Positions 1-53,301 of a stretch of DNA of 53,301 nt are shown here, one piece after another; within the stretch, counting starts at the first letter, position 1, and each line of letters starts with the position of its first letter. The stretch lies in assembly GCA_028066985.1 (NCBI GenBank), contig JALCBB010000001.1, forward strand, positions 1 through 53,301, written 5' to 3'. This stretch comes from Alphaproteobacteria bacterium (lineage in GTDB: Bacteria; Pseudomonadota; Alphaproteobacteria; JALCBB01). The notes beneath the pieces are model-generated. The model did no database searches, was not told the origin of the DNA, and saw only the letters and a list, made by a program, of their open reading frames with translations. The translations under genes were made by a program, and so were the position numbers.

Positions 1-75
1 CTTTTTTTTAAATAGTTATATTGGGCGGGGCGTCCGTGTTTTCATGTCGCGTAATTGTCGGCTGATTATGGGGGC

Positions 76-128
76 GGGGCGCGGACGGCGCCCTTTGGGC
101 AGCCGTCCGCGCCCCGTCTCTTCTTTTG
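76..128 (+). terminator. Rho-independent terminator-like hairpin, probably ending a + strand unit that lies upstream of the window
   Basis: Perfect 14-bp stem GGGGCGCGGACGGC (76-89) / GCCGTCCGCGCCCC (102-115), 12-nt loop, then T-rich GTCTCTTCTTTTGTG. Confidence 0.5.
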
Positions 129-181
129 TGTGTGTCGTCCCTCAATATATAAATCCGTTACAAGTCCAATTTCTTAGAAAT

Positions 182-280
182 AAAAATTTAATTTCGCGGG
201 CAGCGCCCGCAGGCATCAGTGGACACCGCTCGCTTGAGCCGACACCGTGAATGTCTTAGTCAAAGTTTCACTAATGCCAA
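182..280 (+). repeat. Solo arm of the palindromic-unit family (A/T run, GC hairpin, GGCATCAGTGG, GCTTGAGCC, TGTCTTAGTC, CACTAATGCC)
   Basis: Hairpin GCGGGCAGCGCCCGC at 196-210. All conserved boxes shared with arms at 1640-1744, 5127-5229, 12267-12364 and the composite elements. Lies just 3' of tRNA-Ser on the opposite strand. Confidence 0.85.
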
Positions 281-378
281 AAATCGCGCCATGAGGTGTC
301 CAAAAAGGACAAAAAGGCGGCAGGGTCAATGCGTCCAGTGGATCAAACGCCGCCACAACTCCAAAATACCAAAATCGG

Positions 379-464
379 CGGTGGGGGTGGGATTCGAACC
401 CACGGTGCCCAAAAGGCACAACGGTTTTCGAGACCGCCCCGTTCGACCACTCCGGCACCCCACC
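379..464 (-). tRNA. tRNA-Ser, anticodon CGA (class II, long variable arm); CCA not encoded (CCG follows)
   Basis: Hand-folded cloverleaf: acceptor GGTGGGG/CCCCACC, D stem CCG/CGG, anticodon stem GCGGT/ACCGT with loop CTCGAAA, variable arm GTGCC-TTTT-GGCAC, T arm GTGGG-TTCGAAT-CCCAC, discriminator G. Confidence 0.9.
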
Positions 465-771
465 ACACAAAATATAACCAGATTCGCAACAATAACACAT
501 CACACACAAACACCAGAATTCCACACTATATAAGCACCTCAGGCTGTCCAGTCACACCCGCTCCAAAAGACGCTTCCCGAATCCTTCCCAAATCAACCCC
601 AGTCCGCCCCGATTCCCAAAAAAAATTAAAAAAAATTCCCTTGTATTTCCACTCACAACACACCCCATATGTCGTCACACAATAAGCACACACATAGAAC
701 ATCACAAAAACACCAGTTAAACACTCGCATCCCCCCCGATCGCAGTCCATCGGCAGAGCCTCAAAAGGGGT

Positions 772-801
772 TTGACATCATCCCACTAATTCCCAATAAA
801 T
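772..801 (+). promoter_or_regulatory. Candidate sigma70-type promoter for mraZ/dcw
   Basis: TTGACA at 772-777, 17-18 nt spacer, AATAAA/ATAAAT at 795-801, about 190 nt upstream of mraZ. Motif match only. Confidence 0.35.
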
Positions 802-830
802 ACCACTGAAACCCATGTCCGCCCACTTCG
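781..830 (+). promoter_or_regulatory. Five direct CCCA-type boxes in exact 10-bp phase, candidate MraZ operator
   Basis: Consecutive 10-mers tCCCActaat / tCCCAataaa / taCCActgaa / aCCCAtgtcc / gCCCActtcg overlap the candidate -10. A perfect 10-bp inverted repeat ACCCATGTCC (811-820) / GGACATGGGT (846-855) follows. Confidence 0.4.
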
Positions 831-989
831 TGGCTTTCTCCTCCAGGACATGGGTCCGGCGCCTGGCGAGCCTGATGGCCCTCCTCCTCCCTTAGCCACA
901 GGCATACGCCAGGCGCCGATTCTACAGCCCAAGCCCAAAAAGCCCAGGCACAAGGACAGGCAGGAGAACACAGCAGGGGGTCGCTGAAA

Positions 990-1472
990 GTGCAATCGCT
1001 CTTCCTCGGTACATTCGAGAACCGAATCGACTCCAAAGGTCGCGTGCTCGTGCCCGCCGCCTTCAGGCAGCCCCTCAGTCAGGACGGGCAGCCCGGACTC
1101 GTCTGCTATCCCGATATCAATCAGACCGCGCTCGAAGGCGTCAGTCTGCGCACGCTCAACGACTCCTTCAACGCGCTGCGCGAGCAGTACGAAATGTATT
1201 CGCCCGAATACGAAGCCGTGATGTCCATTCTCAGCGGCGCCGCAAACCTCTCGTGGGACAGCGGCGGACGCGTTCAACTCCCGGAACGGCTCCTCAAAAA
1301 AGCCGGCATCCGCAGCGATGTCGTTTTCGTCGGACTCGGCGACAGGTTCCGTATCTGGGATCCGAACCTCTACCAGAAGCACCTCGGTGTTGTCGCGAAG
1401 ATCACGGAGAAGGGCAACATCACCATCTCGCTCGCTTCCGCGCGGAGAGACGGTCAGGGTAAATCGGAATGA
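990..1472 (+). CDS. mraZ: Transcriptional regulator MraZ
   Basis: 160-aa ORF with N-terminus MQSLFLGTFENRIDSKGRVLVPAAFR typical of MraZ; first gene of the dcw cluster. Confidence 0.9.
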   Translation: MQSLFLGTFENRIDSKGRVLVPAAFRQPLSQDGQPGLVCYPDINQTALEGVSLRTLNDSFNALREQYEMYSPEYEAVMSILSGAANLSWDSGGRVQLPERLLKKAGIRSDVVFVGLGDRFRIWDPNLYQKHLGVVAKITEKGNITISLASARRDGQGKSE

Positions 1473-1816
1473 CGACACCGCCCGCCTCCTCTGTCGTCAC
1501 AGACGCGACCCGCGACAACGGACACCTGCGCGGTCGTCCGTCACTGTCATTGTTAAAGGTCAATGGCGCCTCGCCCACTAATGCCACAGGCCACGCCACG
1601 GGGGACACCTTTCATGGTCGTCCGTCACCGTCATTGTCCTTTAACAATTTTAATTTTTTGTCGGCAGCGCCGACAGGCATCAGTGGGTGCGGCTCGCTTG
1701 AGCCGACACCGTTAACAGTCAATGACACCTCGCCCACTAATGCCAAGGGACGTGCCACGGGGGACGCCTTTCATGGTCGTCCGTCATCGGCGCTCAAAAG
1801 CGGGGCGAAACAATGA
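1469..1816 (+). other. Repeat-derived bridging ORF (115 codons); coding status doubtful
   Basis: ATG 1469 overlaps the mraZ stop (ATGA) and the stop overlaps the rsmH ATG 1813 (ATGA). Nearly the whole ORF is translated repeat DNA (GDTFHGRPSPSLSFNNFNFLSAAPTGISGCGSLEPT). Confidence 0.25.
1519..1790 (+). repeat. Repeat array: X hairpin, distal half-arm, X hairpin, full arm (1640-1744), X hairpin
   Basis: X = GGACACCTTTCATGGTCGTCCGTCACCGTCATTGTCC-like units at 1519-1554, 1600-1639 and 1759-1790. Arm hairpin GTCGGCAGCGCCGAC at 1660-1674; CCCACTAATGCC at 1574-1585 and 1733-1744. Confidence 0.85.
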
Positions 1817-2790
1817 CAAACAACAACGCCGCGCCGGCGCACATCCCCGTGATGACCACGCAAATGCTCGGCGCACTCCAGCCCAAGCCGCACGGCCTCT
1901 ACATTGACGCCACCCTCGGCGGCGGCGGACACTCCCGCGCCATTCTCCAGTCGCACGACTGCCGCGTCATCGCCTTCGACAGAGACCCCGCCGTCACACC
2001 CCACGCCGACTCACTCGCCAGCGACTTCGGGCCCAGATTCCAGTTCGTCCGCGCCCGGTTCAGTCAGATGGAAAACGAACTCCGCAAAATCAACCCCGAT
2101 CCCGTCGACGGCATCACCCTGGACCTCGGTCTCTCCTCCATCCAACTGGACGACCACTCCCGCGGATTCTCGTTCCAGCACAACGCGCCCTTAGATATGT
2201 CAATGGACGGCGCCCAGAGTCCGCAGGGTGCCGAGTCCGTCGCCGACCTCCTCGCCGCCATTGATCACAAAAGTCTCGCCGAAATCCTCGCCCTGGAAGG
2301 CGAAGAACCGCACGCCCAGCGCATCGCCCGCGCCATCGTCAACTCCGCCGCGCCCGTACGCACAACTTCGGAACTCAGCCGCATCGCCGAAAACGCCACA
2401 AACGCCAAGGGCCCGAAACTCCGCAAGCAACTCGCCAGAATCTTCCAGGCGCTCAGAAGACACATCAACGACGAAGCCGCCGAACTGGAAGCCGCCCTCC
2501 TCACAGCCGCCCGCATCCTCGCTCAAGACGGGCGCTGCGTCATCATCTCCTTTCACTCGCTGGAGGATCGTGTCGTCAAGCACGCCTTCGCCGCGAAAAA
2601 AATCGGCGCCGTCAACGAAGCCGTTGAATCAAACGAAGTCGCCGCTCCGTTCGCGCCGACGCAGTCGCTCGCGCGTCCGTCAGCGCAGGAGTGCGCGCGC
2701 AACCCCCGCGCCCGCTCCGCAAGACTCCGCGCCGCCCGCAGAACCGCCGCGCCACGCCCGAAAAATATCTGGTGGAAATCAGCAGCATGA
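1813..2790 (+). CDS. rsmH: 16S rRNA (cytosine1402-N4)-methyltransferase RsmH
   Basis: HIPVM and YIDATLGGGGHS SAM-methyltransferase motifs; conserved position after mraZ. Confidence 0.95.
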   Translation: MTNNNAAPAHIPVMTTQMLGALQPKPHGLYIDATLGGGGHSRAILQSHDCRVIAFDRDPAVTPHADSLASDFGPRFQFVRARFSQMENELRKINPDPVDGITLDLGLSSIQLDDHSRGFSFQHNAPLDMSMDGAQSPQGAESVADLLAAIDHKSLAEILALEGEEPHAQRIARAIVNSAAPVRTTSELSRIAENATNAKGPKLRKQLARIFQALRRHINDEAAELEAALLTAARILAQDGRCVIISFHSLEDRVVKHAFAAKKIGAVNEAVESNEVAAPFAPTQSLARPSAQECARNPRARSARLRAARRTAAPRPKNIWWKSAA

Positions 2791-3140
2791 ACGCCATCCC
2801 CCTCAAGAGACGGCTGGAAACACTCTGCCTCGCCGTCGTCACGCTCTCGCTCGTCGGCGCCGTCATCGGCGTCTTCGCCCTGCTCGTCGTCACCAAACAC
2901 GAAATGCGCGAACTGCGGCAGCGCGAACAGCAGTTGCTCGCCCTGCAGAACGAAGAGCGCGACTCCATCAATGTGCTTAAGGTTGAGATCGCGTATCTCA
3001 CGCGGCCCGAACGCATTGAAGACCTCGCGCGGCGGCATCTCCGCAGTCAGCCCGCCGAGCCGGACGCGATCTACTCGCTCGACCGCTTCATCGCCGAAGA
3101 AACACCCTTCGTCATCAACCCCGAAACCGCGCCGCGATAA
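2787..3140 (+). CDS. ftsL: Cell division protein FtsL-like
   Basis: Refined start ATG 2787 (ATGA overlap with the rsmH stop). 117 aa with one TM segment (LCLAVVTLSLVGAVIGVFALLVV) then a coiled-coil-like region; sits between rsmH and ftsI. Confidence 0.6.
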   Translation: MNAIPLKRRLETLCLAVVTLSLVGAVIGVFALLVVTKHEMRELRQREQQLLALQNEERDSINVLKVEIAYLTRPERIEDLARRHLRSQPAEPDAIYSLDRFIAEETPFVINPETAPR

Positions 3141-3142
3141 CA

Positions 3143-5416
3143 ATGCCGAACACGCCTTCGCCGTCTCCCGACTTTCTGCTCGGACGCGACCTCCTCTCGC
3201 ACACCGGCGCGATGCGGCGGCTGCACCGTCACCGCTCGTGCCAGAACTCCGGCGCCGACCCGATGGAGCGCAGAAATCTCAGAATCCTCGTCTGCCTCGT
3301 GCTCGTCTGCTGCGGCTTCGCGACCATCATCTTCAGACTCGGCGCCGTCATGGCTCCGTGGGACAACGACAGCGCGAAACTGCCGCACCCCATCCGCGCA
3401 ATCGCCGACGCCGCCGAAAAACCCGTCATCACCGACAGGCACGGCGAAATCCTCGCAATGGATCTGCCCGCGTATTCGCCGTACGCGCGTCCGAAGGAAA
3501 TGCGGAACCCGCGCCGCGCCGCGCGACTGCTCGCGTCGGCGATTGAGGACGCCAGTCCCGTTGAACTCGCCGCCGCGTTCCAGAACGCCGCCGACAACGA
3601 CGAGCCGTTCGTCTGGGTCGCGCGGTATATTTCGCCCCGCGAGGCGCGCGCCGTGATGAAGCGCGGCGTCGTCGGCGTGGAAATGATGGCGACGAAACGG
3701 CGCAGTCATCCGCTCGGAAGTCTCGCGTCGCATGTCACCGGCTTCACCGACATTGACGGCCGCGGCCTCGCCGGAATGGAACGGCTCGCGTCGGCGCGCG
3801 CGGAAGAGGGCAGGGGATCGGGTGAGGAGATCGCGCCTGTCGCGCTGTCGCTGGATCTGCGCGTTCAGCATGCGCTGGAGGAAGAACTTCACGCCACGAT
3901 GACGAAATTCCAGGGCAAGGGCGCCGCCGGCGTCGTGATGGACGCGAACAGCGGCGAAATTCTCGCTATCGCTTCGCTGCCGAATTTTCATCCCGACCGG
4001 CGCGAGATGCTTAACGAGGAAAATCGTTTTAATCGCGCCACGCTCGGCGTCTACGAGTTCGGCTCCGTTCTCAAGCCGCTCACCTACGCGACCGTGATGG
4101 AGGCGACGCCGCGCGGCGAGTGGAGCGCGCTCTTCGCTTCGCGTTATTCAACTTCGCCGATGCGGATTCCGGGATACACGATCACGGATTATCGTCCGAA
4201 ACATGCGAATGTGAAATTCGCGGAGGGGATGATTCATTCGTCCAATGTGACGACGGCGAAGGTGATGCGCCGCATCGGCGCGCCGTCGCTCAGGGACGGC
4301 TTCCACAGACTCGGCATGGCCGAAATCGCGCCGCTGGAACTCGGCGAGCGCGGACTGCCGCAGATGCCCGCGAAGTGGGGGCCGACTGAATCGGTCACGG
4401 CGTCTTACGGGCACGGGATCGCGGTGTCGCCTGTGCATATTGTTCGCGCCTTCGCGGCGGTCGTGAACGGCGGAGTGCTGCCGTCGCCGACATTGCTTAA
4501 GGGCGGCGCGGCGCCGGGCGCGCGGGTGCTGTCGGCGGAGACTTCGGCGGTGATGCGGCGTTTGTTGCGGCTCGTCGTGCTTGAGGGAACGGGGCGCAAG
4601 GCGGACGCGGACGGGTATCTTGTCGGCGGCAAGACGGGGACTGCCAATCAGGTTTCGCCGAGCGGCGGCTATGACGACAATCTTCGCATCGCGTCTTTTG
4701 TCGCGGCGTTTCCGATGGATGCGCCGCGGTATGTGACTTTTATGATGGTGGAGAATCCGGTGCCGAGCGAGGACAGTTTCGGTTTCGCGACGGGCGGCTG
4801 GGTCGCGGCGAGCGCGACGCGTCTGCTTGTGGCGCGGATCGCGCCGTTGCTTGGCGTGCTGCCGCGTGACAGCGAGGAGTTTGACACGGGCGCCCTTAAT
4901 TTTCTGAACACACCCGATGTTAACGCGGCACCCTTTGTCGTCGTCAACAATGAAACAACGGATTACAGCCCCGGCATCTTGTCTGTCGTCCACAACACCA
5001 TTGACAGCAATGACATTGACAATGAAGCGACCGACTACAAACCCGGCGCCTTGTCTGTCGTCCACAATAAAACAACGGACAACGAAACGGACACCTTGCA
5101 TGGTCGTCCGTCACCGTCGTTGTCTCTTAATAATTTTAATTTTTTGCGGGCAGCGCCCGCGGGCATCAGTGGGCGCGGTTCGCTTGAGCCAACAGCGCGC
5201 CAGTCCGAAAATCCTCTCCCACTAATGCCGAAGGCCGTCCAGGAGGATGCGATAACCGCCGACGCCTCGCCCGTCAATGAGTCCATTGACGCCATTGACG
5301 CGATCATCGCCGACACTTTAAGCGTCCAGCCCGTTGATGAAACCGTCATCCCCGCCGCCGATGAAACGCCCGCGGACATCACCTCGCTCATTCAACTCGT
5401 CCTCAGCGGAACCTGA
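3143..5416 (+). CDS. ftsI: Peptidoglycan D,D-transpeptidase FtsI (PBP3) with a repeat-containing C-terminal extension
   Basis: SxxK (GSVLKP), SxN (HSSNV) and KTG (GGKTGTA) motifs. Start uncertain (internal Met at MERRNLRILV possible). The last ~170 codons include a repeat insertion. Confidence 0.9.
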   Translation: MPNTPSPSPDFLLGRDLLSHTGAMRRLHRHRSCQNSGADPMERRNLRILVCLVLVCCGFATIIFRLGAVMAPWDNDSAKLPHPIRAIADAAEKPVITDRHGEILAMDLPAYSPYARPKEMRNPRRAARLLASAIEDASPVELAAAFQNAADNDEPFVWVARYISPREARAVMKRGVVGVEMMATKRRSHPLGSLASHVTGFTDIDGRGLAGMERLASARAEEGRGSGEEIAPVALSLDLRVQHALEEELHATMTKFQGKGAAGVVMDANSGEILAIASLPNFHPDRREMLNEENRFNRATLGVYEFGSVLKPLTYATVMEATPRGEWSALFASRYSTSPMRIPGYTITDYRPKHANVKFAEGMIHSSNVTTAKVMRRIGAPSLRDGFHRLGMAEIAPLELGERGLPQMPAKWGPTESVTASYGHGIAVSPVHIVRAFAAVVNGGVLPSPTLLKGGAAPGARVLSAETSAVMRRLLRLVVLEGTGRKADADGYLVGGKTGTANQVSPSGGYDDNLRIASFVAAFPMDAPRYVTFMMVENPVPSEDSFGFATGGWVAASATRLLVARIAPLLGVLPRDSEEFDTGALNFLNTPDVNAAPFVVVNNETTDYSPGILSVVHNTIDSNDIDNEATDYKPGALSVVHNKTTDNETDTLHGRPSPSLSLNNFNFLRAAPAGISGRGSLEPTARQSENPLPLMPKAVQEDAITADASPVNESIDAIDAIIADTLSVQPVDETVIPAADETPADITSLIQLVLSGT
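4925..5235 (+). repeat. Repeat element inserted in frame in the ftsI 3' region
   Basis: CCTTTGTCGTC leader; two copies of a ~69-bp direct repeat (CTTGTCTGTCGTCCACAA at 4978-4995 and 5050-5067); X hairpin 5087-5126; AT run; arm hairpin GCGGGCAGCGCCCGC 5146-5160; CCCACTAATGCC 5218-5229. Same layout as 12096-12412. Confidence 0.85.
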
Positions 5417-5422
5417 CACGCA

Positions 5423-7036
5423 ATGCGACTCCGCGAACTCCTCCCCCACACCATGCACACCCACAACCCCGACATCGCAGGACTCGCCGCTCACACCAGG
5501 GATGTCCAGCCGGGATTCATCTTCGCCGCGCTTCCGAACCTGCAGACAGATCACACAAACCCCGAACACATCAGCGAGGCTGTCAGACGCGGCGCCGTCG
5601 CCGTCATCGCCAGACCCGACGCGGGAGATCATGTCCGCGATGCCGTTCTCATTCCGCACGACAATCCCCGGAAACATCTCGCCGCGCTCGCCGCGCGTTT
5701 CCATTCGCCGCATCCGACGCACAAACTCGCCGTCACCGGAACCGACGGCAAGACCTCGGTCGCGGCGCTCGCGCAGAACCTGCTCGCCGACACGCTCGGC
5801 GCGTCCGTCGGATACATCGGGACGCTCGGCAACTCGCCGAAACTTGACTCGCCCGACTCGCCGCTCACCACGCCTGATCCTGTCACGCTTGCGCGGAAAC
5901 TCGCCGAGATGAAGCGCGGCGGTGTGGATCATGTTGTTCTTGAGGCGTCGTCGCACGGACTGCATCAGGAGCGGCTCAGCGGATTCAAGTTCAGCGCCGC
6001 GTGTTTCACGGGCATCGGACGCGACCACGGCGACTATCATCCGACTCCGGAGGAGTATCTGCTTGCGAAGTCGCGGCTCTTTACCGAACTGCTTGCGCCG
6101 GACGCGACCGCTGTCATTTGCGACGGATGCGACGGCGCCGCCAAAGTCGCCGCTCTCCTCTCCGCCGAAAGACCCGATGTGTCAATCGTCCGTTACCAGA
6201 CCAATAACGGCGACACCTTTATTGTCTCTGACGACAACAACGGCGGCGCCGTTAATGTCTCCACCGCACCCGACAACGGCGACACCGTTAATGTCCCCGT
6301 TAATGTTGGCGACACCTTTATTGTCCCCAATCAAATTAAAGAATTCCACCACACCCGCGACGGCGCATCCGTTGTTCTCCAGATCGGAAAACACACGCGC
6401 TCTGTTAATGTCCCCTTCTACGCGCGCTTTCAGGCGGAAAACCTTCTCGCCGCGCTTCTCTTGTCCTCCTGCGTCATCAACGACAGCGAGGCGACGCCGA
6501 AACTCATGCGCGCCGCCGAGTCCGTCAGCGCCATTCCCGGCAGACTGCAGCGCATCACGCCGCCGCCGTCACACAGGTTAAAGGACTGCGAATTCTTCGT
6601 TGACTTCGCGCACACGCCCGACGCTGTCGCCGGCGTCCTTCACGCGCTGCGCGAACGCCGCCGCGCGCTCAACACGCAGGGCAGACTGATTATCGTCCTC
6701 GGCGCCGGCGGAGACAGAGATCAGCACAAGCGCGCGCCAATGGGAAAAATCGCCGCGACACTCGCCGACACCGTCGTCATCACCGACGATAACCCGCGCG
6801 GCGAAAATCCCGCCGACATTCGCGCCGAAATTCTCAGAGGAACAGAACGCGAGAACGCCGCCGCCGTTAATGTCTCCCGCGGACGCGAAGCCGCCATTGA
6901 GTCCGCCGTCAGCGCGATGAAAGCCGGCGACACGCTCGTCGTCACCGGCAAAGGACACGAAACCACACAGCACATCAACGACTCCGAAATCCCGCTCTCG
7001 GACGCGGACACCCTCAACAACGCCCTCGCAAAATGA
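5423..7036 (+). CDS. murE: UDP-N-acetylmuramoyl-L-alanyl-D-glutamate--2,6-diaminopimelate ligase MurE
   Basis: Mur ligase P-loop VTGTDGKTS and MurE-type ITDDNPRGE motif; dcw position. Confidence 0.95.
   Translation: MRLRELLPHTMHTHNPDIAGLAAHTRDVQPGFIFAALPNLQTDHTNPEHISEAVRRGAVAVIARPDAGDHVRDAVLIPHDNPRKHLAALAARFHSPHPTHKLAVTGTDGKTSVAALAQNLLADTLGASVGYIGTLGNSPKLDSPDSPLTTPDPVTLARKLAEMKRGGVDHVVLEASSHGLHQERLSGFKFSAACFTGIGRDHGDYHPTPEEYLLAKSRLFTELLAPDATAVICDGCDGAAKVAALLSAERPDVSIVRYQTNNGDTFIVSDDNNGGAVNVSTAPDNGDTVNVPVNVGDTFIVPNQIKEFHHTRDGASVVLQIGKHTRSVNVPFYARFQAENLLAALLLSSCVINDSEATPKLMRAAESVSAIPGRLQRITPPPSHRLKDCEFFVDFAHTPDAVAGVLHALRERRRALNTQGRLIIVLGAGGDRDQHKRAPMGKIAATLADTVVITDDNPRGENPADIRAEILRGTERENAAAVNVSRGREAAIESAVSAMKAGDTLVVTGKGHETTQHINDSEIPLSDADTLNNALAK
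6195..6345 (+). repeat. Short interspersed repeats forming an in-frame insertion inside murE
   Basis: GGCGACACCTTTATTGTCYC at 6209-6228 and 6308-6328. GTTAATGTCYCC at about 6250, 6287, 6297 and again near 6404 and 6866. Translated as NNGDTFIVSDDNNGGAVNVSTAPDNGDTVNVPVNVGDTFIV. Confidence 0.7.
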
Positions 7037-8457
7037 ACTGGCACGGACACGAAATCGCCGCCGCGCTCGGCAGCCAACTCGTCGCCGCGCCCGAAAATCT
7101 CGCCTGGGAAGCCTCGGGCGTCTCAATAGACTCGCGCACCCTCAGACAAAACGAAATCTTCGTCGCCCTCAAAGGGCCGAACTTCAACGGCGGCGACTTC
7201 CTGCCGCAGGTCGCCGATAAACTCGCCGCCGCCGCCATCGCCGAAAATGCTCCGCCCGAAATCGCGCGCAAAATTCCCGTCTTTCAAGTCCGCAGCGGAC
7301 ACCTCGGCCTCGCCGCGCTCGCCGAATACGCCCGCGACACCGGCAACGCCAGCCGCATCGCCGTCACAGGCTCAAACGGCAAAACTTCAATGCGGAAACT
7401 CGTCAGCCTCGCGCTCGGCGGCGCCGGCAGCGTCCACGCGAGCATTCGGAGTTACAACAACAAGGTCGGCGTCTCGCTCACGCTCGCGCAGATGAAACGC
7501 GGCGCGAAATTCGCCGTGCTTGAAGTCGGCACCAACCACCCCGGCGAAATCCGCGAACTCGCCGAACTCGTCAAGCCGCGCCTCGCCGTGCTGACCTCGG
7601 TCGGCAGCGCCCACATCGGACATTTTAATTCGCGCAACGAACTCGCCGCAGAAAAAGCCGCTCTCATCGCGCAACTGGACAGCGAAGGCGTCGCCGTTGT
7701 CCACGAGTCGGCGCGGGAACTCGGCGCCGTCGCCGCCGCCGCCGAAAACGCCGGCGTCAAAATTCATTCCTACGGGCGCGGCGAAAATACAGACGCGAAA
7801 CTCATCTCCGTCACACCCGAAACGCCGACGGAAAGCCAGCCCCTCCCGAACAGCGTCACCGTCACCGCCGATGTGACGGGTCAAAGTGTGCGCTTTCAAC
7901 TCCGCACCCCCGCGCCGCATCACGCCGAACTCGCCATCGGCGCGCTGCTCGTCGCGAAACTCCTCGGCGCCGACACCGCCGCCGCCGCCCAAGACCTGCG
8001 CGAATACCAGCCGCCCGACGGACGCGGCAACATCATTCGCGTCCGCGGCGCGTGGGTCGTTGATGACTCCTATAACGCGAACCCCGAGTCCGTCGCCGCC
8101 GCGCTTTCGCTCGTCGGCGGCGCCAGACTCGCGCCCGGCGCCGAGCGCATAGCCGTCCTCGCCGATATGGGCGAACTCGGCGCGCAGAGCGAAGAACTGC
8201 ACCTCGGCCTCGTGCCGCACATTCTTAACGCGAAGATTACGCGGCTCTTTCTTGTCGGCAGGGAAATCCAGCCCGTGGCGAAAAGTCTCTCCCGCAACCG
8301 CGACATCAAAGTCCGGTGGGCGGAAAGTCTCAAGTCCCTCAACCTCAGCCCCGGCGACATCGCGCGCAATCATAACCTCATTCTCGTCAAAGGATCACGC
8401 GCCGCGAAACTTGACGCCTTTGTCGTCTCCCTCGTCAACACCGCTGCCGAAAAATAA
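7033..8457 (+). CDS. murF: UDP-N-acetylmuramoyl-tripeptide--D-alanyl-D-alanine ligase MurF
   Basis: VTGSNGKTS P-loop and DDSYNANP motif; ATGA overlap with the murE stop. Confidence 0.95.
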   Translation: MNWHGHEIAAALGSQLVAAPENLAWEASGVSIDSRTLRQNEIFVALKGPNFNGGDFLPQVADKLAAAAIAENAPPEIARKIPVFQVRSGHLGLAALAEYARDTGNASRIAVTGSNGKTSMRKLVSLALGGAGSVHASIRSYNNKVGVSLTLAQMKRGAKFAVLEVGTNHPGEIRELAELVKPRLAVLTSVGSAHIGHFNSRNELAAEKAALIAQLDSEGVAVVHESARELGAVAAAAENAGVKIHSYGRGENTDAKLISVTPETPTESQPLPNSVTVTADVTGQSVRFQLRTPAPHHAELAIGALLVAKLLGADTAAAAQDLREYQPPDGRGNIIRVRGAWVVDDSYNANPESVAAALSLVGGARLAPGAERIAVLADMGELGAQSEELHLGLVPHILNAKITRLFLVGREIQPVAKSLSRNRDIKVRWAESLKSLNLSPGDIARNHNLILVKGSRAAKLDAFVVSLVNTAAEK

Positions 8458-8463
8458 AACGCG

Positions 8464-9558
8464 ATGCTCTACCACCTCTTCACCTCGCTCGCCGACTCCG
8501 TGTCGGTCTTCAATGTCTTTCGCTATCTGTCGTTTCGCAGCGGACTCGCCATCCTCACCGCGCTCGTCATCAGTTTCGCCGTCGGCGACCGGCTCATCCT
8601 CTGGCTCAAAAATAAACAGGGCAACGGACAGCCCATCCGCGAAGACGGACCCGAAACACACCTGCGCTCCAAACGCGGCACGCCGACAATGGGCGGCGCG
8701 CTCATCCTGCTCTCGCTCGGCAGCGCCACTCTGCTCTGGGCAGACCTCACCAACCCGTATATCTGGATCGCCATCGCCGTCACGCTCTCGTTCGGCGCCA
8801 TCGGCCTGCTGGACGACTACCTCAAGGTCACGCGCGCGCACGCCGGGCAGGGAGTGCCGGGCAGACTGCGGCTCTCCGTTGAGGCGGTTATCGTGATCGT
8901 CGCCGCCGTCGCCGTCGCCGTCATCGGGCCCGACGAACTCGCATACACGCTCGCCTTTCCCGTCTTTAAAAACGCGCTGCTGTATCTGGGGCCGGTGCTG
9001 TTCGCCGCCTTCGCGATTCCCGTCGTCGCCGGCGCCGCCAACGCCGTCAACCTCACCGACGGACTCGACGGACTCGCAATCGTGCCCGTCATGATCGCCG
9101 CCGCATGTTTCGCCGCCATCGCATACCTCACCGGCAACGCCGTCTTCGCCGAGTATCTCCAGATTCACTATGTCAGCGGCGCGGGCGAACTCGCCGTGCT
9201 GTGTTCGGCGCTCGTCGGCGCGAGCCTCGGCTTCCTCTGGTTCAACGCGCCGCCCGCCATGATCTTCATGGGCGACACCGGCGCGCTCGCATGCGGCGCG
9301 CTGCTCGGCACCGTCGCCGTCATCACGCGGCACGAAATCGTGCTTGCGATCATCGGCGGACTCTTCGTCGCCGAGGCTCTCTCCGTGATGATCCAGGTGC
9401 TGTGGTTCAAAAAAACCGGCAACCGCATCTTTCTCATGGCGCCGTTCCACCACCACTTTGAAAAGAAGGGATGGTCCGAACCCAAAATCGTCATCCGCTT
9501 CTGGATCATCGCCGTCATCTGCGCCCTCGCCGGGCTGTCAACGCTCAAACTGCGATAA
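8464..9558 (+). CDS. mraY: Phospho-N-acetylmuramoyl-pentapeptide-transferase MraY
   Basis: Polytopic membrane protein with [13 protein letters not shown] and FMGDTGALA motifs. Confidence 0.97.
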
Positions 9559-9562
9559 CAAA

Positions 9563-10969
9563 ATGCACTTCAGCGCGGCAGACAAAATCTTCGTCCTCGG
9601 ACTCGGCGCGACCGGCGGCTCGGTCGTCGCCGCCGCCCTCGCCGACAACGCCAGCGTCTGCGCCTGGGACGACAATCCCGAACAAAGACGGCTTGACCCC
9701 GCGCCGGGGCTGTCACTGCCGCGAAACGAAAACGACGCGCGCCGCGAACTGCAGGACGCGACACTGCTCGTGTGGAGTCCGGGCATTCCGCATTCCGGCG
9801 AAAACGCGCACCCCATCGCCCGCGAAGCGAAAAAATGCGGACTCAAACCCGTCTCCGATGTTGAGGTCTTCCTGCGCGGACTGCGCGCGGAAAAAAACAG
9901 CGCCAGAGTCGCCGCCGTCACAGGCACCGACGGCAAATCAACCACCGCGACACTCATCGCCGAATTCCTCTCCGCCGACGGCAAACACGCCGTGCCGTGC
10001 GGCAACCTGGGGCCTCCCGTGCTGAATGTCGCGCGCGAACGCGGGACGCAGGGACAGCCCGTCTATGTGCTGGAACTCAGTTCGTTTCAACTCACCATCA
10101 CGCCGTCGCTCGCCGCCGAGGTCGCCGTGCTTGTCAGTCTCGCGCCCGATCACATCGACTGGCACGGCTCGCTGGAGAAATACATCAGCGCCAAACGCGC
10201 CGTCTTTCATAACGCCGCCAGCGCCGTTATCGGCACCGACGACGAACTCTCCGCGCGCGAAGCCGAGCGCATTCAGAGCGAGAGCGGTCATCGGAGTCCG
10301 CCGTGCGTGCGTGTTTCCGGACGCGCGATGCCGGACGGCGGCGTCGGTGTGCAGTCCGACGCGCTGCGCGACCGGCACGGAACCGTCGCCGACTTTCCGG
10401 ACGACAGCCCCTTCGCCGCGCGGCATAACCGTCTCAACGCCGCCGCCGCCTTCGCCGCCGCCTCGCTCCTCGGAGCCTCGCGCCGCAACGCCGAGAGTGT
10501 GCTTAAAAACTTTCGCGGGCTGCCGCATCGGTACGAAATTGTCGGCGAGCGCGACGGTGTTTCTTTTGTCAACGACTCCAAGGCGACGACCGTTCACGCC
10601 GCGCGCGCCGCCCTCGCCGCCGAGCAGAATATTTTCTGGATCGCCGGCGGCAACGCCAAGGGGCAGAACCTCGCGCCGCTCTTCTCGGACGACAATCACG
10701 CGCGGCATCTTTACGCGATCGGCAACGCCGCCGATGAACTTCTGCGCCACGCCGCCGCCGCGGGAATTTCGGCGACAAAACACGACAGCCTCGCCGACGC
10801 CTTCAATGTCGCCGCCTCCGCCGCCGCCGAATTCGTCACGAAATCGGGGGAGGGCGCGGTTGTCCTGTTGTCGCCGGCATGTGCTTCAACCGACGACTTC
10901 CGCAACTTCGCGGATCGCGGAAATCAATTTCGCAAACTCGCCGAGCATCGGCGCGGAGTGAAAAACTGA
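9563..10969 (+). CDS. murD: UDP-N-acetylmuramoylalanine--D-glutamate ligase MurD
   Basis: Refined start ATG 9563 (MHFSAADKIFVLGLGATGGS), in frame with track ORF 9458. VTGTDGKST P-loop and NDSKATT motif. Confidence 0.93.
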   Translation: MHFSAADKIFVLGLGATGGSVVAAALADNASVCAWDDNPEQRRLDPAPGLSLPRNENDARRELQDATLLVWSPGIPHSGENAHPIAREAKKCGLKPVSDVEVFLRGLRAEKNSARVAAVTGTDGKSTTATLIAEFLSADGKHAVPCGNLGPPVLNVARERGTQGQPVYVLELSSFQLTITPSLAAEVAVLVSLAPDHIDWHGSLEKYISAKRAVFHNAASAVIGTDDELSAREAERIQSESGHRSPPCVRVSGRAMPDGGVGVQSDALRDRHGTVADFPDDSPFAARHNRLNAAAAFAAASLLGASRRNAESVLKNFRGLPHRYEIVGERDGVSFVNDSKATTVHAARAALAAEQNIFWIAGGNAKGQNLAPLFSDDNHARHLYAIGNAADELLRHAAAAGISATKHDSLADAFNVAASAAAEFVTKSGEGAVVLLSPACASTDDFRNFADRGNQFRKLAEHRRGVKN

Positions 10970-12090
10970 TGCCGCACCGACTCATTCCGAAACGCGACAA
11001 CAGCGTCTTCTCGCAGTGGTGGTGGAGCGCCGACCTGCCCGTGCTTGCCGCGCTCGCCGCGCTCATCTTCTTCGGGATGCTCCTCTCGTTCAGCGCGACC
11101 CAGCCGCTCGCCGCCAGTCTCGGACAGCAGCACTACGCCCGCGCGATGCCGCATATGGCGTATGCGCTGGTCGCGCTCGCGCTGCTTGTCGCGGTGTCGT
11201 TTCTCAATGCTGACGCGGTTCGGCGCGCGGCGATTATCGCGTGCGCGGCGTGTGTCGTGCTGCTGGTCGCGACGCTTGTGATCGGCACCGAGATCAAGGG
11301 CGCGCGGCGGTGGCTTAATGTGTTCGGGTTTTCGGTGCAGCCGAGCGAGTTTGCGAAGCCGGCTTTCGCGGTCGCGGCGGCGTGGCTGCTGACGGCGGCG
11401 GGCGGGAGGTTTCGGCATCCGGCGTCGCTGGCGGCGTTCGGGCTTTGCGCGCTGCTTTGCGGCTTGCTGCTGCTTCAGCCGGACATCGGGCAGACGGTGA
11501 TTGTCATTTTTATTTTCGGCGCCGAATTTTTTGTCGCCGGGTTTTCGCCTTTTCTTGTGGCGGCGCTGGCTTTGCTTGGCGCGCTGATTTTGCTCGGCGC
11601 GTATCATCTTTTTCCGCATGTGGCGGAGCGGATTAATATTTTTCTGGACCCGGCGTCCGGCGACACTTATCAGGTGGAGCGTTCGCTTGAGGCGTTCGGC
11701 GCCGGCGGGTGGCGCGGTGTCGGGCTGCTGGACGGGCAGATCAAGCAGAAACTTCCGGACCGGCAGTCTGATTTTATTTTCGCTGTTATCGGCGAGGAGA
11801 TGGGTTTCGTTTTCGCGCTGCTTGTGGTTCTGACATTTATGTTTATCGCGGTGCGGGTGCTGTTGAAACTTTCGCGCGAGCCGCGGGCGTTCGCGGCTGT
11901 CGCGGGTGTGGGGCTGCTTACGCAGTTTATCGCGCAGACTTTTGTCAATGTCGGTTCAAGTTTGCAGATGATTCCGACGAAGGGGATGACGCTGCCGTTT
12001 TTGAGTCATGGCGGGTCTTCTTTGCTGGCGATGGGGCTTGGAATGGGCGCGCTCCTGGCACTCCTCAGAAGTCCACATATAACACGATGA
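10969..12090 (+). CDS. ftsW: Peptidoglycan glycosyltransferase FtsW (SEDS family)
   Basis: Refined start ATG 10969 (TGATG overlap with the murD stop). QPSEFAKP, PDRQSDFIF and GMTLPFLSHGGSS motifs. Confidence 0.93.
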   Translation: MPHRLIPKRDNSVFSQWWWSADLPVLAALAALIFFGMLLSFSATQPLAASLGQQHYARAMPHMAYALVALALLVAVSFLNADAVRRAAIIACAACVVLLVATLVIGTEIKGARRWLNVFGFSVQPSEFAKPAFAVAAAWLLTAAGGRFRHPASLAAFGLCALLCGLLLLQPDIGQTVIVIFIFGAEFFVAGFSPFLVAALALLGALILLGAYHLFPHVAERINIFLDPASGDTYQVERSLEAFGAGGWRGVGLLDGQIKQKLPDRQSDFIFAVIGEEMGFVFALLVVLTFMFIAVRVLLKLSREPRAFAAVAGVGLLTQFIAQTFVNVGSSLQMIPTKGMTLPFLSHGGSSLLAMGLGMGALLALLRSPHITR

Positions 12091-12416
12091 CAAACGACTC
12101 TCACACCGCCTTTGTCGTCAATGACACAGATGACACTTTGTCTGTCGTCAACCATGCTTTGACGACCGCGACAACTGCCCCCGCCTCTTTGTCTGTCGTC
12201 AATGCACACAATGACAACGACAATGACAATGGACACCTGCATTGTCGTCCATCACTGTCATTGTCCTTTTTTATTTTTTTGCAGGCAGCGCCTGCGGGCA
12301 TCAGCGGGTGCGGCTCGCTTGAGCCAACACCTTTGCCAGTCCAAGTCGCTCGCTCACTAATGCCAGAGGCGGTGCTTCGGGGGGGCGACTTGCATGGTCG
12401 TCCATTCACATCATGA
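12087..12416 (+). other. Repeat-derived bridging ORF (109 codons); coding status doubtful
   Basis: ATG 12087 overlaps the ftsW stop (ATGA) and the stop overlaps the murG ATG 12413 (ATGA). The arm is read in the same frame as in ftsI (FFIFLQAAPAGISGCGSLEPT). Confidence 0.25.
12096..12412 (+). repeat. Repeat element between ftsW and murG, flanked by the direct repeat ATGACAAA
   Basis: CCTTTGTCGTC leader, CTTTGTCTGTCGTCAA twice, X hairpin 12229-12266, T run, arm hairpin GCAGGCAGCGCCTGC 12281-12295, CTCACTAATGCC 12353-12364, terminal AGAGGCGGTGCTTCG, second X 12382-12410. ATGACAAA at 12087-12094 and 12413-12420. Confidence 0.85.
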
Positions 12417-13555
12417 CAAAGAACCCCCACATCGTCCTCGTCGCCGGCGGAACCGCAGGACATCTCTTCCCCGCGCTCGCCACCGCGCAGACCCTCCAGG
12501 CCCAGGACTACAGCGTCGCCCTCATCTGCGATCACCGCACTCACTCACACCTCCAGTCACAAAACATCACCATCACCGCTCACACCCTCCCCGCCGCCTC
12601 GCCGCGCTCGCGCAACCCCGTCACCATCGCCCTCGCCACCTTCACTCTTATTAACAGCACCCTCAAAGCCGCCAGACTCTTCATCGCCCGCCGACCCCGC
12701 GCCGTCATCACCTTCGGCGGATACACCAGCATCCCCCCCGCCATCGCCGCCATCACCCTCCGCATCCCGACCATCATCCACGAGCAAAATCACACCCTCG
12801 GCCTCGCCAACAAACTCCTCGCCCCCGTCGCCACCACAATCGCCACCTCCTTCCCCGACACCCGCGGACTGCCGAAATACGCCCGCCGCAAAACCACAAC
12901 CACCGGCACTCCCGTCCGCGCCAACATCGCCGCCGTCGCCGGCACTCCATACAAAACACCGCAGGACAGCGGCACCGTTAATGTCCTCGTCATCGGCGGC
13001 AGCCAGGGCGCCGAAACTTTCAATCACCTCATCCCCGAAACTATCGCGCTGCTCCCCGAAAATATCCGCAGCCGCCTCCGCATCACGCAACAAGTGCGCG
13101 GCGACACCGCGTCCGTTCGCCGTCAGTACCAGGACCTCAACATCAACGCCGACCTCGCCGGCTTCTTCACAAACATCAACGAACTCCTCGCCGATACACA
13201 CCTCGTCATCGCGCGCGCCGGCGCATCAACCGTCGCCGAACTCGTCGCCACCGCGCGTCCTGCCATTCTCATTCCGTACCCCCACGCCGCCAACAACCAC
13301 CAGACGCACAACGCGCGAAACTTCGCAAACCTCGGCGGCGGACAAATGCTCGCGCAAGACAAAGCCTCCCCGCGAACCCTCGCCGACACCCTCGCCGAAT
13401 GGCTCGCAAACCCCGACAAACTCATCGCCGCGTCAAACGCGCTTCGTAACCAGTCGCCGAAAAATCCGGAGGCGCGGCTCGCGAACTGCGTCCGCGACAT
13501 CATCGCCCGCAAAAGCGTCGGCCGCCGCCAGACGAAAGAAAGGCTCGCGCTGTGA
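12413..13555 (+). CDS. murG: UDP-N-acetylglucosamine--N-acetylmuramyl-(pentapeptide) pyrophosphoryl-undecaprenol GlcNAc transferase MurG
   Basis: GGTAGHLFPALA N-terminal motif and ARAGASTVAEL. Confidence 0.95.
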   Translation: MTKNPHIVLVAGGTAGHLFPALATAQTLQAQDYSVALICDHRTHSHLQSQNITITAHTLPAASPRSRNPVTIALATFTLINSTLKAARLFIARRPRAVITFGGYTSIPPAIAAITLRIPTIIHEQNHTLGLANKLLAPVATTIATSFPDTRGLPKYARRKTTTTGTPVRANIAAVAGTPYKTPQDSGTVNVLVIGGSQGAETFNHLIPETIALLPENIRSRLRITQQVRGDTASVRRQYQDLNINADLAGFFTNINELLADTHLVIARAGASTVAELVATARPAILIPYPHAANNHQTHNARNFANLGGGQMLAQDKASPRTLADTLAEWLANPDKLIAASNALRNQSPKNPEARLANCVRDIIARKSVGRRQTKERLAL

Positions 13556-15012
13556 CGCCCATCCACCAGCGCAAGCCGGGACTGCTGCCCGCCGACACGG
13601 GGCCGATCCACTTCATCGGCATCGGCGGCATCGGCATGAGCGGCATCGCCGAAGTGCTGCACAGCCTCGGATTCAATGTCCAGGGCAGCGACAACGCGAA
13701 TACGCCGAACCTGCAGCGTCTGCAAAAACTCGGCATCACCGCCTTTGCGAAACATCACAAAAATAATATCCGCGACGCCGATGTCGTCGTCGTGTCGTCC
13801 GCCATTCCCGGCGACAACCCCGAACTCGCCGCCGCGAAAGAACAGTTCATTCCCGTCATTCATCGCTCGGAAATGCTCGCCGAACTGATGAAACTCAAAA
13901 ACTCCATCGCCGTCACCGGGACGCACGGCAAAACCACCACCACCGCGCTCGTCTCCCACGCCCTCTGGAACACGCACCTCAACCCCACGACCATCAACGG
14001 CGGCATCGTCAACGAATGGGGCAGCAACGCCAGAATCGGCAACTCCGAGTGGATGGTCGTTGAAGCCGACGAAAGCGACGGCAGTTTCAGAAATCTGCAG
14101 TCCACCGTCGCGGTCGTCACCAACTGCGACTCCGAACACATGGACTTCTGGAAAAGTCAGCGGTCGCTTCACAACGCCTTCCGCAACTTCATCGGCAGCG
14201 TGCCGTTCTACGGATTCGCCGCGCTCTGCATTGACCACCCCGTCGTCCGCAAGATGGCGCGCGACACGACACAGCGCCGCGTCATCACCTACGGACTCTC
14301 GCCCCTCGCCGAAATTCACGCCGAGAATCCGCAGATGTCCGAACTCGGCACGCGGTTTGATCTCGTCATCGCGCCGCGCGGGTCGCAGGCGAAGCGGAAA
14401 ATCAAGTCCGTCTTTCTCTCGCTGATGGGCGAGCATAATGTGCAGAACGCGCTCGCCGCCGTCGCCGTCGCGCACGGACTCGGGCTGGATATCAACGCCG
14501 TCGCCGAAAGTTTCGCCGGCTTCTCCGGCGTCAAGCGCAGATTCACCCGCGTCGCCAGGGTCAGCAACATCAGTTTCATTGACGACTACGCGCACCATCC
14601 CGCCGAGATTCAGGTCGTGCTGCAGACCGCGCGGCAACTCCTCGCCGCGCGCGAAAACGGCGGCAGGGTCGTCGCGGTCGTTCAGCCGCACAGGTATTCG
14701 CGGCTTCAGGCGATGCTCGCCGAATTCTGCGCGTCGTTTGACAACGCCGCCGCCGTTTTCGTCACGCCCGTCTACGCCGCCGGCGAAAAGGCGCGCGAAG
14801 GCGTGAGTCACCGCGCGCTCGTCCGCGGACTGCGCGAACACGGACACAGACGCGCGAAAGCCGTCGCCAACCCCGACGAACTCGCCGCCGAACTCGCCGC
14901 CGAACTCAAGCCGCACGACTGCGTTATCTTCCTCGGCGCCGGCGACATCACGCGGTGGGCGGAAATCGCGCCGTCCGCCGTCGCGCGACTTCTCAACATC
15001 AGGGTCGCGTGA
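13552..15012 (+). CDS. murC: UDP-N-acetylmuramate--L-alanine ligase MurC
   Basis: IHFIGIGGIGMSGIAEVL and VTGTHGKTTTT; GTGA overlap with the murG stop. Confidence 0.95.
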   Translation: MTPIHQRKPGLLPADTGPIHFIGIGGIGMSGIAEVLHSLGFNVQGSDNANTPNLQRLQKLGITAFAKHHKNNIRDADVVVVSSAIPGDNPELAAAKEQFIPVIHRSEMLAELMKLKNSIAVTGTHGKTTTTALVSHALWNTHLNPTTINGGIVNEWGSNARIGNSEWMVVEADESDGSFRNLQSTVAVVTNCDSEHMDFWKSQRSLHNAFRNFIGSVPFYGFAALCIDHPVVRKMARDTTQRRVITYGLSPLAEIHAENPQMSELGTRFDLVIAPRGSQAKRKIKSVFLSLMGEHNVQNALAAVAVAHGLGLDINAVAESFAGFSGVKRRFTRVARVSNISFIDDYAHHPAEIQVVLQTARQLLAARENGGRVVAVVQPHRYSRLQAMLAEFCASFDNAAAVFVTPVYAAGEKAREGVSHRALVRGLREHGHRRAKAVANPDELAAELAAELKPHDCVIFLGAGDITRWAEIAPSAVARLLNIRVA

Positions 15013-15014
15013 AA

Positions 15015-16010
15015 ATGGCGCAGACAAAAACACCACCGCCGCGCCGCGCCGGAAGCCTCGCCGCCCGGCTTCGCGCCGCCGGCAGAAGTCTCGGCGACGA
15101 CTACATCCGCGGCAAGATCCAGGAAGAGGCGCCGCTCAACAGACACTCGTGGTTCCGCGTCGGCGGTCCCGCCGAAGTGCTCTTCTCGCCCGACGACAAG
15201 AAAGACCTCATCAACTTTCTCAAAATTCTGCCGCCCGAGACGCCGCTGACCGTGCTTGGTCTCGGCTCCAACATGCTGATTCGCGACGGCGGCGTGCGCG
15301 GCGCGGTCGTGCGGCTCTGGCGCGCGTTCGGCGCGACCAGATACTTTGAGGACGACAAAGAAATCTACGCCGAAGCCGCGGCGCCGTGTCCGCGGCTCGC
15401 GAAGTTCGCGTATGTGTCGGGTCTCGGAGGGCTTGAATTCTATCTCGGCATTCCCGGCACTGTCGGCGGCGCGATCGTGATGAACGCCGGCGCGTTCGGC
15501 GGCGAGACGAAGAAAGTCATCTCCAGGGCGTACGCGGTTCTGCGCAACGGCGACGAGTACGCGTTCACGCCGAAGACTCTTCACATGCGCTATCGCTACT
15601 CGCGGTTTCCGAAGGACGCGATCTTCATCGCCGCGAAGTTCAGCGTGAAGCCCGAGCGCAAGGGGATCATCAAAGATCGGATGGACAGCATCAGACAGCA
15701 GCGCGACCTCGCCCAGCCGACCGGCATCGCGACCGGCGGCAGCACTTTCAAGAATCCGCCGAAGCACAAGGCGTGGCGGCTCATTGAGGAGGCGGGCTGT
15801 CAGAATCTGCGTGTCGGCGCGGCGCGGGTGTCGGAGAAGCACTGCAACTTCCTGGTGAACGAGGGCGGCGCGACCGCGACCGACATTGAAGCGCTCGGCG
15901 AGGAAATTCGGCGCCGCGTCTTTGAGACATCGGGCAAAAATCTGGAATGGGAAATCCGTCGCATCGGACAGAGCAGCGCGACGGACGACTGGGAGGTGGG
16001 GCGTGGCTGA
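15015..16010 (+). CDS. murB: UDP-N-acetylenolpyruvoylglucosamine reductase MurB
   Basis: Refined start ATG 15015 (MAQTKTPPP). FAD-binding region NRHSWFRVGGPAEVLF, plus GLGSNML and GSTFKNP. Confidence 0.93.
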   Translation: MAQTKTPPPRRAGSLAARLRAAGRSLGDDYIRGKIQEEAPLNRHSWFRVGGPAEVLFSPDDKKDLINFLKILPPETPLTVLGLGSNMLIRDGGVRGAVVRLWRAFGATRYFEDDKEIYAEAAAPCPRLAKFAYVSGLGGLEFYLGIPGTVGGAIVMNAGAFGGETKKVISRAYAVLRNGDEYAFTPKTLHMRYRYSRFPKDAIFIAAKFSVKPERKGIIKDRMDSIRQQRDLAQPTGIATGGSTFKNPPKHKAWRLIEEAGCQNLRVGAARVSEKHCNFLVNEGGATATDIEALGEEIRRRVFETSGKNLEWEIRRIGQSSATDDWEVGRG

Positions 16011-17229
16011 GTCGCGGCGCGCGCTCGTGCTGTACGGCGGCGTTTCGCCGGAGCGCGAGGTGTCGCTTGTGTCGGGACGCGAGTGCGCCGCCGCGCTGAA
16101 GCGGCTCGGCTGGGAGGTCGCGTTGTATGACTGGCGCGGCGACGGCGATGACTTTCGCGCGCGCGCGGCGGGGGCGCGGTTTGTGTTTAACGCGCTGCAT
16201 GGCGGCGACGGCGAGAACGGCGATCTGGCGCGGCGGTTTGAAGATGTGCTGTTCACACATTCGCCGCCTGGGGCGTCGGCGCTGGCGATGGACAAGGTGC
16301 AGACGCGCGAGTTCGCGGTGAGCATTGGTTTGAGTGTGCCGCCCGGCGAGATTGCGACTTGCGCGGAGGTGCGGTCTGGTTTTGAGCCGTTTGCGCGTCC
16401 GTTTGTGGTGAAGCCGATCGCGGGGGGGTCAAGTATTGGTGTTTGCATTGTCGGCGGCGGGGGTGATGTGTCGGCGATGGAGTGTGGTGATGATGATGAT
16501 TTGCTTGTGGAGGTGTTTATTCCCGGGCGTGAGTTGACGGTTTCGGTTTTGGATGGTCGTGCGCTGGCGGTGACGGAGTTGCGGTCGCGGACGGCGTTTT
16601 ATGATTATGAGGCGAAGTATTCTTCGGGTGTGACGGAGCATCTTGTGCCGGCGCCGGTGCCGGAGGGTGTGTATCGCGCGGCGATGGAGGCGGCGGAGCG
16701 GATGCATGAGGTTTTGGGTTGTCGGGGTGTGTCGCGGAGTGATTTTCGCTGGGATGAGGGTGGTGTGGTTGATGGTGTGGTGTTGTATTTGCTGGAGGTG
16801 AATACGCAGCCTGGGATGACGCCGACGAGTCTGGTGCCGGAGCAGGCTTTGTTTTGCGGGATGGATTTTGACGCGCTTGTTGCGCGGATTGTTGATTCTG
16901 CCTTGTCCGCCAATTCGTCAAACAGCGACACAATGAAGGCGCCCCTTAAAAAGTCCAATGATGCGGACACATCAGGCGCGCCCGTTTCATTGTCTTCTCC
17001 TTCATCGTCCGTCACCGCTCCTGTTAAGGAGTGCGATGGGGACAATAAAGGGGGGCGAGTTTCATTGTCCTCTCTTTCATTGTCTGACAATTCGCTTGTT
17101 AAAAAGTCCGATATGGACAATAAAAGGGCGCGTTGTTCGTCGTCCTCTTCATTGTCTGTCAATTCGCCCGTTAAAAAGTCCAACGGGGACGCTTTAAGTG
17201 CGCCTTTTTCTGTCGGAGTTGCGTCGTGA
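16003..17229 (+). CDS. ddl: D-alanine--D-alanine ligase with a repeat-encoded C-terminal tail
   Basis: Refined start GTG 16003, overlapping the murB stop. LVLYGGVSPEREVSL and the ATP-grasp motif EVNTQPGMT. The canonical domain ends near ARIVDSAL (about 16905); about 100 further codons are tandem repeats. Confidence 0.9.
   Translation: MAESRRALVLYGGVSPEREVSLVSGRECAAALKRLGWEVALYDWRGDGDDFRARAAGARFVFNALHGGDGENGDLARRFEDVLFTHSPPGASALAMDKVQTREFAVSIGLSVPPGEIATCAEVRSGFEPFARPFVVKPIAGGSSIGVCIVGGGGDVSAMECGDDDDLLVEVFIPGRELTVSVLDGRALAVTELRSRTAFYDYEAKYSSGVTEHLVPAPVPEGVYRAAMEAAERMHEVLGCRGVSRSDFRWDEGGVVDGVVLYLLEVNTQPGMTPTSLVPEQALFCGMDFDALVARIVDSALSANSSNSDTMKAPLKKSNDADTSGAPVSLSSPSSSVTAPVKECDGDNKGGRVSLSSLSLSDNSLVKKSDMDNKRARCSSSSSLSVNSPVKKSNGDALSAPFSVGVAS
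16944..17200 (+). repeat. About 75-bp tandem repeat, roughly 3.4 copies, inside the ddl 3' end
   Basis: Units start near 16944, 17022, 17097 and 17170. Each carries GTTAAAAAGTCC...GGACAATAAA...TTTCATTGTCC with GGACAAT/ATTGTCC inverted repeats. A period of 25 codons keeps the frame. Confidence 0.8.
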
Positions 17230-18170
17230 AAAATAAAAATTCGCGCCTCTCCAAAATCATCCGCAGTCTCGCGCTCGCGGCCATCGTCGCCGTCACCGTC
17301 ACCGTCGCCGCCGCAATTTCCGGCGCCGTCACCCTCGCCCCGTTAACCAAAAACAACCCCGCCCCCTCCCCGCAAACCATCTGGAACATCACCCAGAACA
17401 TCCTCAACCTCCAGGTCCGCCAGATCCGCATCTCCGGCAACCACCACCTCTCAACACCCGAAATCCACAACACCCTCGCCGTCACACCCGGCGACCACAT
17501 CCTCAGACACAACCTCAACCACCTCCAGGACAGACTCCACACCCTGCCCTGGATCGCCGGCGCCTCCGTTCAGCGCGAACTGCCCGACACCCTCACTATC
17601 ACCCTGCGCGAAAAACAGCCCTGCGCCCGACACCAGCACAACAAAAAAATCTCCGTCATTGACACGGACGGACACATCATCCCGAACATCGCGCACGAAA
17701 ACTTCGCGCACCTGCCGCTCCTCGTCGGCGCAAACGCACAGCACGGCTGCCAACTCTGGAACCACTGGACAAAACTCCTCAACGACACGCCCCTCGCCGC
17801 CGCGCGCGTCTCCAACCGCCGATGGAACCTCTACCTGCGGAGCAATGTCGTCCTCATGCTCCCCGAACAAAACCCCGACGCCGCCCTCGCCAGACTGCGG
17901 ACACTCCAGAACAAACACCAACTCCTCTCCACCCTCAAACACCACGCCGCCGAACAAAACCACAGCCTCCTCGTTGACCTCAGAGTCAAAAATCGCATCC
18001 GTCTGCGCGGGTTTAAGTCCAATGAGATAAACAGCGACAGCGCCGGCGCTGTCGCCGCAGCCGCCGCAGCCCCCGCGCCCGACACCGCCGCCGTCTCCGA
18101 CGCCGCGAACAACGACGCCTCCAACGCCGTCTCACACACACTCACACCAGACACACAGGCGCAAAACTGA
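17226..18170 (+). CDS. ftsQ: Cell division protein FtsQ
   Basis: GTG start overlapping the ddl stop (GTGA); N-terminal TM segment then a POTRA-like region (IRISGNHHLSTPEIHNTLAVTPGDHIL); dcw position. Confidence 0.85.
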   Translation: MKNKNSRLSKIIRSLALAAIVAVTVTVAAAISGAVTLAPLTKNNPAPSPQTIWNITQNILNLQVRQIRISGNHHLSTPEIHNTLAVTPGDHILRHNLNHLQDRLHTLPWIAGASVQRELPDTLTITLREKQPCARHQHNKKISVIDTDGHIIPNIAHENFAHLPLLVGANAQHGCQLWNHWTKLLNDTPLAAARVSNRRWNLYLRSNVVLMLPEQNPDAALARLRTLQNKHQLLSTLKHHAAEQNHSLLVDLRVKNRIRLRGFKSNEINSDSAGAVAAAAAAPAPDTAAVSDAANNDASNAVSHTLTPDTQAQN

Positions 18171-19453
18171 TGCCGACCGTGCAGCCGCTCGCCCTGCCAA
18201 GAAACGGCAACACCGTCGCCGCCATTGACCTCGGCACAAGCAAACTCTTCTGCCTCATCGCCGAACTCAATATGGGGCGCCCGCGCATCCTCGGCGCCGC
18301 GCAACTCCAGGCCGAAGGACTCAAACACGGCGACATCACCGACCTCAACCAATTCTCACACTGCCTGCATCAGGTCATTGACGAAGCCGAGACCTCCGCC
18401 GGCGAATCCGCCAGGGATATCTACCTCGCCTTCTCCGGCGGCAACCTCTCCGGACAACTGCTGGAAGGCAATGTGCCGATTGAACCCGGACCCATCAGCA
18501 ACTCCGTGCTGACGCGCGCGCTGGACACCGCCGAAACCATCGCGCGCACATCACTGCGCGGACAGCCGAAACGCGAACTGCTCCATGTCGTGCCGGCTTT
18601 CTACGCCGTCGACGGCAGGCACGGCGTCAGCGACCCGCGCGGCATCCACGCCGACCACCTCAGCCTCTTCGCCAACGCCGTCACAATGTCGCGCGCCGCC
18701 CGCCGCGACCTGGACGCCCTGCGAAAAATCTTTCAGCACAACCGCACGCATATTCTCGCGGCGCCGTGGGCGTCCGCGCTCGCCGTGCTGGACGCGGACG
18801 AAAAAAATCTCGGCGCCATCGTCATTGATATCGGCGCCGAAACGACCTCCGTCACCGAAGTGCGCGCCAACGCGCTGCATACGCTCTCGGTCATCCCCAC
18901 CGGCGGCGCGACACTCACACGCAACATCGCGCGGCAACTCGGAATTACACTGCGCTCCGCCGAGCAGATCAAAACACGCCACGGACACGCCTTCGCCGAC
19001 ATCGCGCCCGACCACGAAACCGTCAAAGTCACGCCGCTCGGCAACTCCGATCACACGCCGAAATCCATGCCGCGCGCGAAACTGCTCAAAGTGCTGCAGC
19101 CGTCGCTGGAAAATATCCTCGCCAAAGTCCGCGAACAACTCAACGCGCTCGCGCCCTCGCCTCACAAACACCTCGTCTTCACCGGCGGCGGCTCGCTCGT
19201 GCCGGGAATTGACATCCTCGCCGAACACATCCTGGAACACAAACCGCGCCTCGCGTCGCCGAAACCGCTCTCGCAACTCGCTGACCTCTACAAAACGCCC
19301 GCGCACGCCGTGTCAGTCGGGACGCTGCTCTGGGCGACACAGCACGAAGATATCGTCATGCCCGAAGAAAAACGCCGGCGCCGGAACCTCTGGCAAAAAC
19401 TGGCTTCACCTCCGCAGCGATGGCTCCACAACGCCATCGGCGCGGAATTCTAA
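18170..19453 (+). CDS. ftsA: Cell division protein FtsA
   Basis: Actin-fold motifs AIDLGTSK, VIDIGAETT and FTGGGSLVPGI; TGATG overlap with the ftsQ stop. Confidence 0.93.
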   Translation: MPTVQPLALPRNGNTVAAIDLGTSKLFCLIAELNMGRPRILGAAQLQAEGLKHGDITDLNQFSHCLHQVIDEAETSAGESARDIYLAFSGGNLSGQLLEGNVPIEPGPISNSVLTRALDTAETIARTSLRGQPKRELLHVVPAFYAVDGRHGVSDPRGIHADHLSLFANAVTMSRAARRDLDALRKIFQHNRTHILAAPWASALAVLDADEKNLGAIVIDIGAETTSVTEVRANALHTLSVIPTGGATLTRNIARQLGITLRSAEQIKTRHGHAFADIAPDHETVKVTPLGNSDHTPKSMPRAKLLKVLQPSLENILAKVREQLNALAPSPHKHLVFTGGGSLVPGIDILAEHILEHKPRLASPKPLSQLADLYKTPAHAVSVGTLLWATQHEDIVMPEEKRRRRNLWQKLASPPQRWLHNAIGAEF

Positions 19454-19510
19454 CCGCGAACGCAAAGTCCGCGACACCCTCACCCTCAACCCTCACCAAG
19501 GAGAAGCAAA

Positions 19511-21655
19511 ATGCCCATCCACATCTCAATCCCCGAAAACCAGAGCGACGACGGCGGCGCCGAAAACTTCGTGCCGTTCAGTCCGAAACTGCTCGTCATC
19601 GGCGTCGGCGGCGGCGGCGGCAACGCCATCAACACGATGGTGCAGAACTCGCTGGCGGATGTTAAATTCCTCGCCTGCAACACCGACCGCCAGGCGCTCC
19701 AGGCCGTGCAGACCGAAAACCGCATCGCCCTCGGCGCGGAAACCACACGCGGCCTCGGCGCCGGATTTGATCCCGAAATCGGACGCGCCGCCGCCGAAGA
19801 GTCGCTCAACGACATCCGTCCGTTCCTGGAGGACGCCGACATGGTCTTCATCACCGCGGGCATGGGCGGCGGCACAGGCACCGGCGCCGCGCCCGTCATC
19901 GCAGAAGCCGCGCGCGAATGCGGATGCCTCACCGTCGGCGTCGTCACCAAGCCCTTCGGGTTTGAAGGCGTCACCAACATGGCGAAAGCCGAAGCCGGGA
20001 TTGACCTGCTGTCGCTTCACACCGACACCAGAATCCTCATCGTCAACGACAATGTGTTCCGCGTCATCAACGAGAAAGTCTCAATGAAGGACATGTATCG
20101 CGTCGTCGACAGCGTCCTCTTTGAAGCCGTCCGCGGCATCACCGACCTCGTGACCAAGCGCGGATACATCAACCTGGACTTCAACGATGTCAAAACCGTC
20201 ATGAGCGAGATGGGCAACGCCGTCATGGGCACCGGCGAAGGCGAGGGCGAACACCGCTCGCAGTACGCCGTTGAAGCCGCGCTGGAAAATCCGCTGCTGG
20301 ACGGCATCTCAATCTCGGGCGCGAAGAGCATCCTGCTCAACATCTCCGGCGGCGACGACATCGGCGCCTTTGAAGTGCAGGGCGCCGTTGAGGAAATCCG
20401 CAAGCAACTCGACGACAATGTGCGCTTCATCTTCGGACACACCATTGATCCCGACCTTGAAGGCAAATTCCGCGTCTCGCTCATCGCCACCGGAATGGAT
20501 GTCGCCGACGCCGCCGAGGGCGACAACTCCAATCTCACGCAGACGGCGACGCCGATACGGCGATTCACTCCCGCCATCGTCGTCGGAGGCGCGGCAGGCG
20601 CCGCCGCCAACACCGCGAGCGGCTCGGTCGGGTCGGCAGGCGGCGGCGGATCGGTGCGAACCGCGACAAGCATGTCCGCCGGCGGGGGAGGGGGCGCCGC
20701 GACCGCGCTCGCCGTCGCCGTCCAGCCCGACGAAGAGCCGGACACGCAGGAACTCACCCTGCCCGAACAGGAGACGGCGGAGTCTGTCGCGCCGGTTGAG
20801 ACGAAGAAGCCGGCCGAAGTTGTCAGCGTCGCGACGGGCGCCAAAGTTGAAACAGCCGCCGCGCCTGTTGCTCCCGTTGCGCCTGTCGCGCCTGTTTCGT
20901 CGTCCGTCTCGCCCGTTGAGTCTGTCAAGGCGACCGAGACAGACAACAATGACGGGACTGCCAATGTTTCCGTCTCCGAAAACGGCGCCGTTTCGGACGC
21001 CGGTGAAACCGCGTCCGCGAAGGCGTATGTGCCGCCCGCGCCGCAGACCGTCTATCCGACAGGACACGCCGCCAAGCGCGCCAACGACGCCTACGCGAAC
21101 AGCGGCTCGCCCGTGTCGTCATTCTGGGAGCGCGTGCGCGCGCAGCGCAAGGAGATGGAGAGCGTCCTCGCGACTAAGCAGGTCGCCGTGCCGTCGCCGA
21201 TACAGGTGCCGTCAGAGACAGAGACAAAAACAGAAACGGCGACAACCGCCGCGCCCGTTTCTGTCGCGCCTCCCGAGGCAAGCGCGGAGACAACAGCAGA
21301 GACGACAACGGTGACAACAACACCGCCCGCTGTCTCCGTCACTGAGTCCGTCGCTGAATCTGTCGCCGAGCCTGTCGCTGAATCCGTCAAGGCCGACGAG
21401 GACGCGGACGGCGGCAAGGTCGCTGTCGCCACCGGCGCTGCCGGTTCCGCTGGCGCGAAAGTTGAGTCCGCGCCCGCCGTCTCTGTCTCCGATGACAGCG
21501 ATGACGACAACGGCGGCGGCAGTGTCGGCGTCTCCGAGACGGCGGCGGAGGACGAGGCGCAGATGCGGCTCAAGATCACGCCGAAGGAGTCGGCGAGTCT
21601 TGTGTCGTCCGAGAACCCGATGCCGAAAATTCCTGCGTTCCTGCTGCGGAAGTAG
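19511..21655 (+). CDS. ftsZ: Cell division protein FtsZ with a very long low-complexity linker
   Basis: GVGGGGGNAIN and tubulin signature GMGGGTGTGAAPV. A linker of about 390 aa rich in A/P/V/E/T/S. Conserved C-terminal peptide KIPAFLLRK. Confidence 0.97.
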   Translation: MPIHISIPENQSDDGGAENFVPFSPKLLVIGVGGGGGNAINTMVQNSLADVKFLACNTDRQALQAVQTENRIALGAETTRGLGAGFDPEIGRAAAEESLNDIRPFLEDADMVFITAGMGGGTGTGAAPVIAEAARECGCLTVGVVTKPFGFEGVTNMAKAEAGIDLLSLHTDTRILIVNDNVFRVINEKVSMKDMYRVVDSVLFEAVRGITDLVTKRGYINLDFNDVKTVMSEMGNAVMGTGEGEGEHRSQYAVEAALENPLLDGISISGAKSILLNISGGDDIGAFEVQGAVEEIRKQLDDNVRFIFGHTIDPDLEGKFRVSLIATGMDVADAAEGDNSNLTQTATPIRRFTPAIVVGGAAGAAANTASGSVGSAGGGGSVRTATSMSAGGGGGAATALAVAVQPDEEPDTQELTLPEQETAESVAPVETKKPAEVVSVATGAKVETAAAPVAPVAPVAPVSSSVSPVESVKATETDNNDGTANVSVSENGAVSDAGETASAKAYVPPAPQTVYPTGHAAKRANDAYANSGSPVSSFWERVRAQRKEMESVLATKQVAVPSPIQVPSETETKTETATTAAPVSVAPPEASAETTAETTTVTTTPPAVSVTESVAESVAEPVAESVKADEDADGGKVAVATGAAGSAGAKVESAPAVSVSDDSDDDNGGGSVGVSETAAEDEAQMRLKITPKESASLVSSENPMPKIPAFLLRK

Positions 21656-21673
21656 GCTCGGACGGCGCGCAAA

Positions 21674-21714
21674 ACGGGGACCGATCGCCGCGCGGTCGGT
21701 CTCCGTTTGTTTTT
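21674..21714 (+). terminator. Rho-independent terminator after ftsZ
   Basis: 14-bp stem ACGGGGACCGATCG (21674-21687) / CGGTCGGTCTCCGT (21693-21706) with two G-T pairs, loop CCGCG, then TTGTTTTT. Confidence 0.7.
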
Positions 21715-21805
21715 GCGGCGTCATAAAACGCTGTATCGCGTCAAAGTGCGATACATTCCGCAAAACCCGTTGCCAGACACCGCGCGCGCGCACTAACCTC
21801 AACCA

Positions 21806-22654
21806 ATGGACGCCCAGCCGCAGACCACCATCGCCGCGCCCGTCTCGTGGGAGGGCTACGGACTGCATCGCGGACGGCACGGTGTCGCGTCGGTGCTGCC
21901 CGCCGAGGAGAATGTCGGCTACAGAATTCGCAAGTCGGGCGGCGATCCGAAAGACGACATTAAAGTGTCTCCGCTCTATGCGGAGCCGTCGCCGTTGCAG
22001 ACGCAGTTGCGGCGCGGCGGACAGCGCGCGTATACGGTTGAACATTTGTTGTCGGCGTGTTACGGGCTGGGGCTGGACAATGTTGTGATTGAGTTGAGCG
22101 AGGAGGAGCCTCCGATACTTGACGGCAGCGCGTTTTTGTTCGCGCGCGACATTCATGCGGCGGGCGTGCGCGAGCAGGGGGCGCCGCGCCGGGTGCTGGA
22201 GGTTGCGGAGCCTTTTACGCACAGCGAGGGCGCGACGGAGATGCGTTTTCTGCCGTCGTCGGCGCTGGAGATTGTGGTGGAGATTGATTTTGAGGCTTTG
22301 GCTATCGGGTATCAGCGGCTGGAGATTTGTCTGACGCCGGAGCGGTATTTGCGCGAGGTCGCGCCGGCGCGGACTTTTCTGTTGCGGGAGGATTTGCCGT
22401 TTATGCGGCGGTATGGTCTGGGTCGCGGGGGGAATTTGAAGAACGCGATTATTGTGGATGGTGCGCGGGTGCATAGTCAGGAGCCGTTGCGGTTTGCGGA
22501 TGAGTTTGTGCGTCATAAGTTGCTGGATCTTGTGGGGGATCTGGCGTTATTGGGGGCGCCGTTGCGGGGCCGTGTGGAGGTTAACCGGCCTGGTCACAGT
22601 GTTACGATTAATGCGCTCCGCGAGTGGACAACGAAGCACCCCCTTCGGCATTAG
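21806..22654 (+). CDS. lpxC: UDP-3-O-acyl-N-acetylglucosamine deacetylase LpxC
   Basis: VEHLLSACYGLGLDN, PILDGSA and FVRHKLLDLVGDLAL motifs. The last ~9 codons and the TAG stop lie inside a repeat arm. Confidence 0.93.
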   Translation: MDAQPQTTIAAPVSWEGYGLHRGRHGVASVLPAEENVGYRIRKSGGDPKDDIKVSPLYAEPSPLQTQLRRGGQRAYTVEHLLSACYGLGLDNVVIELSEEEPPILDGSAFLFARDIHAAGVREQGAPRRVLEVAEPFTHSEGATEMRFLPSSALEIVVEIDFEALAIGYQRLEICLTPERYLREVAPARTFLLREDLPFMRRYGLGRGGNLKNAIIVDGARVHSQEPLRFADEFVRHKLLDLVGDLALLGAPLRGRVEVNRPGHSVTINALREWTTKHPLRH

Positions 22655-22775
22655 TGGGAGTCTGACTTAGACAGTCACGATAGCCGCTCAAGCGAACCGC
22701 GCCCGCTGATGCCCGCAGGCGCTGCCCGCAGAAAAATTAAAATTTAATTTGACTATTATATATAAGGGGCTGACT
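22626..22775 (-). repeat. Solo arm plus partial AT core, overlapping the lpxC 3' end
   Basis: GGACAACGAAGCAC terminus at 22626, GGCATTAGTGGG 22647-22658, GACTTAGACAGTCACGAT, GCTCAAGCGA, CCCGCTGATGCC 22702-22713, hairpin 22715-22729, then a degenerate core (TTGACTATTATATATAAGGGG). Confidence 0.85.
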
Positions 22776-22937
22776 TTCCCGCCTTTTCGCCTCCCGCTGT
22801 GATTCGGAGAATGATAATGCCTGCCACTGATTGACGGGGGCTTTGATCCGTCACGACAGCAAGCCGTAAAATTATGACTAAATTATGCCAAAAATCACAA
22901 CTCCTTGAAATTGCTGAATTTTTGTGTAAGGGAAACT

Positions 22938-22986
22938 AACAACAAATAATTTTGTGTTAGGGAAAATGCGAATTCCCTTACACAAA
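22938..22986 (-). terminator. Rho-independent terminator of the fic gene
   Basis: On the minus strand: TTTGTGTAAGGGAA / TTCCCTAACACAAA stem (13 of 14 pairs), 8-nt loop, then AUUAUUUGUUGUU. A third copy of the stem sequence at 22921-22934 allows an alternative pairing. Confidence 0.6.
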
Positions 22987-23004
22987 CCATATATCCCGTT
23001 GATT

Positions 23005-24141
23005 TCACTTCATTTCTTTTTTCACGGTCTCAGAGAGTTCGTGAAAAACGAAGATAGAGGCACGGTTCCCGCTTGCGGGTACTCTCTCCTTCACAAACCC
23101 CTCTTCGCACATGACCTTAACAAGTTTGTTGGCAGTGATGCGGGAGCATCCGATGTCCTGCATGAGTCCGGGGGTCGTGAACATTGGTTTCTTAAATATG
23201 AAATCCAGCGCGTAAACGCCGAAAGGCGACTTGACAGCCCGCAAAATGGACTTTTTGCGATCTTCATAAAGAGACACGATCGCGTGAATCTTTTGACAGT
23301 CCCGGTTCGCCTGCACCTTGAGGGCGTCCAGAAAGAACTCGCACCATCCTGTCCAGTCGCCGTCACGCGAAACGCGCAGGAGACCGTCCATATACTCGTC
23401 GCGATGTTCCTCCAGGTATTCGCTGATGTAGAAATACGGCTGCGACAGAATGCGGCCGCCGTCCATCTTCTTGTCATACAGGAAGAGCGGTATCAGGAGG
23501 CGGCCCAGCCTTCCGTTGCCGTCATGAAACGGATGAATCGCCTCAAATTCGGCATGCACCAGAGCCAGTTGTACCAGAGGATCCGGATACGACTGCTCGT
23601 TCATAAAACTCTCCCAGACATCCATCGCCTGCTGCAGATCATCCGGGGCGCACGGGATGAATCTGGCACTGGCAATATCAGAGCCGGGATCGCCTATATA
23701 ATTCTGCGTTGCGCGATACTCGCCGGGAGACTTTCCGCGTCCGCGCACCCCGCTTAACATGATTTTGTGCGTCCTCTTGATGAGGTTGTGAGACAAGGGG
23801 CGTTTTTCGAGCGAACTAGACGCTCTCCCCAGCGCGAAGATGTAATTGATCACTTCGTGCATATTTGCCACAAAGGGATATTCTTCCCTGACATTGCCGG
23901 TCTGCGCTTCAAACAGCAGCACCTCCTCCAGGGTGGTCTGTGTCCCCTCAATTTTGTTTGAGGCGATCGCTTCCAGACGAGTCATGGGGTTGAGCAGAAC
24001 CGCCGGATTCGGAATGCTTCTCAGACCCTCTTCGTACGCCGAGATTGCGCGCATCGCGCCGCTGGTTCTGGGCGCCAGACGCTCCCAGTCCAGATTTTTC
24101 GGCGGAAATTTTCCGCGATGATATTTTACCGGCTTCGCCAT
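23005..24141 (-). CDS. Fic family protein (AMPylase-type Fic domain with N-terminal inhibitory-type motif)
   Basis: Fic motif HPFHDGNGRLGR; N-terminal SNKIEG matching the (S/T)xxxE(G/N) inhibitory helix pattern. Refined start ATG 24141, preceded by GGGAGG 8 nt upstream. Visibly lower GC than its neighbours. Confidence 0.85.
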   Translation of the reverse strand: MAKPVKYHRGKFPPKNLDWERLAPRTSGAMRAISAYEEGLRSIPNPAVLLNPMTRLEAIASNKIEGTQTTLEEVLLFEAQTGNVREEYPFVANMHEVINYIFALGRASSSLEKRPLSHNLIKRTHKIMLSGVRGRGKSPGEYRATQNYIGDPGSDIASARFIPCAPDDLQQAMDVWESFMNEQSYPDPLVQLALVHAEFEAIHPFHDGNGRLGRLLIPLFLYDKKMDGGRILSQPYFYISEYLEEHRDEYMDGLLRVSRDGDWTGWCEFFLDALKVQANRDCQKIHAIVSLYEDRKKSILRAVKSPFGVYALDFIFKKPMFTTPGLMQDIGCSRITANKLVKVMCEEGFVKERVPASGNRASIFVFHELSETVKKEMK

Positions 24142-24155
24142 CAGAACACCTCCCG

Positions 24156-25352
24156 TCAACGCAAATCAGGGTTAGTAAGGGGAACCTCGAACACCTGGCC
24201 CGGAAAGATCAAATCCGGATTCTCAATCTGTCCGCGATTGCGCTCGAAAATCACGCTGTACAAAAAACCCTCCCCCAACTCGCGCCGCGCTATCAACCAC
24301 AAACTGTTCCCACGCTCAACCACCACAACCTTGCCAACACCCACAGCACGACCCTCCGCATCCTCGCCCGTCACACCGCCATGATCAGCCAGAAACTCCT
24401 CGCCATGACGCACAAACGGCGCCTTCAACTTCCACATCACACGACCATTCGCATTCCGCAACTCAACCTCAAGACGATGCTCGCCCTCCGCAATCGGAGC
24501 ATCCGGCACCAGAAGCCATACCCCGTCCGCCGCCACATACGCGTCGCCCACACCGCGACCGTCAATCTGCGCCACAATATGTCCGCCCGCCGGCGCGCGA
24601 CCGCGGATAGTCGCGTTGCCGTCCTCGTCATAATCAACCGACTCAAGACGCAGCGCCCCCACCACCAGTCCGCCCGCCGCGCCCTGCAAAACACGGCGCT
24701 CCGCCCCAGGCTCCTTGCCAAGCAAAAATACCTGGCTCTCATTCGCCGGACGTCCCTCAGGAACATCAATCACCACCAAGTCCTCGCTCAAGCGCGGACG
24801 ATACCCCTCAAGACGCGAACGCAAATCCAGCCGATGCGAACCAGCCTCAAGATCCGTGTCCGGCAGCAACAGCCACTCGCCGCGCCGATCCGCCTGCGCC
24901 GTGCCGACCGCCTCGCCGTCAAGCAAAACCGTGACATCAGAACCGGGCGCCGCGCGTCCGGCAAGAATAGCCGCGCCGCCAGGCTGCACACGCACAACAT
25001 CAAACGACGGCGCCGGACCAGGCGCCTCAGGACGCAACTGCTCCTGCGCGACCTGCTGCGCCTCAATGCTCTGCTGCTCGCTGCGGCGCAGAAAACCCTC
25101 GTCGCCCGCAAGACTCCACCACACCGCCGCCACAAAAGCGAAAATCAGGACAATCACAAGTCCGCGCAGAACGAGAGCCTCGGAAAACGCGGCGCCTTTT
25201 CCGCCGCCGCCGCGCCGTCCTGAACGCCCCGCGCGCGCCTCCTGCGCCGGCGTAGGCTTGACGACAACCGCGGGCGTGACGGCGCGGCCGCGCATGCTCT
25301 CCACCCTGCGGAGCGCAGACGCAAGACTTTGCAAATTCCTGTTTTTAGACAT
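24156..25352 (-). CDS. LysM peptidoglycan-binding domain-containing membrane-anchored protein
   Basis: N-terminal TM segment (LVIVLIFAFVAAVWW) and C-terminal LysM (VVERGNSLWLIARRELGEGFLYSVIFERNRGQIENPDLIFPGQVFEVP). Confidence 0.8.
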   Translation of the reverse strand: MSKNRNLQSLASALRRVESMRGRAVTPAVVVKPTPAQEARAGRSGRRGGGGKGAAFSEALVLRGLVIVLIFAFVAAVWWSLAGDEGFLRRSEQQSIEAQQVAQEQLRPEAPGPAPSFDVVRVQPGGAAILAGRAAPGSDVTVLLDGEAVGTAQADRRGEWLLLPDTDLEAGSHRLDLRSRLEGYRPRLSEDLVVIDVPEGRPANESQVFLLGKEPGAERRVLQGAAGGLVVGALRLESVDYDEDGNATIRGRAPAGGHIVAQIDGRGVGDAYVAADGVWLLVPDAPIAEGEHRLEVELRNANGRVMWKLKAPFVRHGEEFLADHGGVTGEDAEGRAVGVGKVVVVERGNSLWLIARRELGEGFLYSVIFERNRGQIENPDLIFPGQVFEVPLTNPDLR

Positions 25353-25450
25353 CGCGGGGCTGTGCTATCGTAGGTTCGCGGGATCACCCGGGGGCGGAAA
25401 TAGTCTAGCCCGCACAACCAAATTAGGCAATCGGAAAGGACACCTCACAA

Positions 25451-26032
25451 GTGACGGCATCCCCGGACGACAACTGGCGCGGACTGTCGCTCTGCGTGTT
25501 CTGCGGCGGCTCGGAAGCCGCGCCCGCCGCGCATGTCAGCAGCGCGCGCAGCCTCGGACGCATCCTCGGCGAGCGCGGCATTCGGCTCATCTTCGGCGGC
25601 GGCGAGATCGGTCTGATGGGCGCGGTCGCGCGCGGCTGCATGGAGACCGGCGGCATCACTTACGGCGTGATTCCGGAGTTCATTACGCACCTTGAGCGTC
25701 CGTGCGAGGGACTGTCGCGGCTTGAGGTCGTGCAGACAATGCACGAGCGCACCGCGCGCATGCACGCTCTCGCCGACGCCTTCATCGCGCTGCCCGGCGG
25801 CATCGGCACGCTGGAGGAGGTGCTGGAGTTCTCCACTTATCGCTCGCTCGGCGTGCATGACAAGCATATTATTCTCGTCAATCTTGACGACTTCTGGCGT
25901 CCGCTGTTTCGGGTGTTTGAGGCGATGGCGGCGCTCGGCTATTTCCGCGAGCCGTGGGAGCCTCTGTTCACCGTGATAAACAGCGAGACCGAAGTCGTGG
26001 CGACGCTTGAAAATCTGAAACTGCTTCGGTAG
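25451..26032 (+). CDS. LOG family protein (TIGR00730-type lysine-decarboxylase-like Rossmann fold)
   Basis: CVFCGGS, IFGGGEIGLMG and LPGGIGTLEE motifs; GTG start. Confidence 0.85.
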   Translation: MTASPDDNWRGLSLCVFCGGSEAAPAAHVSSARSLGRILGERGIRLIFGGGEIGLMGAVARGCMETGGITYGVIPEFITHLERPCEGLSRLEVVQTMHERTARMHALADAFIALPGGIGTLEEVLEFSTYRSLGVHDKHIILVNLDDFWRPLFRVFEAMAALGYFREPWEPLFTVINSETEVVATLENLKLLR

Positions 26033-26044
26033 GATGGACGGACT

Positions 26045-27259
26045 ATGAAAAAGATTTCGGTCAAAGGCTCCGTGGTTGAGTTGGACGGCGACGAGATGAC
26101 GCGCGTCATCTGGCGCGAAATCCGCGAGAAGTTGATCCTGCCGTTTCTGGATGTGGACCTGGTGTATTTTGATCTGGGTCTGCCTTCGCGCGACAAGACC
26201 TCCGACAAGGTGACGCTGGACGCGGCGGCGGCGATACGCGAGCATCGCGTGGGCGTGAAGTGCGCGACGATCACGCCGAACGCCGAGCGTGTTGAAGAGT
26301 TCGGACTCAAGGAGATGTGGCGCTCGCCGAACGGCACGATCCGCAATTATCTGAACGGCACGGTGTTTCGGGAGGCGATTATCTGTCGGAATGTGCCGCG
26401 TCTTGTTCCGAACTGGACGCGTCCGATTATTGTGGCGCGTCATGCGTATGGCGATCAGTATCGCGCGACGGACATGCGGATCGCGGGGCGCGGTGTTTTG
26501 TCTATGCGCTTTGAGCCTGAGAACGGCGGCGAGGCGACGGAGATGGTGGTGCGCGAGTTTCCCGGAGGCGGCGTGGCGCTGTCTATGTTCAACGAGGACG
26601 AGTCTATGGAGGGCTTTGCGCGCGCGTGTTTCAGTTATGCGCTGGAGCGGGGTGTGGATGTGTATTTTTCCACGAAGGACACGATTTTGAAGGTTTATGA
26701 CGGACATTTCCGCGACTGTTTTCAGGCGGTGTTTGACGGCGAGTTCGCGGAGTTGTTTCGGGAGCGCGGGTTGAAGTACGAGCATCGTCTGATTGACGAC
26801 ATGGTTGCGTCCGCGTTGAAGTGGTCTGGCGGTTATTTGTGGGCGTGCAAGAATTATGATGGAGATGTGCAGTCTGACATGATTGCGCAGGGTTTCGGTT
26901 CTTTGGGTCTGATGACATCGGTTTTGCTGACGCCGGACGGACGGGTTGTTGAGGCGGAGGCGGCGCATGGCACGGTGACGCGGCATTTTCGGATGCATGA
27001 GCGCGGCGAGGCGACGAGCACGAATCCGATGGCGACGATTTTCGCGTGGACGCGGGCGTTGGGGTGGCGCGGACGGTTTGACGGCACTCCGGAGGTTGTG
27101 GAGTTTGCGGGGAAGTTGGAGGGTGTGTGTGTGGGCGCGATAGAGTCCGGGAAGATGACGAAGGATCTGGCTTTGCTGGTGGGTCCTGAGCAGGGCTGGA
27201 TGGAGACCTTCGCGTATCTGGACTACCTTGCCGAGCGTTTAAGCGAAGCCCTTAATTAA
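26045..27259 (+). CDS. icd: NADP-dependent isocitrate dehydrogenase (404-aa homodimeric, eukaryote-like subtype)
   Basis: N-terminus MKKISVKGSVVELDGDEMTRVIWREIREKLILPFLDVDL plus NYDGDVQSD and GTVTRH motifs. Confidence 0.95.
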   Translation: MKKISVKGSVVELDGDEMTRVIWREIREKLILPFLDVDLVYFDLGLPSRDKTSDKVTLDAAAAIREHRVGVKCATITPNAERVEEFGLKEMWRSPNGTIRNYLNGTVFREAIICRNVPRLVPNWTRPIIVARHAYGDQYRATDMRIAGRGVLSMRFEPENGGEATEMVVREFPGGGVALSMFNEDESMEGFARACFSYALERGVDVYFSTKDTILKVYDGHFRDCFQAVFDGEFAELFRERGLKYEHRLIDDMVASALKWSGGYLWACKNYDGDVQSDMIAQGFGSLGLMTSVLLTPDGRVVEAEAAHGTVTRHFRMHERGEATSTNPMATIFAWTRALGWRGRFDGTPEVVEFAGKLEGVCVGAIESGKMTKDLALLVGPEQGWMETFAYLDYLAERLSEALN

Positions 27260-27597
27260 AGGGACAAGCGAAGTGCGACCTTTGGCATTAGTGGGCGTTT
27301 GACTAAGACATTCACGATGTCGGCTCAAGCGAAAACACGCCAACTAATGGGTGCGGGCTAGCCCGCAAAAAAATAAATAATAATTTATTGACTATTTAAG
27401 GGGTCAATTAAATAAATTGCTTTCTTATTAATTGACAAATAATGGAATGGTTATTGTCTATTAAATTAATTCTTTTAATTTTATTTTTTTGCAGGCAGCG
27501 CCTGCGGGCATCAGCGGGTATCGCTCGCTTGAGCCGACATCGTGACTAGTCTTAGTCACACGCCCACTAATGCCAAGGATCAGTCTTCGGAGTCGTC
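27260..27597. mobile_element. Composite mosaic palindromic element (MITE-like), between convergent icd and the RND permease
   Basis: Left arm: AGGGACAAGCGAAG, GGCATTAGTGGG 27284-27295, GACTAAGACATTCACGATG, GCTCAAGCGA, hairpin GCGGGCTAGCCCGC 27353-27366. AT core 27367-27490. Right arm: hairpin GCAGGCAGCGCCTGC 27491-27505, GCTTGAGCC, CCCACTAATGCC 27563-27574. Confidence 0.7.
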
Positions 27598-30500
27598 GTC
27601 TTCACGACGGGCGCCGAAAAGACGGGAAAGTAAGGAGCGGCGGGGGCGGGACTCCTCCGATGTCGGCGGGTCGTCTGAGCCAGCCCAACTGAACTCTCCG
27701 CCAGACACAGACACCGATACAGCCTCAGCCGCAACTCCAGCCAAAACACCGCGAGAAGTCGCCTCCAAAACAGCCAGCCGGCGTCCCTCCTTCTTGCTCC
27801 GACGGCGGCGGGCGCGCTCCTCCATGCGTCCCTTGTAAACCAAAGCCGACGGCGTCACCAGCAAAGTCAAAGGCGTCGCGAAGAACAAGCCGAACACAAT
27901 CACCGTGGATAACTGCACCCACCACAACGCGCTCGGCGAATTGTAGGTCACCGTCCGCTCAATGAAGTCAAAGTTCAACTTCAGCACCAGCGGCATCAAA
28001 CCCAGAATCGTCGTGCAAGCCGTCAGCAACACAGGACGCATGCGCTGCGCCCCCGTTCGCAAAATTGCCTCCGTCACATCCAGACCCGAACGCCGCAAAC
28101 CCTCATAGGTGTCAATCAACACAATGTTGTTGTTCACAATAATCCCCGCCAGCGCAATCACACCAATCCCGCACATCACAATCCCGAACGGCTGCCCCGT
28201 TATCAGCAGTCCAAGCATCACACCCGTCGTCGACATGATCACCGCCGACAATATCAATAACGCCGAGAAAAACGAGTTGAACTGCGTCACCAGAATCACA
28301 GCCATCAACGCCATCGCCACCATGAAGGCGCGCACCAGAAACGCCTGCGCCTCCATCTCCTCCACATTCTCGCCCACAAACTCATAACGAACACTCGGAT
28401 CCAGGTCCGCCTCGGCAAGCAAAGCCTCAAGTTCCGCCTGCTTCGCCGACACCAGAAATTCACGACCCGTCGCCGGATCTATGCCGACATTCGCCTCCAC
28501 CGTCACCACACGGCGCTGATCCACACGGCTGAAGACCGTGTCCGCGGGCTTCGTCTCCAGATCCACAAACGACGAAATCGGCACCAGGCCGCTGCGCGTC
28601 TGAATCCGCAACTGCTGCAACTGCGAAGTGTTGCGATAGTCAAGCGGCACGCGCGCGATGATGTCCACCTCCTCGGTCGTGTGATCCGGACGGTAACTCG
28701 CCAGTTTCAAACCGCCCGTGAACATCTCCACATAGTTCCCCACCAGCGACAAATTCGCGCCGAAACGCTCGGCCGCCGTCCGATCGACGATGAGTTCAAC
28801 ACCGAGTTCGGGCGGAGGCAGCGAGTCCTCAATGTCAACCACGCCGCCGGCGCTCTCCATCAGCGCGCGCACCCGCGCCGCCGTCGCCGGCAGAATCTCG
28901 GGCGAATTAGAAGTCAGACGCACCACAAGCGGCTTGCCCTCGCCGCCGGGACCCTCTTCGTCGGCCTGCGGCTCAATGACAATCCCCGCGAGATGCAGGG
29001 TGCGCTCGCGTATCTCTTCCAGAATCACCGTCGCCGGACGGCGCAGGTTGCTGTCCACGAGTTCAATCGTGATGTTGCCGATGATGTCGCTGTCGCTCTG
29101 TCCGGACACCTGACTCACCGTATACACCGACCCCATCTCGCCGTTCTCAATCGCGAGTTTCAGAATTTCAGCCTCGGCTTCGCGCACGAGATGATCGCGC
29201 TCCACCGCCGAAAAATTGCCCTGCGCGCGCACATGAATCACCGCCTGATCCGGCTCGGTCGCCGGGAAAAACTCCGTGCCCTGTCCGGAACGGCTGTAGG
29301 CGAAGAACGAACCCACCAGCACCGCCGCCGCCGCCAGCACCACAAGCGACGGAAAGCGTATCAGTCGCCGCAAAAGACGAATATACGCGCCCGTGAAGCC
29401 CTTCACCGCGTTCAGGTCGCCGCCGCGAGCGATCGCGCGCGCCGTCTTCACGCTCTCGTCCGTGCGCGCCTTGCCGAAAATGGAGCCTATCGTCGGCAGG
29501 AAAATTAGCGCCATGAACAGCGCCGCCGTAAGCACGATGATCTGCGTTATCGGCAGGAACTTCATAAACTCGCCCACCGTGCCGGGCCAGAACGCCAGCG
29601 GCAGAAACGCGCACAGGGTCGTCGCCGTGGACGAGGTGATCGGCCAGAACATTCGGTGCGACGCCTCGCGGAACGCCTCCTCGGCGGTCTTGCCCTCGGA
29701 CATCTTGCGGTCGGCGAACTCGGTCATCACGATGGAGCCGTCAACGAGGAGTCCGACCGACAAAATCAGCGCGAAGAGAACCACGATGTTAAGCGTGAAG
29801 CCGATGCTGCTGATCACCATGAACGCCACGAGCAGCGACGCCGGAATCGCGAAGCCGACCAGCAGCGCCGTGCGGAGTCCGATGGTGGCGATGAGAACAG
29901 TGACCACGAGCAGAATAGATGTCACGACCGAATTGCCGAGGTCGCTGATGATGCGGCGGATGTCGACGGACTCGTCGCCGCTGAAGGCGTAGGTCACGCC
30001 GGGGGGCCACTTTTTGCTCTCCTCTTCAACGACGATCTTCGCCTGGTCGATGGTTTCAATGATGTTCGTGCCGATGCGCTTCGTGATCTCAACGGAGACG
30101 CTGTTCTGTCCGTTGACGCGGACGAAGGAGTCCGGCTCGCGGAAGGTCGGGCGCACGATGGCGATGTCGCCGACGGTGACTTCTCTGTCGCCGTTGACGC
30201 GCAGGGGCAGGTCGATGATTTCTTCGTAGGAGCGGTAGAGACCCGGCACGCGGACGGCGAAGCGTCCGGCGCCTGTATCCAGGGTGCCGGCGGTGATGAC
30301 CTGGTTGTTGCTTGCGACCGCGGCGAGGACGGTGTCGGCTTCAAGTCCGTAGGACTCGAGTTTGACGGGGTCAATGATGACTTCGACCTGTTCGGGCAGG
30401 GTGCCGAAGACATCCGCGGTCAGGACGTTGGTGAGCGACTCCAGCGAGTCGGAGAGGTCTACCGCGACCTGGCGGATCACGCGTTCGGGCAGGCTGCTGG

Positions 30501-30933
30501 ACAGCGTGACGGTGATGATCGGAAACAGCGAGAGGTTGACTTCGCTGACGGTGGGTTCGTCGGCGTCGGCGGGGAGGTCGACGGCGACTTCGTCGCTGGC
30601 GACGCGGACGTCGTCCAGGGCGGTGTCAATGCTGTATCCGGCGGCGAATTCCAGTTGAACGAAGCCGCCGCCGGAGTATGCGGCGGAGGTCATTTCAATG
30701 ACGCCTTCCACGGCGCGCATTTTATTTTCCATGGGGCGGACGAGGAGTCGTTCGGAGTCTTCGGGCGAGATGCCGCGCTGGCTCATGCTGATGTAGAGGA
30801 TGGGGATCTGGACGTCGGGCTCGGACTCTCTGGGGATGGAGAGCATGGAGAGGTATCCGGAGATGAGGAAGATGAAGAGCAGCCCGAGGGTGGAGCGCTT
30901 GCGGAGGAGGGCGGCGTCAATGAGGTGGCTCAT
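27580..30933 (-). CDS. Efflux RND transporter permease subunit (AcrB/HAE1-like)
   Basis: 1117 aa, 12-TM RND architecture with two large periplasmic loops. The low-complexity C-terminal tail has its last codons and stop inside the element end. Confidence 0.95.
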   Translation of the reverse strand: MSHLIDAALLRKRSTLGLLFIFLISGYLSMLSIPRESEPDVQIPILYISMSQRGISPEDSERLLVRPMENKMRAVEGVIEMTSAAYSGGGFVQLEFAAGYSIDTALDDVRVASDEVAVDLPADADEPTVSEVNLSLFPIITVTLSSSLPERVIRQVAVDLSDSLESLTNVLTADVFGTLPEQVEVIIDPVKLESYGLEADTVLAAVASNNQVITAGTLDTGAGRFAVRVPGLYRSYEEIIDLPLRVNGDREVTVGDIAIVRPTFREPDSFVRVNGQNSVSVEITKRIGTNIIETIDQAKIVVEEESKKWPPGVTYAFSGDESVDIRRIISDLGNSVVTSILLVVTVLIATIGLRTALLVGFAIPASLLVAFMVISSIGFTLNIVVLFALILSVGLLVDGSIVMTEFADRKMSEGKTAEEAFREASHRMFWPITSSTATTLCAFLPLAFWPGTVGEFMKFLPITQIIVLTAALFMALIFLPTIGSIFGKARTDESVKTARAIARGGDLNAVKGFTGAYIRLLRRLIRFPSLVVLAAAAVLVGSFFAYSRSGQGTEFFPATEPDQAVIHVRAQGNFSAVERDHLVREAEAEILKLAIENGEMGSVYTVSQVSGQSDSDIIGNITIELVDSNLRRPATVILEEIRERTLHLAGIVIEPQADEEGPGGEGKPLVVRLTSNSPEILPATAARVRALMESAGGVVDIEDSLPPPELGVELIVDRTAAERFGANLSLVGNYVEMFTGGLKLASYRPDHTTEEVDIIARVPLDYRNTSQLQQLRIQTRSGLVPISSFVDLETKPADTVFSRVDQRRVVTVEANVGIDPATGREFLVSAKQAELEALLAEADLDPSVRYEFVGENVEEMEAQAFLVRAFMVAMALMAVILVTQFNSFFSALLILSAVIMSTTGVMLGLLITGQPFGIVMCGIGVIALAGIIVNNNIVLIDTYEGLRRSGLDVTEAILRTGAQRMRPVLLTACTTILGLMPLVLKLNFDFIERTVTYNSPSALWWVQLSTVIVFGLFFATPLTLLVTPSALVYKGRMEERARRRRSKKEGRRLAVLEATSRGVLAGVAAEAVSVSVSGGEFSWAGSDDPPTSEESRPRRSLLSRLFGARREDDDSED

Positions 30934-30951
30934 GGCGCGACCTTTCCGAGT

Positions 30952-31228
30952 CCGGTGGGAGCAGCCCCTGGCATTAGCGGGCGAGGAATCCAGGCTTGCC
31001 GTGACGGCCGCTCAAGCGAGCGACGCCCGCTGATGCCCGCGGGCGCTGCCCGCAAAAAATTAAATTTTAATGGACAGACGATGAATGGACGAACCGTCGG
31101 GCGGCTGTCTGTCCATTTATTTTTTTTGTCGGCAGCGCCGACAGGCGACAGTGGGTGCGGCTCGCTTGAGCCGACGCCGTTAACAGTCAATGACACCCCG
31201 CCCACTAATGCCAAGGGCGGTGCCATGG
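30952..31228. mobile_element. Composite palindromic element with a variant core, intercistronic in the RND operon
   Basis: GGCATTAGCGGG 30970-30981, CCCGCTGATGCC 31026-31037, hairpin GCGGGCGCTGCCCGC 31039-31053. The core holds a 9-bp stem TGGACAGAC 31071-31079 / GTCTGTCCA 31107-31115. Second hairpin GTCGGCAGCGCCGAC 31128-31142; CCCACTAATGCC 31201-31212. Confidence 0.7.
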
Positions 31229-31272
31229 AAAGTCCAAAGGCGGCACTGACGAATGACAGAAACTTGCCCATA

Positions 31273-32394
31273 TCAGCCGCCGTCCACAACCGCGTCAACC
31301 TCCTCCTGCGTCACCACCTTCACCAACTGACCATCCTGTATCCACGACTGACCCACCGTCACCACACGCAACTCCCCAGGCATACCGCTCACCCACGCGC
31401 CCCCCGCATCCTGATCCACAATCTCAATAGAATGAAACCGCGCAGTGTCACTGTCATCCACCCCGTACACGCCCAGCACGCCGGAGTCGTTCAACACAAT
31501 GATCCCCGGCGAAATCCGATGCAACGCGCGCGGCTCCTGACGCAACAACACCCGCGCCGTCGCCCCCGCAGGATACACACCATCCGGATTCGCAGCCTCC
31601 GCCTCTATCCGAAATGTCCGCGTCGCCGGATCCGCAATCCGCGAAATGAAACTCACCTCGCCCGTCACCACACCGCCGAAAACAAGTTCCGCCTCCACCC
31701 GATCACCAAGCCGCACCTGCCCGAGTTCATCCTCGCTGACAGAGAAGGTCAATTTCAACGGGTCAAGGTCAAGCAGCCGCGCAACCTCGCTGCCCGGCGA
31801 AACATAGTCGCCCACCTCAACCAGCACATCCTCCAGCACCGCGCCGAACGGAGCGTCAATCACCAGCCGCCGCAACTCCAAAGTCGCGCGCTCCAACTGC
31901 GCGCGCGCGCTCGCCAATGTCGCCGTCGCCGCGTTCAACTGCATCTCCGAACGCAAACCCTCGTCGTACAGACGCCGCGTCGCCTTGAAATCACTCTCGG
32001 CCTGATCCAACTGCGCGCGCGCGTCCGCCAGTGTCGCCGGACGATCCTGCTCGGTGAGCCGAAGCAAAGCCGTCCCGCCGGCGACAGCGTCGCCCGCCTC
32101 AACAAGTATCTCCTCAACGCGTCCGCTGATCTCGCTCTGCAGACGAAGGTCGCGGCGCGCCTCGGTGCGTCCGGCAACCTCAAGCACGCCGACATGCGGA
32201 CGCGCCGTCAGCGTCTCAACACGCACCTCAAGGGCGGTGACCTCGGCGTCCTGAATGACGACAGGGGCGACCTGCGGCGTGACAGGCTGTCCCTGCCGCG
32301 CGACGGTGCCGGAGTATATCCAGAGTCCCGCAGCGGCAATCACCGCAACCGCTATCGTGCGCGGACTCTTCACAAACGCCACTAGAAATCTCAC
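31273..32394 (-). CDS. Efflux RND transporter periplasmic adaptor subunit (MFP/HlyD family)
   Basis: 373 aa with an N-terminal anchor, coiled-coil hairpin and beta-barrel regions; immediately upstream of the RND permease on the same strand. Confidence 0.9.
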   Translation of the reverse strand: MRFLVAFVKSPRTIAVAVIAAAGLWIYSGTVARQGQPVTPQVAPVVIQDAEVTALEVRVETLTARPHVGVLEVAGRTEARRDLRLQSEISGRVEEILVEAGDAVAGGTALLRLTEQDRPATLADARAQLDQAESDFKATRRLYDEGLRSEMQLNAATATLASARAQLERATLELRRLVIDAPFGAVLEDVLVEVGDYVSPGSEVARLLDLDPLKLTFSVSEDELGQVRLGDRVEAELVFGGVVTGEVSFISRIADPATRTFRIEAEAANPDGVYPAGATARVLLRQEPRALHRISPGIIVLNDSGVLGVYGVDDSDTARFHSIEIVDQDAGGAWVSGMPGELRVVTVGQSWIQDGQLVKVVTQEEVDAVVDGG

Positions 32395-32496
32395 GGGTTA
32401 ACTCTCCATGCTCGTGGACAAATGCCGCTGATTCCTCCTCGTGGGCGTCGCCACTCTAGCACTCCGCCGCGCAACGGGCAAGGGGGCGGAAAAGGC

Positions 32497-33684
32497 TTAT
32501 TCGCGGCGGCGGAAGGCAGTCCAGAAGGCGAGAAAAACGAGGGGCATCGCCGAAAGGCAGTATAGCATCCAGTCTGGCCCGCCCGCCTCCATCGCCGCGC
32601 CGATCACAGGCGGACCCGCCACAACTCCCGCGCTGAACATCACAATATATAAGCCGTTGGCGCGGGCGATGTCCTGGGCGCGGGTGCGCTCGGCGAGGAC
32701 GGCGAGAGCGAGCGTGTAAATGGAGAAGACCGCGCCTCCCCAGAGCAGAAAGACCAGAAACAGCGCGGCGCCTTCAAAGTCGGTGAGCGCGAGCGACAGC
32801 GGCAGAACACACGCCGACAGCAGCACAAACACCAAAACCCGCGCCGGACGCAACTTGTCGCCGACCCATCCGACCGGCAACTGCCACAGCGCGCAGCCGA
32901 GCGCGAACGCGAAGAGCGCGCTGACGGTCAGAGTTTCAGACCATCCGTTGCGGAGACCCCACACCGCGCCGAGGGCGAGCGGCGTCTCCTCGGCGGCGCC
33001 CGCGAGGAAGGCGAGGCCCGCGAGCATCGGCATTGACTTCAAGAGACGCCGCGAAAATATCGCCTCGCGCATCGGCAGGTCGGGCAGAATGGCGCGGTTG
33101 CCGCGCACGATTAAAAAGACGACGAAGAAGAGTCCCGCCGGCAGGAGCATTAATCTGTGGTCGCTGCCGAGGAGTCCGATAAGGAGCGGGCCCGAAAAAT
33201 ATCCGAACGCGACGACGGCGCCGTAGACGCCGAGAAAAAATGTGCGCTTCTTCGGCGGCGCGAGCGACATGATCCACGCCTCGGAATAAACCCACTGCGC
33301 CGCGAACGACACGCCGAGAATGACGCGCAGGATGATCCATGTCCACGCGCCGAAATACGCCGCCGACAAAACGCAGCATACGCACGAGATCGCGATGCCC
33401 GTGTAGACAGTGCGCGCCGTCGCCACCCGCGACGACAGGAACGGCAGAAATAACATTCCGACGAGCGCGCCGAAAAATCCGGCGGAGGTGCAGATGCCGT
33501 TGAGCGTCGCGGAGTATCCGTTGCGCTCAAAGACCAGCGACGACAGCAGCGTGATGAACGATATGATGATTCCCACCGGATACGCGACAACAACCGCCAC
33601 CCAGAGCGCCTGCGGGGCTCCGAAAATGACGCGGCCGGCGGCGGGATTCATCGGGTTTATTTTCTCCTTGACCTGTGCTAGCAT
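32497..33684 (-). CDS. MFS transporter
   Basis: About 12 predicted TM helices. Start uncertain: ATG 33684 (MLAQVKEK) or 33651 is preferred over track start 33732, which would overlap msrP. Confidence 0.8.
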   Translation of the reverse strand: MLAQVKEKINPMNPAAGRVIFGAPQALWVAVVVAYPVGIIISFITLLSSLVFERNGYSATLNGICTSAGFFGALVGMLFLPFLSSRVATARTVYTGIAISCVCCVLSAAYFGAWTWIILRVILGVSFAAQWVYSEAWIMSLAPPKKRTFFLGVYGAVVAFGYFSGPLLIGLLGSDHRLMLLPAGLFFVVFLIVRGNRAILPDLPMREAIFSRRLLKSMPMLAGLAFLAGAAEETPLALGAVWGLRNGWSETLTVSALFAFALGCALWQLPVGWVGDKLRPARVLVFVLLSACVLPLSLALTDFEGAALFLVFLLWGGAVFSIYTLALAVLAERTRAQDIARANGLYIVMFSAGVVAGPPVIGAAMEAGGPDWMLYCLSAMPLVFLAFWTAFRRRE

Positions 33685-33716
33685 TGTTTCATCAGGATTC
33701 CCACACGGAGATCGCA

Positions 33717-34748
33717 ATGGCAACCCTCGCAAAAATACAGAAAAAGTCGCGGACGCGCAGTCCGCAGGCGGTCGTGCCGCCGCGCTGGCGGATGTCCGAG
33801 TCGGAGGCGACCGACGAGTCAGTCTGGCTCAAACGCCGCGCCCTCATGCAAGGCGGACTCATCGCGGGCGTCGCCGGCGCGGCGGGGGTGACGGCTCCGT
33901 TCGCGGACGGCGCGCGCGCGGCGACAGAAGAAGACCCGAGCGCGCATTTGCATCCCGCGCCGCGCAACGAGGCGTATGTGCTGGACCGTCCGCTCACGAC
34001 CGAGGAGGACGCCACGCAGTACAACAACTTCTACGAGTTCGGGTCGTCAAAGACGATTCACGAGAAGGCGCAGAAGTTGTATCTGCGTCCGTGGGACATT
34101 GAGATCACGGGGCTTGTGAAGAATCCGCGCACGATCGGCGTTGACGAGTTGTTTTCGCAGGTCAGTTTTGAGGAGCGTTTGTATCGTCTGCGTTGTGTTG
34201 AGGCGTGGGCGATGGCGTTGCCGTGGACGGGGTTTCCGATGCGTGATCTGGTCGCGCTTGCGGAGCCGCTCGGCTCGGCGAAGTATGTGAAGATGACGAC
34301 CCTTGAGGATCCGAAGGTGATGCGCGGACAGAAGGCGGTGTGGTATCCGTGGCCTTACATTGAGGGTTTGACGATGGACGAGGCGATGAACGAACTTGCG
34401 TTTATGGTGACGGGTTTGTATGGCAAGCCGTTGCCGAAGCAGAATGGCTCGCCGTTGCGTCTGGTGGTGCCGTGGAAGTATGGATTTAAGTCAATTAAGT
34501 CCATTGTGTCGTTTGAGTTCACGGAGGAGCGGCCGGTGAGTTTCTGGGAGGAGGTGCAGGGGAAGGAGTATGGTTTTTGGGCGAATGTGAATCCTGTGGT
34601 GCCGCATCCGCGCTGGAGTCAGGCGAGCGAGCGGATGATTGGTTCTAACGAGCGCCGTGACACGCTGTTGTTTAACGGGTATGGCGAGGAGGTCGCGCAC
34701 CTTTACGCCGGCCTTGAGGATGAGTTCGGCGACCTGCTCTACCGCTAG
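33717..34748 (+). CDS. msrP: Protein-methionine-sulfoxide reductase catalytic subunit MsrP (YedY-type molybdoenzyme)
   Basis: Tat-like signal (RRALMQGGLIAGVAGAAG) and hallmark YNNFYEFG; refined start ATG 33717. Confidence 0.9.
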   Translation: MATLAKIQKKSRTRSPQAVVPPRWRMSESEATDESVWLKRRALMQGGLIAGVAGAAGVTAPFADGARAATEEDPSAHLHPAPRNEAYVLDRPLTTEEDATQYNNFYEFGSSKTIHEKAQKLYLRPWDIEITGLVKNPRTIGVDELFSQVSFEERLYRLRCVEAWAMALPWTGFPMRDLVALAEPLGSAKYVKMTTLEDPKVMRGQKAVWYPWPYIEGLTMDEAMNELAFMVTGLYGKPLPKQNGSPLRLVVPWKYGFKSIKSIVSFEFTEERPVSFWEEVQGKEYGFWANVNPVVPHPRWSQASERMIGSNERRDTLLFNGYGEEVAHLYAGLEDEFGDLLYR

Positions 34749-34751
34749 AGC

Positions 34752-35025
34752 CTCCCCCGACGACCAGCCCTTGGCATTAGTGGGCGTTTGACTTAGACAG
34801 TCACGATGTTCGCTCAAGCGAGCCGCACCCACTGATGCCCGCAGGCGCTGCCTGCAAAAAAATAAATTAAAGATTAAATGGACTATTTAAGGGGTCAATT
34901 AAATAAATTGTTTTTTTATTTTTTAATTTTTTGCGGGCTAGCCCGCACCCATCTGCTGGCATCGTTCGCTTGAGCGGCTGTTGTGAATGTCTTAGTCAAA
35001 GTCTTACTAATGCCAAAGGCTGTTT
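34752..35025. mobile_element. Composite mosaic palindromic element (short core), between convergent msrP and hemB
   Basis: GGCATTAGTGGG 34773-34784, CCCACTGATGCC 34828-34839, hairpin GCAGGCGCTGCCTGC 34841-34855, core 34856-34932, hairpin GCGGGCTAGCCCGC 34933-34946, CTTACTAATGCC 35003-35014. Confidence 0.7.
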
Positions 35026-36033
35026 CTATGTTAATTTTGCCAGATCAATTGCCGCGTATGTAAAAATTCCGTCAGCGCCCGCACGGCGCAGACAAAGAGC
35101 CGTCTCGTAAAGCGCGCGCTCCCACTCAAGCGCCCCCGCATCCGCGGCATACCGCAGCATCGCATACTCGCCGCTCACCTGATACGCAAATGTCGGAAGG
35201 CCAAAACCATCCTTGACGCCGCGAATGATGTCCAGATACGGCAAGCCAGGCTTCACCATCAGCATGTCCGCGCCCTCGCCGACATCAAGCGCAGCCTCCC
35301 GCATCGCCTCGCCATAATTCGCCGGGTTCATCTGATAAGTCCGCTTGTCGCCGCGCAAAGAACCCGACGACCCCACCGCGTCCCGAAAAGGTCCGTACAG
35401 ACAACTCGCAAACTTCGCCGCATACGACAAAATCTTCGTGTCAATAAATCCCGCGCCCTCAAGCGCCGAACGAATGACGCCGACCCTGCCGTCCATCATG
35501 TCGGACGGCGCGACAACATCCGCGCCCGCCAGCGCCAGCACAACCGCCTGCTCGGCAAGCAGCGCGTTCGTCTCGTCGTTAAGAATGACGCCCTCGTCGG
35601 ATACGAGTCCGTCGTGTCCGAGGCTGTTGTACGGGTCCAGCGCGACATCGCAGATGACGCCGATTTCGGGCGTGTTCTTTTTCAGCGCGGCGATTGTCCG
35701 GCAGACGAGATTTTCGGGATTGACGGCGAGGCGGCAGCCGGGGTCTTTGTCGGCGTCATCCACCCAGGGGAACAGCGCCACCGCCGATATTTCCAGCGCG
35801 GCGGCTTTTTCGGTCTGCGCGAGCGCTTCTTTCGGGGTGAGCCGTTTCACGCCGGGGAGAGATTTGATTTCCGCCGGCACGCTTTCATTTTCCCGCAGGA
35901 AGATCGGCAGGACGAGATTATGCGGCGAGAGCGTTGTTTCGCTCACGAGGCGCCGTATCCAGGGAGCGGAGCGAAGGCGGCGCATCCGAGTCGCGGGAAA
36001 GCGGGCTGTGCTAGGATTGCGGCTTGTTGTCAT
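35026..36033 (-). CDS. hemB: Porphobilinogen synthase (delta-aminolevulinic acid dehydratase)
   Basis: FPATRMRRLR N-terminal signature, VAPSDMMDGRV and MVKPGLPYLDI active-site regions. Start is ATG 36033 or TTG 36069. Confidence 0.93.
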   Translation of the reverse strand: MTTSRNPSTARFPATRMRRLRSAPWIRRLVSETTLSPHNLVLPIFLRENESVPAEIKSLPGVKRLTPKEALAQTEKAAALEISAVALFPWVDDADKDPGCRLAVNPENLVCRTIAALKKNTPEIGVICDVALDPYNSLGHDGLVSDEGVILNDETNALLAEQAVVLALAGADVVAPSDMMDGRVGVIRSALEGAGFIDTKILSYAAKFASCLYGPFRDAVGSSGSLRGDKRTYQMNPANYGEAMREAALDVGEGADMLMVKPGLPYLDIIRGVKDGFGLPTFAYQVSGEYAMLRYAADAGALEWERALYETALCLRRAGADGIFTYAAIDLAKLT

Positions 36034-36077
36034 TTTAAGGAGAGTGCCGTGCTTGAGGCTTGAGCGCAAGGGGCGAG

Positions 36078-36509
36078 ATGTCGGTCACGATTCACGAAGA
36101 GGACTTTGATCCGTGGGAGCGGCTGCGTTTGCTGTCGCGGCTCTGGGACGAGGGACGCGCGGGCGCGCTCGCGTCGTTCATCGGTGTCGCGCGCGCGGAC
36201 GAGGCTGACGGCGTGGCGGTTTCGGCGATTTTTCTGGAGCATTACGCGGGGATGACGGAGCGCGTTCTGGGCGAATTGGAGGACGAGGCGGCGCGTCGCT
36301 GGGGGTTGCTGGCGACATGTGTTGAGCATCGTGTCGGACGCGTTGATGTGGGTTGTCCGATAGTTCTGGTTGGTGTGTTGTCGGAGCGGCGGGGCGATGC
36401 TTTTGCGGCTTGTCGTTTTCTTGTGGAGGAGTTGAAGTCCCGCGCGCCGTTCTGGAAGTGCGAGGAGCGGACAGACGGCACCAGACACTGGGTTGAAGGC
36501 AATAATTAA
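36078..36509 (+). CDS. moaE: Molybdopterin synthase catalytic subunit MoaE
   Basis: 143 aa from ATG 36078, with FIGVAR, LEHYAGMTE and PFWKCE-type motifs. Confidence 0.85.
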   Translation: MSVTIHEEDFDPWERLRLLSRLWDEGRAGALASFIGVARADEADGVAVSAIFLEHYAGMTERVLGELEDEAARRWGLLATCVEHRVGRVDVGCPIVLVGVLSERRGDAFAACRFLVEELKSRAPFWKCEERTDGTRHWVEGNN

Positions 36510-36840
36510 AAGACAGACGAAGTGCCACATTCGGCATTAGTGGGCGTCTGACTAAGACAGTCACGATGTTTGCTCAAGCGAGCCGCACCCACTGATGCCC
36601 GCAGGCGCTGCCTGCAAAAAAATAAAATTAAAAAGAAATTAATTTATTTAATAGACACCATTAATTGTCTATTAATGAAAAGGCAATTGATTTAATTGAC
36701 CCCTTAAATAGTCAATAAATTATTATTTATTTTTTGCGGGCTAGCCCGCACCCGTCTGCTGGCATCGTTCGCTTGAGCCGACACCTTAAGAGTCTAAAAT
36801 TCTCGCCCACTAATGCCAGAAGCCGCACTTCGCCTGTCTC
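36510..36840. mobile_element. Composite mosaic palindromic element (archetype), between convergent moaE and ychF
   Basis: Terminal inverted repeats AAGACAGACGAAGTGCC... / ...GCACTTCGCCTGTCTC. GGCATTAGTGGG 36533-36544, CCCACTGATGCC 36588-36599, hairpin 36601-36615, AT core 36616-36735, hairpin GCGGGCTAGCCCGC 36736-36749, CCCACTAATGCC 36806-36817. TAATTAA on both flanks. Confidence 0.75.
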
Positions 36841-36848
36841 TTAATTAA

Positions 36849-36876
36849 TGCCAGAGGCGGTGCTTCGTTGTCTCTG
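36849..36876. repeat. Isolated element terminus fragment
   Basis: TGCCAGAGGCGGTGCTTCGTTGTCTCTG repeats the last ~28 nt of an arm, bracketed by TAATTAA (36842-36848) and TTAATTA (36877-36883). Confidence 0.6.
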
Positions 36877-36880
36877 TTAA

Positions 36881-37990
36881 TTAGACATTGAAGCGGAAGT
36901 TCATCACATCACCATCGCAAACAACATAATCACGCCCCTCATGTCTCAATAAACCACGCTCCCTCGCGCCAGCCTCGCCGCCACACTCCGCAAAGTCCGC
37001 AAACGAAACCGTCTCCGCCCGAATAAATCCGCGCTCCATATCACTGTGAATACACCCCGCCGCACCAGGAGCCAGCACACCGCCAACCACCGTCCACGCC
37101 CGCGTCTCCTTCGGACCCGTCGTGAAAAATGTTATCAGCCCAAGACGACCATAACCCTCCCGAACCAGTCGCTCCAGACCGGACGCCTCCAGACCCGCGT
37201 CGCTCAAAAACTCCCGACGCTCGTCCGCATCGCCTAAACAACTCACCTCCGACTCAAACGCCGCCGACAACATCACAAATCCAAAATCACACTCGCCAGC
37301 CCGCGACCTCACACCCTCCGAATACTCATTGCCGCTCACCACATCCCCCTCGCCGACATTCGCCACATATACACAGTCCTTCGCCGTCAGCAGATTCAAA
37401 CCGCGCCACGCCCCCAGAACCTCCGCCGACTCCGACTCGCCCGGCGCCGCCGTACGCGCCGCCCGTCCCGCCTCCAAAGCGCCGCGCGCCATATCAATCA
37501 CGCGCATCCGCAAAACCGCTTCCTCGTCTCCGCCGCGCACACGCTTCTCCAATCCCGACGCCTGACGCTCCAGCGACTCCAGGTCGGCCAGCATCAGTTC
37601 CGTCTCCACGAGTTCCGCGTCGCGCAGCGGATCCACCTCGCCCTCCGTATGACTCACCTCGCCGCCGAAACAACGCAAAACATGCAGTATCAAACCCGCC
37701 TCCCGCACCTGCCCCAGAAAACGATTGCCCAGCCCCTCGCCCGTGCTTGCGCCGCGCACGAGTCCGGCGATGTCGACGACCTCCAGGGTCGCCGGCGTCA
37801 CCTTTTCGGAGCGCGACATCTCCGCGAGCCGCGACAGCCGCGCGTCAGGCACCGCGACCCGTCCGAGGTTCGGATCAATCGTGCAGAACGCGAAGTTCGC
37901 CACACGCGCCTGCTCGCCGCTCACCAATGCATTAAATAATGTGGACTTCCCCACATTCGGCAAACCGACAATCCCGCACGAAAACCCCAT
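36881..37990 (-). CDS. ychF: Redox-regulated ribosome-binding ATPase YchF
   Basis: MGFSCGIVGLPNVGKSTLFNAL P-loop N-terminus and a C-terminal TGS-like domain. Confidence 0.97.
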   Translation of the reverse strand: MGFSCGIVGLPNVGKSTLFNALVSGEQARVANFAFCTIDPNLGRVAVPDARLSRLAEMSRSEKVTPATLEVVDIAGLVRGASTGEGLGNRFLGQVREAGLILHVLRCFGGEVSHTEGEVDPLRDAELVETELMLADLESLERQASGLEKRVRGGDEEAVLRMRVIDMARGALEAGRAARTAAPGESESAEVLGAWRGLNLLTAKDCVYVANVGEGDVVSGNEYSEGVRSRAGECDFGFVMLSAAFESEVSCLGDADERREFLSDAGLEASGLERLVREGYGRLGLITFFTTGPKETRAWTVVGGVLAPGAAGCIHSDMERGFIRAETVSFADFAECGGEAGARERGLLRHEGRDYVVCDGDVMNFRFNV

Positions 37991-38643
37991 CAGTCTGTCT
38001 CCTTCTTCGGCGCCTTACCTGTCACCGTCGCCGTCGCCGTCGCCCCGCCGCGCAGCGGACTCATCGCCACATCCATCGCGCTCAGAAAACGATTGTCGTT
38101 CTCCTCGTCATTCTTGACAAGATACGGAACATTCTCGGCTATCGCGTCCAGCAGAGGCGTCAGCATCTCGGCGCGCTCCGTCGCCGAAAACGACGACAGC
38201 ACATAGTCGCGCGCGTCGCCGCCGTCCCTGCCGATGCCGACGCGCAGGCGGCGGTAGTCCGCGCCCGTCACCGCCGTGATGGAGCGCAGTCCGTTGTGTC
38301 CGGCGTCGCCGCCGCCGGTTTTGACCTTGACGCGTCCGAGCGAGAGGTCAAGTTCGTCGTGAATCACGAGGATGCGCTCCGTCTTCAGCCGAAACTTCTC
38401 CGCCGCCGACTGCACCGCGCCGCCCGACAGATTCATATAGGTCAGCGGCTCAAGCAGAAACACCGCGACACCGCCGATCTCGCCGCGCGCGGCGCGCCAG
38501 CCTTTGCCGTCGCGCCACTCGGCGAAACCATGACGGCGCGCGACCGCCTCAACGACCATGAAGCCGACATTGTGTCTGTCCCAGCGATGTTGCGCGCCGG
38601 GATTGCCGAGGCCCGCCCAGAGTTGCGCGCTGCCGGCGCTCAC
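37990..38643 (-). CDS. pth: Peptidyl-tRNA hydrolase
   Basis: Refined GTG start 38643 (GTGA overlap with the rplY stop). LWAGLGNPG and RHNVGF motifs; TGATG overlap with the ychF start. Confidence 0.9.
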   Translation of the reverse strand: MSAGSAQLWAGLGNPGAQHRWDRHNVGFMVVEAVARRHGFAEWRDGKGWRAARGEIGGVAVFLLEPLTYMNLSGGAVQSAAEKFRLKTERILVIHDELDLSLGRVKVKTGGGDAGHNGLRSITAVTGADYRRLRVGIGRDGGDARDYVLSSFSATERAEMLTPLLDAIAENVPYLVKNDEENDNRFLSAMDVAMSPLRGGATATATVTGKAPKKETD

Positions 38644-39326
38644 TCGGCGGGGGCGGCGTCGCCCTCCTGGGGAGTTTCGGGCGTCTCGCCTTCGCCCTCG
38701 GCTTCGGCGGCGGCTTCGGCTTCTTCGGCTTCGGCGGCTTCCAGGGCTTCGGCGCGCAGGGCGGACGGCGCGGCGACGGTCGCTATCGTGAAGTTGCGCT
38801 CCAGCACCGGACGCACGCCCGCGGGCCACTGCGCCTTGTCGGCGTGGATTGACTCGCCGAGCATGAAGCCTTCAAGGTCAACGACGATTTCGCTCGGTAT
38901 CGCGGCGGCGCGGCAGTGGATTTCAATGCGGTGGCGCACGATGTTCAGCACGCCGCCTTCGCGGAGTCCCTGGCAGTTTTCTTCGTTGAGAAAGCGCACC
39001 GGCACCTGGACGCGCAGCCGCGTGCGCTCGTCAACGCGCTGGAAGTCTATGTGCTGCGCGCGTCCGTTGACGGGATGGTTCTGCACCGCGCGCGGCAGGG
39101 CGCGGACTTTCTCGTCGCCGACGGTGATTTCGTAGATGCGCGTGAGGAAGTCTTCGCTGTCCACTTCAAACATCAGTTCTTTTTTCGGAATGGCGATGGC
39201 GACCGCCTCCTTGTCGCCGCCGTAGAGGACGGCGGGCACGAAGTCGCGGCGGCGGTGCGCGCGCGCGCTGCCGGTGCCGGTGTTTTCGCGGGTGACGGCG
39301 CTGAGGGTGCGTTCTTCGGCGGTCAT
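38640..39326 (-). CDS. rplY: 50S ribosomal protein L25 / general stress protein Ctc
   Basis: RRDFVPAVLYGG N-terminal motif, acidic Ala/Glu-rich C-terminal tail, and the conserved prs-ctc-pth-ychF order. Confidence 0.9.
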   Translation of the reverse strand: MTAEERTLSAVTRENTGTGSARAHRRRDFVPAVLYGGDKEAVAIAIPKKELMFEVDSEDFLTRIYEITVGDEKVRALPRAVQNHPVNGRAQHIDFQRVDERTRLRVQVPVRFLNEENCQGLREGGVLNIVRHRIEIHCRAAAIPSEIVVDLEGFMLGESIHADKAQWPAGVRPVLERNFTIATVAAPSALRAEALEAAEAEEAEAAAEAEGEGETPETPQEGDAAPAE

Positions 39327-39343
39327 TTTCGGTCCTTTGTTTG

Positions 39344-40321
39344 TCAGGCTCGCCGGCGGAGCGGCAGTGTCGCGGCTGTCACGGGCGAGAGGTCAAAGAG
39401 CCGCGACACCGACTGTCCTTCGGAGATGCATCGGATGGACTCGCCGAGCAGGTGCGCCACGGACAGCGTTCTGATCTTATCACATTCCTGCGCGGCGGGC
39501 GACAGGGGGATCGTGTCGGTGACGACGATTTCTTCCAGCGACGAGCCGGCGATGCGCTGCACGGCTTCGCCTGAGAAGACGCCGTGCGTCACATACGCGT
39601 GGACGGCGCGCGCGCCTTCGCCGAGCAGGGCGTCGGCGGCGTTGCAGAGGGTGCCGGCGGAGTCGACGATGTCGTCTATGAGCAGGCAGGTTTTGTCGCG
39701 GACATCGCCGATCACATGCATTGAGGCGACGCTGCCGGGGGTGTCGCGGCGTTTATCAATGATGGCGAGGGGCGCCTTGAGGGCGTCGGCGATGATGCGC
39801 GCGCGGGAGACGCCTCCGACATCGGGCGAGACGCCGACGAGGGTTTCGGGGTTGAAGTTTTGTCTGATGTCGCTCATGAAGACGGGCGCGGCCTGGAGGT
39901 TGTCGGTGGGGATATCAAAGAAGCCCTGGATTTGTCCGGCGTGGAGGTCAATGGTGAGGACGCGATTCGCGCCGGCGACGGTGAGCAGGTTGGCGACGAG
40001 TTTCGCGGAGATGGGCGCGCGCGACTCGGATTTTCTGTCCTGTCGGGCGTAACCGAAGTATGGGAGTACGGCGGTGATGCGTTTTGCGGAGCCGCGTTTG
40101 AGGGCGTCAATGGCGATGAGGAGTTCGAGGAGGTTATCGTTGGCGGGGTTGCAGGTGGGCTGGATGATGAAGACGTCGTGTTCGCGGACATTTTCCAGGA
40201 TTTCGACGAAGATTTCGCCGTCAGCGAAGCGTCGCATGGAGGTTTGTGTCAGGAGCACTCCGAGGTGTCTGGCGATATTTTCGGCGAGGCTTGTGTTTGC
40301 GTTGCCGGAGAGGAGTCGCAT
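39344..40321 (-). CDS. prs: Ribose-phosphate pyrophosphokinase
   Basis: [22 protein letters not shown]-terminus, [10 protein letters not shown] and [16 protein letters not shown]-binding motifs. Confidence 0.97.
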
Positions 40322-40414
40322 GGGGGTATTGTGGCTGGAGTGGGGGTTTTGTGGAGTTTAGGGGTGGATTTTGGCGAGGTCAAGTGCGACTTTCGGACAA
40401 TTTAGGGACAATTT

Positions 40415-40454
40415 AGAGACAGACGAAGAGCCGCCCTTGGCATTAGTGGGCGCC
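40415..40454. repeat. Isolated element terminus fragment
   Basis: AGAGACAGACGAAGAGCCGCCCTTGGCATTAGTGGGCGCC is the outer ~40 nt of an arm, followed by TTAATTAA (40456-40463) and then a full element. Confidence 0.6.
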
Positions 40455-40463
40455 TTTAATTAA

Positions 40464-40794
40464 GGGACAACGAAGCACGGCCTCTGGCATTAGTGGGAGA
40501 TTGACCAAGACATTCACAATAGTCGCTCAAGCGAGCGATGCCAGCAGATGGGTGCGGGCTAGCCCGCAAAAAAAATTAAAAATTAATTTTGACTATTAAT
40601 GGGGTCAATTAAATAAATTGTCTTTTCATTAATAGACAATTAATGGTGTCTATTAAATAAATTAATTTCTTTTTAATTTTATTTTTTTGCAGGCAGCGCC
40701 TGCGGGCATTAGTGGGCGCGGTTCGCTTGAGCGGCTGTTGTGAATGTCTTGGTCAAACTCCCACTAATGCCAAAGATCGCACTTCGTTTGTCTC
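40464..40794. mobile_element. Composite mosaic palindromic element (inverted relative to 36510-36840), between the prs start and the GNAT stop
   Basis: GGGACAACGAAG end, GGCATTAGTGGG 40486-40497, hairpin GCGGGCTAGCCCGC 40554-40567, AT core 40568-40688, hairpin GCAGGCAGCGCCTGC 40689-40703, CCCACTAATGCC 40760-40771, end CACTTCGTTTGTCTC. Confidence 0.75.
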
Positions 40795-40795
40795 T

Positions 40796-41521
40796 TTAAC
40801 TTAGTGTCGGGTCCCTTTTAAAGAGGATTTTCCCGGTAAGGGCGCTGAGAGAAACTTTTTGCACCCCGTCAGAATCGAAGTTGTCAGGGTCAAGGTATGT
40901 CTGAAAACATCCCTTAAGCCGAAGCCACTCCTTATCTATCGCGGCAAACCACGCAGTGTCCCTGTTCCTGCCCTTGTAGACAGTCGCCTGTCTGAAAATT
41001 CCCTCGTAAGAAAGTCCAAGCCTCTGCGCGGCGCGGCGAGACCTGAGATTGAGAGCGTCGCACTTCCACTCATACCTGCGATACCCGTTGTCAAAAGCCC
41101 ACTGCATCATCAGAAACATCGCCTCCGTCGCCGCGACCGTGTTCTGCAGCAAAGGCGAAAAATTAATGTGTCCGACCTCTATAGACCGATCACGCGGCTT
41201 GATCCGCAGATAACTCGCGACACCGCAAGCCTCGCCCGTGTCTCGCCGTGTAAGAGCGAAATAAACCGGATCACGAAGACCCTCAACACTCCTCAGCCAC
41301 GCAATGTAGGACTCAAGAGTGTCAAAAGGACCGTACGGCATATAAGTCCAGATGAGATTCTGCTCGTCTCTCCGATTCGCGGAGAAGAGTTGCGTCCCGT
41401 GCTTGTCGGCCGAGAGCGGAGAGACAGAGACATACCGCCCGCTCAAGGTGATGTTGTCGGGGGTCGGCGGCGTTTCGGTGTCCGCGACGGGTTCGCCGAT
41501 TTGGGGAGTGGAGGCGCTCAT
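40796..41521 (-). CDS. GNAT family N-acetyltransferase (RimJ/RimL-like)
   Basis: 241 aa from ATG 41521 (MSASTPQIG). Acetyltransf_3-like region IEVGHINFSPLLQNTVAATEAMFLMMQWAFDNGYRRYEWKCDALNLRSRRAAQRLG. The longer 501-aa track ORF is rejected. Confidence 0.85.
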   Translation of the reverse strand: MSASTPQIGEPVADTETPPTPDNITLSGRYVSVSPLSADKHGTQLFSANRRDEQNLIWTYMPYGPFDTLESYIAWLRSVEGLRDPVYFALTRRDTGEACGVASYLRIKPRDRSIEVGHINFSPLLQNTVAATEAMFLMMQWAFDNGYRRYEWKCDALNLRSRRAAQRLGLSYEGIFRQATVYKGRNRDTAWFAAIDKEWLRLKGCFQTYLDPDNFDSDGVQKVSLSALTGKILFKRDPTLS

Positions 41522-41620
41522 ATTGAAGGACTTAAGACTATGATGACCACGCTGATTCGGGAAGGGGGTCTCGGCGACGGGTTTATTGATAAACGGACGC
41601 GGAGGGTATAGTCTTATTAT

Positions 41621-42220
41621 ATGAGGGTTCATGAAATTTTCGAGCGCTCGCTTGGACATCAGGAGCGTTTTGGCGGCTTTTTCGTCTTCGGCGGACGCGC
41701 GCCGCGCTCCGAGTATTTGTCGGGGACGATCATTCTGTTTTTGTCCGGATTTTTGTTCAGTCTGCTGGTGCATGTGATTTACACGCGGTGCGGACGGCCT
41801 GTTTTCTGTTCTTATGTGTTGTCGCCGTTGTATGCGTTTAATGTGGCGCTGCTGGTGTTTCTGGTGCTGGCGATGCTGTGTCAGCGTATTCGTCGTTTTC
41901 ACGACTTCGGAGTTTCGGGGTTGTTCGCGATTTTGACGGCGCCGTTTGTGCCGTTTATTTTGTGGGCGTATTTCACCTGGCCGCAATTTTCTCATATTGA
42001 CGGACTGCTTCCTCATGCGCCTTCGTTTTACGAGACGCGTCTGGTGCGCGGGGTGTTGTTTCTGGTGCTTGGGGTGTTTGTGTTGTTGCCGTTTATTATG
42101 CCGGGGAATCGCCGCGGGGAGTATTATGATCTGGAGTGGCAGGCGCGGACGCATCGCCTTGATGTACTTGCGCGCGATCGCCGCACGCAGGAGCGCAGGA
42201 AGGTCCGCGGCAAAACTTGA
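41621..42220 (+). CDS. DUF805 domain-containing inner membrane protein
   Basis: GGRAPRSEY, RIRRFHDFGVSG and PGNRRGEYY resemble the DUF805 (YhaH-like) motifs; 4-5 TM helices. The GA of the TGA stop is the first two bases of the next element. Confidence 0.75.
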   Translation: MRVHEIFERSLGHQERFGGFFVFGGRAPRSEYLSGTIILFLSGFLFSLLVHVIYTRCGRPVFCSYVLSPLYAFNVALLVFLVLAMLCQRIRRFHDFGVSGLFAILTAPFVPFILWAYFTWPQFSHIDGLLPHAPSFYETRLVRGVLFLVLGVFVLLPFIMPGNRRGEYYDLEWQARTHRLDVLARDRRTQERRKVRGKT

Positions 42221-42551
42221 GACAGACGAAGAGCAGTCTGTGGCATTAGTGGGCGTGTGACTAAGACATTCACAACATCCGCTCAAGCGAACCGCGCCCA
42301 CTTAAGCCCGCAGGCGCTGCCTGCAAAAAAATAAAATTAAAAAGAAATTAATTTATTTAATAGACACCATTAATTGTCTATTAATGAAAAGACAATTTAT
42401 TTAATTGACCCCATTAATGGTCAAAATTAATTTTTAATTTTTTTTTGCGGGCTAGCCCGCACCCATCTGCTGGCATCGCTCGCTTGAGCCAACGCCTTAA
42501 AAGTCTGAAATTCTCGCCCGCTAATGCCATAGGCCGCCCTTCGTCTGTCCC
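42219..42551. mobile_element. Composite mosaic palindromic element, between DUF805 and aapJ
   Basis: GAGACAGACGAAG 42219-42231, GGCATTAGTGGG 42242-42253, hairpin 42310-42324, AT core 42325-42446, hairpin GCGGGCTAGCCCGC 42447-42460, CCCGCTAATGCC 42517-42528, end CCTTCGTCTGTCCC. Confidence 0.75.
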
Positions 42552-42747
42552 CTAATTATTAAAGCATCGGCCGGCACAGGGGCGAAAATGCCCCGAAAAC
42601 GCCCGAAAATCCCCCAAATTCAATGCTCCCCAAAGACTCGACAAACCCGCCAACTTCCAGTAAAAATTACCCCGCCGACAGAATCACCCCGTCGGCACAA
42701 GGCAGGACCCGAAATCCGCCAGAATCACAACCCACCAGGAGCCCAAC

Positions 42748-43767
42748 ATGCGTACCCTCACCCTGTCGCTCGCCATCGCCGCGATCGCTCTCATATCCAC
42801 CCCCCCGGCCAACGCCGCCACGCTCGATGATGTGCAGACTCGCGGCGTCCTGCGTTGCATCATCAACACCGGCCTCATCGGCTTCGCCTTCACCGACGAA
42901 AACGGCGACTGGCAGGGCTTTGATGTGGACTTCTGCCGCGCCACCGCCGCCGCCGTCCTCGACAACCCCGACGCCGTTGAGTTCATCAACGCCACCGGAA
43001 AGACGCGCTTCACGATGCTCAATTCCGGCGAGGGCGAGGTTCTGTATCGCAACACGACCATCACGATGAGTCGCGACACCGACCTCAAACTCACCTTCCT
43101 CGGCGTCAACTACTACGACGGACAGGGCTTCATCGTGCCGCGCGCGCTCGGCGTCAGCAGCGCGCATGAATTGGACGGCGCGTCTGTCTGCATTCAGACC
43201 GGCACGACGACCGAGTTGAACCTCGCCGACTTCTTCCGCTCCAACGGAATCAGTTACGAGCCGGTGCCGATCGAGACCAACGAGGAGGCGCGCGTCTCCT
43301 ACCTCGCCGGCCGCTGCGACGCCTACACGACCGACGCCTCCGGCCTCGCCGCGACCCGCGCCACCTTTGACGACCCCGGCGGACACATCATCCTCCCCGA
43401 GATCATCTCCAAGGAGCCGCTCGGTCCCGCCGTGCGCCAGGGCGACGACCAGTGGGCCGACATCGTGCGCTGGGTTCTCAACGCGCTCATTGAAGCCGAG
43501 GAATACGGCATCACCGCCGACAACACCGCGCTGCTTGCCAGCACGAGCGACAATCCGTCGGTGCTGCGCATCCTCGGCGAGGAGGGCAGTTACGGCGAGT
43601 TCATCGGCCTTGACAACCAGTGGGCGCGCCGCGCCATTGAGGCTGTCGGCAACTACGGCGAGATTTTTGATCGTCATCTGGGTCCGAGCACCGCGATTGG
43701 TCTTGAGCGCGGGCTGAACGCCCAGTGGACAGACGGCGGCCTGCTTTACGCGCCTCCTGTCCGGTAA
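42748..43767 (+). CDS. aapJ: General L-amino acid ABC transporter substrate-binding protein
   Basis: Signal peptide ending ANA-ATLDDV; family-3 SBP with N-terminus RGVLRCIINTGLIGFAFTDENGDWQGFDVDFCRA resembling AapJ/BztA; followed by two permeases and an ATPase. Confidence 0.85.
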   Translation: MRTLTLSLAIAAIALISTPPANAATLDDVQTRGVLRCIINTGLIGFAFTDENGDWQGFDVDFCRATAAAVLDNPDAVEFINATGKTRFTMLNSGEGEVLYRNTTITMSRDTDLKLTFLGVNYYDGQGFIVPRALGVSSAHELDGASVCIQTGTTTELNLADFFRSNGISYEPVPIETNEEARVSYLAGRCDAYTTDASGLAATRATFDDPGGHIILPEIISKEPLGPAVRQGDDQWADIVRWVLNALIEAEEYGITADNTALLASTSDNPSVLRILGEEGSYGEFIGLDNQWARRAIEAVGNYGEIFDRHLGPSTAIGLERGLNAQWTDGGLLYAPPVR

Positions 43768-43778
43768 GGTTTGTATTC

Positions 43779-43810
43779 GGGGCGGGACTGGTGTTCCGCC
43801 CCGTTTCCCT
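43779..43810 (+). terminator. Possible attenuating terminator after aapJ
   Basis: Stem GGGGCGGGA (43779-43787) / TCCGCCCC (43795-43802), followed by GTTTCCCTTT (weak T tract). Confidence 0.4.
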
Positions 43811-43816
43811 TTCGGA

Positions 43817-44034
43817 ACAGCCGCCCTTTGTCGTCTTAAAGGGGACAATCACCGTCGGCTGTTTCATTAAGTTGAGTTATCGGGACAATCGCCGTTGATT
43901 GTCCTGTTAAATGAGACAGCCGCCCTTTGTCGTCTTATTAAAGGGGACAATCACCGTTTAAAGGGGACAATCACCGTCGGCTGTTTCATTAAGTCAAGTT
44001 ATCGGGACAATTGCCGTTGATTGTCTCAATTAAA
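43817..44034 (+). repeat. Tandem duplication (99 + about 119 bp) of a hairpin-rich GGGACAAT unit between aapJ and aapQ
   Basis: Copies start at ACAGCCGCCCTTTGTCGTCTT (43817 and 43916). Each has ACAGCCG/CGGCTGT and GGACAATYGCCGTTGATTGTC hairpins. Copy 2 carries an extra AAAGGGGACAATCACCGT. Confidence 0.8.
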
Positions 44035-44108
44035 AAGACGGCGACATCTGTCACCGTCACCCGTAGTCAGTCATTCAGGCGCGCCGCCGCGCGAGGAGGA
44101 AATCCAGA

Positions 44109-45347
44109 ATGACACAGCAATCCGTCGCCATTTCCGCTCCTTCAGGCGGCGCTCCCCCGCGTCCTTCCCTCTTTGAGAACGGACTCGCGGGCTTCTTCCG
44201 CAATCGCGAGGTTCGCGGCGTTCTCTATCAGGTCATCACCATCGCCATCCTCTTCGCGTCCTTCGCGTGGATGGGCAACAATGTCGTCAACAACCTCTCC
44301 GCCCTCGGCAAGGACTTCAGTTTCGCCTTCCTCGGCGACCCCGCCAACTACGACATCAATCAGCGCCCGATCCCCTACACCTCGCAAAGCACGAACGCGC
44401 GCGCGATGGCGGTCGGCATCATCAACACCGCCCTTGTCGCCGCGCTCGGGATTGTCCTCACCACGATCATGGGACTCTTCGTCGCGATCGCGCGGCTTTC
44501 CCCGAACTGGCTGCTGAGCCGCATCGCGTATGTGTACATAGAGTATGTGCGGAATGTGCCGGTGCTGCTGCATATTCTGCTTGTCTACGGCGTCGTCATC
44601 AATGTTTTTCCCGACCCGCGCGGCGGAGGCTCATGGGTCTCGTTCTTTGATGTCGCCTTCCTTTCCAACCGCGGACTCGCGATACCGAAGCCGATCCCGC
44701 ATCAGGGATTTGAATGGGTCGTCGTCGCGTTTGTGGTCGCGTGCGTCGCGGCGTATGTGATCCGCCGCCGGGCGCGGCGCCGTCAGACGCTCACGGGAGA
44801 GCAGACGATGGTCTTTCTGCCCTCGCTCGCGCTCATCGTCGGACTGCCGCTCGTCGCCGTTCTCGTTCTTAATGACGCCGTTAATCTTGAAATCCCCGAA
44901 ATCGGACGCTTCAATGTCCGCGGCGGCCTCATTCTCAAGCCTGAATATTTCGCGCTTACGCTGTCGCTGTCGCTGTACACTTCGGCGTTTGTCGCCGAGG
45001 TCATCCGCGCCGGCATACTCTCGGTTTCCAAGGGACAGAAAGAAGCCGCCGGCGCGCTCGGCTTCGGCAGGATGCGCGCGCTTCGGCTGATTATTCTGCC
45101 GCAGGCGCTGCGTGTCGCCATTCCGCCGATGACGAACCAGTATCTCAACCTGACGAAGAACTCGTCGCTCGCCATCGCCATCGGCTATCAGGACATCGTC
45201 GGCACCATCGGCGGCATCACGCTCAACCAGACCGGCCGCGAGATAGAGTGCATGATTCTCGTGCTGTCGCTGTATCTGGCGTTTTCGCTTTTCATTTCGT
45301 TCATTCTGAACATTTACAACCGCTCCATCGCGCTGGTGGAACGATAG
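44109..45347 (+). CDS. aapQ: General L-amino acid ABC transporter permease
   Basis: 412-aa polytopic permease with an EAA-type loop (KGQKEAAGALGFGRMRALRLIILPQALR). Confidence 0.85.
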   Translation: MTQQSVAISAPSGGAPPRPSLFENGLAGFFRNREVRGVLYQVITIAILFASFAWMGNNVVNNLSALGKDFSFAFLGDPANYDINQRPIPYTSQSTNARAMAVGIINTALVAALGIVLTTIMGLFVAIARLSPNWLLSRIAYVYIEYVRNVPVLLHILLVYGVVINVFPDPRGGGSWVSFFDVAFLSNRGLAIPKPIPHQGFEWVVVAFVVACVAAYVIRRRARRRQTLTGEQTMVFLPSLALIVGLPLVAVLVLNDAVNLEIPEIGRFNVRGGLILKPEYFALTLSLSLYTSAFVAEVIRAGILSVSKGQKEAAGALGFGRMRALRLIILPQALRVAIPPMTNQYLNLTKNSSLAIAIGYQDIVGTIGGITLNQTGREIECMILVLSLYLAFSLFISFILNIYNRSIALVER

Positions 45348-46487
45348 ATGTCCGAGCAGACCGCGCCTCCTCCTCCCGCCGCCCGCGCGCCCGCGCCCGA
45401 CGACGACACGCCGCTCCTCGCGCGCAACCCTGTCGTCTCGTGGGTGTGGACGAACTTTTTTTCCACGCCGCTCAACATCGCGCTGACCGTCATCTCGGTC
45501 TGGTTCATCTGGAGCGTCGGCAGCGCCTTCCTGGAGTGGGCGGTTTTCAACGGCGTCCTTTTCGCCGACTCGCGCGCGCACTGCCGCGAGATCGTGGAGC
45601 ATGGCGCGTGCTGGGCGGTCGTCAGTTCGCGCATCGACTCGTTTCTCTACGGACTGTATCCGCCCGCGCAGCACTGGCGCATCAACATCACTTTTCTGCT
45701 GCTGGTCGCCGCCCTCGTGCCGGTTCTCTGGGACACGATGCCGCACCGCAAGCGCGCGCTTTTGTACAGCGCTTTTGTCTTTCCTGTGCTTGCGGTGTGG
45801 CTTCTTGTCGGCGGTCTCGGACTTGAGCCGGTCAGCACCAAGAAGTTCAGCGGCTTCATGCTCACGCTTGTCATCGGAGTCACGGGCATCACGCTTTCGC
45901 TGCCGCTCGGCATTCTTCTTGCTCTTGCGCGGCGGTCGTCGCTGCCGGTTCTGCGGATTCTTTCTGTTGTTTTCATTGAGTTCATCCGCGGCGTTCCGCT
46001 GATAACTTTGCTTTTCATCGCGTCGGTGCTGTTGTCGTATTTTCTGCCGCCTGGAGCGAGTTTTGATCTGATTATCCGTGTTCTGATAATGGTGACGCTG
46101 TTCGCGTCCGCGTATATGGCTGAGGTCATTCGCGGCGGCTTTCAGTCCATTCCGGCGGGACAATACGAGGCCGCCCAGGCGCTCGGACTCGGCTACTGGC
46201 GAAGTTTGCAGAAGGTCATTCTGCCGCAGGTGCTGAAGGTGTCTATTCCGGGCATCGTCAACAGTTTCATCGGACTCTACAAGGACACCACCCTTGTCAT
46301 CATCATCGGTCTTTTTGATCCTCTCGGCATCGGACGCTCTTTGCTTTCTGACGCCGCCTGGGCGGGTTTGTCGGCCGAGGTGTATCTTTTTGTCGCGCTT
46401 TTTTACTTCTGCTCGTGTTTTGCGATGTCGCGCTACAGTCTTTATGTGGAGCGCAAACTTGAGCGCGGGCAGTCTCATGACAGATAA
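45348..46487 (+). CDS. aapM: General L-amino acid ABC transporter permease
   Basis: 379-aa polytopic permease with an EAA-type loop (AGQYEAAQALGLGYWRSLQKVILPQVLK); starts directly after the aapQ stop. Confidence 0.85.
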   Translation: MSEQTAPPPPAARAPAPDDDTPLLARNPVVSWVWTNFFSTPLNIALTVISVWFIWSVGSAFLEWAVFNGVLFADSRAHCREIVEHGACWAVVSSRIDSFLYGLYPPAQHWRINITFLLLVAALVPVLWDTMPHRKRALLYSAFVFPVLAVWLLVGGLGLEPVSTKKFSGFMLTLVIGVTGITLSLPLGILLALARRSSLPVLRILSVVFIEFIRGVPLITLLFIASVLLSYFLPPGASFDLIIRVLIMVTLFASAYMAEVIRGGFQSIPAGQYEAAQALGLGYWRSLQKVILPQVLKVSIPGIVNSFIGLYKDTTLVIIIGLFDPLGIGRSLLSDAAWAGLSAEVYLFVALFYFCSCFAMSRYSLYVERKLERGQSHDR

Positions 46488-46499
46488 CGGAGCACTGCA

Positions 46500-47306
<807 letters not shown>

Positions 47307-47325
47307 CGCGCGCGCCCTTTCATCA

Positions 47326-47615
47326 GGGGACAAACGAAGCACGGCCTCTGGCATTAGTGGGAGTTTGACCTAGACAGTCACGATGTTGGCTCAAGCGAAA
47401 CACACCAACTAATGGGTGCGGGCTAGCCCGCAAAAAATAAATAATAATTTATTGACTATTTAAGGGGTCAATTAAATAAATTAATTTCTTTTTAATTTAA
47501 TTTTTTTTGCAGGCAGCGCCTGCGGGCATCAGTGGGCGCTGTTTGCTTGAGCCAACGCTTTAAGAGTCTAAATTTCACGCCCACTAATGCCAAATGCCGC
47601 ACTTTGTCTGTCTCC
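47326..47615. mobile_element. Composite mosaic palindromic element (core lacking the middle module), between aapP and alaX
   Basis: GGGGACAAACGAAG end, GGCATTAGTGGG 47350-47361, hairpin GCGGGCTAGCCCGC 47418-47431, core 47432-47508, hairpin GCAGGCAGCGCCTGC 47509-47523, CCCACTAATGCC 47580-47591, end CACTTTGTCTGTCTCC. Confidence 0.75.
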
Positions 47616-47693
47616 TAGGTATTGTTTCCCTATTAACAAAATGAAATTAAACTGCTAAAACAATATGACCATCACCGCCAGCCCCGAACTCCA

Positions 47694-48413
47694 ATGACAG
47701 CCACCACAAAACTCTACGAAGAAGACTCCTATCTGCGCGAATGTTCCGCAGAAATCACCGACTCACAGCCGGGCAAAATCCGCCTCAACCAGACCATCCT
47801 CTACGCCGAAAGCGGCGGACAACTCCCCGACCACGGCGCCATCACCCTCCCCAACGGCGACACCTTCAATGTCGTTGACAGCCAGAAAGCGCCGGGCAAC
47901 CCCTCCGCCATCTGGCACACCCTGGAAAACGACCAGCAGATCATCCCGCCCCAAACACCCGTCACCGTCACCCTGGACTGGGAACGCAGATACCAACTCA
48001 TGCGCATGCACACCGCGATGCACCTGCTCTGCGCCTGCGTCACCGGCAGCGTCACCGGCGGCGCCGTCAACATCGGACGCGGCAGAATAGACTTCAATGT
48101 GCCGCCCGACTCCATCAATAAAGAAAAACTCCACGCGCAACTCAACGCGCTCATTGAACAAAACATCCCCGCCACGCCGCGCTGGGTCAGCGAAAGCGAA
48201 CTGGACAACAACCCCTCGCTCGTCCGCACGATGTCGGTCAGCCCGCCGCGCGGCGCCGGACGCATCCGCCTCCTGGATATCGCCGACACCGACCTCCAGC
48301 CCTGCGGCGGAACCCATGTCAAACACACCGGCGAAATCGGCGCGCTCGTCGTCGGCAAAATAGAAAACAAGGGCAGACAGAACAGACGCGTCAACATCCG
48401 CTTCGCCGAGTGA
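47694..48413 (+). CDS. alaX: Alanyl-tRNA editing protein (AlaX-M type)
   Basis: HTAMHLL and CGGTHV zinc-binding motifs of the Ala/Thr-tRNA synthetase editing domain; 239 aa. Confidence 0.85.
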   Translation: MTATTKLYEEDSYLRECSAEITDSQPGKIRLNQTILYAESGGQLPDHGAITLPNGDTFNVVDSQKAPGNPSAIWHTLENDQQIIPPQTPVTVTLDWERRYQLMRMHTAMHLLCACVTGSVTGGAVNIGRGRIDFNVPPDSINKEKLHAQLNALIEQNIPATPRWVSESELDNNPSLVRTMSVSPPRGAGRIRLLDIADTDLQPCGGTHVKHTGEIGALVVGKIENKGRQNRRVNIRFAE

Positions 48414-48423
48414 GACGAGAGCC

Positions 48424-49740
48424 GTGCCCGCCTCCGCCTCCGCAAAGTCGCTGAACTACAAAGTCAACGGCGGCGACATCAGCCTCAGCGAAAAGCGCCT
48501 GAGTTTTCGCGGCTCCGCCGACACGCTCGCCGGCATCCTCACCGAAAATCCGGACGGCGCGCGGCGCGGCGTCGCCGTCTACGCGCACTGCTTCACCTGC
48601 GGCAAGGACATCGCGGCGTCACGCGCCGTTTCGCGCGGCCTCGCCGCCCGCGGCATCACGACCCTGCGCTTTGACTTCACGGGCATCGGCGACAGCGGCG
48701 GAGATTTCGCGTCCAGCACTTTCACGAACAACTGCAGGGACATCATCGCCGCCGCCGACTTTCTCGCGTCCGAGGGCTTCAAGCCGGATATTTTCGTCGG
48801 ACACAGCCTCGGAGGCGCCGCCGCGATTTCGGCCGCCGCGCATACGCCCGACATCAAGGGAGTGGTCGCCATCGGTTCGCCGGCGAAGCCCGGACATGCG
48901 CTGCGTCTTTTTGAGCCGGTGCGCGACGAGGTCGCGTGGCGCGGACAGGGCGAGGTCAGCATCGGCGGCAGAACTTTCAGCATCAGCGGCGACTTTCTTG
49001 ACGACTTTGAGACGCAGTGTTCGGAGGGTGTTGTTTCGCGCCTTGGCTGTGATTTTCTGGTTTTGCACTCGCCGCGCGATGACACTGTGGGGATAGAGAA
49101 CGCGGCGACATTGTTCGGGTGGGCGCGGCATCCGAAGTCGTTTGTGTCGCTGGGTGATTTCGGACATCTTCTGGCGCCGGCGCATGAGTCTGATTATGTC
49201 GCGGAGTTGATCAGCGGGTGGGCGTCTCGTTTTCTGGGCAGCGGGGCGACGGCGACGGCGCCGGCGACGACAGCGAAGGCGCCCGCGCCCGCGTCCGCGA
49301 GCAGTCCGGACGATGGCGGTGTTGAGGTTGTGGAGTCTTTGCCTTTGGGTGATTTGCGTCAGGAGGTTCGGGTGCGCGGACATAGTTTTGTGGTGGGGGA
49401 GCCGGTTCCGATCGGCGATGATTCTGGTCCGACGCCGTATGATGTATTGCTGGCGGGTCTGGGGGCTTGTACGGCGATGACCTTGCGGATGTATGCGAAG
49501 CGGAAGGGTTTGTCTTTGGATCGGGTGCGGGTGAAGTTGTGGCATGGCCGGCGTCATGCGGATGATTGCGAGCGGGCGGATGGCGCTGCGGCGCAGATTG
49601 AGGAGGTTCGGCGGGTGGTGGAGTTGGAGGGTGATCTGAGCGAGGCGGAGCGGGCGCGGCTGCTGGAGATAGCGGACAAGTGTCCTGTGCATCGGACGCT
49701 GACGGGCGACCTGTCTATTAAGACGGAATTATCCGATTAA
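48424..49740 (+). CDS. Bifunctional alpha/beta hydrolase / OsmC family protein
   Basis: N-terminal hydrolase fold with nucleophile elbow GHSLGG; C-terminal OsmC-like domain (GPTPYDVLLAGLGACTAMTLRMYA...CPVHRTL); GTG start. Confidence 0.8.
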   Translation: MPASASAKSLNYKVNGGDISLSEKRLSFRGSADTLAGILTENPDGARRGVAVYAHCFTCGKDIAASRAVSRGLAARGITTLRFDFTGIGDSGGDFASSTFTNNCRDIIAAADFLASEGFKPDIFVGHSLGGAAAISAAAHTPDIKGVVAIGSPAKPGHALRLFEPVRDEVAWRGQGEVSIGGRTFSISGDFLDDFETQCSEGVVSRLGCDFLVLHSPRDDTVGIENAATLFGWARHPKSFVSLGDFGHLLAPAHESDYVAELISGWASRFLGSGATATAPATTAKAPAPASASSPDDGGVEVVESLPLGDLRQEVRVRGHSFVVGEPVPIGDDSGPTPYDVLLAGLGACTAMTLRMYAKRKGLSLDRVRVKLWHGRRHADDCERADGAAAQIEEVRRVVELEGDLSEAERARLLEIADKCPVHRTLTGDLSIKTELSD

Positions 49741-49752
49741 TTCAGCAATTAA

Positions 49753-50085
49753 AGAGACAACGAAGCACCGCCCCTGGCATTAGTGAGACTTTGACTAAGA
49801 CATTCACGGCGTTGGCTCAAGCAAACAGCGCCAACTAATGCCCGCAGGCGCTGCCTGCAAAAAATAAAATTAAAAGAATTAATTTAATAGACAATAACCA
49901 TTCCATTATTTGTCAATTAATAAGAAAGCAATTTATTTAATTGACCCCTTAAATAGTCAATAAATTATTATTTATTTTTTGCGGGCTAGCCCGCACCCAT
50001 CTGCTGGCATCGCTCGCTTGAGCCAACAGCGTGACTTTCTTAGTCAAACTCCCACTAATGCCAAGGGCCGCACTTCGCTTGTCTC
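49753..50085. mobile_element. Composite mosaic palindromic element, between convergent OsmC-fusion and dehydrogenase genes
   Basis: AGAGACAACGAAG 49753-49765, GGCATTAGTGAG 49776-49787, hairpin GCAGGCGCTGCCTGC 49844-49858, AT core 49859-49980, hairpin GCGGGCTAGCCCGC 49981-49994, CCCACTAATGCC 50051-50062, end CACTTCGCTTGTCTC abutting the stop CTA 50086-50088. Confidence 0.75.
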
Positions 50086-51048
50086 CTAATTGGAGCGATC
50101 CACAACAACGACCTCATAACCCTCCTCCTCAGGCTCGTCATCCACAATCTCCGCCGGAAAACCATCCGCCCGCACATCCAAACCGCACGCCTCCTCCAAT
50201 CGCCGCACCACATCCGGAGAATTTCCCCGCGCCCCATACCGCTCCATACCATCCCGAAATATCCCGTACACCACCGGCGACACCTCCACAGGCACGCCAA
50301 ACTCCCGCGCCAGTCCCCCGAAAATCCCCATGTCCTTCAACACAAGGTCCATCGTGAAATTAATGTCCCGACTCCCGTTCAATATCACCTGCCCCTCCGT
50401 CTCATGCACAAACGAATTCCCCGACGACACCCGCACCGCCTCGTAAGTCACGCCCATATCCATCCCCGACGCGCGCGCCACCATAAACGCCTCGCACAAC
50501 GACACCAGATGCACCGACGCCAGATAGTTCGTCACTATCTTCAACACCGACGCGCTCCCCAGATCACCCGTATGCAAAATCCGCCGCCCCATTTTCGTCA
50601 GCAGCGGAAACATCAGGTCAAAGGTCTCCCGATCCCCGCCCGCAAAAATAGAAATGTTCCCCGTCGCCGCCCGATGACATCCCCCCGACACAGGACAATC
50701 CATACTCCGCACCCCCAGCGCCGACAACTTCGCGGCAAGACGCTTAACCTCGCCATGCTCCGTTGAACTCATCTCCGCCCAGATTGTGCCGGGCGTCACG
50801 CCTTCAATCAGTCCGCCCTCGCCCTCAACGACCAGCGCGCTCACCTCGGGACTCGGCAGACATGTGATCACCACATCACACGCCTCGCCCATCTCCGCCG
50901 CCGACTCGCCCCATCGCGCGCCGCCGTCAAGGAGTCCGCGCGCCGCGTTTTTGTCCAGGTCGCGCACCGTCAGACTGACGCCGTTCCGCAGCAGACTGCC
51001 GGCGAGTTTGCCGCCGACCTGTCCCAAGCCTATGAATCCGACCTTCAT
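50086..51048 (-). CDS. NAD(P)-dependent oxidoreductase, beta-hydroxyacid dehydrogenase (HIBADH-like) family
   Basis: Refined start ATG 51048 (MKVGFIGLGQVGGKLAGSL Rossmann motif); DCPVSGG and KIVTNYL regions. Confidence 0.85.
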   Translation of the reverse strand: MKVGFIGLGQVGGKLAGSLLRNGVSLTVRDLDKNAARGLLDGGARWGESAAEMGEACDVVITCLPSPEVSALVVEGEGGLIEGVTPGTIWAEMSSTEHGEVKRLAAKLSALGVRSMDCPVSGGCHRAATGNISIFAGGDRETFDLMFPLLTKMGRRILHTGDLGSASVLKIVTNYLASVHLVSLCEAFMVARASGMDMGVTYEAVRVSSGNSFVHETEGQVILNGSRDINFTMDLVLKDMGIFGGLAREFGVPVEVSPVVYGIFRDGMERYGARGNSPDVVRRLEEACGLDVRADGFPAEIVDDEPEEEGYEVVVVDRSN

Positions 51049-51359
51049 TGTCGTGCCTCCGCAGTTCGCCAAAAAATCAAGGAACGACAATATACCCCCA
51101 AAATCGCCGCGATTCCCCCCGCAAATCCGCGCAAACGGGCTTTCAGAACTTTTAAAGTCGCTTTCAGAATAATCGGCGCGCAAAAAAATTAAAATCAACT
51201 TGCATTTCGGACGCGGTCAATATAGTATCAGAGACCTGCTTTCGTCCGCCGCCGTTCGGCGCGCGCGGGCAGGAACCAGCACGGGACCGGTCGCGCCGCG
51301 ACTAGTTCCTTCAGAAGGCGCGGCAAAAGCGCCCTCACCACGGTAAGGACACAAGTCAA

Positions 51360-53021
51360 ATGTCAAAACGGTACGACCGCGACCCCCAAACCGGAAAGAA
51401 ATTCCACTCATACGTCCCCGAAATTGCCGACGATCTCCGCGCCGGCAAGGTCGGACGGCGCGACTTCCTCAGAACCGTCACTCTGCTCGGCGTTTCCGCG
51501 GGCACCGCCTACGCGATGGCGTCGGACATTCTCGGCGAGGACATTCGTCCGCAGCGTGCGTCGGCGCAGACGCCGAAGCGCGGCGGCACCGTGCGCTCGG
51601 CGATGCGTGTCCAGCGCATGGACGACCCCGCCATCTACGACTGGGTCGAGCGTTCCAATCAGAGTCGCGGCATTGTTGAGCACATCTCGCGCACGGATGT
51701 GAACAACATCACGACTCCCTACCTCGCCGAGGGCTGGGAGGCGAGCGAAGACCTCAAAACCTGGACCATCAATCTGCGCCGCGGCGTCAAGTGGTCCAAC
51801 GGCGACGACTTCAACGCCGATGACCTTGTCTTCAATCTCAATCGCTGGGTTGATCCGGACACGGGCTCGTCAAACCTCGGACTTTTCTCGGCGCTCAAGC
51901 CGGGCAATGTGGAGAAGACCGGCAGTCACAGCGTGCGCATGACGCTTGACAGTCCGGTGCTGCAGATCCCCGAGAACTTCTACAACTATCCGACTGCGAT
52001 CATGCATCGGCGTTTCTCGGACGAGGGCGGTGATTTCTCCAAGAATCCGGTCGGCACGGGCCCGATGACGCTTGTTGATCTTGTTGTCGGCGAGTACTGC
52101 GAACTTCGCAAGCGCGCCGACGAGTACGGGTACTGGGATCGCGACCCGTACATTGACGGCATTGTCTACCGTGACTACGGCGATGATCCGCAGGCGCCGA
52201 TCAGCGCTTTTGCGGCGGGCGAGGTTGATCATCTGTACGAGGTTGCTGTCAACTCGCTTGATGTTGCCGAGCGTCTGCCGAACGCTGTTATCAGCGAGAC
52301 GCCGACCGGTCAGACGGGAATTTGTCGTTTCCGTCAGACGGAGACGCCGTTTGACAACAAGAAGTTGCGCCAGGCGTTTAACGCGGCTCTTGATCATGAT
52401 GAGACTCTGCAGCTTGCGTATCGCGGCCGTGGTCTTGCCGGCGAGAATCATCATGTTGGCGAGGTTCATCCGGAGTATTTCGCGTTGCCGAAGCCGAAGC
52501 GTGATGTGGAACTTGCGAAGCGTTTGCTTGCGGAGTCTGGTCTTGGTCCGTCTGTGGATCTGAAGATTGATCTTGGCGCGTCTGACGACTGGCATCGCAA
52601 TGCTTGTGCGGCGATGAAGCAGCAGTTGGCGCCTGCGGGGATCAATCTGGAACTCAATGTGATGCCTGGCGCGACTTACTGGGATGTCTGGGATTCGACG
52701 CCGCTTGGTTTCACGCAGTGGACGCATCGTCCGCTGGGGGTGATGGTGTTGAATCTGGCGTATCGCAGCGGTGTTCCGTGGAACGAGGCTGCGTATGCGA
52801 ATCCGGAGTTTGACCGTCAGCTGGATGTTGCCGGCAGCATTCTGGATGTTGACGAGCGGCGCAAGCAGATGGAGGTTGTGCAGAAGATTCTGCAGGACGA
52901 TGCTGTTTTTGCGCAGCCGTTGTGGCGTTCGGTGTTTAACATTTCGCGTGACAATTTGCGCGGCACCGAGGTGCATCCGACTTTTTACCATCAGTTTCAG
53001 AACTGGTGGATTGACGCGTAA
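51360..53021 (+). CDS. ABC transporter substrate-binding protein, family 5 (peptide/nickel/opine type)
   Basis: Tat-type signal RRDFLRTVTLLGVSAGTAYAMA; 553 aa with SBP_bac_5-like regions (KWSNGDDFNADDLVFN). Confidence 0.88.
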   Translation: MSKRYDRDPQTGKKFHSYVPEIADDLRAGKVGRRDFLRTVTLLGVSAGTAYAMASDILGEDIRPQRASAQTPKRGGTVRSAMRVQRMDDPAIYDWVERSNQSRGIVEHISRTDVNNITTPYLAEGWEASEDLKTWTINLRRGVKWSNGDDFNADDLVFNLNRWVDPDTGSSNLGLFSALKPGNVEKTGSHSVRMTLDSPVLQIPENFYNYPTAIMHRRFSDEGGDFSKNPVGTGPMTLVDLVVGEYCELRKRADEYGYWDRDPYIDGIVYRDYGDDPQAPISAFAAGEVDHLYEVAVNSLDVAERLPNAVISETPTGQTGICRFRQTETPFDNKKLRQAFNAALDHDETLQLAYRGRGLAGENHHVGEVHPEYFALPKPKRDVELAKRLLAESGLGPSVDLKIDLGASDDWHRNACAAMKQQLAPAGINLELNVMPGATYWDVWDSTPLGFTQWTHRPLGVMVLNLAYRSGVPWNEAAYANPEFDRQLDVAGSILDVDERRKQMEVVQKILQDDAVFAQPLWRSVFNISRDNLRGTEVHPTFYHQFQNWWIDA

Positions 53022-53043
53022 TCTGCCGCCGGCAGATCTTTTC

Positions 53044-53073
53044 GGGGGAGCCTGTTTGGCTCCCCCTTTTTTT
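53044..53073 (+). terminator. Rho-independent terminator of the SBP gene
   Basis: Stem GGGGGAGCC (53044-53052) / GGCTCCCCC (53058-53066), loop TGTTT, then TTTTTTT (53067-53073). Confidence 0.85.
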
Positions 53074-53080
53074 GTCAACG

Positions 53081-53301
53081 AGGGACAACGACGACCCGCC
53101 CTTGGCATTAGTGGGAGATTGACTAAGACATTCACGATGTCGGCTCAAGCGAGCGATGCCGGCAGATGGGTGCGGGCTAGCCCGCAAAAAATAAATAATA
53201 ATTTATTGACTATTTAAGGGGTCAATTAAATCGGCGTGCAGCCTCCGGCATTAGTGGGAGATTGACTAAGACATTCACGATAGCCGCTCAAGCGAACCGC
53301 A
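53081..53301. mobile_element. Composite element interrupted in its core by a second arm; truncated by the window end
   Basis: AGGGACAACGACG end, GGCATTAGTGGG 53104-53115, hairpin GCGGGCTAGCCCGC 53172-53185, core up to ...GGGGTCAATTAAAT (about 53230). A new arm then starts with GGCATTAGTGGG at 53247-53258 in the same orientation. Confidence 0.65.

Follow-up and report, generated by a model that had tools for sequence, protein, structure and literature searches.

Mosaic palindromic repeats with A+T-rich cores built from a directional 44-47-nt unit in the genome of an alphaproteobacterial sponge symbiont

The window, meaning here the whole 53,301-nt stretch of DNA that was analysed, is contig C18 of a 199-contig assembly (2,010,107 bp, 60.6% G+C, 95% complete), in which about 860 repeat arms (859 tallied) and about 450 copies of a 26-nt box are found. 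One composite repeat occupies the whole convergent gap between icd (+ strand, stop codon at 27259) and an RND permease gene (- strand, stop codon at 27580), and forms a single long hairpin when folded as DNA (-91.5 kcal/mol, z = -14). Its A+T-rich centre, 27367-27490, is exactly the interval from hairpin B and its A run to the T run and hairpin A. The two inner hairpins are distinguishable, A being GCAGGCGCTGCCTGC and B being GCGGGCTAGCCCGC. The features of this element and the other cores of the window are collected in Table 1.

Table 1. Composite element at 27255-27600 and A+T-rich cores of the window
Feature	Positions	Strand	Remarks
Composite element: left arm, hairpin B, A+T core, hairpin A, inverted right arm	27255-27600		contains the studied core
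Inner hairpin B, GCGGGCTAGCCCGC, then A run	27353-27366		perfect palindrome
A+T-rich core: A run, unit 1, unit 2, terminal linker, T run	27367-27490	+	
Unit 1 box, TTGACTATTTAAGGGGTCAATTAAAT	27388-27413	+	26 nt
Unit 2, long variant, TTGACAAATAATGGAATGGTTATTGTCTA	27432-27460	+	unit with internal AATGG-type duplication; also at 49888-49916 (-)
Inner hairpin A, GCAGGCAGCGCCTGC	27491-27505		T run before it
Core of the ninth composite, no box	31054-31127		GC-richer stem TGGACAGAC...GTCTGTCCA; inside RND operon
One-unit core, TGGAC-type box 34879-34904	34856-34932	+	between convergent msrP and hemB
Two-unit core, boxes 36646-36671 and 36690-36715	36616-36735	-	
Two-unit core, boxes 40589-40614 and 40633-40658	40568-40688	+	period 44 nt, 2.0 copies
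Two-unit core, boxes 42355-42380 and 42399-42424	42325-42446	-	identical across 8 assemblies
One-unit core, box 47452-47477	47432-47508	+	
Two-unit core, long-variant unit 49888-49916 and box 49935-49960	49859-49980	-	
A run and one box (53206-53231)	53186-53231	+	box joined directly to further direct-orientation arm; starts ~144-nt tandem monomer array

Both ends of the elements carry terminal inverted repeats, TTTAATTARGAGACARACGAAG (terminus logo, 257 arms). Conservation extends about 12 nt past GAGACA, so that TTAATTA belongs to the element, and no clear target-site duplication is seen. Stop codons abut the element terminus. At window positions 47287-47340, the corresponding loci of another strain (L032 and L033) have an ABC ATPase gene that takes its TAA directly from a different element terminus. 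The final four codons of this gene carry three synonymous changes, and 16 nt fewer precede the element.

The initial annotation had placed a TTGAC-N10-GTCAA palindrome at seven positions in the window, and it is present at all of them (27388-27407, 36696-36715, 40589-40608, 42405-42424, 47452-47471, 49941-49960, and 53206-53225); 0.12 copies are expected, and none of 100 shuffles reaches seven. Genome-wide, it occurs 157 times in 2.0 Mb. The TGGAC variant at 34879-34898 and the TAGACA-N8-TGTCTA form at 36652-36671 are likewise where they had been reported, the latter having further copies at 40633-40652 and 42361-42380. A looser motif, T.GAC-N10-GTC.A, which includes the TGGAC copy and the TAGACA...TGTCTA copies, is found 11 times in the window vs. 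0.68 expected. The long variant of a second module is confirmed on both strands (27432-27460, +; 49888-49916, -), as is the absence of that module from 47326-47615, where the core holds a single unit. The claim that a common module occurs in eight of nine composites holds for the 20-26-nt box, which is in eight, but not for the 34-mer that had been quoted, which is in five (three mismatches or fewer). The core within 34752-35025, where the first module had been called inverted, is indeed the sole window core that is turned relative to hairpins A and B.

The conserved entity is a directional 26-nt box, T[A/T/G]GAC-W-ATT-W-A-W-GG-K-GTCAATTAAAT, with 451 copies genome-wide in a relaxed search allowing three mismatches or fewer. 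Its second base is variable (A 43%, T 37%, G 20%), while the mirror base is A in 96%; positions 1 and 18 combine as A-A in 172, G-A in 84, and T-A in 149 boxes. For this reason, only about 35% of boxes are 5+5 palindromes, and TTGAC-N10-GTCAA is roughly one third of the boxes, those with T at the variable second base. The spacer ATTWAWGGK is conserved and asymmetric, and the G and C positions (GAC, GG, GTC) are kept at 94-99% amid near-pure A+T. The proposal of a dimeric regulator site does not fit this pattern: the half-sites are asymmetric, the mirror positions 1/18 are symmetric in 35% of boxes, and the spacer is itself conserved.

Neighboring boxes are co-oriented in 153 cases and opposed in four, and their spacing peaks at 40-49 nt and at 140-145 nt. 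In the core 40568-40688, Tandem Repeats Finder (TRF) gives a period of 44 with 2.0 copies and a weak 22-nt sub-period. Because of the co-orientation, the 40-49-nt spacing, and the TRF period, the "two modules" of the initial annotation are one 44-47-nt unit in diverged copies, which follow each other head to tail and not back-to-back. Rather than a symmetric site, the A+T-rich center is thus an array in which a single directional unit is repeated one to four times head to tail, every 44-47 nt. The relaxed genome search found no boxes outside the repeats, e.g., upstream of a regulator gene.

The 140-145-nt peak corresponds to direct arrays of a monomer of about 144 nt, consisting of arm, hairpin, A run, and box. 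The junction between box and following arm, ...GTCAATTAAAT|CGGCG..., is fixed to the base; it precedes 83 of 859 arms genome-wide and lies at 53231/53232 in the window. The box is thereby shown to be a fixed junction for joining further arms, from which ~144-nt direct arrays as well as palindromic composites result. Direct tandem arrays of this type are found at 53068-53301 in the window and, elsewhere in the assembly, at C60:1-520 and C131:29250-29837. A solo arm lies 3' of lpxC (22737-22775), followed by a degenerate unit, TTGACTATTATATATAAGGGGCTGAC, which is a decayed box with an insertion.

The census of boxes is incomplete, and true copy number and array lengths are underestimated, since for 225 of the 451 boxes a contig end is no more than 300 nt away. 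The repeats are a main cause of assembly fragmentation.

The element could act in RNA, the core forming the loop of an arm-arm hairpin on read-through and the unit hairpins serving as signals for RNase III or other processing. The whole element does fold strongly, and transcripts must enter it, given that stop codons abut its terminus. The stem of the unit, however, is not maintained, its second pair being mismatched in about 65% of boxes, and the commonest box types fold no better than shuffles (-1.2 to -2.3 kcal/mol). Units also occur in both orientations relative to transcription, and the two arms of an element show no co-variation, which makes a role of the core in RNA very improbable. An association between box positions 5 and 14, considered as hairpin covariation, is explained by linked subfamily alleles. 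In an Rfam search at the gathering score, only a tRNA-Ser is found in the window; the element itself gives only sub-threshold, chance-level matches to long-hairpin miRNAs.

The cores had also been proposed to contain back-to-back -35/-10 pairs. The permissive sigma-70 test applied here (at least four of six matches per hexamer and nine of 12 overall, A at -11, T at -7, spacer of 16-18) is passed by 32 of 407 boxes on the forward face (8%) and by 103 of 407 on the reverse face (25%). In the window, the 9-of-12 scan calls one face only, TTGACC-16-AATTAT, in four of the eight cores, which is at odds with pairs facing both ways. A narrower version would have the cores as portable sigma-70 promoters with mainly one face active, firing toward hairpin B and out through the arm, with the layout UP-like AATTTATTTAA, TTGAC(C/A), 16 nt, then AATTAT, TATTTT, or AATAAT. 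Consistent with it, the GTCAA half of the box, which is TTGAC on the reverse face, is kept at 95-99%, and a quarter of the boxes and half of the window cores pass on this face. Correia elements of Neisseria show that repeats can create promoters, but these promoters arise at the ends of the element rather than in its core (PMC2649163). Moreover, the permissive test is failed by 75% of boxes on the reverse face and by 92% on the forward face, and the conserved positions differ from the promoter-critical ones: the -10 partner falls in the least conserved flank, whereas the conserved spacer and TTAAAT tail are not promoter-critical. The tRNA promoters of this genome look different (CTTGnnn-17-TATAnT or GCTATTnT), and prs, which has a core on its 5' side, has a separate promoter-like site between element and gene.

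The position of the cores bears on the same question. Box cores are found in 43 of 151 convergent gaps (28.5%), 29 of 857 tandem gaps (3.4%), and five of 216 divergent gaps (2.3%; chi-square 144), these gap statistics being based on crude gene calls made by the authors. They are thus enriched 8-12 times at convergent 3' ends and rare 5' of genes. The orientation of the units relative to transcription shows no bias to downstream genes in same-strand gaps (12 vs. 17, p = 0.46), and in convergent gaps the two orientations number 20 and 23. The boxless, GC-richer core type, represented by 31054-31127, is relatively commoner in same-strand gene gaps. Given this placement and lack of orientation bias, portable promoters would be an unlikely function of the cores.

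A near IHF-like TCAAnnnnTTA had been noticed in the cores. It exists, on the reverse face of one box subtype only, but the full IHF consensus WATCAANNNNTTR is absent from all cores (no match in 175 cores vs. 7.4 +/- 3.2 in shuffles). Three genes of the HU/IHF family are present in the genome. H-NS and MucR are the normal silencers of spurious AT-rich promoters; ROS_MUCR and Histone_HNS genes were not found in the 95%-complete assembly. The suggestion that the cores are portable outward promoters or nucleoid-protein sites has therefore failed with respect to sigma-70 match, position, orientation, IHF consensus, and MucR/H-NS genes, and the available tests do not support a two-way promoter, a symmetric regulator site, or a nucleoid-protein site. 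The same lack of encoded silencers, which counts in favor of the promoter reading, makes incidental initiation from the conserved TTGAC face plausible, and without H-NS and MucR in the genome, AT-rich DNA that carries TTGAC may well have promoter activity in vivo.

Two further sequence words recur in the cores. The module TTGACTTGCCGGCTATTTTGTGTTAAAT (C22:2579, C32:4039, C38:5211, C39:5216, C41:8489, C178:7174, and others) is a much better sigma-70 match than the box, reading TTGACT, 16 nt, TGn-TTAAAT. CtrA-like TTAA-N7-TTAA sites number about 131 in the 175 cores vs. about 18 in shuffles and lie in the A-side linker, about once per core, for example at 40662-40676 and 47481-47495 in the window, within the A-side linker word TTAATTTCTTTTTAA. 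These CtrA-type sites were set aside as evidence, since they come from this one consensus word in a TTAA-rich repeat and vary between copies; their abundance is probably a by-product of it.

Mosaicism, as the initial annotation had suggested, is strongly supported by strain comparison and by the independence of modules among 92 elements. The genome has 175 fully assembled cores (median 125 nt), 134 of which are flanked by the unlike hairpins A and B in inverted orientation; box cores are placed in the standard orientation relative to the hairpins in 71 cases and turned in 24 (n = 95). Strain comparison used contigs from other sponge individuals in which the flanking proteins are identical; the dataset is probably that of PMC10947273, where the dominant alphaproteobacterium is 'Ca. 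Luteria ianthellae'. Whole units are lost or gained between strains. At core 36616-36735, assembly GCA_028067195.1 is without exactly one 43-nt unit, the rest being identical to the window and to GCA_028066975.1. Whole interiors (mid-arm, hairpins, and core) are replaced or turned between strains as well. In PRJEB9378 contigs, downstream of a DUF805 gene and of an ABC ATPase gene, the flank and outer arm are kept, while the interior is opposite and diverged, and the switch point lies inside a conserved arm box. The interior of the element at core 42325-42446 is in the opposite orientation in contig L024, and that at core 47432-47508 is inverted and diverged in L034.

Within the genome, core, inner arms, and outer arms assort independently. 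The identities of these segments show no correlation with one another (r = -0.05 to 0.14 in 92 elements), and where two cores are at least 95% identical (48 pairs), the identity of the outer arms is 0.81-0.82, no higher than in random pairs. Core 42325-42446 is nearly the reverse complement of core 40568-40688, yet the outer arms differ. The left and right arms of one element are as similar (0.814) as arms of different elements (0.806; p = 0.19). In 28 two-unit elements, the entire core is about 90% conserved, compared with 50-70% for arm linkers, and at the locus 40410-40795 the strain SNPs fall in arms and core linkers, with none in boxes. The composite looks assembled from independent monomers and an exchangeable A+T array. 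The elements 40450-40795 and 42206-42560 lie 1.7 kb apart, inverted around a divergent gene pair; their inner arms, hairpins, and core are near-identical, and their B-side outer arms are quite different.

On balance, the core is probably a slippage-prone minisatellite spacer, shuffled by recombination and tolerated at convergent 3' ends, with no selected role as promoter or operator. The array, prone to slippage, would separate two inverted arm monomers as a spacer or loop that is not palindromic and melts easily. It would be homogenized, exchanged, and flipped via ectopic recombination or gene conversion, and would accumulate where it is least harmful, at the 3' ends of convergent genes. For the neighboring genes it would have no selected promoter or operator role, and any transcription starting within it would be incidental.

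The main facts against a passive spacer are the retention of G and C in the box and the ~90% conservation of the core. A passive spacer should lose the G/C positions of the box, and their retention is therefore a hint of sequence-specific constraint. Gene conversion or a sequence-specific binder would explain both facts; the two-unit cores in particular need either gene conversion, which the spacer reading assumes, or selection. In a rival reading, the 26-nt box would be the recognition site of a sequence-specific DNA-binding protein, either a factor copying or joining arms or a host protein, which in the latter case would have more than 450 sites, mostly at convergent gene ends, acting as roadblocks or chromosome-organizing sites. 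The length and directionality of the motif, its G/C retention, the join of box and arm fixed to the base in 83 cases, and the lack of SNPs in boxes at one well-sampled locus speak for such a protein. Sister cores carry another palindrome resembling a protein site, the parS-like TGTTTCGCGCGAAACA, and the box resembles a miniature of the element termini (TTAAT-AGACA...TGTCT-ATTAA vs. TTTAATTAGGAGACA...TGTCTCCTAATTAAA), although this likeness is weak and limited to TTAAT and GACA. On the other hand, no candidate protein was found and no box lies outside the repeats; the half-sites are asymmetric, the IHF consensus, MucR, and H-NS are absent, the searched transposase families and a serine recombinase were not found, and gene conversion alone could account for the conservation. 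A conserved host factor is unlikely because the motif is absent from the closest relative. A dedicated binding protein would be a minor possibility, somewhat unlikely as matters stand. It is unlikely, too, that the boxes (about one per 4.5 kb, mostly in convergent gaps) would make up a network, carried by the repeat, of protein roadblocks or insulators or of landing pads for the arm-joining machinery, with the parS-like palindromes as a second cargo.

The parS-like 16-mer TGTTTC[A/G]CG[C/T]GAAACA has 135 copies, of which 100 are TGTTTCGCGCGAAACA, clustered on 24 contigs. They lie inside cores of the same family, often flanked by TTAAT/ATTAA (e.g., C7:11097-16605 and C22:2661-8220). The canonical parS, TGTTTCACGTGAAACA, has no copy in the genome, which encodes one ParB (C39:12451-12732).

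The strict form of the box has 235 matches in its own genome and none in 40 relatives, including a complete genome of the same family, and the whole element gives no significant blastn match in the same 40 relatives. The box was not found in JGI metagenomes, and blastn against 72,556 plasmid and 50,697 phage records returned no similarity. By these searches, the repeat family is apparently lineage-specific. The units might be what remains of an iteron-bearing replication origin, from a plasmid or phage, that the repeat captured and amplified, in that the boxes are directly repeated in A+T-rich DNA, have internal dyad symmetry, and show a period of 44 nt with a weak 22-nt sub-period. Such an origin is scarcely probable, given the absence of similarity to the plasmid and phage records and the hundreds of copies dispersed at gene ends.

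Enzymes that could move or rearrange the repeats were also searched for. The genome gave no match to the Y1 RAYT profile (PF01797), whereas the controls matched, and no DDE_Tnp_1 or rve transposase and no serine recombinase or resolvase-family gene was found; two tyrosine recombinases are encoded. A serine invertase as the agent flipping the interiors was rejected, no resolvase-family gene having been found. Twelve hairpin pairs 0.4-6 kb apart, inspected as a possible parent IS or element, enclose by eye ordinary genes (NuoF, ABC ATPase, Fic, and others). The similarity of the box tail TTAAAT to a XerD arm suggested dif/Xer, which was rejected, as there is no dif-like 24-mer at five mismatches or fewer and no CATAA-N6-TTATG geometry in the box. 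SbcD was not found in the genome, so that SbcCD-initiated breakage remains unsupported as a driver of conversion. The transposase families searched, serine recombinase, H-NS, MucR, and SbcD are all undetected in a genome with about 860 palindromic arms.

Several percent of this 2-Mb symbiont genome consists of the repeats with their A+T cores, and assemblies are broken at them. Independent assortment of modules, together with change between sponge individuals, gives a testable picture of BIME-like mosaics built from monomers and a minisatellite, rather than of one transposing unit, in a genome where searches for several transposase families, SbcD, and a xenogeneic silencer found none. Should the box be bound by a protein or work as a promoter, the effect would reach hundreds of convergent gene ends simultaneously.

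The repeat is classed as a mosaic of BIME/MITE type, but is a member of neither the BIME nor the Correia family. BIMEs of enterobacteria and pseudomonads are mosaics of REP hairpins and linker motifs, and in the BIME-1/RIP type an IHF site separates two inverted REPs (PMC3333891, PMC2817692); REPs are GC-rich palindromes of 20-40 nt tagged GTAG or CGTC (PMC3733652). Like BIMEs, the present repeats have a high copy number, are extragenic at gene ends, place two unlike GC-rich hairpins in inverted orientation around a specific linker, and form combinatorial mosaics with tandem and inverted arrangements. Unlike BIMEs, they have arms of about 110 nt with several conserved boxes, in place of 20-40-nt REPs, and hairpins (GCGGGCTAGCCCGC, GCAGGCGCTGCCTGC) without a GTAG or CGTC tag. 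Their linker, 80-130 nt long, is an A+T minisatellite that contains a 26-nt box and lacks the IHF consensus, no RAYT/Y1 transposase was found with them, and the family is restricted to one lineage.

Correia elements (CREE/NEMIS) of Neisseria are 70-157 bp long, with 71 of 113 copies 5' of genes and promoters forming at the element ends, and the roles proposed for them (promoter, IHF, RNase III) match the ideas of the initial annotation (PMC2649163). The present repeats share with CREE the inverted ends around a directional core and the length classes produced by deletions and tandem duplications, but have promoter-like words in the core and not at the ends, most copies between convergent 3' ends, and no IHF consensus. 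With bacterial MITEs (ERIC, RPE, and others; PMC3184786, PMC10969869) they have in common that they are non-coding, carry terminal inverted repeats (TTTAATTARGAGACARACGAAG), occur in hundreds of copies, and are able to supply stop codons. They differ from MITEs in that no parent IS or transposase was found, modules assort independently, and the paired arms of an element are no closer in sequence than arms taken from different elements. Since arms are unmatched within an element and modules are independent, assembly from monomers fits better than the copying of one unit. The ~44-nt head-to-tail units, which differ by whole units in copy number between strains, resemble a minisatellite or VNTR; unlike a VNTR, they form about 200 dispersed short arrays inside a palindromic repeat, and these are inverted and exchanged between loci.

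Follow-up and report, generated by a model that had tools for sequence, protein, structure and literature searches.

Between moaE and ychF in the window (the whole 53,301-nt stretch analyzed here), we found a palindromic composite element of 341 bp (36505..36845), which we took as the archetype of a repeat family. TA dinucleotides flank it on both sides (36503-04 and 36846-47), and its terminal inverted repeats (TIRs) occupy 36505-36522 on the left and 36828-36845 on the right. The A arm contains a stem (P1) formed by 36533-36544 with 36588-36599, a GCTCAAGCGA box (36572-36581) and a GC hairpin (36601-36615). An A+T core of two 44-bp modules follows (36616-36735), and then the B arm with its GC hairpin (36736-36749), a minus-strand GCTCAAGCGA box (36769-36778) and a P1-type box (36806-36817). 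The TAA stop codon of moaE (36507-09) lies within the left TIR. A solo outer-end fragment on the minus strand (36848..36881), which consists of the end of a P1 box and the TIR ATTAACAGAGACAACGAAG, adjoins the ychF stop (36881-83), a codon composed of TA and the TIR's first A.

This element belongs to a previously undescribed and very abundant family of non-coding palindromic elements of ~340 bp. The first-pass annotation had proposed such a family, and box counts far above chance confirmed that it is real: the GGCATTAGTGGG box (≤2 mismatches) occurred 40 times against 2.5 expected, a count reached by none of 100 shuffles, and the GCTCAAGCGA box (≤1 mismatch) occurred 26 times against 6.6 expected. 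An nhmmer arm profile recovered every composite and solo arm that had been listed and added partial copies at 1546-1610 and 40412-40454; the TIR-only fragment at ~36848-36881 was spotted by reading the sequence, unlike the arms found by nhmmer. The window holds 23 repeat arms, all of one family, covering 3585 bp (6.7% of the DNA) rather than the ~4 kb first estimated, and its G+C content was measured at 60.5%, not two-thirds. With the same profile, 10-11 further arms were detected in 18 kb flanking the window within a 2.27-Mb contig. This similar density outside bore out the claim that the family is dispersed; carried over to the ~2.3 Mb genome it would give ~1000 arms, a figure that is an extrapolation only.

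The window was matched by MAG contigs and long-read contigs obtained from the sponge Ianthella basta. The family is probably hosted by 'Ca. Luteria ianthellae', an alphaproteobacterial sponge symbiont that is dominant and uncultured, and the elements make up ~7% of the DNA sampled. DNA repeats go unmentioned in papers on this host (PMC10947273, PMC10356861). Repeats can be mis-joined in short-read MAG assemblies and contig breaks are frequent at the elements, but we consider it extremely improbable that the family is an artefact of repeat-driven assembly chimeras or of purely local duplication. At least 10 independent assemblies, whose sponge individuals and years of origin differ, show the same structures, as does the 2.27-Mb long contig; copies are spread over at least 73 kb (window and flanks) amid unrelated genes, and a flipped state described below was reproduced in 5 assemblies.

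The view that this is not a named family also held. In Rfam covariance model searches of the window, the only match above the gathering threshold was tRNA-Ser, and a sensitive Rfam scan of 34700-36900 gave sub-threshold plant miRNA hairpin matches only. The repeat was not matched in plasmids and phages (distant-mode blastn), in viral contigs, or in JGI metagenomes searched with a P1-to-GCTCAAGCGA pattern; a second JGI pattern gave a single match within a sigma-54 activator gene, which is due to chance. A literature search with the box sequences and accessions returned no description of the repeat. As had been stated for the window, Pfam ORF scans and gene tables showed no transposase, RAYT or integrase gene there or in either 10-kb flank, and no recombinase gene in the same 73 kb.

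Anatomy of the repeat unit

The unit is asymmetric and reads TIR ATTAARGRGACARACGAAG, A arm, A+T core, B arm, TIR. Elements measure 270-345 bp, with arms of ~110 nt, and have no coding capacity. The A arm closes its own 12-bp P1 stem and carries a GC hairpin. An inner box complementary to GGCATTAGTGGG, which had been claimed for each arm, was found in A arms only; B arms have GATGCCAGCAGATGGGT in that place. The ends are inverted as first described, but the true TIR is longer and reaches outward to ATTAARG, usually with TA in front. The sequence RGACARACGAAG is common to ~25 arm ends and is preceded by ATTA(A/G)G in ~20, of which 13 have TA before the ATTA; TA is otherwise rare in this DNA. 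The elements at 36505, 40459 and 49748 carry a ATTAARGRGACARACGAAG-type TIR at each end, and those at 42219 and 47324 carry the RGACARACGAAG core of the TIR at each end. TA stands on both sides of the 36505 and 40459 elements and is missing at several ends (42219, 47326, 53081). Since TAATTA and TTAATTAA are palindromic, the TA flanks could simply belong to the element. Each arm also contains a TIR-like direct repeat, TAAGACAGTCACGATG, giving an IR-DR-like layout.

The core is modular, with 1-3 A+T-rich units of 44 bp, and each module, read in either direction, forms a hairpin with a 6-bp stem and then a T-rich tract. Core lengths range from 74 to 124 bp. The description of the core as nearly pure A+T fits seven of the eight cores (10-16% G+C, against 55-59% in their own arms), but not that of the 30952 element (36%, with arms of 69%). 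The A/B asymmetry, the TA/TTAA flank, the 44-bp modules, the stop-codon overlap and the in-place inversions were absent from the first-pass annotation.

Inverted arm pairs combine A with B in 11 of 12 cases, where random pairing predicts ~47%, and all 8 solo arms are of type A, which indicates that the unit is copied as a whole. Copying has also been recent, as judged from identity between copies in inverted orientation: the 122-nt core at 27368-27489 is 100% identical to that at 49859-49980, and 227 nt at 40568-40794 are 95% identical to 42219-42445.

Placement at gene ends

Every convergent gap is occupied (5/5), as are 8 tandem gaps, but the six divergent (promoter) gaps and some tandem gaps are free, so the claim that nearly every intergenic gap is filled goes too far. 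In seven genes the stop codon lies within, or overlaps, an element end. The composite at 27255..27597 (B-like arm, 124-bp core, A arm; TA at 27253-54) lies between a convergent icd-like gene and acrB; the icd-like stop (27257-59) is within its TIR, and on the opposite side, which has no TIR, the acrB stop (27580-82) is 6 nt outward from the P1 box. The composite at 34752..35025 (A arm, 77-bp one-module core, B arm) separates convergent molybdopterin-oxidoreductase and hemB genes; its outer TIRs are degenerate and its core module is inverted relative to the archetype. Convergent hydrolase and NAD_binding genes enclose the composite at 49748..50090 (A arm, 122-bp core, B arm), whose TIR contains the stop of the NAD_binding gene (50086-88).

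In a tandem gap, the composite at 40459..40801 (B arm, 121-bp core, A arm; TA at 40457-58 and 40802-03) lies between the GNAT stop and the prs start, both on the minus strand, with the GNAT stop (40796-98) within its TIR. The one at 42219..42556 (A arm, 122-bp core, B arm) follows DUF805 and precedes a SBP_bac_3 gene, both on the plus strand, and the DUF805 stop TGA (42218-20) shares the first bases of its TIR. A further composite (47324..47619; B-like arm, 77-bp core, A arm) lies between ABC ATPase and alaX-like genes, both on the plus strand. Within the cusB-acrB operon on the minus strand, an atypical composite (30952..31237) has an A arm, a 74-bp core with a GGACAGAC...GTCTGTCC palindrome and an A' arm. 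The multi-arm copy at 53076..53301, cut by the window end, has a B arm, one core module and an A arm in direct orientation, and a canonical terminator (53044-53066) lies upstream of it. A cut-down arm on the plus strand (40410..40455), with TIR and 5' P1 box only, adjoins the 40459 composite and is preceded by GGACAATTTAG in tandem. Nested insertion was considered for 40410-40455 and 36848-36881, and rejected since the missing halves are absent from the other side; both are thus truncations rather than simple nestings.

A solo A arm (178..303, minus strand) is directly downstream of tRNA-Ser(CGA) (377-464, minus strand); a tRNA-derived origin of the family was rejected, with ARAGORN detecting tRNA-Ser only. 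Between mraZ and rsmH, a partial arm (1546-1610) and a solo A' arm (1636-1768) occupy 1546..1768 on the minus strand, antisense to the dcw operon and both within the bridging ORF 1469..1816. A solo A arm (5122..5242, minus strand) is located in a ~165-codon C-terminal extension of the ftsI ORF (3143..5416), likewise antisense to the operon, and another (12259..12383, minus strand) lies between ftsW and murG within the bridging ORF 12087..12416. The family offers a natural example of repeats within the essential dcw operon that are still bridged by ORFs. In a protein search, the arm-spanning ORF 1469..1816 matched itself only, which indicates that gene callers rarely call such ORFs. A solo A arm with a core-module remnant (22624..22775, plus strand) lies between convergent lpxC and fic; the lpxC frame stops at TAG 22652-54 in the GGCATTAGTGGG P1 box of this arm, so the last codons of lpxC are element-derived. 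The C-termini of YchF and of the oxidoreductase match those of the closest relative found, so the elements there begin just past the native gene ends.

The RPE elements of Rickettsia likewise place copies in ORFs without breaking them, as in the ftsI extension, the dcw bridging ORFs and the lpxC C-terminus here. Unlike RPE, most copies in this family are intergenic, and sequence and architecture are unrelated.

Differences between strains and relatives

We compared two strain lineages ~1% apart and found two elements inverted in place, together with module gain or loss. Of the 310 mismatches between the lineages, 57 and 61 were concentrated in the two 200-bp bins that cover elements; other bins had 0-18 each. 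The interior of the 47324-47619 element is inverted in L008 (260/312 identical as reverse complement versus 233/318 direct), with a flip that extends to the TIR. In 49748-50090, the inverted stretch of lineage 2 runs exactly from one GCTCAAGCGA box to the other, on which 5 assemblies agree. A 43-bp module indel separates near-identical strains, and past the window end the 53076 copy goes on in L006 to additional modules and a B arm in inverted orientation; its module content differs in L010, and the strains differ there by an arm as well as by modules. All these differences are flips or reshuffles at occupied sites, with no new insertions among them. The family was absent (nhmmer, E≤10) from 21 kb of syntenic DNA of the closest relative found, whose YchF is 69% identical, and no precise empty site was seen in the strain and relative comparisons. 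The elements are a natural example of quasi-palindromes flipping in place between strains ~1% apart, and they supply hypervariable markers for telling strains apart in the Ianthella basta symbiosis.

Flipping at defined boxes would also be expected of programmed invertons, in which a dedicated recombinase acting at inverted GCTCAAGCGA boxes turns a sigma-70-like promoter in the interior and so switches sense or antisense transcription of neighbours at many loci. The exact flip of 49748-50090 speaks for such a switch, as does a promoter-like TTGACC-16-AATTAT site in the same, B-proximal module of 4 elements, always directed through the B arm. We nevertheless regard programmed invertons as highly improbable. 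The promoter match is weak (9/12), the breakpoints are not fixed (GCTCAAGCGA boxes in 49748-50090, near the TIR in 47324-47619), and the 73 kb hold no recombinase gene. The B arm is mostly antisense to the neighbours, with sense orientation at prs and the SBP_bac_3 gene, and thus has no consistent relation to them. Orientation is uniform within each lineage across at least 5 assemblies, so it appears to be a fixed lineage difference rather than the result of rapid switching. It is very unlikely, too, that the composites are mobile invertons, with hundreds of promoter-bearing A+T cores flipped by a host or element recombinase; were this true, an obligate sponge symbiont would carry a genome-wide heritable switch of sense and antisense transcription at gene ends. 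Like the hairpin-associated small inversions of plastids and the fimS/hin systems, this family shows a segment bounded by inverted repeats in both orientations among close relatives; unlike fimS/hin, its crossover sites are not fixed, no recombinase is adjacent and orientation is apparently fixed per lineage. Repeat-mediated flipping matches this inversion behaviour better than a programmed switch does.

Hairpin potential of the arms

Folded as single-stranded DNA, the archetype reached -78.1 kcal/mol, against -34.7 ± 4.0 for shuffles. In the arm alignment, the GC hairpin is paired in 99% of cells and the P1 stem in 93%, both with compensatory changes (GC hairpin variants GCAGGC/GCCTGC, GCGGGC/GCCCGC, GTCGGC/GCCGAC and GGCGGC/GCCGCC), which shows selection or templated repair for hairpin potential. 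Wobble-compatible T:G positions in P1 favour a sense RNA (16/20 at column pair 6/64), and the arms fold better in sense (z = -4.6) than in antisense (z = -2.6). Two further helices of a predicted Y-shaped arm were rejected for lack of covariation support: P2 is paired in 64% of cells, and in P3 one pair is disrupted in 9 of 20 copies.

These features would suit a structural element of gene 3' ends that is maintained by the host, like BIME/RIP of E. coli. It might provide sites for supercoil, gyrase or nucleoid-protein action, end convergent transcription, or form a stabilising or RNase III-processed 3'-UTR, and gene conversion, not transposition, would keep its copies uniform in sequence. Apart from the compensatory changes and the sense-RNA bias, the occupation of convergent gaps and avoidance of divergent ones is consistent with this. 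At 4 convergent pairs the stops lie a few bases from the outer boxes on both sides and a canonical terminator is absent, so transcription must end inside the element; each module presents a hairpin and T-rich tract both ways, and the one at 42405-42424 was flagged as terminator-like. An AT centre between GC clamps favours cruciform extrusion, a geometry that the elements appear to share. On the other side, the GC hairpins are followed by A-runs, not U-runs, in the sense of incoming transcription, with T-runs before them on the other side, so we rejected the reading as intrinsic terminators in either direction; and since the terminator at 53044-53066 precedes its element, termination at that locus does not require the element. 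The exact IHF consensus WATCARNNNNTTR was found in none of the cores, leaving an IHF-site role (as in RIP) unsupported. The closest relative lacks elements at the syntenic gaps, orientation and module number vary freely between strains, and the solo arms in the dcw operon run antisense to its transcript. Host maintenance is therefore possible but unlikely as the main explanation, and would be compatible with a mobile origin.

Discussion

We consider the family to be, with a probability of about 0.55, a lineage-restricted group of MITE-type mobile elements that are non-autonomous and are reshuffled by recombination between inverted repeats. The defined ends, whole-unit copying, dispersal, recent copies, gene-end targeting, lack of coding capacity, absence from syntenic DNA of the closest relative found and turnover argue for this reading. 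The propagating unit would be ~340 bp long and run from TA (or TTAA) through TIR, ~110-nt A arm, 1-3 modules, B arm and TIR to TA. The TIR would be recognised by a transposase encoded elsewhere in the genome, which would use sites containing TA as insertion targets. At a genomic G+C content of 60%, these would mostly be stop codons and DNA at gene ends, and copies would survive selection only where they had landed at a gene 3' end or just inside it. Targeting and survival of this kind could account for elements that adjoin or provide stop codons and for their absence from divergent promoter gaps, and the family would be a natural example of repeats inserting at stop codons or supplying them. 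After insertion, the long quasi-palindrome with its nested inverted repeats would be unstable: recombination or template switching between these repeats may flip the interior in place, and the same repeat processes may add or remove 44-bp modules and convert copies against each other, yielding a mosaic. Solo A arms would be products of decay or recombination. If the cognate transposase were found, MITE expansion during host restriction could be studied here in a tractable system. Against the MITE reading, the 73 kb showed neither a cognate transposase nor a full-length parent element, no clean empty site was found, several ends lack TA, the strain differences are confined to sites already occupied, the arms (~110 nt) are long for bacterial MITE ends, and conserved hairpin potential is not required of a purely selfish TIR element.

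MITEs derived from IS630/Tc1-mariner elements (RUP, Nezha) are small, non-coding and of high copy number with TA-flanked TIRs, and Tc1 ends of the IR-DR type repeat the terminal motif inside each arm. The family shares all these traits with them, including the internal repeat. It differs from bacterial IS630 elements in that the arms are much longer than typical TIRs, the target site duplication is putative, and the 73 kb contain no IS630-family transposase.

The likeness to BIME/RIP, RIME, Correia and RPE elements noted in the first-pass annotation stands as a resemblance, but by sequence the copies are neither REP nor Correia elements. REPs are 20-40 nt long with a GTAG or CGTC tag (PMC3733652). 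Arms acting as single-stranded hairpins could have been multiplied by a domesticated HUH (RAYT-like) transposase, with the composites as REPINs or BIMEs. As in BIME/RIP and REPIN-RAYT systems, the elements are mosaics of inverted palindromic units with linker motifs between them, doublets are common (here dominant) and singlets fewer, hairpins are kept by compensatory change, and copies lie at gene 3' ends and in operons, not in divergent promoter regions; we regard this as analogy, not homology. The apparent confinement to one lineage and the lack of an IS-like parent nearby would also fit. A REP-type origin is nonetheless clearly unlikely, as the ~110-nt arms exceed REP length, no conserved GTAG/CGTC tag adjoins P1 or the GC hairpin (the P1 neighbours are CGTC, CGTT, AGAT and CGAG), and the family has true outer TIRs and TA flanks, both lacking in REPs and REPINs. 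Neither a RAYT gene in the 73 kb nor an exact IHF consensus in the cores was found.

Correia elements (CREE) of Neisseria are, like this family, abundant, non-coding, intergenic and TIR-bounded, with no known transposase nearby and with long hairpin potential in RNA. Correia elements have a TA-type target; for the family here a TA target is only suggested. CREE are ~100-160 bp long with a single short core, in contrast to 270-345 bp and 1-3 modules here. Unlike CREE, the family has two structured ~110-nt arms of two types, a modular A+T core and a G+C-rich host, and that host is an alphaproteobacterial sponge symbiont. The ends are loosely alike (ATTAA...AGGACAA versus ATTAA-AGGGACAA). The 26-bp Correia TIR reads TATAGTGGATTAA(C/A)A...CAGGACAA, with far-end variants (C/T)C(A/G)G(G/T)AC(A/G)(A/G) (PMC5039591); when these published variants were compared with the ends tabulated here, only ATTAA and GGACAA matched and there was no alignable homology.

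The elements also bear on genome recovery. Contigs of the short-read assemblies L009, L011, L012, L013 and L014 terminate within arms at both ends, so the elements probably explain the shattering of short-read MAGs from this host; the published MAG amounts to 2.01 Mb, against 2.27 Mb for the long contig.

Reality and architecture of the repeat family

The palindromic family is real and exceeds chance expectation. With up to two mismatches the box GGCATTAGTGGG occurred 40 times in the window (2.5 expected), and with up to one mismatch the box GCTCAAGCGA occurred 26 times (6.6 expected). The nine composites and five solo arms described in the first-pass annotation were all recovered at the same coordinates by repeat finding and an nhmmer profile, which also yielded two partial arms beyond that list; one fragment consisting only of the outer terminal inverted repeat (TIR) was seen by reading the sequence. 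Together the repeats occupy 6.7% of the window (3585 bp). G+C content was 10-16% in seven of eight cores and 55-59% in the arms of the same elements; for the window as a whole, the two-thirds G+C previously noted was corrected to a measured 60.5%. Arm density was similar in the 10 kb on either side of the window in a 2.27-Mb contig, and contigs in several short-read assemblies terminated within arms at both ends.

Each arm opens with the TIR, ATTA(A/G)(G)RGACA(R)(A)CGAAG, with TA directly 5' of its ATTA in 13 of about 20 ends. A variable 8-9 nt leads to the box GGCATTAGTGGG; between it and the box GCTCAAGCGA the sequence varies again, with TGACTAAGACAKTCAC common. Two arm types, A and B, differ in their inner part. 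In type A, CGCACCCACTGATGCC pairs with the first box to form a 12-bp stem (P1), beyond which lie a GC hairpin, either GCAGGCgctGCCTGC or a variant of it, and then an A-run; in type B, GATGCCAGCAGATGGGT is followed by GCGGGCTAGCCCGC and an A-run. The B inner segment resembles a flipped A segment, the reverse complement of B being CGCACCCATCTGCTGGCATC. The terminal motif is present a second time within the arm (TAAGACAGTCACGATG vs TAAGACAGACGAAG), giving an IR-DR-like layout. A 44-bp module (TRF period 44), present one to three times, makes up the core; each module contains a palindrome, TTGAC-N10-GTCAA or TAGACA-N8-TGTCTA, whose half-sites co-vary. Because 11 of 12 inverted arm pairs were A+B, where about 47% would be expected had the 20 A and 12 B arms paired at random, and all eight solo arms were type A, the propagating unit is an asymmetric A-core-B element and no chance meeting of arms.

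Upstream of mraZ, the gap contains an isolated P1-type box (GGAATTAGTGGG, 782-793, minus strand) that has no further arm parts nearby.

Folding of arms and composites

Across 20 A arms, 93% of cells were paired for P1 and 99% for the GC hairpin. Double compensatory changes were found in 13 cells at two GC hairpin pairs (stems GCAGGC, GCGGGC, GTCGGC and GGCGGC), and the covariation score reached 0.156, compared with 0.086 in shuffles and at most 0.083 with slid partners. As DNA, a whole composite folded into a long hairpin (-78.1 kcal/mol, z = -10.8). RNA folding of the arm gave z = -4.6 for the sense strand versus z = -2.6 for the complement, which, with the T:G positions present in P1, hints at a predicted RNA-level structure of the sense arm. 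Two further predicted helices of the A arm, P2 and P3, had no covariation support.

Elements lie at stop codons and gene ends

Elements were present in all five convergent gaps, in none of the six divergent gaps, and in eight tandem gaps, four of them within operons. In seven genes the stop codon fell within an element end or overlapped it: the icd-like gene (27257-59), moaE (36507-09), ychF (36881-83), the GNAT gene (40796-98), the DUF805 gene (42218-20), the NAD_binding gene (50086-88) and lpxC (22652-54), where the P1 box provides its TAG as the stop. The C-termini of YchF and the oxidoreductase agreed with those of a relative, and therefore the element there comes after the native gene end. 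A host role of elements at gene 3' ends would be compatible with a mobile origin, but we consider it rather unlikely.

The element was also considered as a terminator and rejected: in the direction of incoming transcription each GC hairpin leads into an A-run, and at the far side a T-run comes before the hairpin. An ordinary terminator is located at 53044-53066, upstream of the element there. An exact IHF consensus was absent from all cores. The B-proximal module of four elements carries a weak promoter-like site, TTGACC-16-AATTAT, directed outward through the B arm and inconsistent in direction relative to neighbouring genes.

Inversions and module changes between strains

A second strain lineage (contigs L008 and L010-L013) showed about 1% gene divergence from the window. 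Over 11 kb, 310 mismatches were counted, with 57 and 61 in two 200-bp bins over the elements 47324-47619 and 49748-50090, and the interior of both elements was inverted in that lineage. In 49748-50090 the outer arms were kept and the swap occurred between its two GCTCAAGCGA boxes, a flipped state found in five independent assemblies; in 47324-47619 the flip extended to the TIR (reverse-complement match 260/312 versus direct match 233/318). The cores 27368-27489 and 49859-49980 were 100% identical in inverted orientation. Strains with just 1-3 base differences in 13-21 kb differed by a 43-bp module, and past the window end an extra arm and several modules distinguished two strains. Since breakpoints varied and orientation was uniform within each lineage, we ascribe the flips to the inverted repeats of the element itself, through recombination or template switching between them, rather than to any programmed switch. 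At about 2645-2744 of L007, scaffold_15 of ENGE22-1 (window 44104-44158), an N run with a duplicated stretch is a scaffolding gap and not a biological difference.

Range and interpretation of the family

In the closest relative found, a 99-kb contig (L019) that shares the gene order and whose YchF is 69% identical, 21 kb yielded no arm even at E<=10; none was present either on L020, a contig of 4.1 kb whose YchF is 70% identical. No true match to the family was obtained in Rfam, plasmids, phages, viral contigs or JGI metagenomes, and it is without prior description in the searched resources. L019 carries G+C-rich intergenic repeats of its own, with units of the GGGCC/GGGGC type in the gap that separates hemB from the oxidoreductase gene, and upstream of acrB it has a C/T-rich tract (13600-13780 and 17660-17800).

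The family belongs among bacterial intergenic mosaic or MITE-like repeats. Its ends find their closest working likeness in Correia and IS630-type MITEs and its arrangement in BIMEs; by their sequence definitions it is neither REP nor Correia, and a REPIN-type mechanism appears improbable. The best-supported reading, which we hold at roughly 55%, is a new, lineage-restricted MITE-like family whose unit would have inserted at TA/TTAA target sites, whose insertions would persist mainly at stop codons and gene ends, and whose copies would later have been reshuffled by repeat-mediated recombination. Transposition, target site and transposase are what we infer for this family. Unusual are its long two-type arms and modular A+T core in G+C-rich DNA, as well as stop-codon supply and in-place inversion.

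Host organism

The window YchF was residue-for-residue the same on NCBI MAG contigs, in ENGE22-1 ENA assemblies and in one Logan assembly. A second window protein was also found on the 2,274,910-bp contig ena:ERZ21781341:ctg64743c and on sponge metagenome contigs of PRJEB9378, the Ianthella basta metagenome (PMC10356861). We infer that the window probably comes from 'Ca. Luteria ianthellae', the dominant symbiont. The nearest relative of this bacterium reportedly shares ~72% AAI with it (PMC10947273), which fits the 69-70% YchF matches found here. The window encodes the dcw cell-division cluster (plus strand) and ordinary housekeeping genes.

Observations in the dcw operon and elsewhere

Each repeat-bearing dcw gap was bridged by an open frame (1469-1816, 4950-5416, 12087-12416 and 16950-17229). 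The ORF 1469..1816 has 4-nt overlaps with the mraZ stop and rsmH start, and 12087..12416 likewise with ftsW and murG; the ftsI ORF extends across repeats and ends no more than 7 nt before the murE start, and the ddl ORF into the ftsQ start with a 4-nt overlap. By keeping ribosomes on the mRNA, these frames may prevent polarity, with the caveat that most arms (15 of 22) are free of stops in an antisense frame in any case. Four copies of another short repeat, GGACRCCTTNCATGGTCGTCC, flank the dcw solo arms (1603-1623, 1762-1782, 5089-5109 and 12383-12403; 0.2 expected), and its reverse strand, GGACGACCATG, resembles a ribosome-binding site plus start codon.

The ddl ORF carries in its 3' extension 2.7 tandem copies of a 75-nt unit (16984-17181; 77% identity), with many GGACAAT/ATTGTCC motifs. 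A direct repeat of about 100 bp upstream of an ABC permease gene (43820-44040) includes TTAAAGGGGACAATCACCGT, a perfect 20-bp tandem at 43938-43977, near which L008 has a 20-bp insertion (at 43959); the repeat also contains GGGACAAT-N9-ATTGTCC palindromes, and it is TIR-like and without arms. Across the window, RGACAAY was 2.7-fold enriched (52 vs 19 expected). In the 714-aa FtsZ (19511-21655), the conserved C-terminal peptide is preceded by a very long low-complexity A/V/T/S/E/P-rich linker. A Fic-domain gene (23005-24159, minus strand) is convergent with lpxC, and about 9 kb beyond the window end L006 (20308-21662) carries a DarT gene and, after it, one for an ADP-ribosylglycohydrolase.
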